Of a stretch of 64,000 nucleotides of DNA, positions 1 through 64,000 are shown piece after piece. This DNA comes from Eutreptiella sp. 'Long Island Sound 2002'. Its lineage: Eukaryota > Protista > Euglenida. Within the stretch, counting starts at the first letter, position 1; every line of letters begins with the position of its first letter. Below the pieces are notes generated by a model, which worked only from the letters and a program-made list of their open reading frames with translations, was not told the DNA's origin and did not search any database. The position numbers and the translations under genes are program-made. The stretch spans positions 1,612,001 to 1,676,000 of the forward strand of contig OZ038378.1 of the NCBI GenBank assembly GCA_964036045.1, given 5' to 3'.

Positions 1-613
1 TGCAGATAGTCGCAGATGCATTGCGCTTGTAGGATTTGCGATTATTTGTAAATTCGAGATACTCTCATCGCAAGATTCATATTGTATTTGAGTATGCAAT
101 TGTTGTATAGTATTGTGTTCTGTACTCACAGGGTTTTTGTCAAATGTCACTATGATTTGGTGTATTCGTGTTCGTGATCATCATAGTGCTTCATTTGACT
201 TGGAGATATAAGGGAAACAAAAGTGAATCATGGGACCACTTGGAAGGGCCATATCTACGCGCGAGTGTGAGGAAAGAGAATAAGGAAGGTTGCGTTGCAA
301 GCGCCTTGGTCTCAACTTATTTTTAATAGGGTCCAACACCTTAAGTCGTCACACAAACTGGTGGTATCATAGGATCATGGTCAACAAGGTAGAAACTTGT
401 TTATAACTTGTTGACCATGTGTCCGGACATGATATTATGACTTTCGAGTGTAGCGCATGAGTCTTGCGGTTGCATAGCATCTTTCCTTAGGTTCTCACGT
501 CCATTTAACTCAAAGTTATGACCATGGAGGGGCATGGCATACCATGGTGGGAGCCTATTTTAAGGGCTATGTGTGATATTGGTAGTATATGTCTTGATAT
601 GCTCACGCCCATG

Positions 614-2513
614 TTATATATCTTCGTGTGGCCGAAGAGATGGGGAGCCACACGTGACACGTGACACGTGACTTATAAACCTGATGGGGGGATCCGTCTG
701 CTTTTCTGGTTGACAAAACCCCCCGTGCCGTGAGTGAATCTCCGTGTGTCCAGTGCCTTTAACTGCGTGCAACTCCGTTTTCGTGATGTTCATGTCCAAC
801 CCCAACTCCCTGGCTGGGCCGTCAAATGCTTCATATACCTTTTTAATATCCTGCACTGGTCTGGCTCTGAATAAAATGTCGTCTAAAAATGCGTGAATGC
901 TGCACTCTAAACCCCAGTCCATGACTGTGTCCAAGTAAAAAAGTATTAAGTTAAGATACAGAATGAATAGAAGGGGGCTGAGTGGGCATCCCTGTCTAGC
1001 GCCTCGTTTTTGGGTGTGGCCCGAGGTGGGGATTCCGTTTACTAACGGTTGTTCAACAGCATGGTCGTACATGCGTTGAATGGAAAGAATCAAGGACTCT
1101 GGGAGCCAATAACGCCGTAATGTGGTCCATAATCCCTGTAAGGGTACTGAATTAAATGCTTAATTAAAATCAATGTACAGATGATACAGGCGCCCTTTAG
1201 ACAGGAGCATCCTGGATACCACGTCATAAATGTGGTCCCCACATCGGTGGTTGTTCAAGCCCCCGTGTTGGCATGGGTGAACTAGTTTATGCTTTTGGGT
1301 TAACCCTTTCAACTGAGAACATTGCCAGGCAGAGGAGAGTTTCACCAATGTCTGTATGAGGCAAATGGGGCGATAATTTACAGGATCGTGTCTGTCTCCT
1401 TTTTTGTAGAGAAGACATACCCTGGCTGAAGACCACTCAGGGGGAGGGCCGTGGGTGAGGATGAAATGTATGGCCTGCAGTAGTAATTGCTGTAAGGCAG
1501 GGGGCAGGAGAGAGACCAAGTAATTAAATTATTTCATCCTCGCCCGTGGCCTTAGTAGGCTTGGCGGCCTGGGTAGTTTCTTGTAACCACTTAATATCTG
1601 GGAGCGGCAAAGGTTCGGTTCGGGTGGGTTCTGGACACTTGGGCAGGTTTGTGATGAATTCCTGCCGGCGCCGTTCATTCACCTGGAAGTCAGAATCCCC
1701 CCCAAGGCGCGACAGGCATGCAGAGAACATATCCCCCACTTTTTGGGGGTCGGATTCCATTCTTGGGGGGTTGGTACTGTCATCCCGGAGCTGAATGTGT
1801 TGCGTCTGATCCGGCCTCAGGGCCTTATCGATGGCCTTTTTGATTTTTGAACCTTTTACCATGGCATAATGCAATTTTTTTTTCTCCCTTTTGGACTGGC
1901 GAGCCCTCCATGACTCGCTGAGCTCTTGTAAGCGACGAAGGGCGCGCGTGCGCTGAGCGTGGCCTTTCGGCAACTGGGAAAGCCGTTCTTTGAATTCGCG
2001 CTCGATTGGGGTCTCTCTGTGGGGATTGCATGGTCTGATAATCTGACGAAAGGCCCGCGCAAGTTCGGGGACCACAGAATTAATGAATCGGACAAGGCGG
2101 TAGGTGAAACCTGCACACGCGTCACCTCGTATGCCCATTGTTGGAGCGGCTGGATGCTCTTCAGGAACTCTAGTTCTTCCGATTGATTCAGACGTCTGAA
2201 CAGAGTGTGGGGTTGGGGTAAAGGGATTGGGATATGAGTTGGGACTGAGTGTCTATTGTCCTGTGATGCCCTTACCCCAGTCCAGTCCTAACCCCATGTG
2301 TACATATCCTGATGTGTTGCTGTACATACTTTTGTTCCCTTGTTTCAGAGTGGCAAGGGTCCTGAAACGCTTTGTCACATGACACGAGCATGAGGATGCC
2401 CTTGTGAGCGCAGTGCTTTGCGTGCCTGCTTGCTTGTGCGTGTCCGCCGCAGCGTCCCGTGGCCAGGCCCCCCACGGGAACGCGTCAATTGCAGTATTGC
2501 TGCACTGTTCCAC
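614..2513 (-). mobile_element. Degenerate non-LTR retrotransposon (LINE) reverse transcriptase, split by stops and frameshifts
   Basis: Successive minus-strand ORFs carry ordered LINE RT motifs: KPTKATGEDEII (1524-2138), PPEWSSARVCLLYKKGD..DPVNYRPICL and YIDFN (1160-1519), GARQGCPLSPLLF and HAFLDD (614-1093). It breaks off at V-Y-K near 672, where the YKYLG motif would be expected. Confidence 0.87.
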
Positions 2514-3143
2514 AAGGCCTTGTTCTTACATGATTTGGACGGATTGATCGATCATCATCTGGTGTGCACCGCCTTGTTGCTCTGCCGGTGTCTAGTATAA
2601 TCTAAAACATCCAAGGGGCATGGATTTGGATACAACTAGAGATCTATTACATGGTAGCAGAGATAGACCGGACAGCACAGACAGCGATAAGGGATGCAGT
2701 GCATGATGCATGTTGGTTGGAGCTCGTGTGTAACACATTGTGAGCCACCCCCAAGGCGTAATGTAGGGCATTTTAGGTCGCTGGGCCTGTGGTCCCTGCC
2801 CCCCAGTGATAGTCAGTTTGTATGCAGGAGTTTGCCTCATCGGACAGTTTCGTCCCGCTCCTGTCTTAGAAGGGGAGTGTAACTGAAGAGGACTGTCGCA
2901 GAGATCGCGAGCATTGCGAGCGACGGCAACTGTGCGAAAAAAAATTAGAAATCAATAACACTGATTTTGTTGGCCCTGATTGCAGTATTGCTGCACTGTT
3001 CCACAAGGCCTTGTTCTTACATGATTTTGACGGATTGATCGATCATCATCTGGTGTGCACCGGCTTGTTGCTCTGCCGGTTTCTAGTATAATCTAAAACA
3101 TCCAAGGCGCATGGATTTGGATACAACTAGAGATCTATTACAT
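2488..3143 (+). repeat. Pair of 165-bp near-identical direct repeats (2488-2652 and 2979-3143)
   Basis: ATTGCAGTATTGCTGCACTG...GAGATCTATTACAT occurs twice with only a few substitutions, separated by 326 bp. Confidence 0.9.
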
Positions 3144-3691
3144 CATAATGCACGCTTAGCCTTGCATGGGTTGGCTTGTTGTTGTGCAGTCCTTGTAAAA
3201 CCCTAGCTGCAACCTTTTGAGACAACATGATGGACATCAAAAAATTATTTCTTTTTGGCGCAAAATCTTTTTTTAGACCGCAATATTTTCTTGTAGCGCG
3301 GCATCTCTTTTTTAGCGTGGATTCTTTCTTTTTAAGGTAAAGATTATGATAAGTGCCGAAAAATCAGGTTTCACACCTAAAAGGCGGCTTGCATCTAGTC
3401 AAACGCATTTGCACCCGCACATTTCTGGTGGATGGCACACCTTGGCGGGGTGCAAGGCGGCAGGTGTTTGGATTATCAAAAAAAGTGGCTTCAAGGGAAG
3501 GGGCTAATGCTTGCTTTCTTCAACCCATCTAGGATTGTAAATAGTGTGGCACAGTGCAACCGAGCTGTGTTATAAACTTGACATACAAGGCAGCACTCAC
3601 ACCCTTATCTTTGTATTTTTCTACACCGGATACTTAGCGCTCTGTTCGTGTACGTTTTGAGGTGTTTGAATGGTGCAATGTCTCGGTTACC

Positions 3692-3735
3692 GTTAGGGTT
3701 GGGGTTAGGCTTAGGATTAGGGTAAACCCTAACCT
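3692..3735. repeat. Short interstitial telomere-like repeat with a head-to-head inversion
   Basis: GTTAGGGTTGGGGTTAGGCTTAGGATTAGGGT followed by AAACCCTAACCT, i.e. TTAGGG variants switching to CCCTAA. Confidence 0.7.
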
Positions 3736-4751
3736 ATATCATATCGGTATGGTGTGAAGGAAGTGCAATGAGGTTCAATCCTACTGCAACTAGAACTTCA
3801 ATTACTTTTCTTGGCAAATAGGTCTTACCCCCATTTAATGTGTGCACAACACCCCAATTTACCAGGCTGGCATAATCTTTGGTGAGGCATTCGACAAAGC
3901 GATCTTCACTCCTCCAACTTGTCTTCAGCCACGTAAGGAAAACGGGGCATGCTTTGTCAATGAACGCATTTGTTCTTGTGCATGCCATGCTCCACAGCAG
4001 CGCGGAGCGCACATGAACACCATCTGCTCCAGGGGATACAATCATACTTAGGTGTTTGTAGTGGTAGCCACACATAACAGCACAGGATCTTTTGCTTTTA
4101 AGAAGATATCCTTTGAAATAGCCGATATGAAAAGCACCAAAAGTCCAATTTAGATCCTCTTTAGATACAAAGTGTGGATCAAATCTAAGTTTGGCGAATG
4201 GTGGTTGAAAACTATTGTCAAACAGTTGCAACCACTCGCTCTTAGTAAGCGTTTTCCCGCTCTTTGAGCCGCAGCATCCTGCACCAACCTTTTACTTACC
4301 TCGGAGTGCCTGTTGACCAAGAGTCTGCAAGCACTTTTCTAGACTGGTCATAGTCTCCTTCCTAGTTGCCTTGCACAGTCTTGCTACGGCTTTGTCAAGT
4401 ATCTCTTGGCGTATTGGTGGTGTGCTTTGAAGTCCCAGATCTTCCACTAACGTAATGAGTTGGTTGTGTGCCTCGAAGTCTTTGATCTTCAATCCACACA
4501 ATGAGAGAACGTTTAAACTAAAATGGCACTAGAGCGGCTTGTACGACAAGAGAGGCGTGCTTTGACAACAAATAGACTGCGTACGGTGTTAGCTGGGGTT
4601 GGGGGGCATTCTTGGCCTTTCTCCGCGCCTGCGATGGTCTCTTGTGGCTAGGCTCGACTTTGCTGCTCTCATTGTGATGGCCTACAAATGTGAAAAATGA
4701 TAATGCTTGATGGAATGTATCAAATTCTTCGAATATCCAATAACAAAACAT
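3734..4751 (-). pseudogene. AT-richer degenerate coding region of unknown family
   Basis: ORFs 4292-4501 and 3734-4231 are in the same frame, separated by one TAA (..LRGK*KVGAG..EWLQLFDNSF..). ORF 4518-4751 lies just upstream in another frame. No motif recognised. Confidence 0.35.
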
Positions 4752-5740
4752 GGAATAATACTTTTTTGTAACGACTCACCAATGGTTGCCGCTACCAATA
4801 CCGTGGCAACCGCGGCTTTTCTTATATGATTTTTGATAGGATGTACACATTAACATTACAACCGCTATGTCATGCATTCAACACTTTATCTTCAAAGGTC
4901 CTGCTTGTCAACTTCTTTCAATTTTTCCAACTGCCAATCTGAGCTCTACAGCTTCGGCCATACACCCGGTCATTTCGCTTTACAACCTTGAAATCAGTTT
5001 TTGTTTATTGCATTTTTGATGGATGACGCATTCAGTATGACACTACTTTGACGATGTAATGTTCGGATGCAATAAGCAAACTCCCATTACTACGCCTGGT
5101 TGCATTACTGGTTTCATCCTGGCCCCTCTTACTGGTTGAAAAAAAAAACAAATAGAGTGTTATGGCTGCCGCCAAGATTATCGCTTTGGCCGTTATAGCT
5201 TTCTTTCGTGCGCTATCATTGTTAACTACAACGTTGTCAGGTGGGCACCTTATGCATATTCATGTTTTGATGCTTTGATGTTCCGATATATACCTGCATT
5301 TGTTGGCATTGTTACTATATTTCATCTCCTATTTTGGGTGAGTTCATTTGAATTTTTCCATCCCTCGGCGGCATTTCTTGTGGGGGGTCTTTCTATATTT
5401 TGCTTCAGTGCCTACGAACTGGTCCATCGTGATTACCGTTCTGATGACGTCGCTGTCACGAACATGGAATCTTTTGCCGAAGCTATTAAATTTTGCAAAC
5501 CTGTTGTTTAATCTCTTTTCTCCATTTTTGTGGTTTGCAGTTGCGCTACTAAGACCGTTTTACGGGGATGTGAAGGAGGATGGGTGACTTAAACAACCAT
5601 TTTCTGAAGTCCGGCCTACTTGCTTTTCATATGTATGTCGCCTGCAATTTGACTCCGGCGGAATGTATGGACTCTATTGAGCTGTCCTTTCGCCCTAAAA
5701 TCTGATGATCTCAAAAACTTGATGTGCTGCTATCTGCTAC

Positions 5741-8700
5741 TGACACAGACTAAGTACAAACAACAGCTCATCCAGACCTGCATGATCATGTGCATGCCAC
5801 AATGGAGGCTGCATTTACAATGGCCCATGCAGTGGACCTTGCCCGTTTCAGACCACCCAAAAAGGCAGCCAGCCGGGCTCCTTCTGTGTCAACCAAGCGT
5901 CACAGGGCAGAGGCATTGATGGCAACGGTTCAAAGAGGCAAAAGCAGTAGATGTCTCATTTGGGAAGCTTTTGAACTTTGTCTTGTACCACCGCAACTTC
6001 TGTGGAGCAGCAGTATCAACCAACCGTAGAGTCCTCATACATTTGAATGATTCGCGTGTGCCTTGCAACATTCGTTTTCTTTTATCAAAAGGGCCTAAGC
6101 AAATGTGCCAGGGCCACGAGGGCAGTTCATGATACAGTGATAATCAACAGGCTCGAGCAGCGCCTGGGTAAGCATACGGGATTCAGCCCTCGGCTGCTCC
6201 CCCACGGTTCCCCTGTGTGAGCGGGGGTCAGTGTAACTGGATTTCCCACTCGTTGGTGTCCCAGTGTTTCTTGTGTTTTTTGGGCAGTGGTTAAAGTGGC
6301 ACTGCCCGCAAAGTGGGGTTCCATTCTTCCCTTTGTTGTTTGTGTGCAAAGTATTGTTGTTGGCATATGGATCGCGTCTCACTGTGGTACATGTCGCGTA
6401 GCGTCGGGATGGCCCACATGCCTATCCCATACATACCTGCCCAGGACACCCCCGGAGGTGGGGGTGGGGATGTTTTTCCCTACGCACCACGGGTCCACTA
6501 CCAGAGCAGTTACACCCCCACTCTGTGCCCACATCTTCGTGAGCATTTTGAGGACCAAGCGTCGGGGGCATGACACAGACTACAAACAACAGCTCATCGA
6601 GACCTGCATGATCATGTGCATGCCACAATGGAGGCTGCATTCACAATGGCCCATGCAGTGGACCTTGCCCGTTTCAGACCACCCAAAAAGGCAGCCAACC
6701 GGGCTCCTTCTGTGTCAACCAAGCGTCACAGGGCAGAGGCATTGATGGCAACGGTTCAAAGAGGCAAAAGCAGTAGATGTCTCATTTGGGAAGCGTTTGG
6801 ACTTGGTCTTGTACCACCGCAACTTCTGTGGAGCAGCAGTATCAACCAACCGTAGAGTCCTCATACATTTGAATGATTCGCGTGTGCCTTGCAGGATTCT
6901 TTGTTTTTCCCATCAAAAGGGCCGAAGCAAATGTGCCAGGGCCACGAGGGCAGTTCATGATAATCAGCAGGTTTCGGCAGCGCCTGGGTAAGCATACGGG
7001 ATTCAGCCCTCGGCTGCTCCCCCATGGTTCCCCTGTGTTAGTGGGGGTCAGTGTAACTGGATTTCCCACTCGTTGGTGTCCCAGTGTTTCTTGTGTTTTT
7101 TGGGCAGTGGTTAAAGTGGCACTACCCACAAAGTGGGGTTCCATTCTTCCCTTTGTTGTTTGTGTGCAAAGTATTGTTGTCCGCGTATGGATCGTGTCTC
7201 ACTGTGGTACACGTCGCGTAGCGTCGGGATGGCCCACATGCCTATCCCATTCATACCTGCCCAGGACGCCCCCGGAGGTCGGGGGAGGATGTTTTGCCCT
7301 ACGCACCACGGGTCCACTACCAGAGCAGTTGCACCCCCACTCTGTGCACACATCTTCGTGAGCATTTTGAGGACCAAGCGTCGGGGGCATGACACAGACT
7401 ACAAACAACAGCTCATCCAGACCTGCATGATCATGTGCATGCCACAATGGAGGCTGCATTTACAATGGCCCATGCAGTGGACCTTGCCCGTTTCAGACCA
7501 CCCAAAAAGGCAGCCAGCCGGGCTCCTTCTGTGTCAACCAAGCATCACAGGGGAGAGGCATTGATGGCAACGGTTCAAAGAGGCAAAAGTAGTAGATGTC
7601 TCATTTGGGAAGCGTTTGGACTTGGTCTTGTACCACCGCAACTTCTGTGGAGCAGCAGTATCAACCAACCATCGAGTCCTCATACATTTGAATGATTCGC
7701 GTGTGCCTTGCAGGATTCTTTGTTTTTTTCATCCAAAGGGCCAAAGCAAATGTGCCAGGGCCACGAGGGCAGTTCATGATAATCAACAGGTTTCGGCAGC
7801 GCCTGGGTAAGCATACGGGATTCAGCCCTCGGCTGCTCCCCCATGGTTCCCCTGTGTGTGCGGGGGTCAGTGTAACTGGATTTCCCACTTGTTGGTGTCC
7901 CAGTGTTTCTTGTGTTTTTTGGGCAGTGGTTAAAGTGGCACTACCCACAAAGTGGGATTCCATTCTTCCCTTTGTTGTTTGTGTGCAAGGTATTGTTGTT
8001 GGCGTATGGATCGTGTCCCACTGTGGTACACGTCGCGTAGCCTCGGGATGGCCCACATGCCTATCCCATACATACCTGCCCAGGAAACCCCCGGAGGTGG
8101 GGGGAGGATGTTTTGCCCTACGCACCACGGGTCCACTACCAGAGCAGTTACACCCCCACTCTGTGCACACATCTTCGTGAGCATTTTGAGGACCAAGCGT
8201 CGGGGGCATGACACAGACCACAAACAACAGCTCATCCAGACCTGCATGATCATGTGCATGCCACAATGGAGGCTGCATTTACAATGGCCCATGCAGTGGA
8301 CCTTGCCCGTTTCGGACCATCCAAAAAGGCAGCCAGGCGGGCTCCTTCTGTGTCAACCAAGCGTCACAGGGCAGAGGCATTGATGGCAAGGGTGTAAAGA
8401 GGCAAAAGCAGTAGATGTCTCATTTGGGAAGCGTTTGGACTGGGTCTTGTACCACCGCAACTTCTGTGGAGCAGCAGTATCAACCAACCGTCGAGTCCTC
8501 ATCCATTTGAATGATTCGCGTGTGCCTTGCAAGATTCTTTTTTTTTTTCGAAAGGGCCAAAGCAAATGTGCCAGGGCCACGAGGGCAGTTCATGATAATC
8601 AACAGGTTTCGGCAGCGCCTGGGTAAGCATACGGGATTCAGCCCTCGGCTGCTCCCCCATGGTTCCCCTGTGTGTGCGGGGGTTAGTGTAACTGGATTTC

Positions 8701-10211
8701 CCACTCGTTGGTGTCCCAGTGTTTCTTGTGTTTTTTGGGCAGTGGTTAAAGTGGCACTACCCACAAAGTTGGGGTTCCATTCTTCCCTTTGTTGTTTGTG
8801 TGCAAAGTATTGTTGTTGGCATATGGATCGCGTCTCACTGTGGTACACGTCGCGTAGCGTCGGGATGGCCCACATGCCTATCCCATACATACCTGCCCAG
8901 GACACCCCCGGAGCTGGGGGGAGGATGTTTTGCCCTACGCACCACAGGTCCACTACCAGAGCAGTTACACCCCCACTCTGTGCACACATCTTCGTGAGCA
9001 TTTTGAGGACCAAGCGTCGGGGGCATGACACAGACCACAAACAACAGCTCATCCAGACCTGCATGATCATGTGCATGCCACAATGGAGGCTGCATTTACA
9101 ATGGCCCATGCAGTGGACCTTGCCCGTTTCAGACCATCCAAAAAGGCAGCCAGCCGGGCTCCTTCTGTGTCAACCAAGCGTCACAGGGCAGAGGCATTGA
9201 TGGCAACGGTTCAAAGAGGCAAAAGCAGTAGATGTCTCATTTGGGAAGCGTTTGGACTTGGTCTTGTACCACCGCAACTTGTGTGGAGCAGCAGTATCAA
9301 CCAACCGTCGACTCCTCATCCATTTGAATGATTCGCGTGTGCCTTGCAAGATTCTTTTTTTTTTTCAAAAGGGCCAAAGCAAATGTGGCAGGGCCACGAG
9401 GGCAGTTCATGATAATCAACAGGTTTGAGCAGCGCCTGGGTAAGCATACGGGATTCAGCCCTCGGCTGCTCCCCCATGGTTCCCCTGTGTGTGCGGGGGT
9501 CAGTGTAACTGGATTTCCCACTCGTTGGTGTCCCGGTGTTTCTTGTGTTTTTTGGGCAGTGGTTAAAGTGGCACTACCCACAAAGTGGGGTTCCATTCTT
9601 CCCTTTGTTGTTTGTGTGCAAAGTATTGTTGTTGACATATGGATCGCGTCTCACTGTGGTACACGTCGCGTAGCATCGGGATGGCCCACATGCCTATCCC
9701 ATACATACCTGCCCAGGACACCCCCGGAGGTGGGGGGAGGATGTTTTTCCCTACGCACCACAGGTCCACTACCAGAGGAGTTACACCCCCACTCTGTGCA
9801 CACATCTTCGTGAGCATTTTGAAGACCATGCGTCGGGGGCATGACACAGACTACAAACAACAGCTCATCCAGACCTGCATGATCATGTGCATGCCACAAT
9901 GGAGGCTGCATGCAGTGGACCTTGCCCGTTTCAGACCACCCAAAAAGGGAGCCAGCCGGGCTCCTTCTATGTCAACCAAGCGTCACAGGGCAGAGGCATT
10001 GATGGCAACGGTTCAAAGAGGCAAAAGCGGTAGATGTCTCATTTGGGAAGCGTTTGAACTTGGTCTTGTACCACCGCAACTTCTATGGAGCAGCAGTATC
10101 AACCAACCATCGAGTCCTCATACATTTGAATGATTCGCGTGTGCCTTGCAGGATTCTTTTTTTTTCCATCAAAAGGGCCGAATCAAATGTGCCAGGGCCA
10201 CAAGGGCAGTT
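5741..10211. repeat. ~819-bp tandem satellite, left block (~5.5 copies)
   Basis: The anchor GACACAGAC recurs at about 5742, 6572, 7391, 8210, 9027 and 9843. Near-identical spurious ORFs recur in the ORF track with the same period. Confidence 0.97.
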
Positions 10212-11707
10212 TAATCTTGTCTCTCTCCTGCACCCCTGGCAACCCTGCATGCACAATCCGTTGTCGTGATCATTCGGGGTCGGCTGGTCACGGCCTGGGG
10301 CCTGGGGCCCGGGGCCAACCAGTGGGGTGGGTTCTGCCTCAACTGTTCCTTCCCCCGCCACCCCGTCGAGCACCTCGTCTGGTCGCCCCGCGTCAGGACC
10401 TGTGGGGCCCACTGTGGGGGGGGCGATGCCATCTCTGGGGTCATCCAGGACGATGGGGCCGTTCTTACTGCCCTCAGTGGGGGCTGTTGCAGCAGCGGGT
10501 TCGGTGGCGCCTGCCCCGGCGTTGGCCACATCAGCGGGTAGGGGGGGGTTTGTGGTATCCTCGTCCACCTCCATGCCCTCATCTGAGGAGTCTCCGGAAG
10601 AGGAGGAGTCCTCCTCAGATGAGTCGGACTAGTTGGGCTTCGCGCCTCGGTTTTCACCGGCCGTGCCCCGAAGCTTTTGGCGCTTGACTGATTCAGGAGC
10701 TGGCTTCGGGGGGGTTTCCTGGGCCCTGTTCGCTTCTCCCAGGCTTCCCTGGGCCAGACATCTTTTGTTCTGATGGATACCCCGCCCATTTCGCGTGAAG
10801 GGTAGCCTGTGAAGCTCTCAGGGTAGGGTAGGGAGAGGAACTCAGGCAGGGACCATTCTGCAGGTGCCTTGGAATAGTGCCTGGCCTGTTTGAGGTCCTC
10901 CCACCTTCTCCAGTCTGCCAGACTGGCCAGTGTTCCTCCCAGGATCCTGAATGCAGCTGCAGCCATGCGTGCCCATGGATGCCATGTGATGTGCCCAAAG
11001 GGGCAGTGTTGCATGCATTCTTTCTGGATGCTGCGCAGTGCATTCCTGCCACCTGGCAGGACTAGGCTTTGGGGGGGGATGTTGGGGTGCTTGAGGGAGA
11101 GTACGTACTTCCTCCATTGTTCAAGGAAGGGCGAGAGTGGGTACTGCACCCACTCTTTTCCACGTTTTTGATCGAAAAACTCGATCCACCCAGGGGTGGC
11201 GATCCCTTCCCACGAGACGCTCTCCGAATCCCCGCTACGCATTCTGAAGACCACTGCGCAAGTCGCGAGGAAAAACAGGCGGGGCCACGCCCAGTGGATG
11301 CGGGCCCTGCCGAGGAAGTCGAGGTGTTGTGCCGTACCGTAGGGTCTCGGGGGGGCATGGGGTGCTGTGATGCGTGCGATGGCCTCCACCTGCAGCCAGT
11401 GGAGCTGGAGGACTGAAGGGGGTAAGAGCCTGAGTTTTTCCAGCACTCGGAGCGCGGATACCAGTCCGGTCGCTGCAGATCTACCCCGTTTTCGCCTGGC
11501 GATTGCGCAGATTCTCTTGTTGGCTGCGACCTCAAGAGTATCGGATGATTCGCTGTTTTTGGCGAACTGACGGAGGGCAGACATGTATGTTTCCCTGGAT
11601 CCTGATGTAATCGCCCTTGCTGCCAGTTGCAGTGGGCCGTCAGACCATTCATCGAACGAAATGGAGAAATATGTTCGTATGGCGACGGACACATCTGCCA
11701 TGTACAC
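10211..11707 (-). CDS. Tyrosine recombinase of a YR retroelement; acidic C-terminal tail probably frameshifted
   Basis: Motifs FRMRSGDS (catalytic R box), FFDQKRG (K), WHPWAR (HxxR-like), WRRWEDLKQARHY (W..Y). First ATG is at 11701. After about 10740 the natural-looking continuation (..GAKPN*SDSSEEDSSSSGDSSDEGMEVDED..) is in another frame and contains a stop. Confidence 0.8.
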   Translation of the reverse strand: MYMADVSVAIRTYFSISFDEWSDGPLQLAARAITSGSRETYMSALRQFAKNSESSDTLEVAANKRICAIARRKRGRSAATGLVSALRVLEKLRLLPPSVLQLHWLQVEAIARITAPHAPPRPYGTAQHLDFLGRARIHWAWPRLFFLATCAVVFRMRSGDSESVSWEGIATPGWIEFFDQKRGKEWVQYPLSPFLEQWRKYVLSLKHPNIPPQSLVLPGGRNALRSIQKECMQHCPFGHITWHPWARMAAAAFRILGGTLASLADWRRWEDLKQARHYSKAPAEWSLPEFLSLPYPESFTGYPSREMGGVSIRTKDVWPREAWEKRTGPRKPPRSQLLNQSSAKSFGARPVKTEARSPTSPTHLRRTPPLPETPQMRAWRWTRIPQTPPYPLMWPTPGQAPPNPLLQQPPLRAVRTAPSSWMTPEMASPPPQWAPQVLTRGDQTRCSTGWRGKEQLRQNPPHWLAPGPRPQAVTSRPRMITTTDCACRVARGAGERQD

Positions 11708-13106
11708 GGTGCCACTGCCTGACCCTCCCCCCGCGTGTCCCTATGCCTGGTTTCCGAGTTGGAACCCCATTTCTCTGTAAATGGACTGCATGTGTTCTTG
11801 GGCCTGCGCGTTGGGGAATTGGGGGACTCCGTCCGTGGCGGGGGGTGGGTTGGCACCCTGAAAGGATTGCTGGGGGTTGGGTTGCGCTGCACTTCCTGTG
11901 GCACTCTGGAACATCTGTGGCACTCCCTGGGGGTTCACATGCAGGCAGTACTGTTCCCAGTGATTCCCCCCGCAGACACGACACTAGCCAGCGGGGGGGC
12001 CAGCCATATCGAATGCGACCCCCTTCGACGAGACTAGGACCTGCTGCTGCCCCATCATTTGAACCCCCCCCCCGCCTTTGAGTGGCGAGGGGGCAGTGAG
12101 TAGCCCAGTGGCCAGGCCCCCCGCATTTAAAACAATTGCCTGGGGGGGTGTGAAGAGTTGTACCCCCCCCCCCATGTGCCTCCCGGTTGGTGAGGGACCA
12201 ACTGCATCCCCTGGGGTTGGTTTTGGGGTTCGTTGACTTCATGCCCTGCCGCTTCGCTCTCAGTTCCTCGTTGACAGTGTTCCAGATTAGAATGGCCAGC
12301 TCCTCAGTGAACCACTGCTCGTTTTTTTCTTTATAGGACTTCAAGCCTGTCAGTAAACTCCCCATCCAAGCGTATGGGGGGTGCTCACCAAGCAGTTTGT
12401 TCAGCGCCTCTTCATTGAGCTGTGGCACCAGTATTTTTCGTAGTGCGTCATTCTCCACACGCGCTGCAGCCAGTCGGGCTACGAGTTCATGGAATGCTGC
12501 GACTCGAGATTCCCCTTGCCCCGGGTTCGGTGTGGTACTCGCCTCGCGTGCCCCTCCTTCGTGTTCTCCCGGTTCACCGCCAGTGTTCGTGGCGCCCTTC
12601 CACTCGATGAAAGTCCCGTTGAGGAAGTCGGGCCGGAGGTTCTTTCGCACACGGTACACCGCAAGAGCTGCGATGGCGTCGTCTTTTGCGAGGTGCTGGA
12701 GTCCCGCTCTGGTGCACAGCGCCCCGACAGCTCCATCTGGGACCTCCTGCTCTACCATGTCTTCCTCCAGCTGCACTGCCCACTCCGCTATTTCTTCCTT
12801 GTGCAGTCCTTTCCCCACGAGGGTTGCGTACGGGCCTTCAGTCCACTGTCGCCAATTTCGGAGCACGATGACTGCTTGTTCACGCTGTGTGTCGTCCGTG
12901 AGCTGTGCTGCCCTCGAATTTGGCCCAGAAGGATGCGCCTGTTGCAATTCACTGTCTGCCTTTCCGTTAGTGTCTAATTCCATCGTGCGACTTGGCTCAG
13001 GCATGCAGTGACCCACGTGGGGTTGGAAAACAAAAATTCAGTGAGTCTAAGATACAGACGAGGTGCACTGTGAATTAAACTTATGTTTATTGCATAAACA
13101 TGGGTT
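10212..13106 (-). mobile_element. Tyrosine-recombinase retroelement derivative (VIPER/TATE/DIRS-like) with gag + YR and no RT, inserted in the satellite
   Basis: The satellite unit is split at GGGCAGTT^CATGATAATC, and GTT is present at both junctions (10209-10211, 13104-13106). The insert holds a CCHC gag-like ORF followed by a YR ORF. Confidence 0.85.
11649..13004 (-). CDS. Gag-like protein with CCHC zinc knuckle
   Basis: Coiled-coil-like helical N-terminal region, then CFKCGGPGHWATHC (C-x2-C-x4-H-x4-C). It lies immediately upstream of and overlaps the YR ORF. Confidence 0.78.
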   Translation of the reverse strand: MPEPSRTMELDTNGKADSELQQAHPSGPNSRAAQLTDDTQREQAVIVLRNWRQWTEGPYATLVGKGLHKEEIAEWAVQLEEDMVEQEVPDGAVGALCTRAGLQHLAKDDAIAALAVYRVRKNLRPDFLNGTFIEWKGATNTGGEPGEHEGGAREASTTPNPGQGESRVAAFHELVARLAAARVENDALRKILVPQLNEEALNKLLGEHPPYAWMGSLLTGLKSYKEKNEQWFTEELAILIWNTVNEELRAKRQGMKSTNPKTNPRGCSWSLTNREAHGGGGTTLHTPPGNCFKCGGPGHWATHCPLATQRRGGGSNDGAAAGPSLVEGGRIRYGWPPRWLVSCLRGESLGTVLPACEPPGSATDVPECHRKCSATQPPAILSGCQPTPRHGRSPPIPQRAGPRTHAVHLQRNGVPTRKPGIGTRGGRVRQWHRVHGRCVRRHTNIFLHFVR

Positions 13107-16100
13107 CATGATAATCAACAGGTTTCGGCAGCGCCTAGGGAAGCATACGGGATTCAGCCCTCGGCTGCTCCCCCATGGTTCCCCTGTGTGTGCGGGGGTC
13201 AGTGTAACTGGATTTCCCACTCGTTGGTGTCCCAGTGTTTCTTGTGTTTTTTGGGCAGTGGTTAAAGTGGCACTACCCACAAAGTGGGGTCCCATTCTTC
13301 CCTTTGTTGTTTGTGTGCAAAGTATTGTTGTTGGCGTATGGATCGTGTCTCACTGTGGTACACGTCGCGTAGCGTCGGGATGGCCCACATGCCTATCCCA
13401 TACATACCTGCCCAGGACACCCCCGGAGGTGGGGGGAGGATGTTTTGCCCTACGCACCACAGGTCCACTACCAGAGCAGTTACACCCCCACTCTGTGCAC
13501 ACATCTTCGTGAGCATTTTGAGGACCAAGCGTTGGGGGCATGACACAGACTACAAACAACAGCTCATCCAGACCTGCATGATCATGTGCATGCCACAATG
13601 GAGGCTGCATTTACAATGGCCCATGCAGTGGACCTTGCCCGTTTCAGACCACCCAAAAAGGCAGCCAGCCGGGCTCCTTCTGTGTCAACCAAGCGTCACA
13701 GGGCAGAGGCATTGATGGCAACGGTTCAAAGAGGCAAAAGTAGTAGATGTCTCATTTGGGAAGCGTTTGGACTTGGTCTTGTACCACCGCAACTTCTGTG
13801 GAGCAGCAGTATCAACCAACCATCGAGTCCTCATACATTTGAATGATTCGCGTGTGCCTTGCAGGATTCTTTGTTTTTTTCATCCAAAGGGCCAAAGCAA
13901 ATGTGCCAGGGCCACGAGGGCAGTTCATGATAATCAACAGGTTTCGGCAGCGCCTGGGTAAGCATACGGGATTCAGCCCTCGGCTGCTCCCCCATGGTTC
14001 CCCTGTGTGTGCGGGGGTCAGTGTAACTGGATTTCCCACTCGTTGGTGTCCCAGTGTTTCTTGTGTTTTTTGGGCAGTGGTTAAAGTGGCACTACCCACA
14101 AAGTGGGGTTCCATTCTTCCCTTTGTTGTTTGTGTGCAAAGTATTGTTGTTGGCGTATGGATCGCGTCTCACTGTGGTACACGTCGCGTAGCGTCGGGAT
14201 GGCCCACATGCCTATCCCATACATACCTGCCCAGGACACCCCCGGAGGTGGGGGGAGGATGTTTTGCCCTACGCACCACAGGTCCACTACCAGAGCAGTT
14301 ACACCCCCACTCTGTGCACACATCTTCGTGAGCATTTTGAGGACCAAGCGTCGGGGGCATGACACAGACTACAAACAACAGCTCATCCAGACCTGCATGA
14401 TCATGTGCATGCCACAATGGAGGCTGCATTTACAATGGCCCATGCAGTGGACCTTGCCCGTTTCAGACCACCCAAAAAGGCAGCCAGCCGGGCTCCTTCT
14501 GTGTCAACCAAGCGTCACAGGGCAGAGGCATTGATGGCAACGGTTCAAAGAGGCAAAAGTAGTAGATGTCTCATTTGGGAAGCGTTTGGACTTGGTCTTG
14601 TACCACCGCAACTTCTGTGGAGCAGCAGTATCAACCAACCATCGAGTCCTCATACATTTGAATGATTCGCGTGTGCCTTGCAGGATTCTTTGTTTTTTCC
14701 ATCAAAAGGGCCAAAGCAAATGTGCCAGGGCCACGAGGGCAGTTCATGATAATCAACAGGTTTCGGCAGCGCCTGGGTAAGCATACGGGATTCAGCCCTC
14801 GGCTGCTCCCCCATGGTTCCCCTGTGTGTGCGGGGGTCAGTGTAACTGGATTTCCCACTCGTTGGTGTCCCAGTGTTTCTTGTGTTTTTTGGGCAGTGGT
14901 TAAAGTGGCACTACCCACAAAGTGGGGTTCCATTCTTCCCTTTGTTGTTTGTGTGCAAAGTATTGTTGTTGGCGTATGGATCGCGTCTCACTGTGGTACA
15001 CGTCGCGTAGCGTCGGGATGGCCCACATGCCTATCCCATACATACCTGCCCAGGACACCCCCGGAGGTGGGGGGAGGATGTTTTGCCCTACGCACCACAG
15101 GTCCACTACCAGAGCAGTTACACCCCCACTCTGTGCACACATCTTCGTGAGCATTTTGAGGACCAAGCGTCGGGGGCATGACACAGACTACAAACAACAG
15201 CTCATCCAGACCTGCATGATCATGTGCATGCCACAATGGAGGCTGCATTTACAATGGCCCATGCAGTGGACCTTGCCCGTTTCAGACCACCCAAAAAGGC
15301 AGCCAGCCGGGCTCCTTCTGTGTCAACCAAGCGTCACAGGGCAGAGGCATTGATGGCAACGGTTCAAAGAGGCAAAAGCAGTAGATGTCTCATTTGGGAA
15401 GCGTTTGGACTTGGTCTTGTACCACCGCAACTTCTGTGGAGCAGCAGTATCAACCAACCGTCGAGTCCTCATACATTTGAATGATTCGCGTGTACCTTGC
15501 AGGATTCTTTGTTTTTTCATCAAAAGGGCCAAAGCAAATGTGCCAGGGCCACGAGGGCAGTTCATGATAATCAACAGGTTTCGGCAGCGCCTGGGTAAGC
15601 ATACGGGATTCAGCCCTCGGCTGCTCCCCCATGGTTCCCCTGTGTGTGCGGGGGTCAGTGTAACTGGATTTCCCACTCGTTGGTGTCCCAGTGTTTCTTG
15701 TGTTTTTTGGGCAGTGGTTAAAGTGGCACTACCCACAAAGTGGGGTTCCATTCTTCCCTTTGTTGTTTGTGTGCAAAGTATTGTTGTTGGCATATGGATC
15801 GCGTCTCACTGTGGTACACGTCGCGTAGCGTCGGGATGGCCCACATGCCTATCCCATACATACCTGCCCAGGACACCCCCGGAGGCGGGGGGAGGATGTT
15901 TTGCCCTACGCACCACAGGTCCACTACCAGAGCAGTTACACCCCCACTCTGTGCACACATCTTCGTGAGCATTTTGAGGACCAAGCGTCGGGGGCATGAC
16001 ACAGACTACAAACAACAGCTCATCCAGACCTGCATGATCATGTGCATGCCACAATGGAGGCTGCATTTACAATGGCCCATGCAGTGGACCTTGCCCGTTT

Positions 16101-19100
16101 CAGACCACCCAAAAAGGCAGCCAGCCGGGCTCCTTCTGTGTCAACCAAGCGTCACAGGGCAGAGGCATTGATGGCAACGGTTCAAAGAGGCAAAAGCAGT
16201 AGATGTCTCATTTGGGAAGCGTTTGGACTTGGTCTTGTACCACCGCAACTTCTGTGGAGCAGCAGTATCAACCAACCGTCGAGTCCTCATACATTTGAAT
16301 GATTCGCGTGTGCCTTGCAGGATTCTTTGTTTTTTCATCAAAAGGGCCAAAGCAAATGTGCCAGGGCCACGAGGGCAGTTCATGATAATCAACAGGTTTC
16401 GGCAGCGCCTGGGTAAGCATACGGGATTCAGCCCTCGGCTGCTCCCCCATGGTTCCCCTGTGTGTGCGGGGGTCAGTGTAACTGGATTTCCCACTCGTTG
16501 GTGTCCCAGTGGTTCTTGTGTTTTTTGGGCAGTGGTTAAAGTGGCACTACCCACAAAGTGGGGTTCCATTCTTCCCTTTGTTGTTTGTGTGCAAAGTATT
16601 GTTGTTGGCATATGGATCGCGTCTCACTGTGGTACACGTCGCGTAGCGTCGGGATGGCCCACATGCCTATCCCATACATACCTGCCCAGGACGCCCCCGG
16701 AGGCGGGGGGAGGATGTTTTGCCCTACGCACCACAGGTCCACTACCAGAGCAGTTACACCCCCACTCTGTGCACACATCTTCGTGAGCATTTTGAGGACC
16801 AAGCGTCGGGGGCATGACACAGACTACAAACAACAGCTCATCCAGACCTGCATGATCATGTGCATGCCACAATGGAGGCTGCATTTACAATGGCCCATGC
16901 AGTGGACCTTGCCCGTTTCAGACCACCCAAAAAGGCAGCCAGCCGGGCTCCTTCTGTGTCAACCAAGCGTCACAGGGCAGAGGCATTGATGGCAAGGGTG
17001 TAAAGAGGCAAAAGCAGTAGATGTCTCATTTGGGAAGCGTTTGGACTTGGTCTTGTACCACCGCAACTTCTGTGGAGCAGCAGTATCAACCAACCATCGA
17101 GTCCTCATACATTTGAATGATTCGCGTGTGCCTTGCAAGATTCTTTGTTTTTTCCATCAAAAGGGCCGAAGCAAATGTGCCAGGGCCACGAGGGCAGTTT
17201 ATGATAATCAACAGGTTTCGGCAGCGCCTGGGTAAGCATACGGGATTCAGCCCTCGGCTGCTCCCCCATGGTTCCCCTGTGTGTGCGGGGGTCAGTGTAA
17301 CTGGATTTCCCACTCGTTGGTGTCCCAGTGTTTCTTGTGTTTTTTGGGCAGTGGTTAAAGTGGCACTACCCACAAAGTGGGGTCCCATTCTTCCCTTTGT
17401 TGTTTGTGTGCAAAGTATTGTTGTTGGCATATGGATCGCGTCTCACTGTGGTACACGTCGCGTAGCGTCGGGATGGCCCACATGCCTATCCCATACATAC
17501 CTGCCCAGGACGCCCCCGGAGGTGGGGGGAGGATGTTTTGCCCTACGCACCACGGGTCCACTACCAGAGCAGTTACACCCCCACTCTGTGCACACATCTT
17601 CGTGAGCATTTTGAGGACCAAGCGTCGGGGGCATGACACAGACTACAAACAACAGCTCATCCAGACCTGCATGATCATGTGCATGCCACAATGGAGGCTG
17701 CATTTACAATGGCCCATGCAGTGGACCTTGCCCGTTTCAGACCACCCAAAAAGGCAGCCAGCCGGGCTCCTTCTGTGTCAACCAAGCGTCACAGGGCAGA
17801 GGCATTGATGGCAACGGTTCAAAGAGGCAAAAGCAGTAGATGTCTCATTTGGGAAGCGTTTGGACTTGGTCTTGTACCACCGCAACTTCTGTGGAGCAGC
17901 AGTATCAACCAACCATCGAGTCCTCATACATTTGAATGATTCGCGTGTGCCTTGCAAGATTCTTTGTTTTTTCCATCAAAAGGGCCAAAGCAAATGTGCC
18001 AGGGCCACGAGGGCAGTTTATGATAATCAACAGGTTTTGGCAGCGCCTGGGTAAGCATACGGGATTCAGCCCTCGGCTGCTCCCCCATGGTTCCCCTGTG
18101 TGTGCGGGGGTCAGTGTAACTGGATTTCCCACTCGTTGGTGTCCCAGTGTTTCTTGTGTTTTTTGGGCAGTGGTTAAAGTGGCACTACCCACAAAGTGGG
18201 GTCCCATTCTTCCCTTTGTTGTTTGTGTGCAAAGTATTGTTGTTGGCGTATGGATCGCGTCTCACTGTGGTACATGTCGCGTAGCGTCGGGATGGCCCAC
18301 ATGCCTATCCCATACATACCTGCCCAGGACACCCCCGGAGGCGGGGGGAGGATGTTTTGCCCTACGCACCACAGGTCCACTACCAGAGCAGTTACACCCC
18401 CACTCTGTGCACACATCTTCGTGAGCATTTTGAGGACCAAGCGTCGGGGGCATGACACAGACTACAAACAACAGCTCATCCAGACCTGCATGATCATGTG
18501 CATGCCACAATGGAGGCTGCATTTACAATGGCCCATGCAGTGGACCTTGCCCGTTTCAGACCACCCAAAAAGGCAGCCAGCCGGGCTCCTTCTGTGTCAA
18601 CCAAGCGTCACAGGGCAGAGGCATTGATGGCAAGGGTGTAAAGAGGCAAAAGCAGTAGATGTCTCATTTGGGAAGCGTTTGGACTTGGTCTTGTACCACC
18701 GCAACTTCTGTGGAGCAGCAGTATCAACCAACCGTCGAGTCCTCATACATTTGAATGATTCGCGTGTGCCTTGCAAGATTCTTTGTTTTTTCCATCAAAA
18801 GGGCCGAAGCAAATGTGCCAGGGCCACGAGGGCAGTTTATGATAATCAACAGGTTTCGGCAGCGCCTGGGTAAGCATACGGGATTCAGCCCTCGGCTGCT
18901 CCCCCATGGTTCCCCTGTGTGTGCGGGGGTCAGTGTAACTGGATTTCCCACTCGTTGGTGTCCCAGTGTTTCTTGTGTTTTTTGGGCAGTGGTTAAAGTG
19001 GCACTACCCACAAAGTGGGGTTCCATTCTTCCCTTTGTTGTTTGTGTGCAAAGTATTGTTGTTGGCATATGGATCGCGTCTCACTGTGGTACACGTCGCG

Positions 19101-20473
19101 TAGCGTCGGGATGGCCCACATGCCTATCCCATACATACCTGCCCAGGACGCCCCCGGAGGTGGGGGGAGGATGTTTTGCCCTACGCACCACAGGTCCACT
19201 ACCAGAGCAGTTACACCCCCACTCTGTGCACACATCTTCGTGAGCATTTTGAGGACCAAGCGTCGGGGGCATGACACAGACTACAAACAACAGCTCATCC
19301 AGACCTGCATGATCATGTGCATGCCACAATGGAGGCTGCATTTACAATGGCCCATGCAGTGGACCTTGCCCGTTTCAGACCACCCAAAAAGGCAGCCAGC
19401 CGGGCTCCTTCTGTGTCAACCAAGCGTCACAGGGCAGAGGCATTGATGGCAACGGTTCAAAGAGGCAAAAGCAGTAGATGTCTCATTTGGGAAGCGTTTG
19501 GACTTGGTCTTGTACCACCGCAACTTCTGTGGAGCAGCAGTATCAACCAACCATCGAGTCCTCATACATTTGAATGATTCGCGTGTACCTTGCAGGATTC
19601 TTTGTTTTTTCCATCAAAAGGGCCGAAGCAAATGTGCCAGGGCCACGAGGGCAGTTTATGATAATCAACAGGTTTCGGCAGCGCCTGGGTAAGCATACGG
19701 GATTCAGCCCTCGGCTGCTCCCCCATGGTTCCCCTGTGTGTGCGGGGGTCAGTGTAACTGGATTTCCCACTCGTTGGTGTCACAGTGTTTCTTGTGTTTT
19801 TTGGGCAGTGGTTAAAGTGGCACTACCCACAAAGTGGGGTCCCATTCTTCCCTTTGTTGTTTGTGTGCAAAGTATTGTTGTTGGCGTATGGATCGCGTCT
19901 CACTGTGGTACACGTCGCGTAGCGTCGGGATGGCCCACATGCCTATCCCATACATACCTGCCCAGGACACCCCCGGAGGTGGGGGGAGGATGTTTTGCCC
20001 TACGCACCACGGGTCCACTACCAGAGCAGTTACACCCCCACTCTGTGCACACATCTTCGTGAGCATTTTGAGGACCAAGCGTCGGGGGCATGACACAGAC
20101 TACAAACAACAGCTCATCCAGACCTGCATGATCATGTGCATGCCACAATGGAGGCTGCATTTACAATGGCCCATGCAGTGGACCTTGCCCGTTTCAGACC
20201 ACCCAAAAAGGCAGCCAGCCGGGCTCCTTCTCTGTCAACCAAGCGTCACAGGGCAGAGGCATTGATGGCAACGGTTCAAAGAGGCAAAAGCGGTAGATGT
20301 CTCATTTGGGAAGCGTTTGGACTTGGTCTTGTACCACCGCAACTTCTGTGGAGCAGCAGTATCAACCAACCGTCGAGTCCTCATACATTTGAATGATTCG
20401 CGTGTACCTTGCAGGATTCTTTGTTTTTTCATCAAAAGGGCCAAAGCAAATGTGCCAGGGCCACGAGGGCAGT
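13107..20473. repeat. ~819-bp tandem satellite, right block (~9 copies)
   Basis: Anchor at about 13542, 14361, 15180, 15998, 16816, 17635, 18454, 19273 and 20092. The array ends at ...CACGAGGGCAGT (20473). Confidence 0.97.
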
Positions 20474-20730
20474 ACACGGCCACTCCACACGGTCAATCTA
20501 CATGGTTACTCTACATGTTCATTCTACACGAGCACTCTGCACAGTCACTGTATACCGTCATTTTATACGGTCACTCTACATGGTCACTCTAAACAGTCAC
20601 TGGACATGGTCAGCGTACACAGCCACTTTACACAGTCACTCCACAGAGCCGCTCCACACGCTCACTCTACACAGTCACGCAACACGGTCACTCTACACGG
20701 TCACTGCATGGGGTCCCTCTACACGGTTAC
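20474..20730 (+). repeat. Degenerate ~14-bp minisatellite (consensus GTCACTCTACACG-like)
   Basis: Repeated CACTCTACACGGT / CACTCTACATGGT variants directly after the satellite. Confidence 0.75.
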
Positions 20731-21104
20731 TCAAAACGGAGGTGGAGGTGAGTTGTTGATTGGAACTCTGGCCCCCCCTGGCCGAACCCTAGCTTAAGAA
20801 GGGGCTCCATCAACAGGTCCGGAGGTGACCCGGACCCCAAAGTTCACAACACATAGAGCAAAATGGGACTTTTGAGATTCTCCTTTGCCTCCCACTGACC
20901 TTTTTACGACAGACCGGTGAAACGACCATCATACAGGGCACATGCATTCTTACAAGCTGTGTTGCTTTACGCCAGCTGCCCCAGGACTGCCCCACGTGTC
21001 TCACAGACCCAAGGAGCCGGCCGGGACAATCCCATACAAGCGTGGGAGCATGTGGTGACGAGAATGAGCACTCAGCGTTTTTCTAAGTGCATGTTTGTCC
21101 CGTC

Positions 21105-21107
<3 letters not shown>

Positions 21108-21147
<40 letters not shown>
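21108..21147. repeat. (TG)n microsatellite
   Basis: About 20 perfect TG dinucleotides. Confidence 0.95.
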
Positions 21148-21148
<1 letters not shown>

Positions 21149-23152
21149 ACGCTCGCTGGTCCGTGCAAAGAGCATTTTTTAATGGCAACGCTGTTGCACT
21201 AGAATGTCAGACAGCACTGGATTATCAACCATGTATTGCCTTGCTGACAGGGAGGAAAAGACATTGGGAAGAGCATTGCGATCCAAAAATTGCCGCAGTG
21301 CGAACCAAGCTGTAGAGTGGTGATGTTGATGGTGATGTTATGTGAATGTTGTTTTGAATGAGATGGGGTGTCACAGAGGCAGCCTGGTACAAGGATGTTA
21401 ACCCATACCCTCACCCAAGGTCTCTGCTCATGGCGCTTGGTTTCCAGTGCGTGGTCCCAATCTCGAACCCCAGGTGGGGCAGAGCACCGGAGGGATCCTA
21501 GAACCAAGGTCCAAATGCAGGAAGGCCCTGTGAGACATACATTCAGGGCAACGCATTGTACATGCAGGCACAAGGCAACACATTGGGGTCGTGTTGGGAG
21601 CCCAGGAATTCGATGGAGAACGTGGTCGCCATGGCAACGCAGCTGCGCACAATCAAAAGCAAGCCGACCGGAAGCGGCCGGAACGTCATTTGACAGGGTT
21701 CAGGCACATGTGGGAAGTGGTGTGTGGTAAAAAGGTGCCGTGGTATTGGACAAGGAGGTGCGTACAGAAAACCAAAGGTCCCCAAATCCTCAGACGCCCT
21801 TGACAAATTCGAGAAAAATGGGGGCATGGGGGGAAATGGAGAACAAGAGGGGGGTTGGGGGGCAGATGAAACTGAGGAGGGGGGAGGGGGAGAAATGCAT
21901 GGGTCCAATGTGCAAAGAGGAAAATGCAGGAAAAAGGAAGGAGAATCCAGCAATTTCCCCAATTTTCGCCGTTTGTACGGCTCCCCAGTTTCCCCATTCT
22001 CGTCTCCCAAAAGGTCTGACTGAAGATTGGCACTTCTCTCACTACAGTCCCCTTCATCAAAATGGTATTTGGGTATCTGCGGTGGGAAAATGGGGGACAT
22101 GCAAGGGATCCGCAGGTACGCAGGAGACATAGTACGTGGGAGGCTTGAAAGGTGTGTTGCGGGCACGGGGGGGGGCGGTCTGACGCGGTCCCACTGCAGT
22201 CCCTTCTTGCTGACTATCAAAAATCCGGGGGGGGGGGGGTTGGGCTGTGTGTGGGGGGGGCGGGGGGGTCTGGCCAGGGGTCGCGGGGGGGGGGGGGCAA
22301 AGGGGGGGAGTCGGGCACCTCCGAACAGTTGGGTATGCGGCCCAGGTGGGGGCAGTCCATATCCCCAACTGGAAAAAGGGGCCAGTCCATAAAGAAAATT
22401 GCCGTAAACATGAAAAAAAAAAAATTTCGGCGCCGTTGGCGCCGCAACCTCTGGACCACTACCCGGGGGGGGGGCTGGGGCGGGGGTTTGGCACAAGGCC
22501 TCAGTATCAGATTGTTTGCCTTTGGCGGCGCCCATTGGCCTCTCGCCACTGCTCATTCTGACCCTCTGTGGGCCCGAACGTGTTTTGGTTGTGTCAACGG
22601 AGCCCCTGGAACTTGTCCTGTTTGACTACTTGACCAGGGCTGGGGGGGGGGGGCATCGCATGCAAGGACCAGCTGCCCCCCCCCCCATGGTTACGGGACG
22701 TGATATGACCCAAACATATGTCGTGGAGCACGAAACGGGGAGTCTAGAGCCCCGTAGTCCTCCATATTGAGCGCTACAATGGGGCTCAAGGCATCAACCT
22801 CTGCTTCCGGAGCGGAGCTGCTTCTGGGCACAGATGGGCCCATGGCCCCGCAGGATTTGGTCACAAATGAGGGGACAGGGGGCCCTGCCATCTGCGAATT
22901 GGGACTGATACCGGGGGGAAGGGGGATCTGTCCGGACTCCATTGCATTTCCATATTTTGTGATGCTATAAACCCTGTCCCAGATCTCAAGACTGCCTGTT
23001 GTAATTATGTTCGGAGGCTCCTCGGCTTGCCTTTGCGCATGGCATTGTGGTATTTCACTTGGATTGGCCTGCCCGCAGTTGTTGGCTGCAACCTGCTGCC
23101 GTACGTACCCGGCCTTAATAATGATGGTAAAAATTGCGTCCAGAAATTTCGG

Positions 23153-26100
23153 TCAGAATTTATTCAACATAATTTTCACCTGAGAGATTCCCCCGCCCCC
23201 CGCCGCGGTATCAGGGCCATCACTGGAACCAGCCCCTCGGGCGTCCTGCCGCAGATCTGAAAATTGTGGCAGATTTGCGGTACCAACTGTTTGTGGTGTT
23301 TGCAGAGGCGACTGGGGGCCCACACTCACAACACAATTCCCACAGAAAACAGACCCACTGTCACTTCGTGGCAGATCTGCAGCTCCAACCGTTGAAATCT
23401 CCGTTGGGGAGCCCAGGGGCGTGCACTGGGGGCCATGGCTCCCATGAGAGGTATCACTGCCCACATTGGAGTCAGGATCTCTCCACCTTTGTGGCTCCGG
23501 AATATCAGGGGTCCCGGGCGTCAGGAGGCAGCCTGCGGGTGGCAAAGGAGGCCAATGAGGGTTAGCCCTTACGGCCATGTGGGCCACAAAGCTCTGCTCC
23601 TCCTGATGCATCTCCACATAGTCCACACAGGCAAAGTGTAAGCTCTCCACGTGGTCTAATACCATGTGCTGGAGGCCGCTGTCAACAGTCAAAATGATGT
23701 GGGCAGCAGCAGCATCAGCTTCCGAAACGTGGAGGTGGGAGAGGGCAGGCATAGCAGCGCTCGACGGTAGCCCTGGCACAGGGGCTGTGCAGCCTCCCTT
23801 CGGAGGGCATTCCGGCCGCTCGACCATTGCGATGTTGTCCACAGAGGCATAGAACTGGCCGATATCGGAGGTGCCATACAATGTGATCTCAAAGATGGTG
23901 TTGGGGCGGAACAGGACCTCGCCTTCATTCGGAAACTTGGAAAAGCGGCTGATGGCCCGTGCAGAGGCCGAATGCAGGAAGAACAGGGACCCTTCGTCTC
24001 CCTTGACGAACTCCTCCGCCACCGCCTGCGTGGCAGACGCGCTCGAGAACGCTGGCCAGCACACCTCCTGGCCTTTGCAGTAGCTGTGCTCGTCGAAGCG
24101 CACATTGATGCCGCGGTACAGCTTCCCGGTGTACGGGGGCAGCATCTGCAGCGAACGGTCCACTTGCCAAATCAGCGGACGCCAAAAGTCTATGGCTTGT
24201 TCGTCGCTGAGCCGCATGGCCCGATTCATAGCTCCGTAGACTTGCTCCCCAGTGCCACCGTCCGGCGGGTAGTCCAACTCGTACGTGTACACGTAAATGG
24301 GAACGATGTACAGTGGGCTGAGGGTGACGCGCTGGCGCCGCAACTCGTGCACCTTCATGACTGCATCCGAACACATCTGCACAAGTGGAGGCAGTGTGAA
24401 CACCAGCCCCAACTCGTTCTCAGGAAGCGCCATTGAAAATGCCAGAGTTCCCACGTCTGAGCGATATTTGACATCGTAGAAAGCCCCCCGTGAGGCGCTG
24501 CTGGGGGCCTGCAATCCATCCGTAAATCTGCTCTCCGCCATCTGCCGATTTGTTCTGCCCCGATCTCTGGGGCGCGTGGCCCCAAGCGGGGCGTCCCACC
24601 CCAGTCCCGCTGCACCATCAGGGACAGCGAAAGCAGAAGCCAAGAAATCCTGGAGCACATTTTGGAAAAGCTGCTGCTGAGCATTCGTCTGCGACTCCCA
24701 AGCCCTCGCCTCGGGGTCATGGGATGCAGGCTGCCACAGGGACGGATCGATCACTCCCTCTTCGGATAGTACGGCCAGCGTCTGTCGGTCCGGGGCTGAG
24801 GTGGCAATGGAGCCGGGGTCGAATAGCACCGCGGCCTCGTCCCAATTGAGGTTTGTGTCGGGGCAGCTGGTGACAGCCCATTCTGACCCCTGCACGGGAT
24901 ACTGGACCATCGTCTGGAGCTGGCAGCGCATGCTGCTCACGTAGCCACCCACGTGATGCTGCCTAGCCTGCAGGTCAAGAACGACGGTGCGGTTCTCGTA
25001 GTCCACAGTAATATGGTCCTGGCCCGCCTTGAGGGCCTGACCGACCTGCTGCTGGAGGATGTGGGGGTAGGTGTTCCAGAGCCCGTTGCCGATGTGGTGC
25101 TGCCACACCAGACTTTGGGGGTAATGCGCCTGGTATTGCTGCATCACGTACCGGACCATGGCCGTGTCCCCGGACCGCGCAGCCGCCTGCATCAGGCAGA
25201 TGGCATGGGGGACCTTCTTCAAGCCCATCCCCTCGGGCGATAACAGTGTGACCGCTGTTGGATCTTTTGTGGGCCCATCCGCTGCTTCATTGCCGTGAAC
25301 TCTGGCAGCATCGTGTTGCGCTGTTGGCACAGCTTCGCTGGGGTGAAGCGAATTGCTCGCAGTCTTGCGGCTCGCAGTCTTGCGAACCATGCCGCGGACG
25401 ACACTCATGAGCCCGTGCACGATGCGGACATGCCTCGGCCGGGTGGCGTCCCCCCTCAGCCCCGGTGCCGGTTTCCCACCGGCGCATGCATCGGTCTCTG
25501 CATCATCCGGAGGAGGCATGGCACAAGGAGGATCCAAGCAGATGCGGGTCTTCGGCGACCCGCAGCCCAGGTACGTGGACAGACACCACCCCGCCGCATG
25601 CCTCTCCTTGGCACTGGGCTCATAGTAATAGATGTACTGCCCCGTGGAATGCCCGATGTAGACTTGCCTCCCGTTGTAAGTCAGCGGCGCCTGGCGCACG
25701 TACAGATCGTTCGTCCCCCGCCCCAGCGAGGTGATCAGCAGGCTGTCCACTGTCGCCCAGTCCCGCTCCCGGCAGAACACGTCCGGCAAACCGGACTTGC
25801 GCTCAAGCAGCGTCTGAAGTGCAGGCAGGTTTTTCGCCATAGCAGCCGAGTGCCTTGCGCTGGGGGCCCCTGGCAGCGGGTGGACATCGATGTCCGGGCG
25901 CATGGCCAACAACGTCCGCATGCTGGCCTCGCAGCCTTCCTGCACGGTGGCCTCCAGCATGCACGCCAGCTCGTAATCGGTGCCGCCTCGGGCCTCGGCC
26001 CAGGTTGGGGCATACTGCGGGTCCGAGCACACCGCCCGGCAGTGTGCCTCCCAGCACGAGCCGTGGTACGGCCGGTCGGGGGGCGCATGGGCCCATCGGT

Positions 26101-29100
26101 CTAAGACCACAGGCTTGCCGCACTGCACACAGCGCACGCAGCGGGTGTGTCCCTTCTGGCGTACTGTGGGCTGGAGCGTGGGGTGGGGGGTATACGCAGG
26201 TGGCAGGGACGTCCCTATGAAGCGCCAGTTGGACGTGGGCCGCCCGCATGCGGGGCAGTCATGTGGGCTATCTTCGCGAGCGGCCAGCAGCCCGAAGATC
26301 CCCAGGAGGACGAGGCCCACTGCTGCAAGAACCAGCCCAAACACCTCTGCAAAGGAGCCCGGGACGTTGGAATGCCGCATGGCCATCAGCAGAACGTACC
26401 AAACAACGCCGAACACAATCAGATGGACCCCCAGGGCCAGTGCAGCCTCAATCCAGGGATTCGACCATCGTGGGTGGCGGGGTCTACCCCAAGAAGGCGT
26501 GGCCCAGTGGTCACGCGGAACAGGGGAAGCGGCCATGCGCTTCGCATGCCATCGGCCCAGGACAATCACGCATGGCATCGACCCAAAGGTGACCACGGCC
26601 AGAAATATCACAATCAGTGATGACGCCGTGAACTCCACGACAACTTCAGCCGCAAATGCGGCAGCGGTGGGCTGCCGCTGGCGGCGGACGGCGGTTGTCG
26701 GAGGGTGGTACATCACCGAGAGTTGGAGGTCCTGGGAGCCCACTGGCAGGGCATCCTTCCTCCCAACGTCCACTGGGCTGTAGCTTCGGGTGCAGGCATC
26801 ACAGGCTGGACAGCCCCCGCCTTCCTGCTGGCAACCAGAATCCAGTCGGATGGTTGCAGTGCCGTCCAGGGCCACAATGACAATGGAGATCTTTTTGCTC
26901 TGAAACGCCGTAGACCCTGTCCCAAGAGTGACCGACTCAAAGCACTGAGTAGCCCCTGCCTGCAGAGTCACCGCCCCAGCTACTGCCGAAGCGGTCCCGT
27001 TACTGCAGGGCGCAAGCTCTGCTGTAGCACTGGCGCTTGCCGTGCCCGTGGGCAGTGCTGTGGTTGTGAGAGACGGCGTCGGTGTCAGTGGTGCGGAGAT
27101 GGACGTAGATGTGGTGCAACTTGGGGTCCACGTTGAGCTGGGGGTCGGAGTTGTGGTCCTGCTGGGGCGGGGGGAAGCAGTGGCGGATGGGGTGGGCGTG
27201 CTGCTGGCGGTGGCAGTGGGCGAAGCAGTGAATGAGATAGTGGGGGTGAGGGGGTAGGTAGATGATGGCGTGCAGGTTCGTGTGCATGTTGTGCTGCAAC
27301 TCCAAGTCTGGGAGGGACTTGCAGTGGGGCGTGGGGTCGTAGTGATGCTTGGAGTAGAGGTGGCGGTGGGGGACGTCGTGTGGGTGCTGGTTCTTGAACT
27401 GGTGGCGCTGGCAGTGGGCGAAGCTGTGAAAGATGGTGTGGGGGTTGGTGTAAGGGTGACGGAGCGAGAGGGAGTGCCGGAGGTGGACGGGGAGGGTGTG
27501 CCTGTGGGGGAAGAGGTGGTCGTCGGGCTGGGGCTGGCCGTGGGCGAAGGGGTCGCTGAAAGCGACGGCGTAGGCGTGGAACTACCGGTGTTGGTGCCTG
27601 TGGTCGTGGGCAGGGGTGTCACGGACGCGGTGACAGTGGGGGTAGGGGTGCGCGTCGACAGGAACATGCTGTGGCTGCGCCCGAACGCAAGACTGTAGAT
27701 CATGGCGTCGTTTGGCGGGTCCAGGCGATGTGGAGCCCCTCTGTTCACTCGGTCTTGCAGTCCCAATTGACCTCTCCCATTGAGGCCCATGGCATACCAG
27801 ACCCCGCCAGGCGACACGGCGGTCGTGTCCTCCCCGGCCACAATGGCAGTGATGGGGAAGCCTGCCGACGGGGAAGGCAACAAGTGGGGCGTGTGCCGGG
27901 GTACCCGGTCCCCAAGCCCCAGTTGGCCGTGGGCGTTGGCCCCCATGACGAAGCACTCGCCGCCCGCGAGCAGGACCGTGTGGCGTCTGCCGAACGCAAT
28001 GGCGGTGATCGGCACGGCGTTGGGGGCTGCCAGCCGCTGCGGCGCGTTGCGGTTCAGCAGGTCCCCCAGCCCCAACTGCCCCGCGGTGTTTCGTCCCATC
28101 ACGAGGCACTGCCCGTCCGTCAGGATCGCCGTGGCATCGAACCCCAGCACCAGCGCCGTGATCGGCCGCGCCTCTGGCGGCTGGGGCACGGGCTGGGGCG
28201 TCGCAGCGTCGGTGTGGTGCCCCAGACCCAGTTGCCCGTGGAAGTTGTCGCCCACGATGAACCACCGCCCGCCCGCCTGCGCGGCGAAGTGCGCCGCCCC
28301 CATCGCGATGGCGGTGACGGACGCGCCGTTCGGGGGGGGCAGCAGCTGCGGCACGCCGCGGTCCGCGAAGTCCCCGGTCCCCAGCGTGCCGAACCGGTTG
28401 CGGCCCATCACGAAGCACAGCCCGTCAGCCGCCAGCACCGCGGTGGCGTCCGCCCCGGCCGCCACGGCCGTCGCGCGCGCCCCGTTCGGCAGCACCAGCG
28501 GGTGCGGGGTGCGCCGCAGCACGGCGTCCCCCAGCCCCAACTGCCCATACGTGTTCTGGCCCACGGCGTACGCCTGGCCATCCGCCAGAAACACCGTGTG
28601 GAACGCGCCCAGGGCCATCGCATGGACCGGCTGCTGGTTTGGTGCCACCAGAGCCTCGGGGCGGAGCCTGTCCCTGTGGAGGAAGCCCAGCCCCGCTTGC
28701 CCAAGGTGGTTGTCCCCCACCACATGGCAGTCCCCCCTGGCCACCCCCGGTTGCAACGCCAGGTCCGAGACGGCCAGCCCCCCCCCCGGGGCCTGCGGAG
28801 GTGACGGCCGTGAACCGGACCCGTGTGCCAAGGCCCAGGAAGGCCACCCGCTGCCGGACCCACCCCTGGCGAGGGCCGTGCGGCCACGCGCCCATGCGCC
28901 GCCACACCTCCCCCCAGGCGCGGTCAGCGCCCGCCTGCACCTCCACCGCCAATGCCCCCGGGCCAGCCCGGTACCGGAAGTGGATGCCGGCGTACACCCC
29001 GACTTCGGACACAAGGTACGCCGTGCTCTGGGGCCCTGGGGCCGCACTCGCGTTCACTGCGAGGTACGGCCCCCTGCTTCCCCCCACCGGCGGGCCACTC

Positions 29101-32100
29101 GTGGCGCCGGGGCCCACCCGCTGCCACAGTACGTCCCCCCCGGCGGCGCGCCAGAGGCCCCGGCAGAATGTGGTGGTGCCCGTGGCGACGGAGAGATCAC
29201 ACTGCAGATCCTTCATGTGGGCGGCGGGGCTTGCCCTCGGGCCAAAGAGCACCACGTTGGAAATGGCCGCCTCGCTCAGGTCCCCCTCCCCCGTCACCCC
29301 CACGAAGCGCACGCGCTTCGCCAGCCCCGCAAACGCGACCGTCTCCGACCGCCACGACTCGCCGCGCGAGCGCTGCTGCGCCGCTTCCCTTCTGAACACC
29401 TCCGCCCAGTCCCCACGCTGCATCAGCACCCACACAGCGAGGGAGCCCATGGTAGCGCCGTACATGTGGTAACTGAAGCGGACCCCGGAGTACAGCCCCT
29501 GTCGGGACGTGAGGCGCACGGACCGGCCGTAGTGGCGATTCACACGGGTGTACACGTACGCCCCTCCGTGGGCGTAGGGGCCTGAAGGGGGGCCCGTGCC
29601 AGGCGTCGGGGTCCCGCCCCCCGCCACCTGCACCCACTGCGGCCGCCCCGGGTCCGGCTCCGTGGTCCACAGTCCTCCGCAGAACCGCGTGCCGCGCTCC
29701 ACACCGGAGAAGTCGCAGAACACGTGCCCCCCGCAGGCGGGGCAGGAGCCCCCGCAGTCGACCCCGGCCTCGTCCCCGTTCAGCACCCCGTCGGTGCACG
29801 CCGTACAGGCGGCACACGACCCGCCGCAGTCGACCCACACCTCGTCCCCATTCTGCGCCCCGTCCGCACAAGACGGGCCTCGAGGGACGTCCCACAATCG
29901 CACGGTGTGGTCCTGCGAGCCGGAGAGCGCCTTGGTGCCGTCGTCGGAGAACGCCACCCACTCCACGCCCATGCCGTGGCCGTACCAGGCCACGGAGGTG
30001 CCGGTCTCCACGTCCCAGTACCGCAGGGACCAGTCCCAGGAGGCCGACAACGCCTGGCGGCCGTTCGGCGCGAACGCCACGCACCGCACACTCCCGGCGT
30101 GGCCGGACCACACCACGAACGACCCGGTGCTGACATTCCACAGCCGCACGGCGGTATCCTCGGACCCGGACAGCGCAAGTTTCCCATCCCGTGAGAATGC
30201 CACCGTCACCACAGCGCCGGTGTGCCCCCTCCACTCTTCGGAGGTCCCGCCCGCGACGTCCCACAGTCGCACGGTGCCTGACTCGGCCCCGGACAGCGCT
30301 TTGCTGGCGCCGGGGGACAGAGCCACCGAGGTCACGATGCCGTCGCGCGCGTCCCACTGGGCCACTTCGGACCCGCTCGAGAGCCGGTACAGCCGTAGTC
30401 GGTGATCCTCCCGGCCGACCAGCAGCAAATCCTTCTCCACCGACACAGCGACGGCCGACACCTGGACACACGCAAAGCAAATTTCAGGCATCCAAAATCC
30501 GTCCTGCCCCAACGGCAATGGCGAGGATTGCGCCGATGCGGGATACCACTCGCGCATGTTGGAACGGTCCCAGGAAAATGCCCTGGGAGAACGCCCGGGC
30601 AAAAAGCTCACAAACCGCACCTCCGACCGACTACCGGTCCACACGACGGACGTGCCCCCGCTCACGTTCCACAACCGGACGGTCTTGTCGTCCGAGCCCG
30701 ACAAGGCCTCGGCCCCGTCCTGTGAGAACGCGACCGCCCGTACAATCCCCGTGTGGCCGGACCACACGACGGAGCTGCCGCACGCCGCGCAGGACCCGCC
30801 ACAGTCGACCCCCGCCTCGTCCCCGTTCAGACGCCCGTCGCGGCAGGTGGCGCACACCGCCGCGCACGAACCTCCGCAGTCGGCCCCGGACTCGTCCCCG
30901 TTCTGCGTCCCGTCAGCGCAACTCGGGGCACAAGCCGAGCAGGCGCCCCCGCAGTCGACCCCCGTCTCGTCGAAATTTTGGGTCCCGTCCGTGCACCACG
31001 TCGCGGCCGCCTCGACGTCCCAGAGCCGCACCGCAGCGTCTGCGGCGCCGGACAGCGCCTGCGTTCCCGAGGGGGAGAAGGCCACGGAATACACGGCCGC
31101 AGTGTGGCCGGTCCACTGGACAAACGTGCGTGTCCTTAGATCCCACAGTCTCACCATCCCATCACCCGAGCCGGATATGGCCCTGGTCCCATCGGCGGAG
31201 AAGGCCACGGAGAAAATCACATCGCCGCCGCCACTCAAGACTTCGTGCTCCCCGGTCTTCGTATTCCAGATTCTAAGGGTGTCATGGCCGGACAGCACCT
31301 CGGTACCATCAGGCGAGAAGGCGAGCGAATGCGCACCACCCGCCCAGACCACCGACGTGCCAGTGCTGACTTCCCAATACCGGATCTCATGCCCGTCGCT
31401 GGACAGTACGTGGGTCCCGTGTGGCGAGTAGGCCACACACACAACTGCATGGTCCAAGTCAATCCACGTTGTGCGCTGGGTTGTGTTCGTGTCCGTGATG
31501 AGGTCCCATACCTGCACACGCCCCAGGGTATCCCCAACCGCCAGCTTAGTTCCATCGGGGGAGAAAGCCGCGCAGAGAACGCTGCAGTCGTACTTCGCGT
31601 ATATGTGTATACGCGCCCACAATTACTCGCTCAGATGTGCCTGTTCTGACGTTCCAGCGTCTCAGGCCTCGGCCAATAGCGGAAGACAGTGCCTCGTCTC
31701 CATCGGGGGAGAAAACTGCAAAATACAGTGGAGTCGTATGCGCCATCCACACTTCAGATGTCCCATCTCTGACGTCCCAGAGCCTCACACTGAAATCCTC
31801 GGAGCCAGCAGCTGACAGCGCCATAGTGCCATCTGGAGAGAAACTCACCCACTTCACCGGACCAGTGTGGCCAAGCATAGTCTTCGATGGACCACACACG
31901 GTGCACGACCCACCACAATCCACGAAACTTTCATCACCATTCAACACGCCGTCTTGGCACCCGAGGCTGCAGGATCCGGTGTATGCCCAGGATCCCGAGC
32001 TGAAACAAGTTGCGCGTGGTCTACCTATGTACCCCACCTCACATGAGACACTGCAGGAACCACCATAAGTCTGGTTATTCCCAGTGCAGCCATGGAACAC

Positions 32101-34827
32101 CCAATGCGACTGGATTGGTACGCCACAATCAGCCTCAAGTGAGGGTGGAGTACCCGCGTATCCGAAAACCTCTACTTCGGCCAAATGAAAAGATCTCGGA
32201 TCAACGTGGTCCAAATGGACCACAACAAACTTGACACCAGCCACATCGACGTACCTCCATGGGTACCACAGCGCGGTTGTACCAAACCACCTCGATGCAA
32301 CCTGGTGGCCCGCACTGTCCAACAACTTGATCCAGAAGGGGTTGGCCTCCCATCGGTCGTCCCGTGTAATGGTGTTCCATACGACGACCTTCTGAACGAA
32401 AGAGGCCTCAGCAAGCGTAATTTTTAACCGCGGTCTGACCCTCTCCGTACTCGACGCCTGTGTGAATTTGTTGCCATCTACAGCGTTCATAGCCCAATCG
32501 ACGTGTTCCGTAAATTGGTTCAGAGCTAAATTCAAAACTGTAGGGAGCGATGGCGATGGCGATGGCGATGGCAATGGCAACGGCGGCAGCGAAGGGTTTA
32601 GACCTGTCTCATCAGCTGAGCACTCACAAATGGCATCAGAAGTGCTTCCAAAGCTGATTGAGCATGATCCAGTCGATTGAACAGTGCAACTGTCACTGCT
32701 CTCCTCCCACGCCCCCACACATTGCCTGCCAAATGATTGGCAGTAGTTATCACACAGCCCTAGGTACGTGCTCGCCATGTTGTTCACCAACACCCTGCAG
32801 TCACCACATACCAGACCATGGTCCACGTCAGGCCAGTTCACCTCAGCGACGCAACGATCCACACCAGAACTGCTACTGTCACATGTGACAGTAATGCCCC
32901 AGCCCTCGACATAATGATTCTCCCACGCAGGAGAGAGATCAATGACAGTCAATGTCCAATCTCCAGCGGCAGGCAGATCCTTGAATGCTGTGAGGCTTTC
33001 TTCTGGACGCCAATATCCCGCGTCTTGTCCCCCATTATTTGCAATGCTTGCTGCAGCATCGTCATCAAAGACGATGAGGACACCGTGCCAGCTTGCGGCT
33101 CCGTGCAGGGATCCCATCAACAAAACATCTGCCACACCCAGGTGTGACAATTTAATAACAAGGTCCGCAGACCACGTCCCGATGAGTTTCATGAACACAA
33201 TTACCTTTCTAACATTTGAACTGCATTCTTCAAGTGTCACCGTAACAGTATCTGTTTCACTATCTTGTGATGCAGAAGCTGAAGCTGAAGATGAAGATGA
33301 GGAGGTCGAGGTATCATCTGATTCCCACCCAACACTTAGCTGGGGTGAACCATACCTGGTGATAGTGGATCCAGAGTCAGCCCCAGGCCGGTAGCACATA
33401 TACTCTTGCGCAGATCCCTTGGTGCCTCCAACATCCACAACTCCCAAATAGACAACGCATCGCGCACGTCCAACTAATTCGCAGCCATCGGAACTGGACA
33501 ACGGATGCGCAGCATACGCAATCCCCACGCACATGGTCATGCACTTGGCGATGCACTCACTGTAATGGTCGACACATGAAGCCATGGAATCATATGGACT
33601 CGAGCAGGAATGGCAGTCTGCTTCTCTACAACAGCCAATTCCAACGTAGTTGAACCCTGATCGGTCTGTGCAGGCCGTCAAACCGGCCCACAATCCACCA
33701 GCTCCACAAACGGCATCACCACCACCGATATATCCGGCATCACATGTAACAGTAACAACGTCTCCAGTAGAGCCAGAGATAGATCGAAGTGCTGCATGAT
33801 CGGAGTTGTCCACTTGTGTTGAGGGACAAGGCCCTGGCACTGGCACTGTAAAACTATGATTAGAGCCGGACCCACTGACGCCACTACGGTCAATAAGAGC
33901 GATTTCGCCCAAATACACGTCAAACGTGCCTCCATTCCAGCCGGCACCAGTTGAATCTTTGGCCTCGAAAATGTGCTCGCCAGGAACCAAACAGACCGAC
34001 TGCGTGGATCGTTCCACCCAGCTGTAGGTGCCGAATGCAACACCAACCGGGGGCTGCAGTCCACTGATGGTCCACCCAACCTGACCAGCGGACCCAACCG
34101 ATTGGATCCCAACTATCACCTTGACACACCCTGTGCAGTCCGTCAAACCGGCCCACAATCCACCAGCTCCACAAACCGCATCACCACCACCGATATATCC
34201 GGCATCACATGTAACAGTAACAACGTCTCCAGTAGAGCCAGAGATAGATCGAAGTGCTGCATGATCGGAGTTGTCCACTTGTGTTGAGGGGCAAGGCCCT
34301 GGCACTGTGCAGGCCGTCAAACCGGCCCACAATCCACCAGCTCCACAAACCGCATCACCACCACCGATATATCCGGCATCACATGTAACAGTAACAACGT
34401 CTCCAGTAGAGCCAGAGATAGATCGAACTGCTGCATGATCGGAGTTGTCCACTTGTGTTGAGGGACAAGGCCCTGGCACTGGCACTGCAAAATGGTATTT
34501 TGCAGTGTCAACGACGTCCACACGATTGATGAGAGCTGTTCCGCCCAAATGCATCTCAAATGAACTGATGTGAAATGTACAGGTACCAAGTGTGCTCATC
34601 TCAACAGTGTGGTCGCCAGGAACCAAACAAATCGACTGACGGAATTTTCCCGCATCATCATCATCATGATAACGGTGTGCAACACCAACAGGAGGGAGCT
34701 GCGGTCCAATTATGATCCAGCCAAACGCACACGCCACAGGCATTCGAACCTCAACGGTCACATTGACACATCCTGTTGCTCCCACACTTGATACCAGCAA
34801 GAGGATGAATAAGACAACGATGCTCAT
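23153..34827 (-). CDS. Giant receptor-like transmembrane mono-ADP-ribosyltransferase (~3,890 aa), interrupted by two +1 frameshifts (~31600 and 28778-28787)
   Basis: Three overlapping long minus-strand ORFs (31546-34857, 28425-31622, 23153-29047) join in the middle of domains: a WD40 repeat at ~31600 and the MAM C-terminal xAVSDLxL motif at ~28780. 34827-23153 is 11675 nt; minus 2 nt gives 3891 codons. Signal peptide [17 protein letters not shown]. Confidence 0.82.
23821..26262 (-). other. Cytosolic tail: LIM-like Zn finger, ankyrin-like repeats, WWE domain (~24915-25112), R-S-E class ADP-ribosyltransferase domain (~23821-24300)
   Basis: [18 protein letters not shown] (LIM spacing); [14 protein letters not shown]; [23 protein letters not shown] (WWE); [37 protein letters not shown] (ART R, SxS and ExE motifs). 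Confidence 0.82.
26285..28777 (-). other. RCC1/BLIP-II repeats (~27660-28750), Thr/Pro/Ser mucin-like stalk (~27030-27650) and three predicted TM helices (~26285-26625)
   Basis: Repeated GxNxxGQLGLG..AIAxGxxHT units; TPTPTPS-rich tract; hydrophobic stretches [44 protein letters not shown] and [22 protein letters not shown]. Confidence 0.82.
28788..31599 (-). other. Ectodomain segment 2: WD40 repeats interleaved with CxDGxxNGDExxVDCGGSC repeats, then two MAM-like domains
   Basis: Many GHxxxVxxVAFSxDGxxALSGSxDxTVRLWD units, four CxDG..N.DE..VDCGG units, and CDFSG..W..GTGP....[23 protein letters not shown] (MAM). Confidence 0.82.
31600..34827 (-). other. Ectodomain segment 1: signal peptide, two CV.V...CL.PG.H repeats, 3 Sushi/CCP-like repeats, Cys-rich (PAN-like) units, proprotein-convertase P-domain, F5/8C/fucolectin-like domain, Sushi, Cys repeat, start of WD40
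   Basis: [11 protein letters not shown]..[33 protein letters not shown] x3; [31 protein letters not shown]; [28 protein letters not shown]; [19 protein letters not shown]; VSFSPDG. Confidence 0.72.
33667..34479 (-). repeat. Three near-identical 174-bp Sushi-coding DNA repeats (33667-33840, 34132-34305, 34306-34479)
   Basis: TGTGCAG(G/T)CCGTCAAACC...GGCCCTGGCAC occurs three times with only a handful of substitutions. Confidence 0.93.
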
Positions 34828-34833
34828 CGTGTT

Positions 34834-34853
34834 CTGGAAAGAAAAGAAAATAG
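34834..34853 (-). promoter_or_regulatory. Putative (trans-)splice acceptor: polypyrimidine tract + AG, 6 nt before the ATG
   Basis: The minus strand reads CTATTTTCTTTTCTTTCCAG|AACACG-ATG-AGC. Confidence 0.6.
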
Positions 34854-35844
34854 ACATTCAGAAAGTGATCAAAGCAACTGGCACAAATTGCTTAATGATG
34901 GAACGTGTACCTCAGTTGTCATTTCCGAAAAACATATACCCATTATGAAAGAGCGCCTCCGGTGATGTAGCATCACATGCTGTGCCCTTGCATGCCACTG
35001 GCCAAGTATGGGTAAGGTTGACCCCAAGCCCTGCCCTTTCCCACATCCTTTTTTCCACAAAACCTCCAAAGAATCACGGGCGTCCACAACAGCAAGAAAT
35101 GATGGCGGATCTTTGTAGCCGCAAATCCATCGCCAATGGGCACCACTCACTCCGTGCGTCTCTATGGCAGGCATGTGGATACCACTTGCTACCTATCGAT
35201 GTCCTACCCCTGTGCTATCCTGTTCCCCACTCTCGTATCGCCCCGAAAACCCACCTTTACTTGACTTGCTTGTGTTTGACTATGTTCTGTCCAGTCCACA
35301 TGTTCCAACACAACCTGGCACCAACGCTGATCTCTTGCTGGCATATGGTACATCAACTACTTCACCAACACAAACGCCCCAACAAAACAGTCAGAACATA
35401 TGCAATGATTGCATCTGGGCACAAATTCGAGCCTGACATGTGCATGATGCTGGGGACGCTCCACAGCTCGAAGGGGAATCTGAGAGCAACCGAACGGCGT
35501 GCACACCGAAATATTTCTCCATTATTTTCACCTCAAATCTCTTGAGTATGTGATATGGAGCCGAAGCTGTGTTCCAATCAGAACCAGCAGAGGGGAACAG
35601 CCAAGGGACTGACCGCATACCGGAGCGCAGACCACTCCAGGTCACGCCAGCCCTCAAAGGGTGCCACACTCCCCCCTAGACCACAGTGACATTTCTGATA
35701 TGTGGCATGGGTGTGCCCAAGCAATGGTTGCCCAATTGTGCTATGGGTTCACGGTCTATGCTGCCAATCTTAGTCTGCATCGCTGTGATTCCATGCTCTT
35801 ATCCATAAACGCGTTCCTTGAACATCCCCGCCAGCAGATGATTG

Positions 35845-35935
35845 TATAGAGTGATGGTATGGAGTGATGGTATAGAGTGACGGTATAGAGTGAAGATGTA
35901 GCGCGATGGTATGGAGTAAGGGCATAGAGTGAAGC
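35845..35935 (-). repeat. Short degenerate 14-bp repeat (GTATAGAGTGA(T/C)G), reverse complement of the family at 20474-20730
   Basis: GTATAGAGTGATGGTATGGAGTGATGGTATAGAGTGACGGTATAGAGTGA. Confidence 0.55.
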
Positions 35936-36795
35936 TGTTGTTGCTCCACAATAATGGTGCAACCTGCACAATCTCAGGCGGATTCCTGCAGTCGAAATAC
36001 AAGCCTGCCCCCCCCCCCACACAAAAAAGTGCATGACAGCCCTGGAACCCTTGGGGCTTGAGCCCCTCACTGTGTCTGTCACGAGGGGATGTCGGTTGGG
36101 CCTTCTTCTTTGGCCACAGGGTTGAAGCCCCTGTGGCTTCCGGTGCCCCTTTACCACCAAGAGTGTGCTTGAGGACGCCCTAAATCGAATCTAAACGCGC
36201 CCAATGGTGTTTCCTGAAATTCCGCGCGGTGGGGTCGCACACATGCCTTCATGCGTGTTTTGGACCCATGTTTGGTCCCCTGTATTGTTCCTATCAATCC
36301 GTTGGACCTGAGAGTAGCATGGATGGACAGGGTTTATATAGGCCTTTAGTTTGGCCATTGGCACTTCGCGTTCTGGAGCATGCATATGTGATTTTTTGGA
36401 AACAAGGAGTCCAAAACATCATCGTTTCGCCCTGACAAAAATCTGGGTCAATGGAGAAATGGCTTCAACGAACCGTGTCTCCTGGGTTTAACTTCTTCAT
36501 GGAAAAGGCAAGGAGCTCACTGTCGTGGGGGGAAATCCATGGTGGGGAAGCCTGAACTACTTCATCATGGTGGGGATCTTTGCCTGTGCTCGTCATTGTG
36601 ATGGTGAAGTACTTCATGCTGAACTACAAAATACTTTTGCCCCATTTGTCCCCTTGCATCAGCCCCCACCACGATGAACGGGTCGATCCAACCTTCCCCA
36701 CCATGATGAGGTAGTTTGCCCGACGCTCCCCACCACGCTAAAGTAGTCTGCTCGACCTTAGGCAATTAATTCGATGCATACATACAGCATGGCAT

Positions 36796-37230
36796 GTGTG
36801 ACAAATGCGCCCAAGCAGGGCACCCTGTCCGTACTGGGGTGGCTAGTTGGCAGTCACCCGAACAATTCTGCAAAAGTAAAGGAATGCATACATGCACCTG
36901 TGACAAAGGCCCCCAAGCAGAGCACCCTGGGTGGTTGACTTGGCAGTCACCCAAACAATTCTGCAATCACCTAGACAATGCATACATCTTGTGGGCACCA
37001 TAAACATCGTTGTATGACTCAACACATACAAAAAGATCTCCGAAATTCAGGACTACATTCAGGACTCATTGTGGGGGCCTGTGGTTAGGTGTGTGACAAG
37101 TGCCCTCAAGTAGGGCACCCTATCCGTACCTGGCTGGCTTGGCAATCACCCCAACAATTTTACACTCACCTTGACAATGCATACATCAGTAATTGGTGTG
37201 TGACTCAACACATACAAAAAGATTCATCAC
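36796..37230 (+). repeat. Three diverged ~100-140-bp direct repeats
   Basis: TGTGACAA..CCC(C/T)CAAG(C/T)AG(G/A)GCACCCT..TGGCA(G/A)TCACCC..AACAATT..GACAATGCATACAT at about 36797, 36899 and 37093. Confidence 0.7.
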
Positions 37231-40200
37231 CAAAGGATTGAAGGTTTGCAACTTATGTGATCACCCAAATGACCCAAATGCAAAGGAATCCATGAATAAG
37301 CAAATACACACCTTGGTCTTGCTTTGTCTCAACCCACATTCCCTGCTTAAATTCGTCACGAATTCAGGTTCGACTCCAGTCTGCCCTTGCGAACACACAG
37401 ATTCGTTCTCGCAACTTATATGACCACTCAAGTGACCAAAAGCAAGTGCATTCCCTGCCTTAATTCGTCTCCAGTTTAGATTCGAGTCCACTTTGCCCTT
37501 GCAAACACACAGATTCCTTTGCCAAAGGAACAAAGGAATCTCGTCACTTCTCCCACGCAAGTCGACAGACAGTAGAGCACCCTTCTTACGTCTTCTCCGC
37601 CTACCTAAAGTCGTATCTCGTTGAGCTTCCCTACAGGTTGGGCGATTGTGAAAATTGGTTTCAATGGCATCCTCCTACTCCCTCTAGCAATTGTGAAGAG
37701 GGAAGGTACCTCCAGGGGGTTGTTGCAAAGCGATTGAGCCTCCAACTGTGTCCATGGTATGCACAACATGATTTCGCATCGGCTGCAAAAAAATTTTTCA
37801 AAAAATTGCTTCTGTGCTCACGATGCCACATGTGCCATCTAGACTGTCTGTACTATGTCACTGTAGGCCCTAGGATTTGGCCCATCGAGGATCCCATGCG
37901 CAACTACTTTGTCCTTTGTGAAGTATTTTACTGCCTGTAAAGTACTTCTAAGTACCTTCCGCCCCCCATGTCCATCCCCCCCCAGGAACGACGGTTCCCC
38001 CCCCAGCCCGGGGGGAACTGTTGCCAAGTGACGCCCCCCCCCCCCCCCCCCCGGGGGGGATAGACACCATCGCCAACGAACAAATTACCGCCGCATACTA
38101 TGCAGAATTTATGACCGGTCAGTTGCTTGCTGTACGTCGCCCAAGGCTCTGAAATACACACTGACATTTTGAGAGGTCTGAGGAGTGCAATGGGTTAGCA
38201 CAAAGGAGGTACACATAAGCTCTAATAACAAGCTCTCATAATTATGCAATCCTGTGCAATATGACACTGTTGCGGTTTTTTTTTTGGAACCAGCCGGTGA
38301 CGGTTCCCCCCCCCCCCCCCCGGGGGGGGATGGACAGAGGGGGGGATGGACACGGGGGGGGGGGGGGGTACTTTCCCACCATAGTGAACTCAGTGTCGTG
38401 GGACAAGGTGAATGGAAACGGGCAAGTGTTTTTGATGCTGTTCTTCTTGCGTACTAATGACCCAAGTGTTGTGTTGGTGGCCGGGGGGGGGGGGGGTCGG
38501 CCACATAGATGCGTTTGGTGCTCTCATCTGAAATTGCATGACGTTGCTATTGTTATACACACTGCATTAGTTTTCATGTGGGAAGCAACAATGATGAGCG
38601 ATGGTTGCCCAGTGCCAGCGGGTGTTGGAGATGGGTGCAATACTCAAAGTGGAAAGGGGATATGATTAAAGCAATGGAAGAACGACACAACCTTAAGCAA
38701 TTCCACCAAGTCGGCAACTCTACATACATATATCCTTTGACATTTAACCACAAGCTAAACTTGTGCCCATGGCTTCAACATGTACATTCTTTAACATTTA
38801 AGCACAACTAAACCTGTGCCCATGGCTTCAACATGTACATTCTCAATGCTACGGATTAGCAACTAACATGGCAACCCATATTGCGTAGGGATAATGGGTT
38901 GCCATGGTATTTTACCATGGTCAATTTCCTATTGTATTGCATGTACAAACAACTGGTTAACAATTACTTGTTGCCAACTTTATTCATGCATCCTCTTGTG
39001 TGTTTGGTTGAGGTGGTCTTGTTACATGTTCTTGAAACAACTGATCATTGCGTTCTGCGGTGGGAGCCTTTGCCGTGCCCACTTGCTCCATGATTGTACG
39101 GTTGTGTGTTGGTGGCGATGCCAAAGAGGACCCAGCGTTACCAGTTACCAAACCAACGAAATCATTCATGCAAAAAAAGCATAACAATCTAGCTTACAAT
39201 CAATGCACTATCAAGCAATTGATGCCAAACAAGTGTCACGGATCGATGGATGGACATGCCCATACACTTTGGCATGTCGACGCGTCGCGTTGCATCGCGT
39301 CGTGGCGCGCTGCGTTACGTGGACTTGAGGCGTTTGGAATCCACTATCTACCATTTACCAAGCCAGCAAGTAAGGGTACGGGGCACTAGAAGCAATCGTT
39401 TGTTGAAACCGCCTGCGAGCCGGTGTGTTGGGCTCAACCTGATGACTTGCTTGGCCCTGTCCAAAGCCGTGGCGTTGTCGTCCACAGTCCCTACTCGGGC
39501 CGCCTCCCACACGCTGACCCTAGTCATCAGGGATCACGAAGTCCTTTTGGATGTTGTTGATGAGTTTTTTGTACCTTCTTTGGTTCTTACGCGTGTGTGT
39601 GTCCTTGTTGCCAAATCCTGGTGGACCCCGCATGGCCGCTTGATGCGTCCACTGTGGCAGTGGGACGGGCACCATAAAGGGCACCATCTACGGCGTTGTC
39701 ACCTGCGGGCATGCTGGTGCAAATGGCTGTGGATCGGCACGGGGCCGCTTTCCTGGCAGCGTTGTTGAGCGAGACCTCGAGGTGGACGCAACCGTCCTTG
39801 TATCCTAGCTGTGCTGCTCCGCGGATCCCGATTCGTCCTCACTGCTGAGTCGAGATGAGGCACTCTCAAAGAGGGGAGAGAGGTCTAAACCCACCCCCCA
39901 CTCAATATACCCCAGGGGGTATATTTAATGCCCCCGGGTATATTGAATGCCCCGGGGTATATTAAATGAAATGCCACCCACCGTGCTTGCTCCATTGTCC
40001 ACTGCTTGTGAATGAATGGTGTTGTTTGTTCCGCAATGTCCCATGCAGAGAGTTTGTTTTTGTTTTTGGCTAAAGCCACAAAGAGTGACAACGACCACAG
40101 CAATGAGTACTCTGAACCTACAAGTGGCTGTGACCAAGACGACCTTGAATCTGATGGAGATGATGACGTTGAGATGAATGAGCCGGCCGCTCTTGACACA

Positions 40201-40684
40201 ATGACCCAGTTGGTGGCCGACTAGAGGGATGCAGATGTCATTGAAGAGGAGGATTTTTCAGACATTTTTGACCCTGAAGAACATGATGACTCCGAACAAC
40301 ATGCCACATTCACTGAAGTTGAAAAAGAGAAATTGCGTGCTGCATGGCAAAAGATCCGGAACAAACTAAATCGTGGTGAAAAATATGCCACAACAATGGA
40401 CAACAGAAAATGCCTGAAAAAGAAAAGGCAAACAATTGTTTGGGTACAAGCAAGGGTTTGCCAAAGGGTGAAGGAACACACGGCACCAATCAATAACAGT
40501 AATGTAACTCAGACTGGGTGTACAACTCTCTAGCTAGGGCCACAACTAAACAGAACTAAACTGCCAAAAGAAGGAGCCGAAGGTGTGCAGGGGCCCCAAG
40601 GCTCCGGCACAGAGCAAGCGCCCCCACCAGCAGGCACACAAAGAAAGCCGCCACCGCCGACGTGGTAACCAATGCCTGCCCTGG

Positions 40685-41490
40685 CTAGGATTCCGTGCCC
40701 CTGCCCAGGCACAACACTCCACGGAAATGAACAACCAAGGGGTCCTGCAATAACGGCTTATAAATGAGCCAAGCCATACAGACGGCTTTCAGCCGATCCC
40801 CTCGGTTTTCCCCCTCCAAACGAGACATAGGGTCTGCAGGTTGGAATCCAGTGGGCACCCAAAGAACCCGCACAACAATGCCTAAGCAGACTGGGCGCCG
40901 CGCCAGACCACGCAATACTGATTGCTGGGCATCCAATACACTCTTGGACCGCACTGTTAGTTGCTGGGCGATGGCCACCTCCGAGTCACTCACGAGCGTG
41001 ACTGTAGTATAACCCAGACGGGGCGCCAGGCGCACCCTCCAGACCAGGGACTGTAGCTCCACAAGTCGCTTACTCTGGGATCTCACACGTCGGGGCACCA
41101 CAGATCGGACGCCCAAAAAATCCGAGAAGCCCCCCATTCTCCACGACAACCCGCCATGGGCCCCGTCAACAAATAACACCAGACCTGGCCCCTCCCACCA
41201 CCGCCCCAGCAGCATCTGGTCAGTCCTGTGCATGCCCAAGTCCAGACACAGGGTCTGCACACCCGCCACTGGGGCACGCCACGGCTCCGCAGACATGGCA
41301 TGCAAAACGACCAGGGACTCCAAAACCGCCACAGGGGTATGCCCAACCTGCTCCCCGTTGGGCCAACAGTAGGCCCCCGCCGCAAAAGGACACGCCAAAC
41401 CGCGGGGTTGCACCTGCCAATGGACGAAACCCAAAAAGGACTGCATAAGCCGTTTTTGTGACCGCCACACCGCCAACCTAAGCCACGCGA
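40685..41490 (-). pseudogene. RT C-terminus + DIRS-type RNase H
   Basis: KRLMQSFLGFVHW (thumb), then LFVDGA..LVELQSL..LVSDSEVA..LWVPTGFQPADPMSR (D-E-D-D of RNase H). The RT catalytic core is absent. Confidence 0.8.
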
Positions 41491-42187
41491 CGCACTGCGT
41501 GGGCACTGCGTGCGCACTGCGTGCATACTGCGCACGCAGAGGCCGGGATACTCACCCAAGAATACCTGTCACCTGACTAGTTGCACAGCTAAGCAGCAAA
41601 GCCCACATGACAACGATGAAACTGCCTTCAACTTGGTACTCCACTGTCCCTATGAACAAACCACTCAGCCTTGTAAAGTCCGCTTGCTTCGAGTGTTTCG
41701 GTGCCCGTGGCTTCGCTCTTGGAGGCGGCGATGAGGTGTCCCTTGACTCGGAGCACGGGGAACGCGTTGTCCGTGGTCTCTTGGGTGATGGGGACCGCGA
41801 ATAGGGTGAGGGGAGGGCGGTGGTGATTCTGAGCGTGGACGCGACACACTTGTTGATGGCGAGCGAGATCAGTGATGTGGTGGGGATGAAGGCCGTACCA
41901 CAAACTCCTCAAGGTCCGCGGGCTATGTATGGCTACATCACCCCTGCCTTCTCGGGGTCCCCATAGTGGGGAGAGTTCAATATGGGGGATGGAAAATGGG
42001 TAAAAATGGTTGACATTGGGCAACAAAGGGTGACAATTCAAATGTGCCACATCCCAAATGCATAGGAAGCTAAAAAAAACCCAGTATGGAACCAAAAACT
42101 TGTCAAAAGGGGCCAAAAGTAGGGTCTGAGTAATGGCCGACATTCAAAACTTCGCACTGCGTGCGCACTGCGTGCATGGCATTCCCC
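41491..42187. mobile_element. ~700-bp non-autonomous insert (MITE-like) at the position of the missing RT core
   Basis: The 11-bp unit GCACTGCGTGC occurs x3 at the left end (41492-41524) and x2 at the right end (42154-42175), followed by ATGGCATTCCC. A homologous right end is present at ~46300-46394. Confidence 0.6.
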
Positions 42188-42919
42188 AAGGCGGCCGTAG
42201 GGAGGCGGAAGTCTTCGGCCGTGTCGAAGACACGGTCTACGAACGGGGTAAGCCTCTTCACCAAAATTCAGGGGTGCACCGGAGGTCAGCAGAAAGCCAA
42301 CCCAGGTGGGGGGTGCAGGCCCTCAAAAAATCCACAAACAGGGGGTCATTGGATTCCTCACACACACCCCCTTCCCACAGCTCAAGCTGCGTCACGGGGT
42401 CACGGGGGGGGGGGGGGGTCGAACAAGTCCTCCGGACCTGGCAGCCAGCCTCGAAAGGTCAACCAAGCTGGGGGACAACGAGCCCTCCGCCTGTGGGACC
42501 TTCGGGCCGAATCACATGCGCTTCGCTGGTGGGCCAGCCGCGACTACGGCTCGGGCCACTCCAACTGTCCTAGCCACACCGACCCCGACGGTATCACGCC
42601 CGACCCCCTCCGTTGCAACACCCATCACCACCGGCGCGCGAGCCGCGCACGTCTGTAGATGCACGGCACCACCCAGCACACCAGTGGGCCTGCCCCATGG
42701 TTTAAAGCCGAGCACCGGCCTTTTAGCTGGGCAGCTCCAAGTCGATCCGCCTTCCCGCCTGCGCCCATGGAACTTGGACCGGGGCGGGTGCGAGCCCCAA
42801 GGGCGAAAGCAGGCTGTCCCCCTTCATGGTGCACCTAATCGACCCCCCCCCCTCCTCGGACCCGGAGCTGTCACAGGAATCGACAGTAACGAGTCCGCGG
42901 TCTCCTGGGGGCCTGTGGG

Positions 42920-44015
42920 GGTCAGTGGGGGGGGCAGGGGGGGGGGGCGGCGGCGGTGGCTCCGGCGGTGCCCGAGACACTTGACTTGCCGTGAGACCCC
43001 CCTCCCTCTCGGACTCCCGGTTTGGGGGTGGGGTCGAACAGGTCCTTAGGCCAGCCGGGGGGGGGGGGGTGAAATGTAGCCGGGGGCAGGGGTTCAGCTG
43101 TTGCGGGGAACATATTGGGAGCCCAAATATCCAAGTGCGTGAACACCCTGACCTCCCCCCCTGCTCCCGCCTCGAGAGGCAGTCGAAGAGGGCCCACGAC
43201 CGCAGCGTCTTGGAACGTTGTCGCATATCACAGGGCCATGCCGACACTACGCCACCTCCCCCACCAAAGGAAGAACTACATCTAGGGGTGGCGAGCGTAA
43301 CACGCAGTGCTGCCACCCCTTCGCACAGCATGCCACCGGCGGTGCCTCCAAGGCGTCGGACCCACGACCTCCAGGAACTTGTGCTCCAGCCACGCACTGC
43401 CCCCAAGAAACAAGTGGTCGCTTGCTTGCAGTCCCTTGGCCTCGGCCCATCGGAACAAGGCTTCCCGGAATCCATCCGCCCATGGGGAGAGTGGTCGCGG
43501 CTGCCACCCCTCCTCTCCCATTTTCTAGTTCCAGAACTGCATCCACAGAGGCAACGAAGCTAGAGAATTCACCAACCTTGAGCCACGGAACCCAACCGAG
43601 GACTGCCACACAGGCCATCGGCAATGCACCACGGTGCAACTCAGCTCTCTCCACTGGGGCGCACAGCCCCTCAGGGGGCAATCAGGGCCGGAAGCCCACC
43701 CGGGACGTTGCCTGTGCGATGCGCTTGTGCAGCTGTTGGACGACAGGCCCAACCCATCCAAGATCTTCAGCGGCCCGCACCGCCGCATTATACCCACGCA
43801 GGGTGGATTGTCTCTCCCCTGCCTCCGCCTTGGCTGCCAGGAACTCCGCAAGTACCCCAGCCAGCGACACTTCTCTAGTGGCATCCTAGAATTCTACGAT
43901 CTTAGCGAGCTTCTGCGCGTACACTTTGCGGGTCCCGGCCCTCCACGACCTAGCGGCCCAAGCATCAGGACCGCTGGGTTCGTCCTCGTTCCCCAGCATG
44001 CACCAGCGGGACCGG
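42920..44015 (-). pseudogene. Tyrosine recombinase with stops and frameshifts
   Basis: QSTLRGYNAAVRAAEDLG, WLKVGE, PLSPWADGFR, WHAVRRGGSTA, WWGRWRSVGMAL*Y; collinear with the YR at 10.2-11.7 kb. Confidence 0.8.
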
Positions 44016-44017
44016 AT

Positions 44018-44752
44018 CTAGCGATACGAGCGCTCACACCCCTTTGCAGCTGTACTATGGCATCTCATGGTTGCGTGAAGCAGGGTACCTGAGACCCCGC
44101 CCCCCACTGCCGGCTTTCGGCTCCAATAGAGACATTGGAAATGCCAGTGTTTGGCTGGCATGGCCGCCCCCTTCTGTACACATCTCCTGCACTTGGCTGT
44201 GGGCTCCGATTCTACTGGGATCCATTCTGCTGCACGGGTTTGCCAGCTCAGCACCCCGCCCACTTCGCGGAAGTGCACATTGTTCCAATGAAAATCACTG
44301 CCTAGGGCGCCGCGCGCTTCCTCTAGGGATCCATACGGCGATCGTCCTTTCGGCTCCTGGCCAACCCTGGCACTATACCTGGTCATGTAGGCGGTATGGG
44401 ACTTGCACGGCTCCTCCCAGACACGGTAGGCCAGCACATGATCGCGCGGGGGGGGGGGGTCATCTCCATGACTGCTGGCCCCTGCATGATCCGTTGGTCG
44501 CTGCAGCAGTCCTCCCACCTTGTCGAGGAACTCCTTCCATGCGCCCACACATAGGCGCATCCACTGGGTCACTCTCTCCTCTTGAACGAACTCCTCCAGG
44601 GACCCTGGCGTGAGTTCCAGCATGTCTTCTTTCTGTTTAATAATGTTGCGTTGCAGCTCCATGCGGAGCCTCTCGATCTCCTGGGCCTACGCTTTAATGG
44701 TCTCCGCCATGCTCCTGACGTCCGTCCTAGAACCATTATCTACGTCCCCCAT
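44018..44752 (-). pseudogene. Gag-like ORF with one in-frame stop
   Basis: ATG at 44752, TAG after ..ETIKA, a coiled-coil region, then the C/H cluster CRRC..KHWHFQC just upstream of the YR. Confidence 0.55.
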
Positions 44753-44869
44753 CTTGATTGGTGCTCACACACAGGACACGCAACAAAAACACAAAACGGA
44801 CAGAAAACTGCGTGAAAAAGAAAAGGCAAACGATTGTTTAAACAAGGGTTTGCAGTCACCGATGCTAGG

Positions 44870-45150
44870 CAAACAAAAAAGGGCTACTGGGGGTGGGAAA
44901 TCAGCCACACAATATCGTATTGCTTTGCAATTGTACCAATTTTTTCGAGCACGAAGAATTGATGGGCTAGCTGTCACGGTGAAGGATGTTGCGGCTGAAG
45001 CTAAGCGATTAGGAGCACAATACAATAAAGTTCCTTCAATAAAATGGTTGTTTGGTCGGAGGAATCGCAATGGTCTGGTTGTCCGTGCAGCCCGACGTAA
45101 GGTGTCACACACGAAGGATGAATTCTTTAAGCGCCTTCAGCAATTTCATG
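44870..45150 (+). pseudogene. Pogo/Tigger-like transposase fragment (CENP-B/Tc5-type HTH)
   Basis: GGGKS..LQLYQFFRARRIDGLAVTVKDVAAEAKRL..PSIKWLFGRRNRNGLVVR resembles the Tc5/CENP-B HTH. No DDE domain follows. Confidence 0.6.
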
Positions 45151-48100
45151 AATTCATTTTCTTTGCCCACATCCGGGGCTTTGGACTACAAATTTGTCCA
45201 GCCTGGTGTCCTAGATGCGGCACCTGTGGCCAAGCCCAAATCACATCCCAAACCAAAGGGCCACGGTCGTGTGCAACGTAGCATTGCATCATATTTTCAA
45301 CCTGCCAATCCATAAACAGTCCAATGGTTTGCAACTTGCATATCAATATTGTTGAAGATGCCTATACATGTCCGTTGTGCGTGTGCCATCCTGAATGGAG
45401 CCAAATGCCACCCCTTCCGCATGCTACTGGATGGTCTACTGCTTGTGAATGTATCCAGCATCAGACCGTTTGCGTACATTGGCTATTGTTGTGGCATATT
45501 TTTCACCACGATTTAGTTTGTTCCGGATCTTTTGCCATGCAGCACGCAATTTCTCTTTTTCAACTTCAGTGAATGTTGCATGTTGTTGGAGTCATCATGT
45601 TCTTCAGGGTCAAAAATGTCTGAAAAATCCTCCTCTTCAATGACATCTGCATCCCTCTAGTCGGCCACCAACTGGGTCATTGTGTCAAGAGCGGCCGGCT
45701 CATTCATCTCAACGTCATCATCTCCATCAGATTCAAGGTCGTCTTGGTCACAGCCACTTGTAGGTTCAGAGTACTCATTGCTGTGGTCGTTGTCACTCTT
45801 TGTGGCTTTAGCCAAAAACAAAAACAAACTCTCTGCATGGGACATTGCGGAACAAACAACATCATTCATTCACAAGCAGTGGACAATGGAGCAAGCACGG
45901 TGGGTGGCATTTCATTTAATATACCCCGGGGCATTCAATATACCCGGGGGCATTAAATATACCCCCCGGGGTATGTTGAGTTTGGGGGGGGGCTTTAAGT
46001 AGTGTCCCCAATGCGCTTCCGCAAGATCCCGGGTGTGTACCAGGTCTTGGTGCGGTGCGTCCCCAGCGGGCGTGACCGTTCCACCCATACGGGGCACCCG
46101 GCCTTGAAGGTGGAAGCCGGTCCACTTGGGACATGTTGCTTGCGCTTCGCATGCTCATCCTCCAACTCCGCCACGGTGTCCTCTGCCTCTTGAAAGGCTT
46201 CACGGGCATCCCTGGCTGTACAAACTATGGCAACTAGCAGGCTATCGAAGAAAATGCATGTCATCAGTAGAGTTGAGCTCATTTTATACCCGAAAAAACC
46301 TGGTAAGTTGAAGGGAAAAGCCAAAACCGGGGTTCGCACAATTGCCGACATACAAAACTCTGCACTACGTGTGGACTGCGTGAACGGCATTCCCATAATG
46401 TGGTGGGGGTACTACCCACCAACTCACTCACATGCAACACCCAAACCTCCTGAGCTTTGTAACACTGGGGTAAAGTCTTGAAACCAATTTTTATCCAAAC
46501 ACCGTCTGGCCACAGGTCAAAGCAGTAAATGGCCCCCAGCATACAGCCAGGCCCTGCCCGCAGCAGCAGATGGCCAGTGAGTAGTACACTAAAAGACTGT
46601 GGGTTGCCCAGGGAAGCACATGGCCGGTGAGCAAAGCATCTGACAGCCACACAGACCTGTACATGGTCGCAATAAGGGGCTGCGGCATAGGGGCACAGGG
46701 CATCTTGCGGTGGACCACACTTCCCCCAGGACGCCGCATTGGCACTTGTGCACAGGAGTGGAGCGGCCGGCGGGCCCCATGGGCAAATGCCGAAAACCAT
46801 GCTCACATCCTCATCCACCACATCGCCATCAAACTCCTCTGCCTGTCTGCCCTGCGCACAGCCAACACCATCGGGAACACATGCACATAATACCAATGCC
46901 ATGCCACACTGATAACCAACACATATCTCTCGGGGACATTCAGTTTATGCCAACGCAGAACAAAATCGCACTTTTTCAGGGGTTTCTCAATTTTTCGTCT
47001 GATGCTCGAAAATTTCGTTCCATAAGAGGGCGGGGGGGGTACGTGTATTCGTTTTGAAATCTGTGAGAAAATCCCCACCGTCCCCGAGAGGTACAAAAGG
47101 CATCCAGGAGGTACCAGAGATGAACATGCCGGCAGTCAAGGGCGCATGGCGCTGTTGAGTATCACATGCGCACGGCTGCCCATCAGCACCGTTTCTGTTC
47201 TGCCCAAAAGGGAGATAATACGTGACACAAATGTGTTGGGTTTCGTCAGTTGTCACCAGATGCAGAAGACTGGAGGTCATCCGTCAAATGAGCAATCCCA
47301 TGAAGCAGATTTGATGGTGGTTCTCTCAGTCAGCGCATCATCCCCAGCCCAGGCCGAATGACACAGGCATTCCACGTGAGAAACATGATGCAATGGGGGA
47401 GTGCCAGCGCCGCACGCGCTCCCCTCGGCGCGGTTCCTCTGGGAAGGGCCGGATCACTTGCAGCTTTTGTCTCGCGCCATTGCACGCGTCCCACTATGCC
47501 CTGTCCACTCCTGCTAGGCTGCCCCCGGTGGCCCGAACAGTTGCACCGCCCGCGCCACACATTCCCCGTCCGGCCTGTGTGACGCGTCGCGGAATAGCGG
47601 CCGAGAAGCAGTCAAAAAGCGTCGGTCCACTCCAAACACCGTCGCTTCAGGCCTTCCACGCCTGCGTGTGCACGTGAGTTCCCACAGGTCCCCATAGCTT
47701 CAGAAGGGGTGCCAGCTGAGCGCCCTGAGTTAACAGCCATCACCCGACAAATAATGCACCACACATCTCACAACAACCGCATCGCATTCCCAGGGGACGG
47801 AGGGGGGCTGGGTGGGTCCACGGCCCCCTCTGACGGAAGCGACAGAGAGGTAGGCTCTGCGTACAGCTGCTGTACAACATGCTGGGCCTCGGGCTGGACA
47901 CAGAGCCCGGCAGGACGAGGGCACCCGACGCACGCTACAAATGTGACCGAGTCATTCAAAGGGTCCACCTACGGCGGTTGGAGGGAGACGGGCACGGGGG
48001 GCATAGACTGCCTTCTGTCGCACAGGACAAAGGACAAGCAAACGTATCTTTGATGCCCGTTTTGCCTGAACCCGTTGGCACCAAGGTCAAGGGCATGCAG

Positions 48101-48635
48101 TGGTTCGTCGAGTTGGACCCAGTGGGACCCATTCCTCGGAAAGACAGAGGGTCGAGGCATGACGCCTGAGAGGATTGCTGTCTGAAGCTGCCGGCGCCTA
48201 TTGGCCTCTCGCCATTGACCCTTGTCCTTCCGATGACCCCTTCCACTTGGTGGGTGGCGGTGCCAAATGGCCTCTCACTACCTGGTGCCCTTACGCTGCT
48301 GCTGGAGTCTGGGGAGGATGCAAAGGCCACACAACAGCGTGGCCCTCCTAGGCACAGCCACGCCAACTGAGATGACAATCAGGGGCGTCCGGAACATGAT
48401 ATAAATCCACAAGTAAAGCTCTTGGAGAGATGGGCATGCTACCCACAAGACACTGGGGTACTTCTCTGCCATCACCTGTGTACACACCTCTGCTATTCAC
48501 AAAACACGCACACCTCTGCTATTCACAAAACACAAAGCACATGGGCACACCTGCGTGCACCTCTGATATACAAAGAGGGGATCACGTGGGGGCAAAGCAT
48601 TAACACCTGGCTGGCCTTTTGCACCAACATGCAGC

Positions 48636-49493
48636 TTCAGAAGCGGCGCTAGCTGGGCAGCCTGAGTTAACAGCAACCACCCGACAAATATAATTATACC
48701 ACAAATAATACAAATAATAATGTACATGACATCTCATAACTTTTTGCAGCATCGCAGTCCAGGGGGGGAGGGGGGGGCACCGCTCCCTCCAACGGAAGGG
48801 GCAGTTATCCCCCGCGAACCTCTGGCACATTACGAAACGAAATGAGACGTGTCAAGCCGGGCATTATTCACAAAGACTCGCCATCAACCACAGAATTCCA
48901 CTTCAAATGATGATGTGGTGGTGGGGCGGGGGGAGGGGGGGCAGGGGCACTGTGAATCAAGAGTGTGTGTGGGTTGTGTGTGGGTGAGGTCTGCGGGCGC
49001 CGGCAGGGGAGTGGGCGCCAAGGGAGAGTTTGATGAAGTGAGGGGGCAGGCGACAACGTTGACGGCTGGGAAACGACCGTTCGCCCAGTCAGACGGCGCC
49101 TCACAAAACGAGAATCTACACCCACAATATGGCCTGATAGCCCCCTCACCCCTGCTTGGAAGTTCCGCGCACCACCGCTGGGTAGCACTTGGTGATCCAG
49201 AACCCCCTGGACCTGTGTTACACTCCCCACATCATTTCTGATGGAGCACCAAACCACCAAACCAACTTCACTGTCATGGGAATGACTGAATATGAAGCAT
49301 GGCCGGCGCCGGCGTGAGAGGGACGCCGAGGGGGAGAAGCAGCATTTGTGAGCAGAGGAACAACTGTCCCCCTCTCACCTCCAAAACTACGTTCTGTGGC
49401 TTGGGAAACCCGAAACTAGTGCGTACACCCAGAATGACCAACCAGCATATTTACTCAGCCCTTAGCCCTTCCACCCCCACCCCCAGCCATTCC
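48636..49493 (+). repeat. 858-bp direct duplication, copy 1
   Basis: Matches 52350-53207 at a constant offset of 3714; identical ORFs at 48849/52563 and 48868/52582. Confidence 0.95.
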
Positions 49494-49700
49494 GGGGGAA
49501 TGTTTGCCCGGCGCGCGCCCGGCGCGCGCCCGGCGCGCTACTTTTGTATTAACTATCCCGACTTCAGCCCCAGATTTACCCTCCCATGGAGAAGCCCCCC
49601 AAGTAGACCACGTTGCACTGCACACCTTCCCTACAAAGCACGTTGCAAAATAAAGCAATATCTGTGACTTCAACCACTCCAAATGTCATTTGTGTTGCAC

Positions 49701-51173
49701 TTAACAAACAACATTGGTCCCACAAGTGTGGGTGTCAATACATTCATTACAATAGTGCTCCTTACACTCATCACAAACTGCGACGGTGGAGCGCCTTTGG
49801 CAACACAAAACACACACTTCCGCCTCATCCTCTGCCTCATCTTGCGTGGCGGCCGAGTTGCTTTGGTCAGTCCAAACCTGAGGCGGGACATGCTCCCATG
49901 GTCCGTAGGGGGGGTGACGGACTTGCCTTCGGATGCAAAACTGAGTGAAATGCAACAAAATGCGGACTGACTGGTGCAACTCATTGGGGCCGCCACGCCA
50001 GATGTTCCTAACCAAACCCCAATGCCACAACCGAGCAAACAGCTGCTCAATGCGTGCCCTGTACCACCCATGGACATCGTTGTAACCTTGTTGGCGGGCT
50101 GTCAAAGTGCCATTCTTTCTTCCAATGAATGGCACAATGACATGAATCCGGCCTTTATAAGCGCCATCATGGCCCCCAACTTCAAAATCAAAGAAATCCC
50201 CTCGGGTACGAGAAGGTCCGTACCCATCCCAAATCAAAACATCTGCTGATGTCCCGGGGGCCAAGGGGCAAATCCATACAATGTTGCCCAACATATCAAC
50301 GGCAACAGTGACCTTGTAAACATGCGACGCATACTTAGGATTCCACAGGTCTGCACTCCATATCCCGCCAATGGAACTGATGGGCATGGAGTCTGTGAAA
50401 TGCGTCATAAAGAATGGAAAATGGGGACAATGGTTGAAAGGATTCAACCTGTCGGCCCATCGAATCTCTTGAACAACATGGTTAAGGTATTCGCGAGCAC
50501 GGGCAACACTCTGCCGCCAGGCAACCTCCGAACCTTCTGCGTGAGACATGAAAGCACCGCTCTCTGCCGGTGGGGTGTGTTTCATCCAGAAAAAAAATCG
50601 AAACAATGACTCACGGTCGAGGAGCTCGGGGTGCCCGTACTTCATCCAAAATTCCTCCATTGTTTCGGCATCTGCACCCATCCGTGCAACTTGGGTACGC
50701 ACACAGGTGGACTTACACCGTTTCACCCACCATTGGACACCACCACCCTTGCCATCGTCGTAGACGGGGTGCAAAGGGTGTGCCAAGTTCTTAGACACGG
50801 CGAGGAGATATTCCAAAATCTCATCCTCTGTCTTTTTGTTCTCCCTCGCAACCTCTTCCGCTGTGTACTCTCTTTCTGTGGAGGGTTCCACAGGGTTGGG
50901 CTGGGGCTTGGGTTTGCCTTTCGCGGACTTAGATTTGCGTTGAGGTTTGGGTTGGGGTTTGGGTTGAGGGTTGGGTTGAGGTTTGGGTTCAGGTTTGGGT
51001 TGAGGTTTGGGTTGAGGTTTGGGTTGAGGTTTGGGTTGAGGTTTGGGCTGGGCTTCAAGATTGGAACTTGAGCTAGAACTAGAACTTGAGCTAGAACTAG
51101 AAGCTGAATTGGAGGCAAGCATTCCAAACAACGTACGCTGCCCTTTGGCTGCCGGCAATGGCGCTGTCCCCAA
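49701..51173 (-). CDS. Harbinger/HARBI1-like DDE transposase with N-terminal Ser and (KPQP)n repeats and a C-terminal Cys/His finger
   Basis: [54 protein letters not shown]; tail CVLCC..CDEC..CNEC..H. First ATG is at 51122 (51173 is a TTG). Confidence 0.85.
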
Positions 51174-51311
51174 TCTTCAAGTCCATATCGAAAAGCAAAA
51201 GAGGTCTGAGGACGCGAACAGCAAAAATTGATCTCCCGCAGCAGACACGCTGAATGTATCACCGTATTACCAGCTCAGCGTGCCCGTTTCAAAGTGCACA
51301 TGCACGCATTT

Positions 51312-51710
51312 CAGGAACTACGCAACAAAACACAACGCAACACAACGCAAAGAAGAAAGAAAGAAAGCCCCTTTTTGCCTCCTTCTCGAGCCGGGGAAAA
51401 GCTCGAGGCAGGGATCTTCAAGCCCCTGATTGCCTCCTCCTCGAGCCGGGGTATGAAAGCTCGAGGCAGGGATCTTCAAGTGCCGGTATCGGCGAATTGG
51501 ACACAAACAACAGGAACTACGCAACAAAACACAACGCAACACAACGCAAAGAAGAAAGAAAGAAAGCCCCTTTTTGCCTCCTTCTCGAGCCGGGGAAAAG
51601 CTCGAGGCAGGGATCTTCAAGCCTCTGATTGCCTCCTCCTCGAGCCGGGGTATGAAAGCTCGAGGCAGGGATCTTCAAGTGCCGGTATCGGCGAATTGGA
51701 CACAAACAAC
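51312..51710 (+). repeat. Two 199-bp tandem units inside the transposon, each with two CTCGAGC..GCTCGAG hairpins
   Basis: CAGGAACTACGC starts at 51312 and 51511. Confidence 0.92.
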
Positions 51711-51717
51711 AACACAA

Positions 51718-52256
51718 GCAACAAAGCGTGGATTCAAAGATTGTTCCGGTTTCCTCAATAGCACCTGACGGTTGGGGCCCAAAAGAGGGCGGAAATGCTA
51801 CATCACCCCTGCATTCTCGGGGGTCCCCAACAAAGGGAACAAAATCAAAACTCAAAACCTACGCCGGGGGTCACCATGATGCACCACGCAACAAAGCGTG
51901 GATTCAAAGATTGTCCCGGTTTCCTCAATAGCACCGGACGGTTGGGGCCCAAAAGAGGGCGGAAATGCTACATCACCCCTGCATTCTCGGGGGTCCCCAA
52001 CAAAGGGAACAAAATCGGAAGTCAAAACCTACGCCGGGGGTCACCATGATGCACCACGCAACAAAGCGTGGATTCAAAGATTGTCCCGGTTTCCTCAATA
52101 GCACCGGACGGTTGGGGCCCAAAAGAGGGCGGAAATGCTACATCACCCCTGCATTCTCGGGGGTCCCCAACAAAGGGAACAAAATCGGAAGTCAAAACCT
52201 ACGCCGGGGGTCACCATGATGCAGCACGCAACGAAGCGTGGATTCAAAGATTGTCC
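51718..52256 (+). repeat. ~3.2 copies of a 170-bp tandem unit inside the transposon
   Basis: GCAAC(A/G)AAGCGTGG at 51718, 51888, 52058 and 52228. Confidence 0.93.
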
Positions 52257-52349
52257 TAAGTGCGCCCCTTAGCGCACCCCCTAAAAGGTCACCGGTGGGG
52301 CACGGGTCCAAAAAGATGCCCGGCGCGCGCCCGGCGCGCTAACGTTCCC

Positions 52350-53207
52350 TTCAGAAGCGGCGCTAGCTGGGCAGCCTGAGTTAACAGCAACCACCCGACA
52401 AATATAATTATACCACAAATAATACAAATAATAATGTACATGACATCTCATAACTTTTTGCAGCATCGCAGTCCAGGGGGGGAGGGGGGGGCACCGCTCC
52501 CTCCAACGGAAGGGGCAGTTATCCCCCGCGAACCTCTGGCACATTACGAAACGAAATGAGACGTGTCAAGCCGGGCATTATTCACAAAGACTCGCCATCA
52601 ACCACAGAATTCCACTTCAAATGATGATGTGGTGGTGGGGCGGGGGGAGGGGGGGCAGGGGCACTGTGAATCAAGAGTGTGTGTGGGTTGTGTGTGGGTG
52701 AGGTCTGCGGGCGCCGGCAGGGGAGTGGGCGCCAAGGGAGAGTTTGATGAAGTGAGGGGGCAGGCGACAACGTTGACGGCTGGGAAACGACCGTTCGCCC
52801 AGTCAGACGGCGCCTCACAAAACGAGAATCTACACCCACAATATGGCCTGATAGCCCCCTCACCCCTGCTTGGAAGTTCCGCGCACCACCGCTGGGTAGC
52901 ACTTGGTGATCCAGAACCCCCTGGACCTGTGTTACACTCCCCACATCATTTCTGATGGAGCACCAAACCACCAAACCAACTTCACTGTCATGGGAATGAC
53001 TGAATATGAAGCATGGCCGGCGCCGGCGTGAGAGGGACGCCGAGGGGGAGAAGCAGCATTTGTGAGCAGAGGAACAACTGTCCCCCTCTCACCTCCAAAA
53101 CTACGTTCTGTGGCTTGGGAAACCCGAAACTAGTGCGTACACCCAGAATGACCAACCAGCATATTTACTCAGCCCTTAGCCCTTCCACCCCCACCCCCAG
53201 CCATTCC
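52350..53207 (+). repeat. 858-bp direct duplication, copy 2
   Basis: Matches 48636-49493. Confidence 0.95.
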
Positions 53208-53320
53208 ACCCCCTGCGATTGAGAATGTCCGCAGTCAGAGAGGCGGCCCGAGCCTCTCAGCAGAGCAGACGAGCTGTAGACAAGGCGCTCTTTGTCATCG
53301 CAGCTGAGACGGGGCCTCGA

Positions 53321-53888
53321 TACCCAGCCCCCCCCTGTCCTAACACAGGCCAGGTTCCGGTTCAGGATGCAAAAGTGCAGAAACACGGGGCCATCGTGCT
53401 TGGACAAGCCCGTGTTAGTGTTAGACCATGGAACACATGTTGCAGGCATAACCTGACCCCACCCCTCAAATCATGACAATACAAAGCAGTTCTCTTCATG
53501 TGCACAACTCAGGTACCACTCAGTTGCTTGCATTCTGATTGACAGGCACCGAATGGCACCGAATAGAACCCCTTGCCAACCTTGCACCTCATCTTGAAGA
53601 GCTGGACATGCTTGCATTTTGGGGCTGGTATGTGACAGGCAGTGAACAGAGAATTGTTCGTCTCTACAAAAGGGTGCCCAACAAGCCAGCATACACCGCA
53701 AAACACCAGAGCACATGGAAATACAGCTACACCAACACGTTGACACCCATATTGATCCTTCCTGCAGCCTGCACAAAGCGACAGACCACATTCTCCATTG
53801 CATTGGAACCGCAAAACCAATGGCTCCAAAAAGGCCCAAAACTGCGGAAACATGGGTTTGGACAAGCCCGTGTTAGGACAGGGGGGTA
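53321..53888. mobile_element. Possible Tc1/mariner-type MITE
   Basis: Inverted pair CCCCCCTGTCCTAACAC(A)GGC (~53330-53350) / GCC(C)GTGTTAGGACAGGGGGG (53866-53886), with TA at or near both outer edges. Confidence 0.35.
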
Positions 53889-56151
53889 CAACAGATTTGC
53901 CGGTCTTGCAGTGCGCGCAGAATGTCCTCTGCTCTTCGGCAAAGGCACAGTGCCAACGGCGGCACGCAGAGTAGTAATAGACCGCGGACCGATTCAAAAA
54001 CACCAGGCAATCACTGCCATCCAAGTTTGGCCTATTGCAGGGTTTCTGGGCTCATGATGCTCAGAAGCATCCGCCGCAGCCAAGCACATTCCTGTTTGGC
54101 ATGACCCTCAGCCCCCCAATCCCCCTCCCAGAGTTTCACTCCACATCTCAAGGCCCACTGTATGTGTGTATGTGTGTGCATGTGTGTTCCCTGAAGATGA
54201 TCACCAACAGCTTGAAATTTCTGAGAATGTGTTTCATCAGGAGGAGGGGGGTCAATGCATACGTCCGGCGTTGCGCACTGGTTCAATCTTGCGGAGAGGA
54301 CCCTCCGAACGGTTGGCGTCGGATACTGGGCAATACAGAGGGCGAGATACGAATGTCTTGGCCCCGTGTACTGAATGCATCAAATTGTACCATCGACTGG
54401 TACAACCACCCAACAAAGCAGCAAATAGTCAGCGGAGGCTATGGAAAAGTATTGGTACTTCCCCATTTGGTGGGAACGGTATGGCTCCTGTGGCTTGTGT
54501 GTACACCCGCAGGCCAGCGGAGGGGGCTGGGGCGGTGTAGCGCTACCATGTCCTGGCGGTGGGCTTTGCGTGTACCCGCATCCAGGGGGGAAATGCAGAC
54601 AGAATGGCTTTTTTCTGCAGCGTATCACTCAGTTCCTGTTTCAAGGGAGGCCCGTTGGGACCAGAGTGGGCCCATAAATTAGGCCTTAGAGACGGCCACA
54701 GCTACGCACTGTAGTCGCTGAAGCCATGTTCGGCAGAAGCCTGCCACCTCATGAGAAGAAGAAGAAAAGAAGCACTTTATTCAAAGGACACGCCAGTGTA
54801 GAAGAGGCAAACGATGGCACCCAACAAAGCTTGCTCCCAACACGACCTCTACGCTGACTTCAGCTTGGACCAGGCCGGAGCTGCAACGGAGGGGATGGTC
54901 TACCGCCGGGGATGCCGAAGAGACTCCAGCCGGTTGAGTGGTTCTAGCACCCAGCTCCTACAGCCAAGGTGGGGGAATCGAACCCTAGGCTGGGCGCAAG
55001 TCCTGGGCGCCGGGAGTAAAGGTCCCGAACACCGCTGGAAAGCCTACAGAGAGGTCGCGGTTCAACACGGCTGCACGCCTGATCGTGCTCCGGCGTGTCC
55101 GCAACCAGTCCTCAGACAGAGGACTCATGCCCCGAAATACCTCTGGGATGCCGAGCTTCACAGGGCGGGAGGGGGGGCACAGTTACGAGGCCGCAGAAGG
55201 TCGCCACTCGTTCCAGGCCGCCACATCCAGAACGCCGTTGGGGCTTGTGGTGCTGTTTGCACCAAGGCTCTCGACCGAGTGGTTGCATGCCTCGCTCACT
55301 GTGCACACCATCACCTGCGCAAACAAGCGACAGCGAGGCGATGCGGGGGGCACAAATGGAGGAGGAAGGGAAGGAGGGATGCGGTGGGGAGCCTTTGGTC
55401 TGCACGGGGGCCTTGGTGCCCCTTTCTGGACCTCCAAACATGTGGGTGCCGGTTCAGTGCCTGACAGCACAGCACGCCCCGCGGTGTGTCTCAGCCCCTC
55501 CCAACCGCATGTGGGAGACACAAACAACACTCTCTCCTCACTCCTGGTGTTGCGTCGCAAAAGGCAAGTGGGGGTCCGACTGGAGCTCTTCCAGACGTTC
55601 CCCTTCCTGCCCTTCCTACCACTTCTCGCGTAAAACAACAGGCTCCCAAGAAAAGCGGCTGATGTCAGTTACGTGCCTCCGAGTAAACCAGATGCAGAAG
55701 CTCCCGGTGGACGGTTCTCCTTCCGGAGGCACCGCCCACACTGACTATACATCTTTCAGTCGTGTGTACTGTCTGTACTTACAATCGTGCCTTCGTGCCG
55801 AGTGTGCGCACTACTTTTACTTGTTTAGCAATTGTCGCCCCCCCCCCCTTCCCCCCGCTGTGGGATGCAAATGGTGTTGCTTGGTGAACCAAACCCTGGA
55901 GAAGCCCTGGGTGGCACCACCAACGAGGATCAGTGACAATTTCACAGCCCCCCCCGCTTTCCCCTCTTGGGGAATGCTTCAAGGGCTGGCCAGGGGGAAA
56001 GGCCCTTAGAGCCCCTTACCTACACTGGCCCCCTGAATAAGGAGGGCTCCAAGGCCCGACAGTTTGCTTTTAGAAACACTGCACTGCGCCAATCTCATTG
56101 GCCGACAGAAACAACGGGGCAACACTGGCACTGTGTGCCCATCGCCCAGTA

Positions 56152-56487
56152 CTGTTGTAAGACGGGGCGTCTTAGAAAATCTAAGACACATGTAAGACGC
56201 ATGTAAGACGCATGTAAGACGGATGTAAGACGCATGTAAGACGGATGTAAGACGCATGTAAGACGGATGTAAGACGCATGTAAGACGCCCCGTCTTACAT
56301 AATCTAAGACGGGGCGTCTTAGAAAATCTAAGACGGGGCGTCTTAGATTATCTAAGACGCCCCGTCTTAGATAATCTAAGACGCCCCGTCTTACATAGTC
56401 TAAGACGGGGCGTCTTAGAAAATCTAAGACGGGGCGTCTTAGATTTTCTAAGACGCCCCGTCTTAGATTATGTAAGACGGGGCGTCT
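56152..56487. repeat. Left arm array: 11-bp GTAAGACG(C/G)AT units plus 24-bp palindromic TAAGACG-NNN-CGTCTTA units
   Basis: Direct inspection of the sequence. Confidence 0.93.
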
Positions 56488-56736
56488 GGTACTTGGAATG
56501 TGTATTGCAGTGTGTGATGGATTGAACGAATAATATGATAATAATAGAATGAAAAATATGAAAAAGAGAGGTGTGTAGGACGGGGTTGGTCATACAGATC
56601 TAATACCATGCAAATCCTAAAGATTTGCGTAAATAATTAATTCCCGGCACAAGGTGTTATTGTCCACAAAAAAAATGTGTAAAAAATTATTTATTGGCTT
56701 CATGCCTTACGCAAAAATGGGTTCCCGGTCCCATCG

Positions 56737-56829
56737 CTCCATCCCATCACTCCATCTCACCACTCCATCCCATCACTCCATCTCACCACTCCATCCCATC
56801 ACTCCATCTCACCACTCCATCCCATCACT
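56737..56829 (+). repeat. 26-bp tandem repeat (~3.6 copies)
   Basis: CTCCATCCCATCACTCCATCTCACCA at 56737, 56763, 56789 and 56815 (partial). Confidence 0.9.
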
Positions 56830-57632
56830 CACTTCCTTAACCGGGCCCTCTTCTGCGAAGGTGGTTGCAAACAGGGAAGGTTAGGGAAGGTATGCCTGTT
56901 TTTCTCTTGTAGGTTTCGTTTGGTCAGCGCAAAACGTTTCCGAGATCGATATCAGTGATGTAGTGCAGCGAGCGCCAAAATCAGAGAGGAAGTATGAAAA
57001 CAATCAAAAACGAGGTTGGGTTAACAAATTCTCTCCTTTCCAAAACCCGGGCAAGCGACCTGGGGCCTAGCCACAGGGTGGCAGGTGACTGTCTGGCACG
57101 ATATTGGTTTGTGGTAAGTAGGAGCTTTGTCTGGACCACTGCGACCTAAATAGACCGCTGTGCTTAAATAGGTGGGATCAGTTACTACCTTTGGGTCAAA
57201 CAAGATATTGGGTGATTGTAAGTAGGTACGTCTCCCTTCCCAACCCTGGGCGACAGACCTGGGGCCCAGCCACTGGGTGGCGGGTATGCAGACCTACTTG
57301 TTTGAAGGATGGATGCACTAGTAGCACTAGTAAAGATAGGTAGGTGCAGTAGCAATTGTTTCGTTTATTTTCGTTTTCTGCTATTTTGGCGCGGCAATTT
57401 TCAGCCTAAGAAGCAAACCAGGGTTGGCGCCGGGATGGAAACCCGAGGGGTCAACAATGCCTATGGCGGCTCTGGTTTGTTTCTGCAAAACAGCAATCTT
57501 TCTTTGCGGCGCTGATGCCGTGAAGTTAAGATTGCCCCTTAGCGCCCTGCATTGGCTATGCAGGAGCGAATTGTCAAGCCCTGTCGTCAGGTGAGTCTGG
57601 TATATGAGGTACTGTTTACCCGGGGAAACAAA

Positions 57633-57942
57633 ACATTTGTATGCCTGTGTAGGAATGGACTGCAATCCCAGAGTCCAACTCATCCACATTTGTATGCCTG
57701 TGTAGGAATGGACTGCAATCCCAGAGTCCAACTCATCCACATTTGTATGCCTGTGTAGGAATGGACTGCAATCCCAGAGTCCAACTCATCCACATTTGTA
57801 TGCCTGTGTAGGAATGGACTGCAATCCCAGAGTCCAACTCATCCACATTTGTATGCCTGTGTAGGAATGGACTGCAATCCCAGAGTCCAACTCATCCACA
57901 TTTGTATGCCTGTGTAGGAATGGACTGCAATCCCAGAGTCCA
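57633..57942 (+). repeat. 53-bp perfect tandem repeat (~5.8 copies)
   Basis: ACATTTGTATGCCTGTGTAGGAATGGACTGCAATCCCAGAGTCCAACTCATCC at 57633, 57686, 57739, 57792, 57845 and 57898. Confidence 0.97.
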
Positions 57943-58966
57943 TTTTTGGAGGGAAAATAGGCGGATACAAGTGCAATTCTTCACCCCCCACTATCTCTGC
58001 AGGTCCCCCTACGGGGGGGACCTTGTCAGGCAGTTACAGGTCAACATACCCCTTAAGCCCCTCCCTTGCTCTAATCCCCTAATCCCCCTTGCTCTCGACC
58101 CCTTCCCCGACCTCCGGTGCCTTTGGCACCAGCCATTCCCAATCAAGGAAACAAACAAAAGTCTGTTAAACACAAGGGGGCCACTGGCAGCACCGCTTTC
58201 GCAAATTTTATTTTTTCTTTTTTGGGGACTGTCTCTTTCAATGTTAAACTGGTGATGTCTGATGGCTGGGTGCCTGGGCTGGCAAGTTTCACCTTCTTGC
58301 CCTACAGGGGGGGGGGGGGGGAGAGGACGCCCAGGCACCCAAGGGGTCCAAGAGAGCATGGTGGGATATAAAAATAAAAACCTGTAAGTTCCTCTCCTGC
58401 CCTCCCCGCCAGGGCCACCCCCGCCTTGTTTGCCCCCAGCCTTCGGGTTCCACACATTCGATGACTGGAACAGGTCAGGGATGTTGAAGACTTTAAAATT
58501 TTTTTGTGGTGTGTATGTGTTACGATTCACATGGTTCATTACTCAGGAATTGCACCCAGCCCCTCCTGTTTTGCACTCTTTTGTGACGGCTTTGTGAAGG
58601 AATTTGTTAGGGAAAACCTCAGCATAGGCCACAGAGGACAGACTCATTGACCTGCAGCACTGTCGAAACCCCCTCTCCCTTGCGGTGTTGTGTTGTGACG
58701 TTGTGCCAACAGGTGTTCTGTAGAGTTCCAAATTTGTGTGTTGCATGTCAGCATGTATTAGCAAGAAGTATTGACAAGAAGGGTGAAAGGAAGGAAGAGA
58801 ATACTTGCAGCAAAGTACATGGATGCAAGCAGTTGTAAAGAAGAGATTAGAACAGGAGAAGGGAACAACACCACATAATAGAATGGGATGTTGCTGATGT
58901 GAAAGTGGACACGGCAAAAGTCATGGTGCAGCCACTGTTGCTGTGCACCCTGCTAATTGTAGACAA

Positions 58967-60083
58967 CCTGCTAATTGTAGACACCGTGGGCATGTTGTAG
59001 ACGCGAAGTGCCAATATTTGGGAAGGGGGCCAAAGGCCCCCCTCCCCACCAAACGGTCCGCTGGCAGCGTTCACCCGCGCACACGGGCATGGTGTTCTGT
59101 GGTCTGTGGACACTGTCTGCCCCAAGTAGACGCGGCCTGCTAATTGTAGACACCGTGGGCATGTCGTAGACGCGAAGTGCCAATATTAGGGAAGGGGGCC
59201 GAAGGCCCCCCTCCCCACCAAACGGTCCGCTGGCAGCGTTCACCCGCACACACGGGCATGGTGTTCTGCAGTCTATAGACACTGCCTGCCCCAAGTAGAC
59301 GCGGCCTGCTAATTGTAGACACCGTGGGCATGTTGTAGACGCGAAGTGCCAATATTAGGGAAGGGGGCCGAAGGCCCCCTTCCCCACCAAACGGTCCGCT
59401 GGCAGCGTTCACCCGCGCACACGGGCATGGTGTTCTGCAGTCTGTAGACACTGTCTGCCCCAAGTAGACGCGGCCTGCTAATTGCAGACACCGTGGGCAT
59501 GTTGTAGACGCGAAGTGCCAATATTGGGGAATATTCGGCCCCCTTCCCCACCTAACGGCCCGTTGGCAGCGTTCACCCGCGCACACGGGCATGGTGTTCT
59601 GTGGTCTGTAGACACTGTCTGCCCCAAGTAGACGCGGCCTGCTAATTGCAGACACCGTGGGCATGTTGTAGACGCGAAGGGCCAATATTAGGGGGGCCGA
59701 AGGCCCCCTTCCCCACCAAACAGCCCGCTGGCAGCGTTCACCCGCGCACACGGGCATGGTGTTCTGCAGTCTGTAGACACTGTCTGCCCCAAGTAGACGC
59801 GGCCTGCTAATTGTAGACACCGTGGGCATGTCGTAGATGCAAAGTGCCAATATTTGGGAAGGGGGCCGAAGGCCCCCTTCCCCACCAAACGGTCCGCTGG
59901 CAGCGTTCACCCGCACACACGGGCATGGTGTTCTGTGGTCTGTAGACACTGTCTGCCCCAAGTAGACGCGGCCTGCTAATTGTAGACACCGTGGGCATGT
60001 TGTAGACGCGAAGGGCCAATATTAGGGAAGGGGGCCGAAGGCCCCCTTCCCCACCAAACGGTCCGCTGGCAGCGTTCACCCGG
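58967..60083 (+). repeat. ~169-bp tandem repeat (~6.7 copies)
   Basis: CCTGCTAATTG(T/C)AGACACC at 58967, 59136, 59305, 59474, 59638, 59803 and 59972. Confidence 0.96.
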
Positions 60084-60194
60084 CGCAGGTAGGGTGTTCG
60101 GTAGTTTGTGGTTTGTTTCCTACATTTGTATTATGTCCTGATCTTGTTCAATCCCATAGCTTTTTGAATGAAAAAAACTGCACCTGTACTTACT

Positions 60195-60576
60195 CTAAGA
60201 CACCCTGTTCTTATTAATGTAAGAGGCCCCGTCTTAGATAATCTAAGACGCCCCGTCTTAGATAATCTAAGACGCCCCGTCTTAGATAATCTAAGACGGG
60301 GCGTCTTAGATTTTCTAAGACGCCCCGTCTTAGATTATCTAAGACGGGGCGTCTTAGATTTTCTAAGACGCCCCGTCTTAGATTTTCTAAAACGCCCCGT
60401 CTTAGATTTTCTAAGACGCCCCGTCTTAGATTATCTAAGACGCCCCGTCTTACGTAATCTAAGACGGATGTAAGACGCATGTAAGACGCATGTAAGACGG
60501 ATGTAAGACGGATGTAAGACGGATGTAAGACGGATGTAAGACGCCTCCAAATCTAAGACGCCCCGTCTTACAACAG
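60195..60576. repeat. Right arm array: 24-bp palindromic units plus 11-bp GTAAGACG(C/G)AT units
   Basis: Same unit types as 56152-56487. Confidence 0.93.
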
Positions 60577-62701
60577 CCCTCCATCGCCCTACCAATGTCC
60601 AGGCACAGGCCCTCACCACCTTTTCTCGGGGCGCAAGCTGGCGAAACAACCTGGAAGCCCTGGGACCCCCTTACCCGCACACACAGCCCCTGGTTTTCGG
60701 GTGCCCCGCCGCACAGTGCACCTGTTGCAACTTTTCACATCATGTGTGGCAGAGAGTATCCTCCAAATTTCACCGTCTGGGGATGACTAGATGTAAAGTC
60801 ACTGCCTACGCTGACAGGCGGACTCCATGGGAACAGTGGCTGCAATTGTGGGCAGTAAGACAGGCGTTCCACCATCACCCACAAAAACCTCCCACTTCCA
60901 CGCACCCGAGAATTGACCTCCACCAACACACAGGTGATACCGAAGCCATGGCACTGGACACAGGCTGCACTACACGGTACACAGCAGCACCAGCAGCGGG
61001 TCTAGAGCCAGTCTCGTACCGCTGGCCCACCCTCTGTTTCTGCAAAACCCGTTCCAAACAATTGTAGGTGCTGTTTCCCGTTGACACACTGGACTATGGA
61101 ACAGTCCCTCAGTACCAACAGCCATGGCCCCCTTGCCCGTTTTGTTGCGGAAGCTCATGTAGGCACCATTGTCGGCTTCGGCTCTCTCTCCTCGCGGCAC
61201 TGTTGCCATCATCCTGCTTTGCCCCTCCCTGCCCCCATGCGAAGCTGTTGAGGACAGGAGGGTGACACCATCTCCGAAAAACAAAACCAAATTTGGACTT
61301 CTGGAGATGAGCATCGGATTCATAGGGTATCTGATGTAACAGTTGCGCACTCTTGGGTGCAATTCATTGAGTCACAGCATCCCAGGTTCAGCAGCTTGTG
61401 CTCTACACGGCACCCCAAGTGTCTCGAGTCGAAATTTGCTCCGAACTGTAGTGGGCATTCAACGGTGGAATTGATGCAGCATCCTCGGCAGGCGCCCTGT
61501 GCCTGTGGCGGGCTGCCGGCTTTGCCGCTGTCAGATCGGTTCATTCCAGAGCAAAGAAGGCCGGAGAGCTCCGGTTTGCAGACTGTGGCGCTGCTCCAAG
61601 AATGTGGGCAGGATATGGAGGGCACAGCTCCCAGGTACTTAGAGGGGAGCCGGAGTCAAGCACAGCCAAACCGAACGATCAGCAGAGTTGACCGAGATCC
61701 CCACATGAAACCTGCATTCTGCACACCCCACTCCCAAAATATTGAGTAGGTCTGCATCTCACCCCCAACGACCCATGCCACCGTTGCATGTCGTGCCAAG
61801 GACCATGACTTGGTGCACAGTTTCTGAAACCCCAGCCCCCGCCTCAAACATGGACATGTGGATATCAAATGTGTGCGAATGTTAATCATTGGGTTGAATG
61901 CCAATTACGGCGGTTTTGCCCTCCCCGGCCCCTTCCAGTGGTTGGTGGAGTGGTGCTGTTGGCGGCGGCGGTGCTGTGGCGGCGGCAGCTGCTACTGCTG
62001 CTAACCAGTGATACGTTCAGCTCATTGGATGGACGACCAACTACATTCCCAATATGGATTCCCCAGCATTTGCGCTGCCTTGACAAGCGTTCCGCATGGG
62101 AAGGGGGTTCAGCCTGGCCAAAGGGCAGGAGAGAAATTACAGGGGCAATCGTCTTGGCCAGGGACGGCAGTCAATTAAGAGGAAGCCCAAAAACCTGCAC
62201 CCCAAAGCAGAGCTTGACCCAAACTTTGGCTCAGAGAAAGGTCAAACTTCAATCAGCAGCCCCCCCCCCCCCAGCCCCTGTCCCCCGGAAAATGATTCCC
62301 TCTCATAACCCGGTTGCGTCCAACGCACTGCTCGTGACCGACCCGAAGGAGCGTGCTCTGGCTCTGTGGATCTGCCACTGGCTGGCGAAGCGTGCTGCAG
62401 CAGCCATGGCATGCCACGTGCCAGGTGCTCCGAGTTCGCCAATGTGTCAGGGCCAGCAGGACTTTTTCTCACTCACAAACAAAAGAAGAAATCGTCGTGG
62501 CCCACCACAAAGTTGACACGCCAACTGCCGGCAACACCAACCACCAGCAACAGTCAGTTGACCGCCAACCGCACGCGGATAACCGCCAGCCGCCCAACTG
62601 CGGGTCTACACTTTCCTGAATGGACAAAGGAAAAGTTTTGTGATATGGAAGCCTCTGTGCTGCGGTAGGGCTGAACAAACGCCCACCCATTTTGCCACTT
62701 G

Positions 62702-62968
62702 TCACATATGCCCCGACGGAAACGTGCAAAGCGGGAAGGATCGCAGGACCTCGCCTTGCCCCTTGAACAGCCTCATCTTCCGCAGCCCCGGGGCATACAC
62801 GTGCAGCGTGATGGCTGGCAGCCCGGTGCAGTTCTTGATGGCATGCACCCCGCGCTCGTTGTTGGTGTAGGCCACCGAGATCATGTCCTCCCCATGGCCC
62901 AGGGTCGTCACTCCAATGGGCTTTAACTTCCCACACCTCCCCACAGCCCCTGTGGGGTTGCTCATCTC
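62702..62968 (-). CDS. Probable last exon of a cysteine dioxygenase-like (cupin) gene; upstream exons not identified in the window
   Basis: The acceptor CTCCCTACCTGCCCCTCAG| precedes EMSNP..LKPIGVTTL..VAYTNNERGVHAIKNCTGLPAITLHVYAPG, resembling the CDO G-x-H-x-x-x-N...S-L-H-L-Y-x-P motif. Stop at 62702; an alternative weak donor is at 62749. Confidence 0.68.
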   Translation of the reverse strand, partial: EMSNPTGAVGRCGKLKPIGVTTLGHGEDMISVAYTNNERGVHAIKNCTGLPAITLHVYAPGLRKMRLFKGQGEVLRSFPLCTFPSGHM

Positions 62969-62994
62969 CTGAGGGGCAGGTAGGGAGCAGGGAC

Positions 62995-63394
62995 CAGACC
63001 TGGAGATAGGGTGTATCCACACTAGCACGGGATACACACTTTTTGTTTTTGGGATACACACTCTAGAACCCTGGGATACACATGTGATACATGCAAGCCA
63101 TGAAAAATGGGGCTGGGGAGCCTGAGCTAGAAGAGGAGTCATCATCCTTTGCAGAGGGAGCTGTAAGATGCGGCTTCAAAGATATTTGCTTCATCGTGTC
63201 TGGGGAAGAGCCGCAAGGGAACGAAGGACTGGGGAACTGAGCACGTAGGACTATAAATGAAGAAAAGGTTGGGATACACATGTGATACACACACTTGAAA
63301 GTTGGGATACACATTGGACACACACTTCTAAAGCCTGGGATACAGTCGGATACAATAATTACAAGTTTTGGGATACACTCCATCTCCAGGACTG
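62995..63394. mobile_element. 400-bp hAT-type MITE with 24-bp TIRs and an 8-bp TSD
   Basis: TIRs CAGACCTGGAGATAGGGTGTATCC / GGATACACTCCATCTCCAGGACTG (21/24 match); TSD GCAGGGAC at 62987-62994 and 63395-63402; subterminal GGGATACAC motifs. Confidence 0.9.
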
Positions 63395-63554
63395 GCAGGG
63401 ACCCTTTGGAGGGGACGGAGTGGGGCTGTGAGACGCAATGGTTTGTGCGCCTTTCCTGGTTTTCCCGCGCGAAAATGATGCCAGTCCGTGACTCAGGCCA
63501 AGTGCCCCCTGGCTAGCGATAGTGCCGTACTTGTATGCATTCCTGCCCCTGGGG

Positions 63555-63909
63555 TAAGGGGGAGGGGGGCCAAGTGGGAGAGCCAAGGGGGAGAGCCAAG
63601 GGGGAGAGCGAAGGGGAAGTGGCAAAGGGGGAGAGCCAAGGGTCGGAGCCAAGGGGGAGAGCCAAGGGGGGGGGGGGGCAAGGGGGAGAGCCAAGGGGGA
63701 GAGCCAAGGGGGGGGGGGGGGGGGGCAAGGGGGAGAGCCAAGGGGGAGAGCCAAGGGGGGGGGGGCAAGGGGGAGAGCCAAGGGGGAGAGCCAAGGGGGG
63801 GGGGCAAGGGGGAGAGCCAAGGGGGAGACCCAAGGGGGGGGGGGGGCAAGGGGGAGAGCCAAGCGGGAGAGCCAAGGGGGAGAGCCAAGGGGGAGGGGCC
63901 GAGGGGGAG
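63555..63909 (+). repeat. G-rich minisatellite (GCCAAGGGGGAGA plus G-run variants), potential G-quadruplex former
   Basis: Repeated CCAAGGGGGAGAG interspersed with long G runs. Confidence 0.9.
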
Positions 63910-64000
63910 GGTGTTCACAAGGGCCTGTGTGGTCCAGTGTTTCAATGGAATGCCCCGTATCACACACCCGCTCACAACAGATGCTGTGCGACACACTGGC

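What the first reader, a model, noticed from the sequence alone, without database searches (positions are those of the whole stretch)
23153..34827. Giant multi-sensor transmembrane receptor ending in a toxin-like ADP-ribosyltransferase
A single ~3,890-aa reading frame joins an unusually diverse ectodomain (Sushi, P-domain, F5/8C-like, WD40 propellers, Cys repeats, 2 MAM, RCC1 propeller, mucin stalk) through three TM helices to a cytosolic R-S-E ART with an ExE motif. A signal peptide plus 3 TM would place the ART in the cytosol, unlike GPI-anchored vertebrate ecto-ARTCs. I do not recognise this architecture from any described family. It suggests a receptor that signals, or triggers defence or cell death, by ADP-ribosylation, analogous to a receptor kinase. 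The domains are seen in sequence; the function is inference.
Basis: partly seen in the sequence, partly recalled or inferred. Interest (0 to 1): 0.88.

Follow-up and report, generated by a model that had tools for sequence, protein, structure and literature searches.

The report
Giant euglenid receptor-like ADP-ribosyltransferase gene copy
This alga's DNA holds one, probably recently broken, copy of a large and undescribed euglenid family of giant surface proteins whose inner end carries an enzyme that tags proteins with ADP-ribose, plus a domain that reads that tag, so the family may be a new kind of signalling receptor.

Summary
Three minus-strand ORFs in three frames (34857-31546, 31622-28425, 29047-23153) are separated by a palindromic insert near 31600 and by a run of ten G at 28778-28787. 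Contigs from three public runs show both breaks unchanged.

Confirmed: signal-like N-terminus, Sushi, WD40, two MAM, an RCC1 propeller, a Thr/Ser/Pro stalk, three TM helices, and a cytosolic tail. The tail holds an eight-ligand Zn finger, ankyrin repeats, a WWE fold and a PF01129 ART. The P-domain and F5/8C calls are weak.

The ART has invariant R, S-x-S and E-x-E residues. Its model matches HopU1, Tre1, Vis and rat ART2.2.

The same tail occurs at about 65 or more loci in this 2.28-Gb genome. Several lie in uninterrupted ORFs of 5,500-7,500 codons with different ectodomains. It also occurs in transcripts of Euglena gracilis, E. longa, Peranema and Jenningsia.

I found no paper describing the family. 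This scan had already noted it on other DNA of this genome (s1-222726, s1-228004).

A receptor-type arginine ADP-ribosyltransferase is the best reading of the family, but it is inference. This copy is probably a young pseudogene.

The parts
34771..34857 (-). ATG and signal-peptide-like hydrophobic N-terminus (ORF A residues 1-29)
   Evidence: Hydropathy peak 2.59 over residues 1-35. Paralogues and the E. gracilis transcript start the same way.
33666..34492 (-). Three near-identical 188-nt Sushi/CCP modules, with an unassigned beta-rich module between them
   Evidence: Pfam Sushi E 1.1e-5, 26.1 bits against cut-off 20.7. Direct repeats at 93-98% identity.
32863..33285 (-). P-domain-like module (weak)
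   Evidence: PF01483 E 0.0069, below cut-off. A paralogue has PF01483 at 3.2e-7 just before its RCC1 propeller.
32143..32535 (-). F5/8 type C-like lectin module (weak)
   Evidence: PF22633 E 0.1 only. The paralogue on C20 has PF00754 at 3.1e-13.
31978..32100 (-). Fourth Sushi module
   Evidence: PF00084 E 7e-6, 26.8 bits.
29874..31905 (-). Two blocks of WD40 repeats separated and followed by Cys-rich repeats (motif DG-x2-NGDE-x-G-x-DCGG-x-C); break 1 lies inside the first block
   Evidence: PF00400 E 1.6e-67, 8 stretches. The Cys repeats have no Pfam family.
31590..31626 (-). Frame break 1: perfect palindrome (8-nt arms, 4-nt loop, 31596-31615) inside a WD40 repeat; ORF A stops at 31546-31548
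   Evidence: Sequence. Fold -20.5 kcal/mol, z -1.59. Not a repeat family: 6 near matches in 2.28 Gb. Present unchanged in contigs of X1-X4.
29247..29699 (-). MAM domain 1
   Evidence: PF00629 E 6.1e-13, 49.4 bits.
28748..29225 (-). MAM domain 2, split by break 2
   Evidence: BLASTP to MAM 1 E 8e-11. Its last strand continues in the frame of ORF C.
28778..28787 (-). Frame break 2: run of ten G on the minus strand, where the frame changes from ORF B to ORF C
   Evidence: No indel in the contigs of X2-X4. MAM 1 and MAM 2 are colinear across it, so there is no room for an intron.
27557..28729 (-). RCC1-like beta-propeller, the membrane-proximal ectodomain module shared by the family
   Evidence: PF00415 E 4e-62, PF25390 E 8e-65. 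Same position in paralogues and in E. gracilis P0019.
26948..27556 (-). Thr/Ser/Pro-rich mucin-like stalk
   Evidence: 203 residues: 62 T, 43 S, 33 P.
26273..26635 (-). Three transmembrane helices with an Arg/Lys-rich loop after TM1
   Evidence: Hydropathy peaks 2.65, 2.36 and 2.76. Loop 1 has 6 K+R, loop 2 has 1. Conserved in 17 of 18 aligned family members.
26051..26257 (-). LIM-like double zinc finger (CxxC...HxxCxxCxxC...HxxC)
   Evidence: C135, H168, C174, C177, H196 and C199 are invariant in 18 sequences. No Pfam LIM hit. Foldseek to a LIM domain only at probability 0.66.
25763..25996 (-). Ankyrin repeats (about two)
   Evidence: Family profile against PDB finds ankyrin proteins, E down to 6.7e-20. 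Foldseek gives ankyrin hits. Pfam Ank in 3 of 18 members.
25541..25747 (-). Conserved beta-rich domain of unknown kind, followed by a disordered, variable linker
   Evidence: Alignment A2/A3. Model pLDDT about 90 for the domain and about 30 for the linker.
24869..25123 (-). WWE domain
   Evidence: Pfam in this copy only E 0.012, but 10 of 18 members hit, best 8.9e-7. Model matches WWE domains of TRIP12 (TM 0.80), HUWE1 (rmsd 1.4) and RNF146.
23813..24553 (-). R-S-E clade mono-ADP-ribosyltransferase domain. Catalytic codons: R 24113-24115, S 24041-24043, S 24035-24037, E 23924-23926, E 23918-23920
   Evidence: PF01129 E 3.1e-12. R, S, S, E, E invariant in 24 sequences. AF2 pLDDT 85.9. Foldseek to HopU1, Tre1, XopAI, Vis, ART2.2. 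Profile to Vis 6.6e-16 and ART2.2 1.3e-11.
23153..23812 (-). Non-conserved C-terminal extension and stop codon (23153-23155)
   Evidence: No family conservation beyond the ART. No Pfam family.

Best explanation
The locus is one copy of a large family of giant membrane proteins specific to euglenids. Each member has four parts:
- a cleavable signal;
- a long, member-specific ectodomain built from adhesion- and recognition-type modules (here Sushi, WD40, Cys repeats, MAM; in paralogues SRCR, PAN, LCCL, FN2, F5/8C, EGF, TSP1);
- a shared membrane-proximal RCC1 propeller, a glycosylation-type stalk and three TM helices;
- a conserved cytosolic tail: eight-ligand Zn finger, ankyrin repeats, an unknown beta domain, a disordered linker, WWE, a small alpha/beta domain, and an R-S-ExE ART.

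Shown: the architecture, the topology logic, the ART and WWE folds, the invariant catalytic residues, the family size, and its presence in transcripts of four other euglenids.

Inferred mechanism: binding at the variable ectodomain changes the state of the tail, by clustering or by a conformational change. The ART then transfers ADP-ribose from cytosolic NAD+ to arginines of nearby cortical or signalling proteins, or of itself. The ExE motif is that of arginine-specific enzymes. The WWE domain binds the ADP-ribose product and so holds or regulates the complex. In short, a receptor enzyme whose output is mono-ADP-ribosylation.

This particular copy carries two frame breaks in its ectodomain part and is most likely a recently inactivated member. 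Its tail is still as well conserved as those of intact paralogues.
For: Domains: Pfam.

Topology. The ectodomain has 95 Cys and 8 N-glycosylation sequons. The ART has 3 Cys, none invariant.

Family size: about 65 near full-length matches to the family-specific Zn-finger/ankyrin/beta module, 151 matches in all. More than 40 loci match the whole tail at 35-55% identity.

Intact members: single ORFs of 5,993, 7,554, 5,675 and 5,511 codons; the first three start with a signal-like N-terminus. Their ectodomains differ, but the RCC1 propeller always precedes the TM region.

Transcripts elsewhere:
- E. gracilis EG_transcript_4: 5,356 aa with a signal-like start, EGF, TSP1, RCC1, 3 TM, WWE and ART.
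- E. longa, Peranema (WWE plus ART) and Jenningsia.

Catalysis: R, S-x-S and E-x-E are invariant in 24 sequences.

Folds.

Possible erasers: 24 matches to ADP-ribosylglycohydrolase PF03747 in the genome.

This copy's tail deviates at 9 of 160 conserved columns, inside the range of its relatives.

RNA-library contigs from an estuary match the gene at 99% or better.
Against: - No ligand, target or enzyme activity is known for any member.
- Both frame breaks stand in contigs of three runs, and the metatranscriptome contig that reaches break 1 runs through the insert, so this copy may make no full-length protein.
- The kind of runs X2-X4 (DNA or RNA) is not on record.
- TM helices and the signal peptide rest on hydropathy only.
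- WWE in this copy alone is below Pfam's cut-off.
- WD40 and RCC1 propellers are unusual outside the cell.
- The ART could act as an NAD+ glycohydrolase rather than a transferase.
Confidence: 0.55

Rival explanations
1. Pseudogene only. The locus is a dead copy with two frameshifts and has no function of its own. What matters is the family, not this gene.
For: - Three frames, with the breaks inside a WD40 repeat and inside the last strand of MAM 2.
- The G run leaves no room for an intron, because MAM 1 and MAM 2 are colinear across it.
- The insert at break 1 does not fit the Euglena nonconventional splice signature N3-CDG...CH'G-N5-6|R (PMC12501133).
- That insert is shorter than any intron recorded in E. 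gracilis, where minima are 30-41 nt (PMC11170887).
- Contigs of X2-X4, and the X1 contig that reaches break 1, keep the breaks.
- Other family loci also carry stop codons.
- The gene's product is absent from the public protein library, where the best hit is 48% identical.
Against: - All three ORFs stay open for more than 1,000 codons.
- The tail is as conserved as in intact paralogues.
- All catalytic residues are kept.
- RNA-library contigs match the locus.
- An intact allele, or a tiny intron at break 1, cannot be excluded with contigs, which drop rare variants.
Confidence: 0.65
2. Innate recognition or defence repertoire. The family is a set of pattern-recognition receptors. Its ART, once triggered by a pathogen, prey or non-self ligand, disables the cell's own proteins or depletes NAD+, giving abortive death or a shutdown response rather than ordinary signalling.
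For: - Large lineage-specific expansion with tandem arrays.
- Ectodomains are shuffled from modules typical of animal innate receptors: SRCR, MAM, LCCL, PAN, F5/8C, Sushi.
- Recent internal module duplication at 93-98% identity.
- The nearest solved relatives of the ART are toxins and effectors.
Against: - No test of diversifying selection was made.
- There is no link to infection.
- The tail has regulatory modules (WWE, ankyrin, Zn finger) and the genome has possible erasers, which fits reversible signalling as well.
Confidence: 0.2
3. Adhesion or pellicle-associated structural glycoproteins. The giant ectodomains serve attachment, gliding or cell-cell contact, and the ART tail only tunes the underlying cytoskeleton locally.
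For: - Mucin-like stalk and adhesion-type modules.
- Very large size.
- Presence in gliding heterotrophs such as Peranema.
- Several bacterial R-S-E ARTs act on actin or small GTPases; this is established knowledge of C2/iota, SpvB and C3, which are among the fold matches.
Against: - About 65 or more paralogues with unrelated ectodomains are more than a structural role needs.
- The conserved part is the enzyme tail, not the ectodomain.
Confidence: 0.15
4. Ecto-enzyme. The ART faces outwards, as in vertebrate ARTC proteins, because the topology is other than predicted.
For: PF01129 is the family of vertebrate ecto-ARTs, and rat ART2.2 is among the best matches. Topology rests on hydropathy only.
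Against: - Three TM helices after a signal peptide put the C-terminus inside.
- The loop after TM1 is strongly positive.
- The tail holds a Cys/His zinc finger, ankyrin repeats and WWE, all cytosolic-type modules.
- The conserved disulfide cysteines of ecto-ARTs are absent: no invariant Cys in 24 ART sequences.
Confidence: 0.04
5. Assembly or gene-model artefact. The three ORFs are separate genes, or a chimeric join, not parts of one gene.
For: Three frames. No read-level RNA evidence of one transcript.
Against: - A WD40 repeat and a MAM domain each continue across a break.
- One contig of public runs spans 24002-33695.
- Paralogues and an E. gracilis transcript hold the same order of parts in one ORF.
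Confidence: 0.03

Closest known systems
Vertebrate ecto-ADP-ribosyltransferases (ARTC1-5; rat ART2.2, PDB 1GXY)
   Same: Same Pfam family PF01129. Same R-S-ExE catalytic motif and the same fold. Predicted arginine specificity.
   Different: ARTCs are small, GPI-anchored or secreted, work outside the cell and have conserved disulfides. Here the domain is the cytosolic C-terminus of a protein of about 3,900 residues with three TM helices, has no conserved Cys, and is preceded by WWE, ankyrin and Zn-finger modules.
Bacterial R-S-E mono-ART toxins and effectors (Vis, HopU1, Tre1, XopAI, SpvB, ExoS/T, C3)
   Same: These are the best sequence-profile and structure matches (Vis E 6.6e-16, HopU1 Foldseek E 3.9e-10). 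Same ExE or QxE ARTT loop logic.
   Different: Those are secreted or injected into other cells. This is an endogenous, membrane-tethered domain of a eukaryote, conserved across Euglenida.
Receptor enzymes: receptor kinases, receptor guanylyl cyclases, and the receptor-type adenylate cyclases of trypanosomatids and Euglena
   Same: Variable ectodomain, membrane span, cytosolic catalytic domain, and lineage-specific expansion. Ebenezer et al. 2019 describe such cyclase and kinase expansions in E. gracilis (PMC6366073).
   Different: The output chemistry would be ADP-ribosylation. There are three TM helices rather than one, and the chain carries its own reader domain. No receptor function has been shown.
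WWE-containing PARPs (PARP7, 11, 12, 13, 14) and the WWE E3 ligases RNF146, HUWE1, TRIP12
   Same: A WWE fold that binds ADP-ribose derivatives lies next to an ART-superfamily domain in one chain. The WWE model matches TRIP12, HUWE1 and RNF146.
   Different: PARPs have the H-Y-E/I (diphtheria-toxin-like) catalytic domain. Here the partner is an R-S-E (cholera-toxin-like) ART, and the protein is membrane-bound.
Rotifer WWE + PF01129 proteins (ESM Atlas clusters named putative NAD(P)(+)--arginine ADP-ribosyltransferase)
   Same: Same pair of domains, WWE then ART.
   Different: These are short (about 320-350 aa) and have no listed membrane or ectodomain parts. The feature score of 0.79 is only a lead, and kinship was not tested.

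Membership tests
PF01129 / R-S-E clade mono-ADP-ribosyltransferases | Match to the family model above the curated cut-off | tested here: met
   46.7 bits against 22.3, E 3.1e-12. 17 of 18 family tails match.
PF01129 / R-S-E clade mono-ADP-ribosyltransferases | Catalytic Arg, Ser-x-Ser and Glu-x-Glu motifs | tested here: met
   R147, S171, S173, E210 and E212 are invariant in 24 sequences. Codons located.
PF01129 / R-S-E clade mono-ADP-ribosyltransferases | ART fold | tested here: met
   AF2 pLDDT 85.9, pTM 0.83. 112 PDB matches at E <= 0.001; the 50 best listed are all mono-ARTs.
PF01129 / R-S-E clade mono-ADP-ribosyltransferases | NAD+-dependent ADP-ribosyl transfer | not testable with these tools
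   Needs an enzyme assay.
Ecto-ARTs (ARTC class) | Extracellular catalytic domain, GPI-anchored or secreted, with conserved disulfides | tested here: not met
   The ART lies C-terminal to three TM helices, among cytosolic-type modules, with no invariant Cys. Filed as a relative by domain, not as a member of this class.
WWE domain | Match to PF02825 above cut-off | tested here: inconclusive
   This copy scores 16.4 bits against 21.1, E 0.012. 10 of 18 relatives match at E <= 0.01, best 8.9e-7. E. gracilis, E. longa and Peranema members are above cut-off.
WWE domain | WWE fold | tested here: met
   The top Foldseek matches of the tail model are WWE domains: TRIP12 TM 0.80, HUWE1 rmsd 1.4, RNF146 rmsd 1.5.
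WWE domain | Binding of ADP-ribose or iso-ADP-ribose | not testable with these tools
   Needs a binding assay.
LIM domain | Eight Zn ligands with LIM spacing, and a match to the family model | tested here: inconclusive
   Eight conserved Cys/His in a LIM-like order, but the first spacer is 32 residues. No Pfam LIM hit in any of 18 members. Foldseek to CRP LIM only at probability 0.66.
Receptor enzymes | Ectodomain, membrane span and cytosolic catalytic domain in one chain | tested here: met
   Met in intact paralogues and in E. gracilis P0019. In this copy it is met only if the two breaks are read through.
Receptor enzymes | Ligand-dependent change of catalytic activity | not testable with these tools
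   No ligand is known.
Euglenid nonconventional intron (as an explanation for break 1) | Signature 5'-N3-CDG ... CH'G-N5-6 | purine, and removal from mRNA | tested here: not met
   The insert has no CDG/CH'G pair (against PMC12501133). Candidate lengths of 25-34 nt lie at or below the shortest introns reported (30-41 nt; PMC11170887). The one RNA-library contig that reaches it runs through the insert and ends at 31592. The arms do pair, with 5 unpaired bases at the 3' side, so the geometry is similar.

The most novel reading that the evidence does not exclude
Euglenids possess a class of receptor enzymes not seen elsewhere: transmembrane mono-ADP-ribosyltransferases. A repertoire of 65 or more variable ectodomains gates a cytosolic arginine-specific ART, and a built-in WWE reader closes a writer-reader loop. 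ADP-ribosylation would then serve as a primary transmembrane signalling currency, comparable to phosphorylation by receptor kinases.
Probability: 0.35. Interest if true: 0.88.

Novelty: new variant of a known kind. Interest (0 to 1): 0.7.

Why it matters
Mono-ADP-ribosylation by R-S-E enzymes is known in eukaryotes mainly as an extracellular reaction of vertebrate ecto-ARTs, and otherwise as a weapon of bacterial toxins. A conserved and much expanded family would point to something different: it tethers such an enzyme to the cytosolic face of the membrane, under a giant variable ectodomain, and pairs it with an ADP-ribose reader. That would be an endogenous signalling or recognition system built on this chemistry in a free-living protist lineage.

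The question is testable. Euglena gracilis has full-length transcripts of the family and, as PMC12501133 shows, accepts genome-editing knock-ins.

The family would also help explain part of the large coding capacity and sensory versatility of euglenids. For this locus itself the result is more modest: it is probably a young dead copy.

Tried and rejected
- Word-indexed protein search. It was tried three times and gave nothing usable: whole tail, 1 hit; family-specific region, none; alignment A3, none. These blanks say nothing. The exhaustive search found 1,901 relatives.
- Exact look-up of ORF A's product.
- Break 1 as a repeated element. Rejected: the palindrome has only 6 near matches in the genome, against 1 for the reversed control.
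- Break 1 as an intron. Candidate excisions of 25, 28 or 34 nt would each keep the frame. None fits the published Euglena signature or length range, and the one RNA-library contig that reaches break 1 runs through the insert and ends at 31592. A palindromic footprint-like insertion is equally possible. Left open.
- Break 2 as an intron. Rejected, because MAM 1 and MAM 2 align residue for residue across the G run.
- LIM assignment by Pfam. No hit in any member.
- Second MAM and Cys repeats by Pfam. No hit. MAM 2 was accepted from the pairwise match.
- Bridged protein. All searches and folds used the pieces separately.
- Aravind et al. 2015 review of ART natural history. It could not be read, so an earlier passing mention of such architectures cannot be excluded.
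- Species name. My own evidence shows only that the nearest outside relatives are euglenids.
- Runs X2-X4. Their kind is not on record. I treat them as most likely genomic DNA, because they hold contigs up to 133 kb and millions of short ones. They are therefore not evidence of transcription.
Full report
**What is in the sequence**

On the minus strand there are three long ORFs: 34857-31546 (1,103 codons, ATG start), 31622-28425 (1,065) and 29047-23153 (1,964). Together the pieces give about 3,920 codons.

Break 1 sits inside a WD40 repeat. ORF A runs into a perfect palindrome (8-nt arms, 4-nt loop, 31596-31615) and stops at 31546-31548. The repeat continues in the frame of ORF B.

Break 2 sits in a run of ten G at 28778-28787. 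ORF B carries the second MAM domain up to its last strand, and the strand continues in the frame of ORF C. The second MAM aligns residue for residue with the first across the G run, so there is no room for an intron there.

**Are the breaks real?**

Three runs of 2024 with the organism's own label hold every sampled word of 23500-33499. In two of them a single 9,694-nt contig is colinear with the window from 24002 to 33695, without gaps or differences. In the third, two contigs cover both breaks.

The kind of these runs is not on record. Their contig profile looks genomic, so I count them as DNA. Both breaks are therefore in the sequenced DNA, although contigs cannot exclude a rarer intact allele.

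An estuary metatranscriptome (an RNA library) has three small contigs at 99% identity or better, at 31592-31780, 32123-32273 and 32291-32525. The first runs through the palindromic insert and ends at 31592. No spliced or corrected form was seen.

The insert is not a repeat family. It does not carry the Euglena nonconventional splice signature N3-CDG...CH'G-N5-6|R (PMC12501133). The candidate excisions that would keep the frame (25, 28 or 34 nt) lie at or below the shortest introns recorded in E. gracilis, 30-41 nt (PMC11170887). Its arms do pair and leave five free bases at the 3' side, as in such introns. A tiny intron therefore remains possible, and so does a palindromic footprint-like insertion.

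Taken together, this copy is most likely a young pseudogene, at about two in three. It is young because all three ORFs remain open and because its tail deviates from the family consensus at only 9 of 160 conserved columns, within the range of its relatives.

**Domains outside the membrane**

Pfam confirms Sushi, many WD40 repeats, one MAM and an RCC1 propeller.

- The second MAM is a diverged repeat of the first.
- Three Sushi modules are 188-nt direct repeats of 93-98% identity.
- The P-domain and F5/8C calls are weak here, though paralogues have clear ones.
- The Cys-rich repeats are obvious in the translation but match no Pfam family.
- The stalk is 68% Thr, Ser or Pro.

**Domains in and inside the membrane**

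A signal-like N-terminus and three hydrophobic helices are found by hydropathy. The loop after TM1 has six Arg/Lys and the next loop has one.

With a cleaved signal this places the whole C-terminal 1,040 residues in the cytosol. That fits their content, which alignment of 18 family tails and the models show in this order:

1. Eight conserved Cys/His in a LIM-like order. Pfam gives no LIM hit in any member, so I call it a LIM-like zinc finger only.
2. About two ankyrin repeats. The family profile finds ankyrin proteins in the PDB down to E 6.7e-20.
3. A conserved beta-rich domain of unknown kind.
4. A disordered, variable linker. One paralogue has a C2 domain inserted there.
5. A WWE domain.
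6. A small alpha/beta domain.
7. The ART.

WWE is below Pfam's cut-off in this copy (E 0.012), but it is found in 10 of 18 relatives. The AlphaFold model of the tail (pLDDT 75.6) matches solved WWE domains of TRIP12, HUWE1 and RNF146 best of all PDB chains.

**The enzyme domain**

- PF01129 matches at 46.7 bits against a cut-off of 22.3.
- In 24 aligned family sequences the Arg, the Ser-x-Ser and both Glu of E-x-E are invariant. Their codons are located.
- A profile of the family finds Vibrio Vis toxin (6.6e-16), rat ART2.2 (1.3e-11), Tre1, HopU1, XopAI, SpvB and ExoT among solved structures.
- The model (pLDDT 85.9, pTM 0.83) has 112 PDB matches at E <= 0.001, and the 50 best listed are all mono-ARTs.
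- No Cys is invariant in the domain, unlike the disulfide-bonded ecto-ARTs.

**The family**

The genome is 2.28 Gb in 2,317 contigs.

- At least 150 loci match PF01129 above its cut-off.
- The whole tail matches more than 40 loci at 35-55% identity.
- The family-specific Zn-finger/ankyrin/beta module matches 151 places, about 65 of them over nearly its full length. These include tandem arrays on contigs C20 and C12.
- Four members lie in uninterrupted ORFs of 5,993, 7,554, 5,675 and 5,511 codons. The first three begin with a signal-like N-terminus.
- Their ectodomains differ: SRCR, FG-GAP, MAM, PAN and P-domain in one; MAM, LCCL, FN2 and a farnesoic-acid-methyltransferase-like domain in another; F5/8C in a third.
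- In the two checked to the membrane, C12 and C20, the RCC1 propeller precedes the membrane region and the ART ends the protein.

**Relatives in other euglenids**

An exhaustive search of 1.84 billion representatives gives 1,901 relatives, 119 of them below 1e-30. The 30 whose sources I looked up come from a genome assembly and from transcriptomes of Euglena gracilis, E. longa, Peranema trichophorum and Jenningsia.

E. gracilis EG_transcript_4 encodes 5,356 residues. It has a signal-like start, EGF, TSP1, RCC1, three hydrophobic helices, WWE (above cut-off) and ART. The Peranema fragment has WWE and ART.

So the architecture is real, transcribed, and older than the split between phagotrophic and photosynthetic euglenids.

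**Function**

Nothing is shown beyond structure. The best-supported mechanism is a receptor enzyme:

- ligand binding or clustering of the variable ectodomain regulates the tethered ART;
- the ART modifies arginines of cytosolic or cortical proteins, or of itself, using cytosolic NAD+;
- the WWE domain binds the product.

Possible erasers exist: PF03747 has 24 matches in the genome. A defence or recognition repertoire, or a role in adhesion and the pellicle, are variants that the data do not separate. An outward-facing enzyme and an assembly artefact are unlikely.

**Comparison and novelty**

By domain the tail belongs to the R-S-E clade and to PF01129, but it fails the defining features of the ecto-ART class. 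It works most like a receptor enzyme, though ligand-dependent activity is untested.

WWE next to an ART-superfamily domain is known from PARPs. WWE next to PF01129 also occurs in rotifer protein clusters of the ESM Atlas (a lead only).

I found no paper describing the membrane-bound family. The E. gracilis genome and transcriptome paper that produced the transcripts does not mention ADP-ribosylation. The 2015 review by Aravind and colleagues could not be read.

Earlier notes of this scan describe the same family on other DNA of this genome (s1-222726, s1-228004) and the same stretch from another window (s1-228246). I re-derived their main claims independently here.

**Verdict**

- Observation: partly confirmed.
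- Interpretation: partly supported.
- The family is a new variant of a known kind, a receptor enzyme with a new output.
- The locus itself is probably a recently broken member.

Noticed in passing
whole genome (G000): PF01129 ART domains are greatly expanded. At least 150 loci score above the cut-off, from 364 first-look candidates, in ORFs from about 130 to 7,554 codons. Many must have architectures other than the one studied here. For example, E. gracilis EG_transcript_309 (P0137) matches this tail's ART region near its N-terminus and carries eleven WD40 repeats.
   Followed up: partly
G000:C20:17798133-19080246, G000:C20:1188918-1291613 and G000:C12:23963813-24224144: Tandem arrays of family members or fragments. 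There are about 20 diverged copies of the Zn-finger/ankyrin module on C20, four near-identical full tails about 25 kb apart at C20:1.19-1.29 Mb, and five copies on C12.
   Followed up: no
window 33666-34492: Three 188-nt Sushi-module repeats at 93-98% identity. Contigs of runs X2-X4 show alternative joints here (33853 to 33972, and 33999 back to 33666), and all three read C instead of G at 33712. This could be repeat collapse or copy-number variation.
   Followed up: partly
window 49704-51173 (-): A 490-codon ORF with a DDE_Tnp_4 (Harbinger/PIF-type) transposase domain, E 6.1e-7.
   Followed up: no
window 21546-22556 (-), 40688-41506 (-), 42726-43475 (-), 55095-56006 (+), 59143-59961 (-): Five ORFs of 250-337 codons with no Pfam family at E <= 0.001. 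The first lies just downstream of the ART gene.
   Followed up: no
paralogue P0003 (2,372 aa), cytosolic linker: One family member has a C2 domain (E 2.3e-6) inserted in the disordered linker between the beta domain and WWE. This hints at Ca2+ or lipid regulation of that member.
   Followed up: no
ESM Atlas: Rotifer protein clusters of about 100 members each combine WWE and PF01129 ART in chains of about 320-350 residues.
   Followed up: no
window 25541-25747 and homologous positions in A2/A3: A strongly conserved beta-rich cytosolic domain (invariant D, G, Y, G-W, L-G) folds confidently but matched no Pfam family and no top PDB hit.
   Followed up: partly
giant paralogue ORFs, e.g. G000:C20:7307747-7330408: ORFs of 5,500-7,554 codons run without any interruption in a lineage known for abundant conventional and nonconventional introns (PMC12501133).
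   Followed up: no
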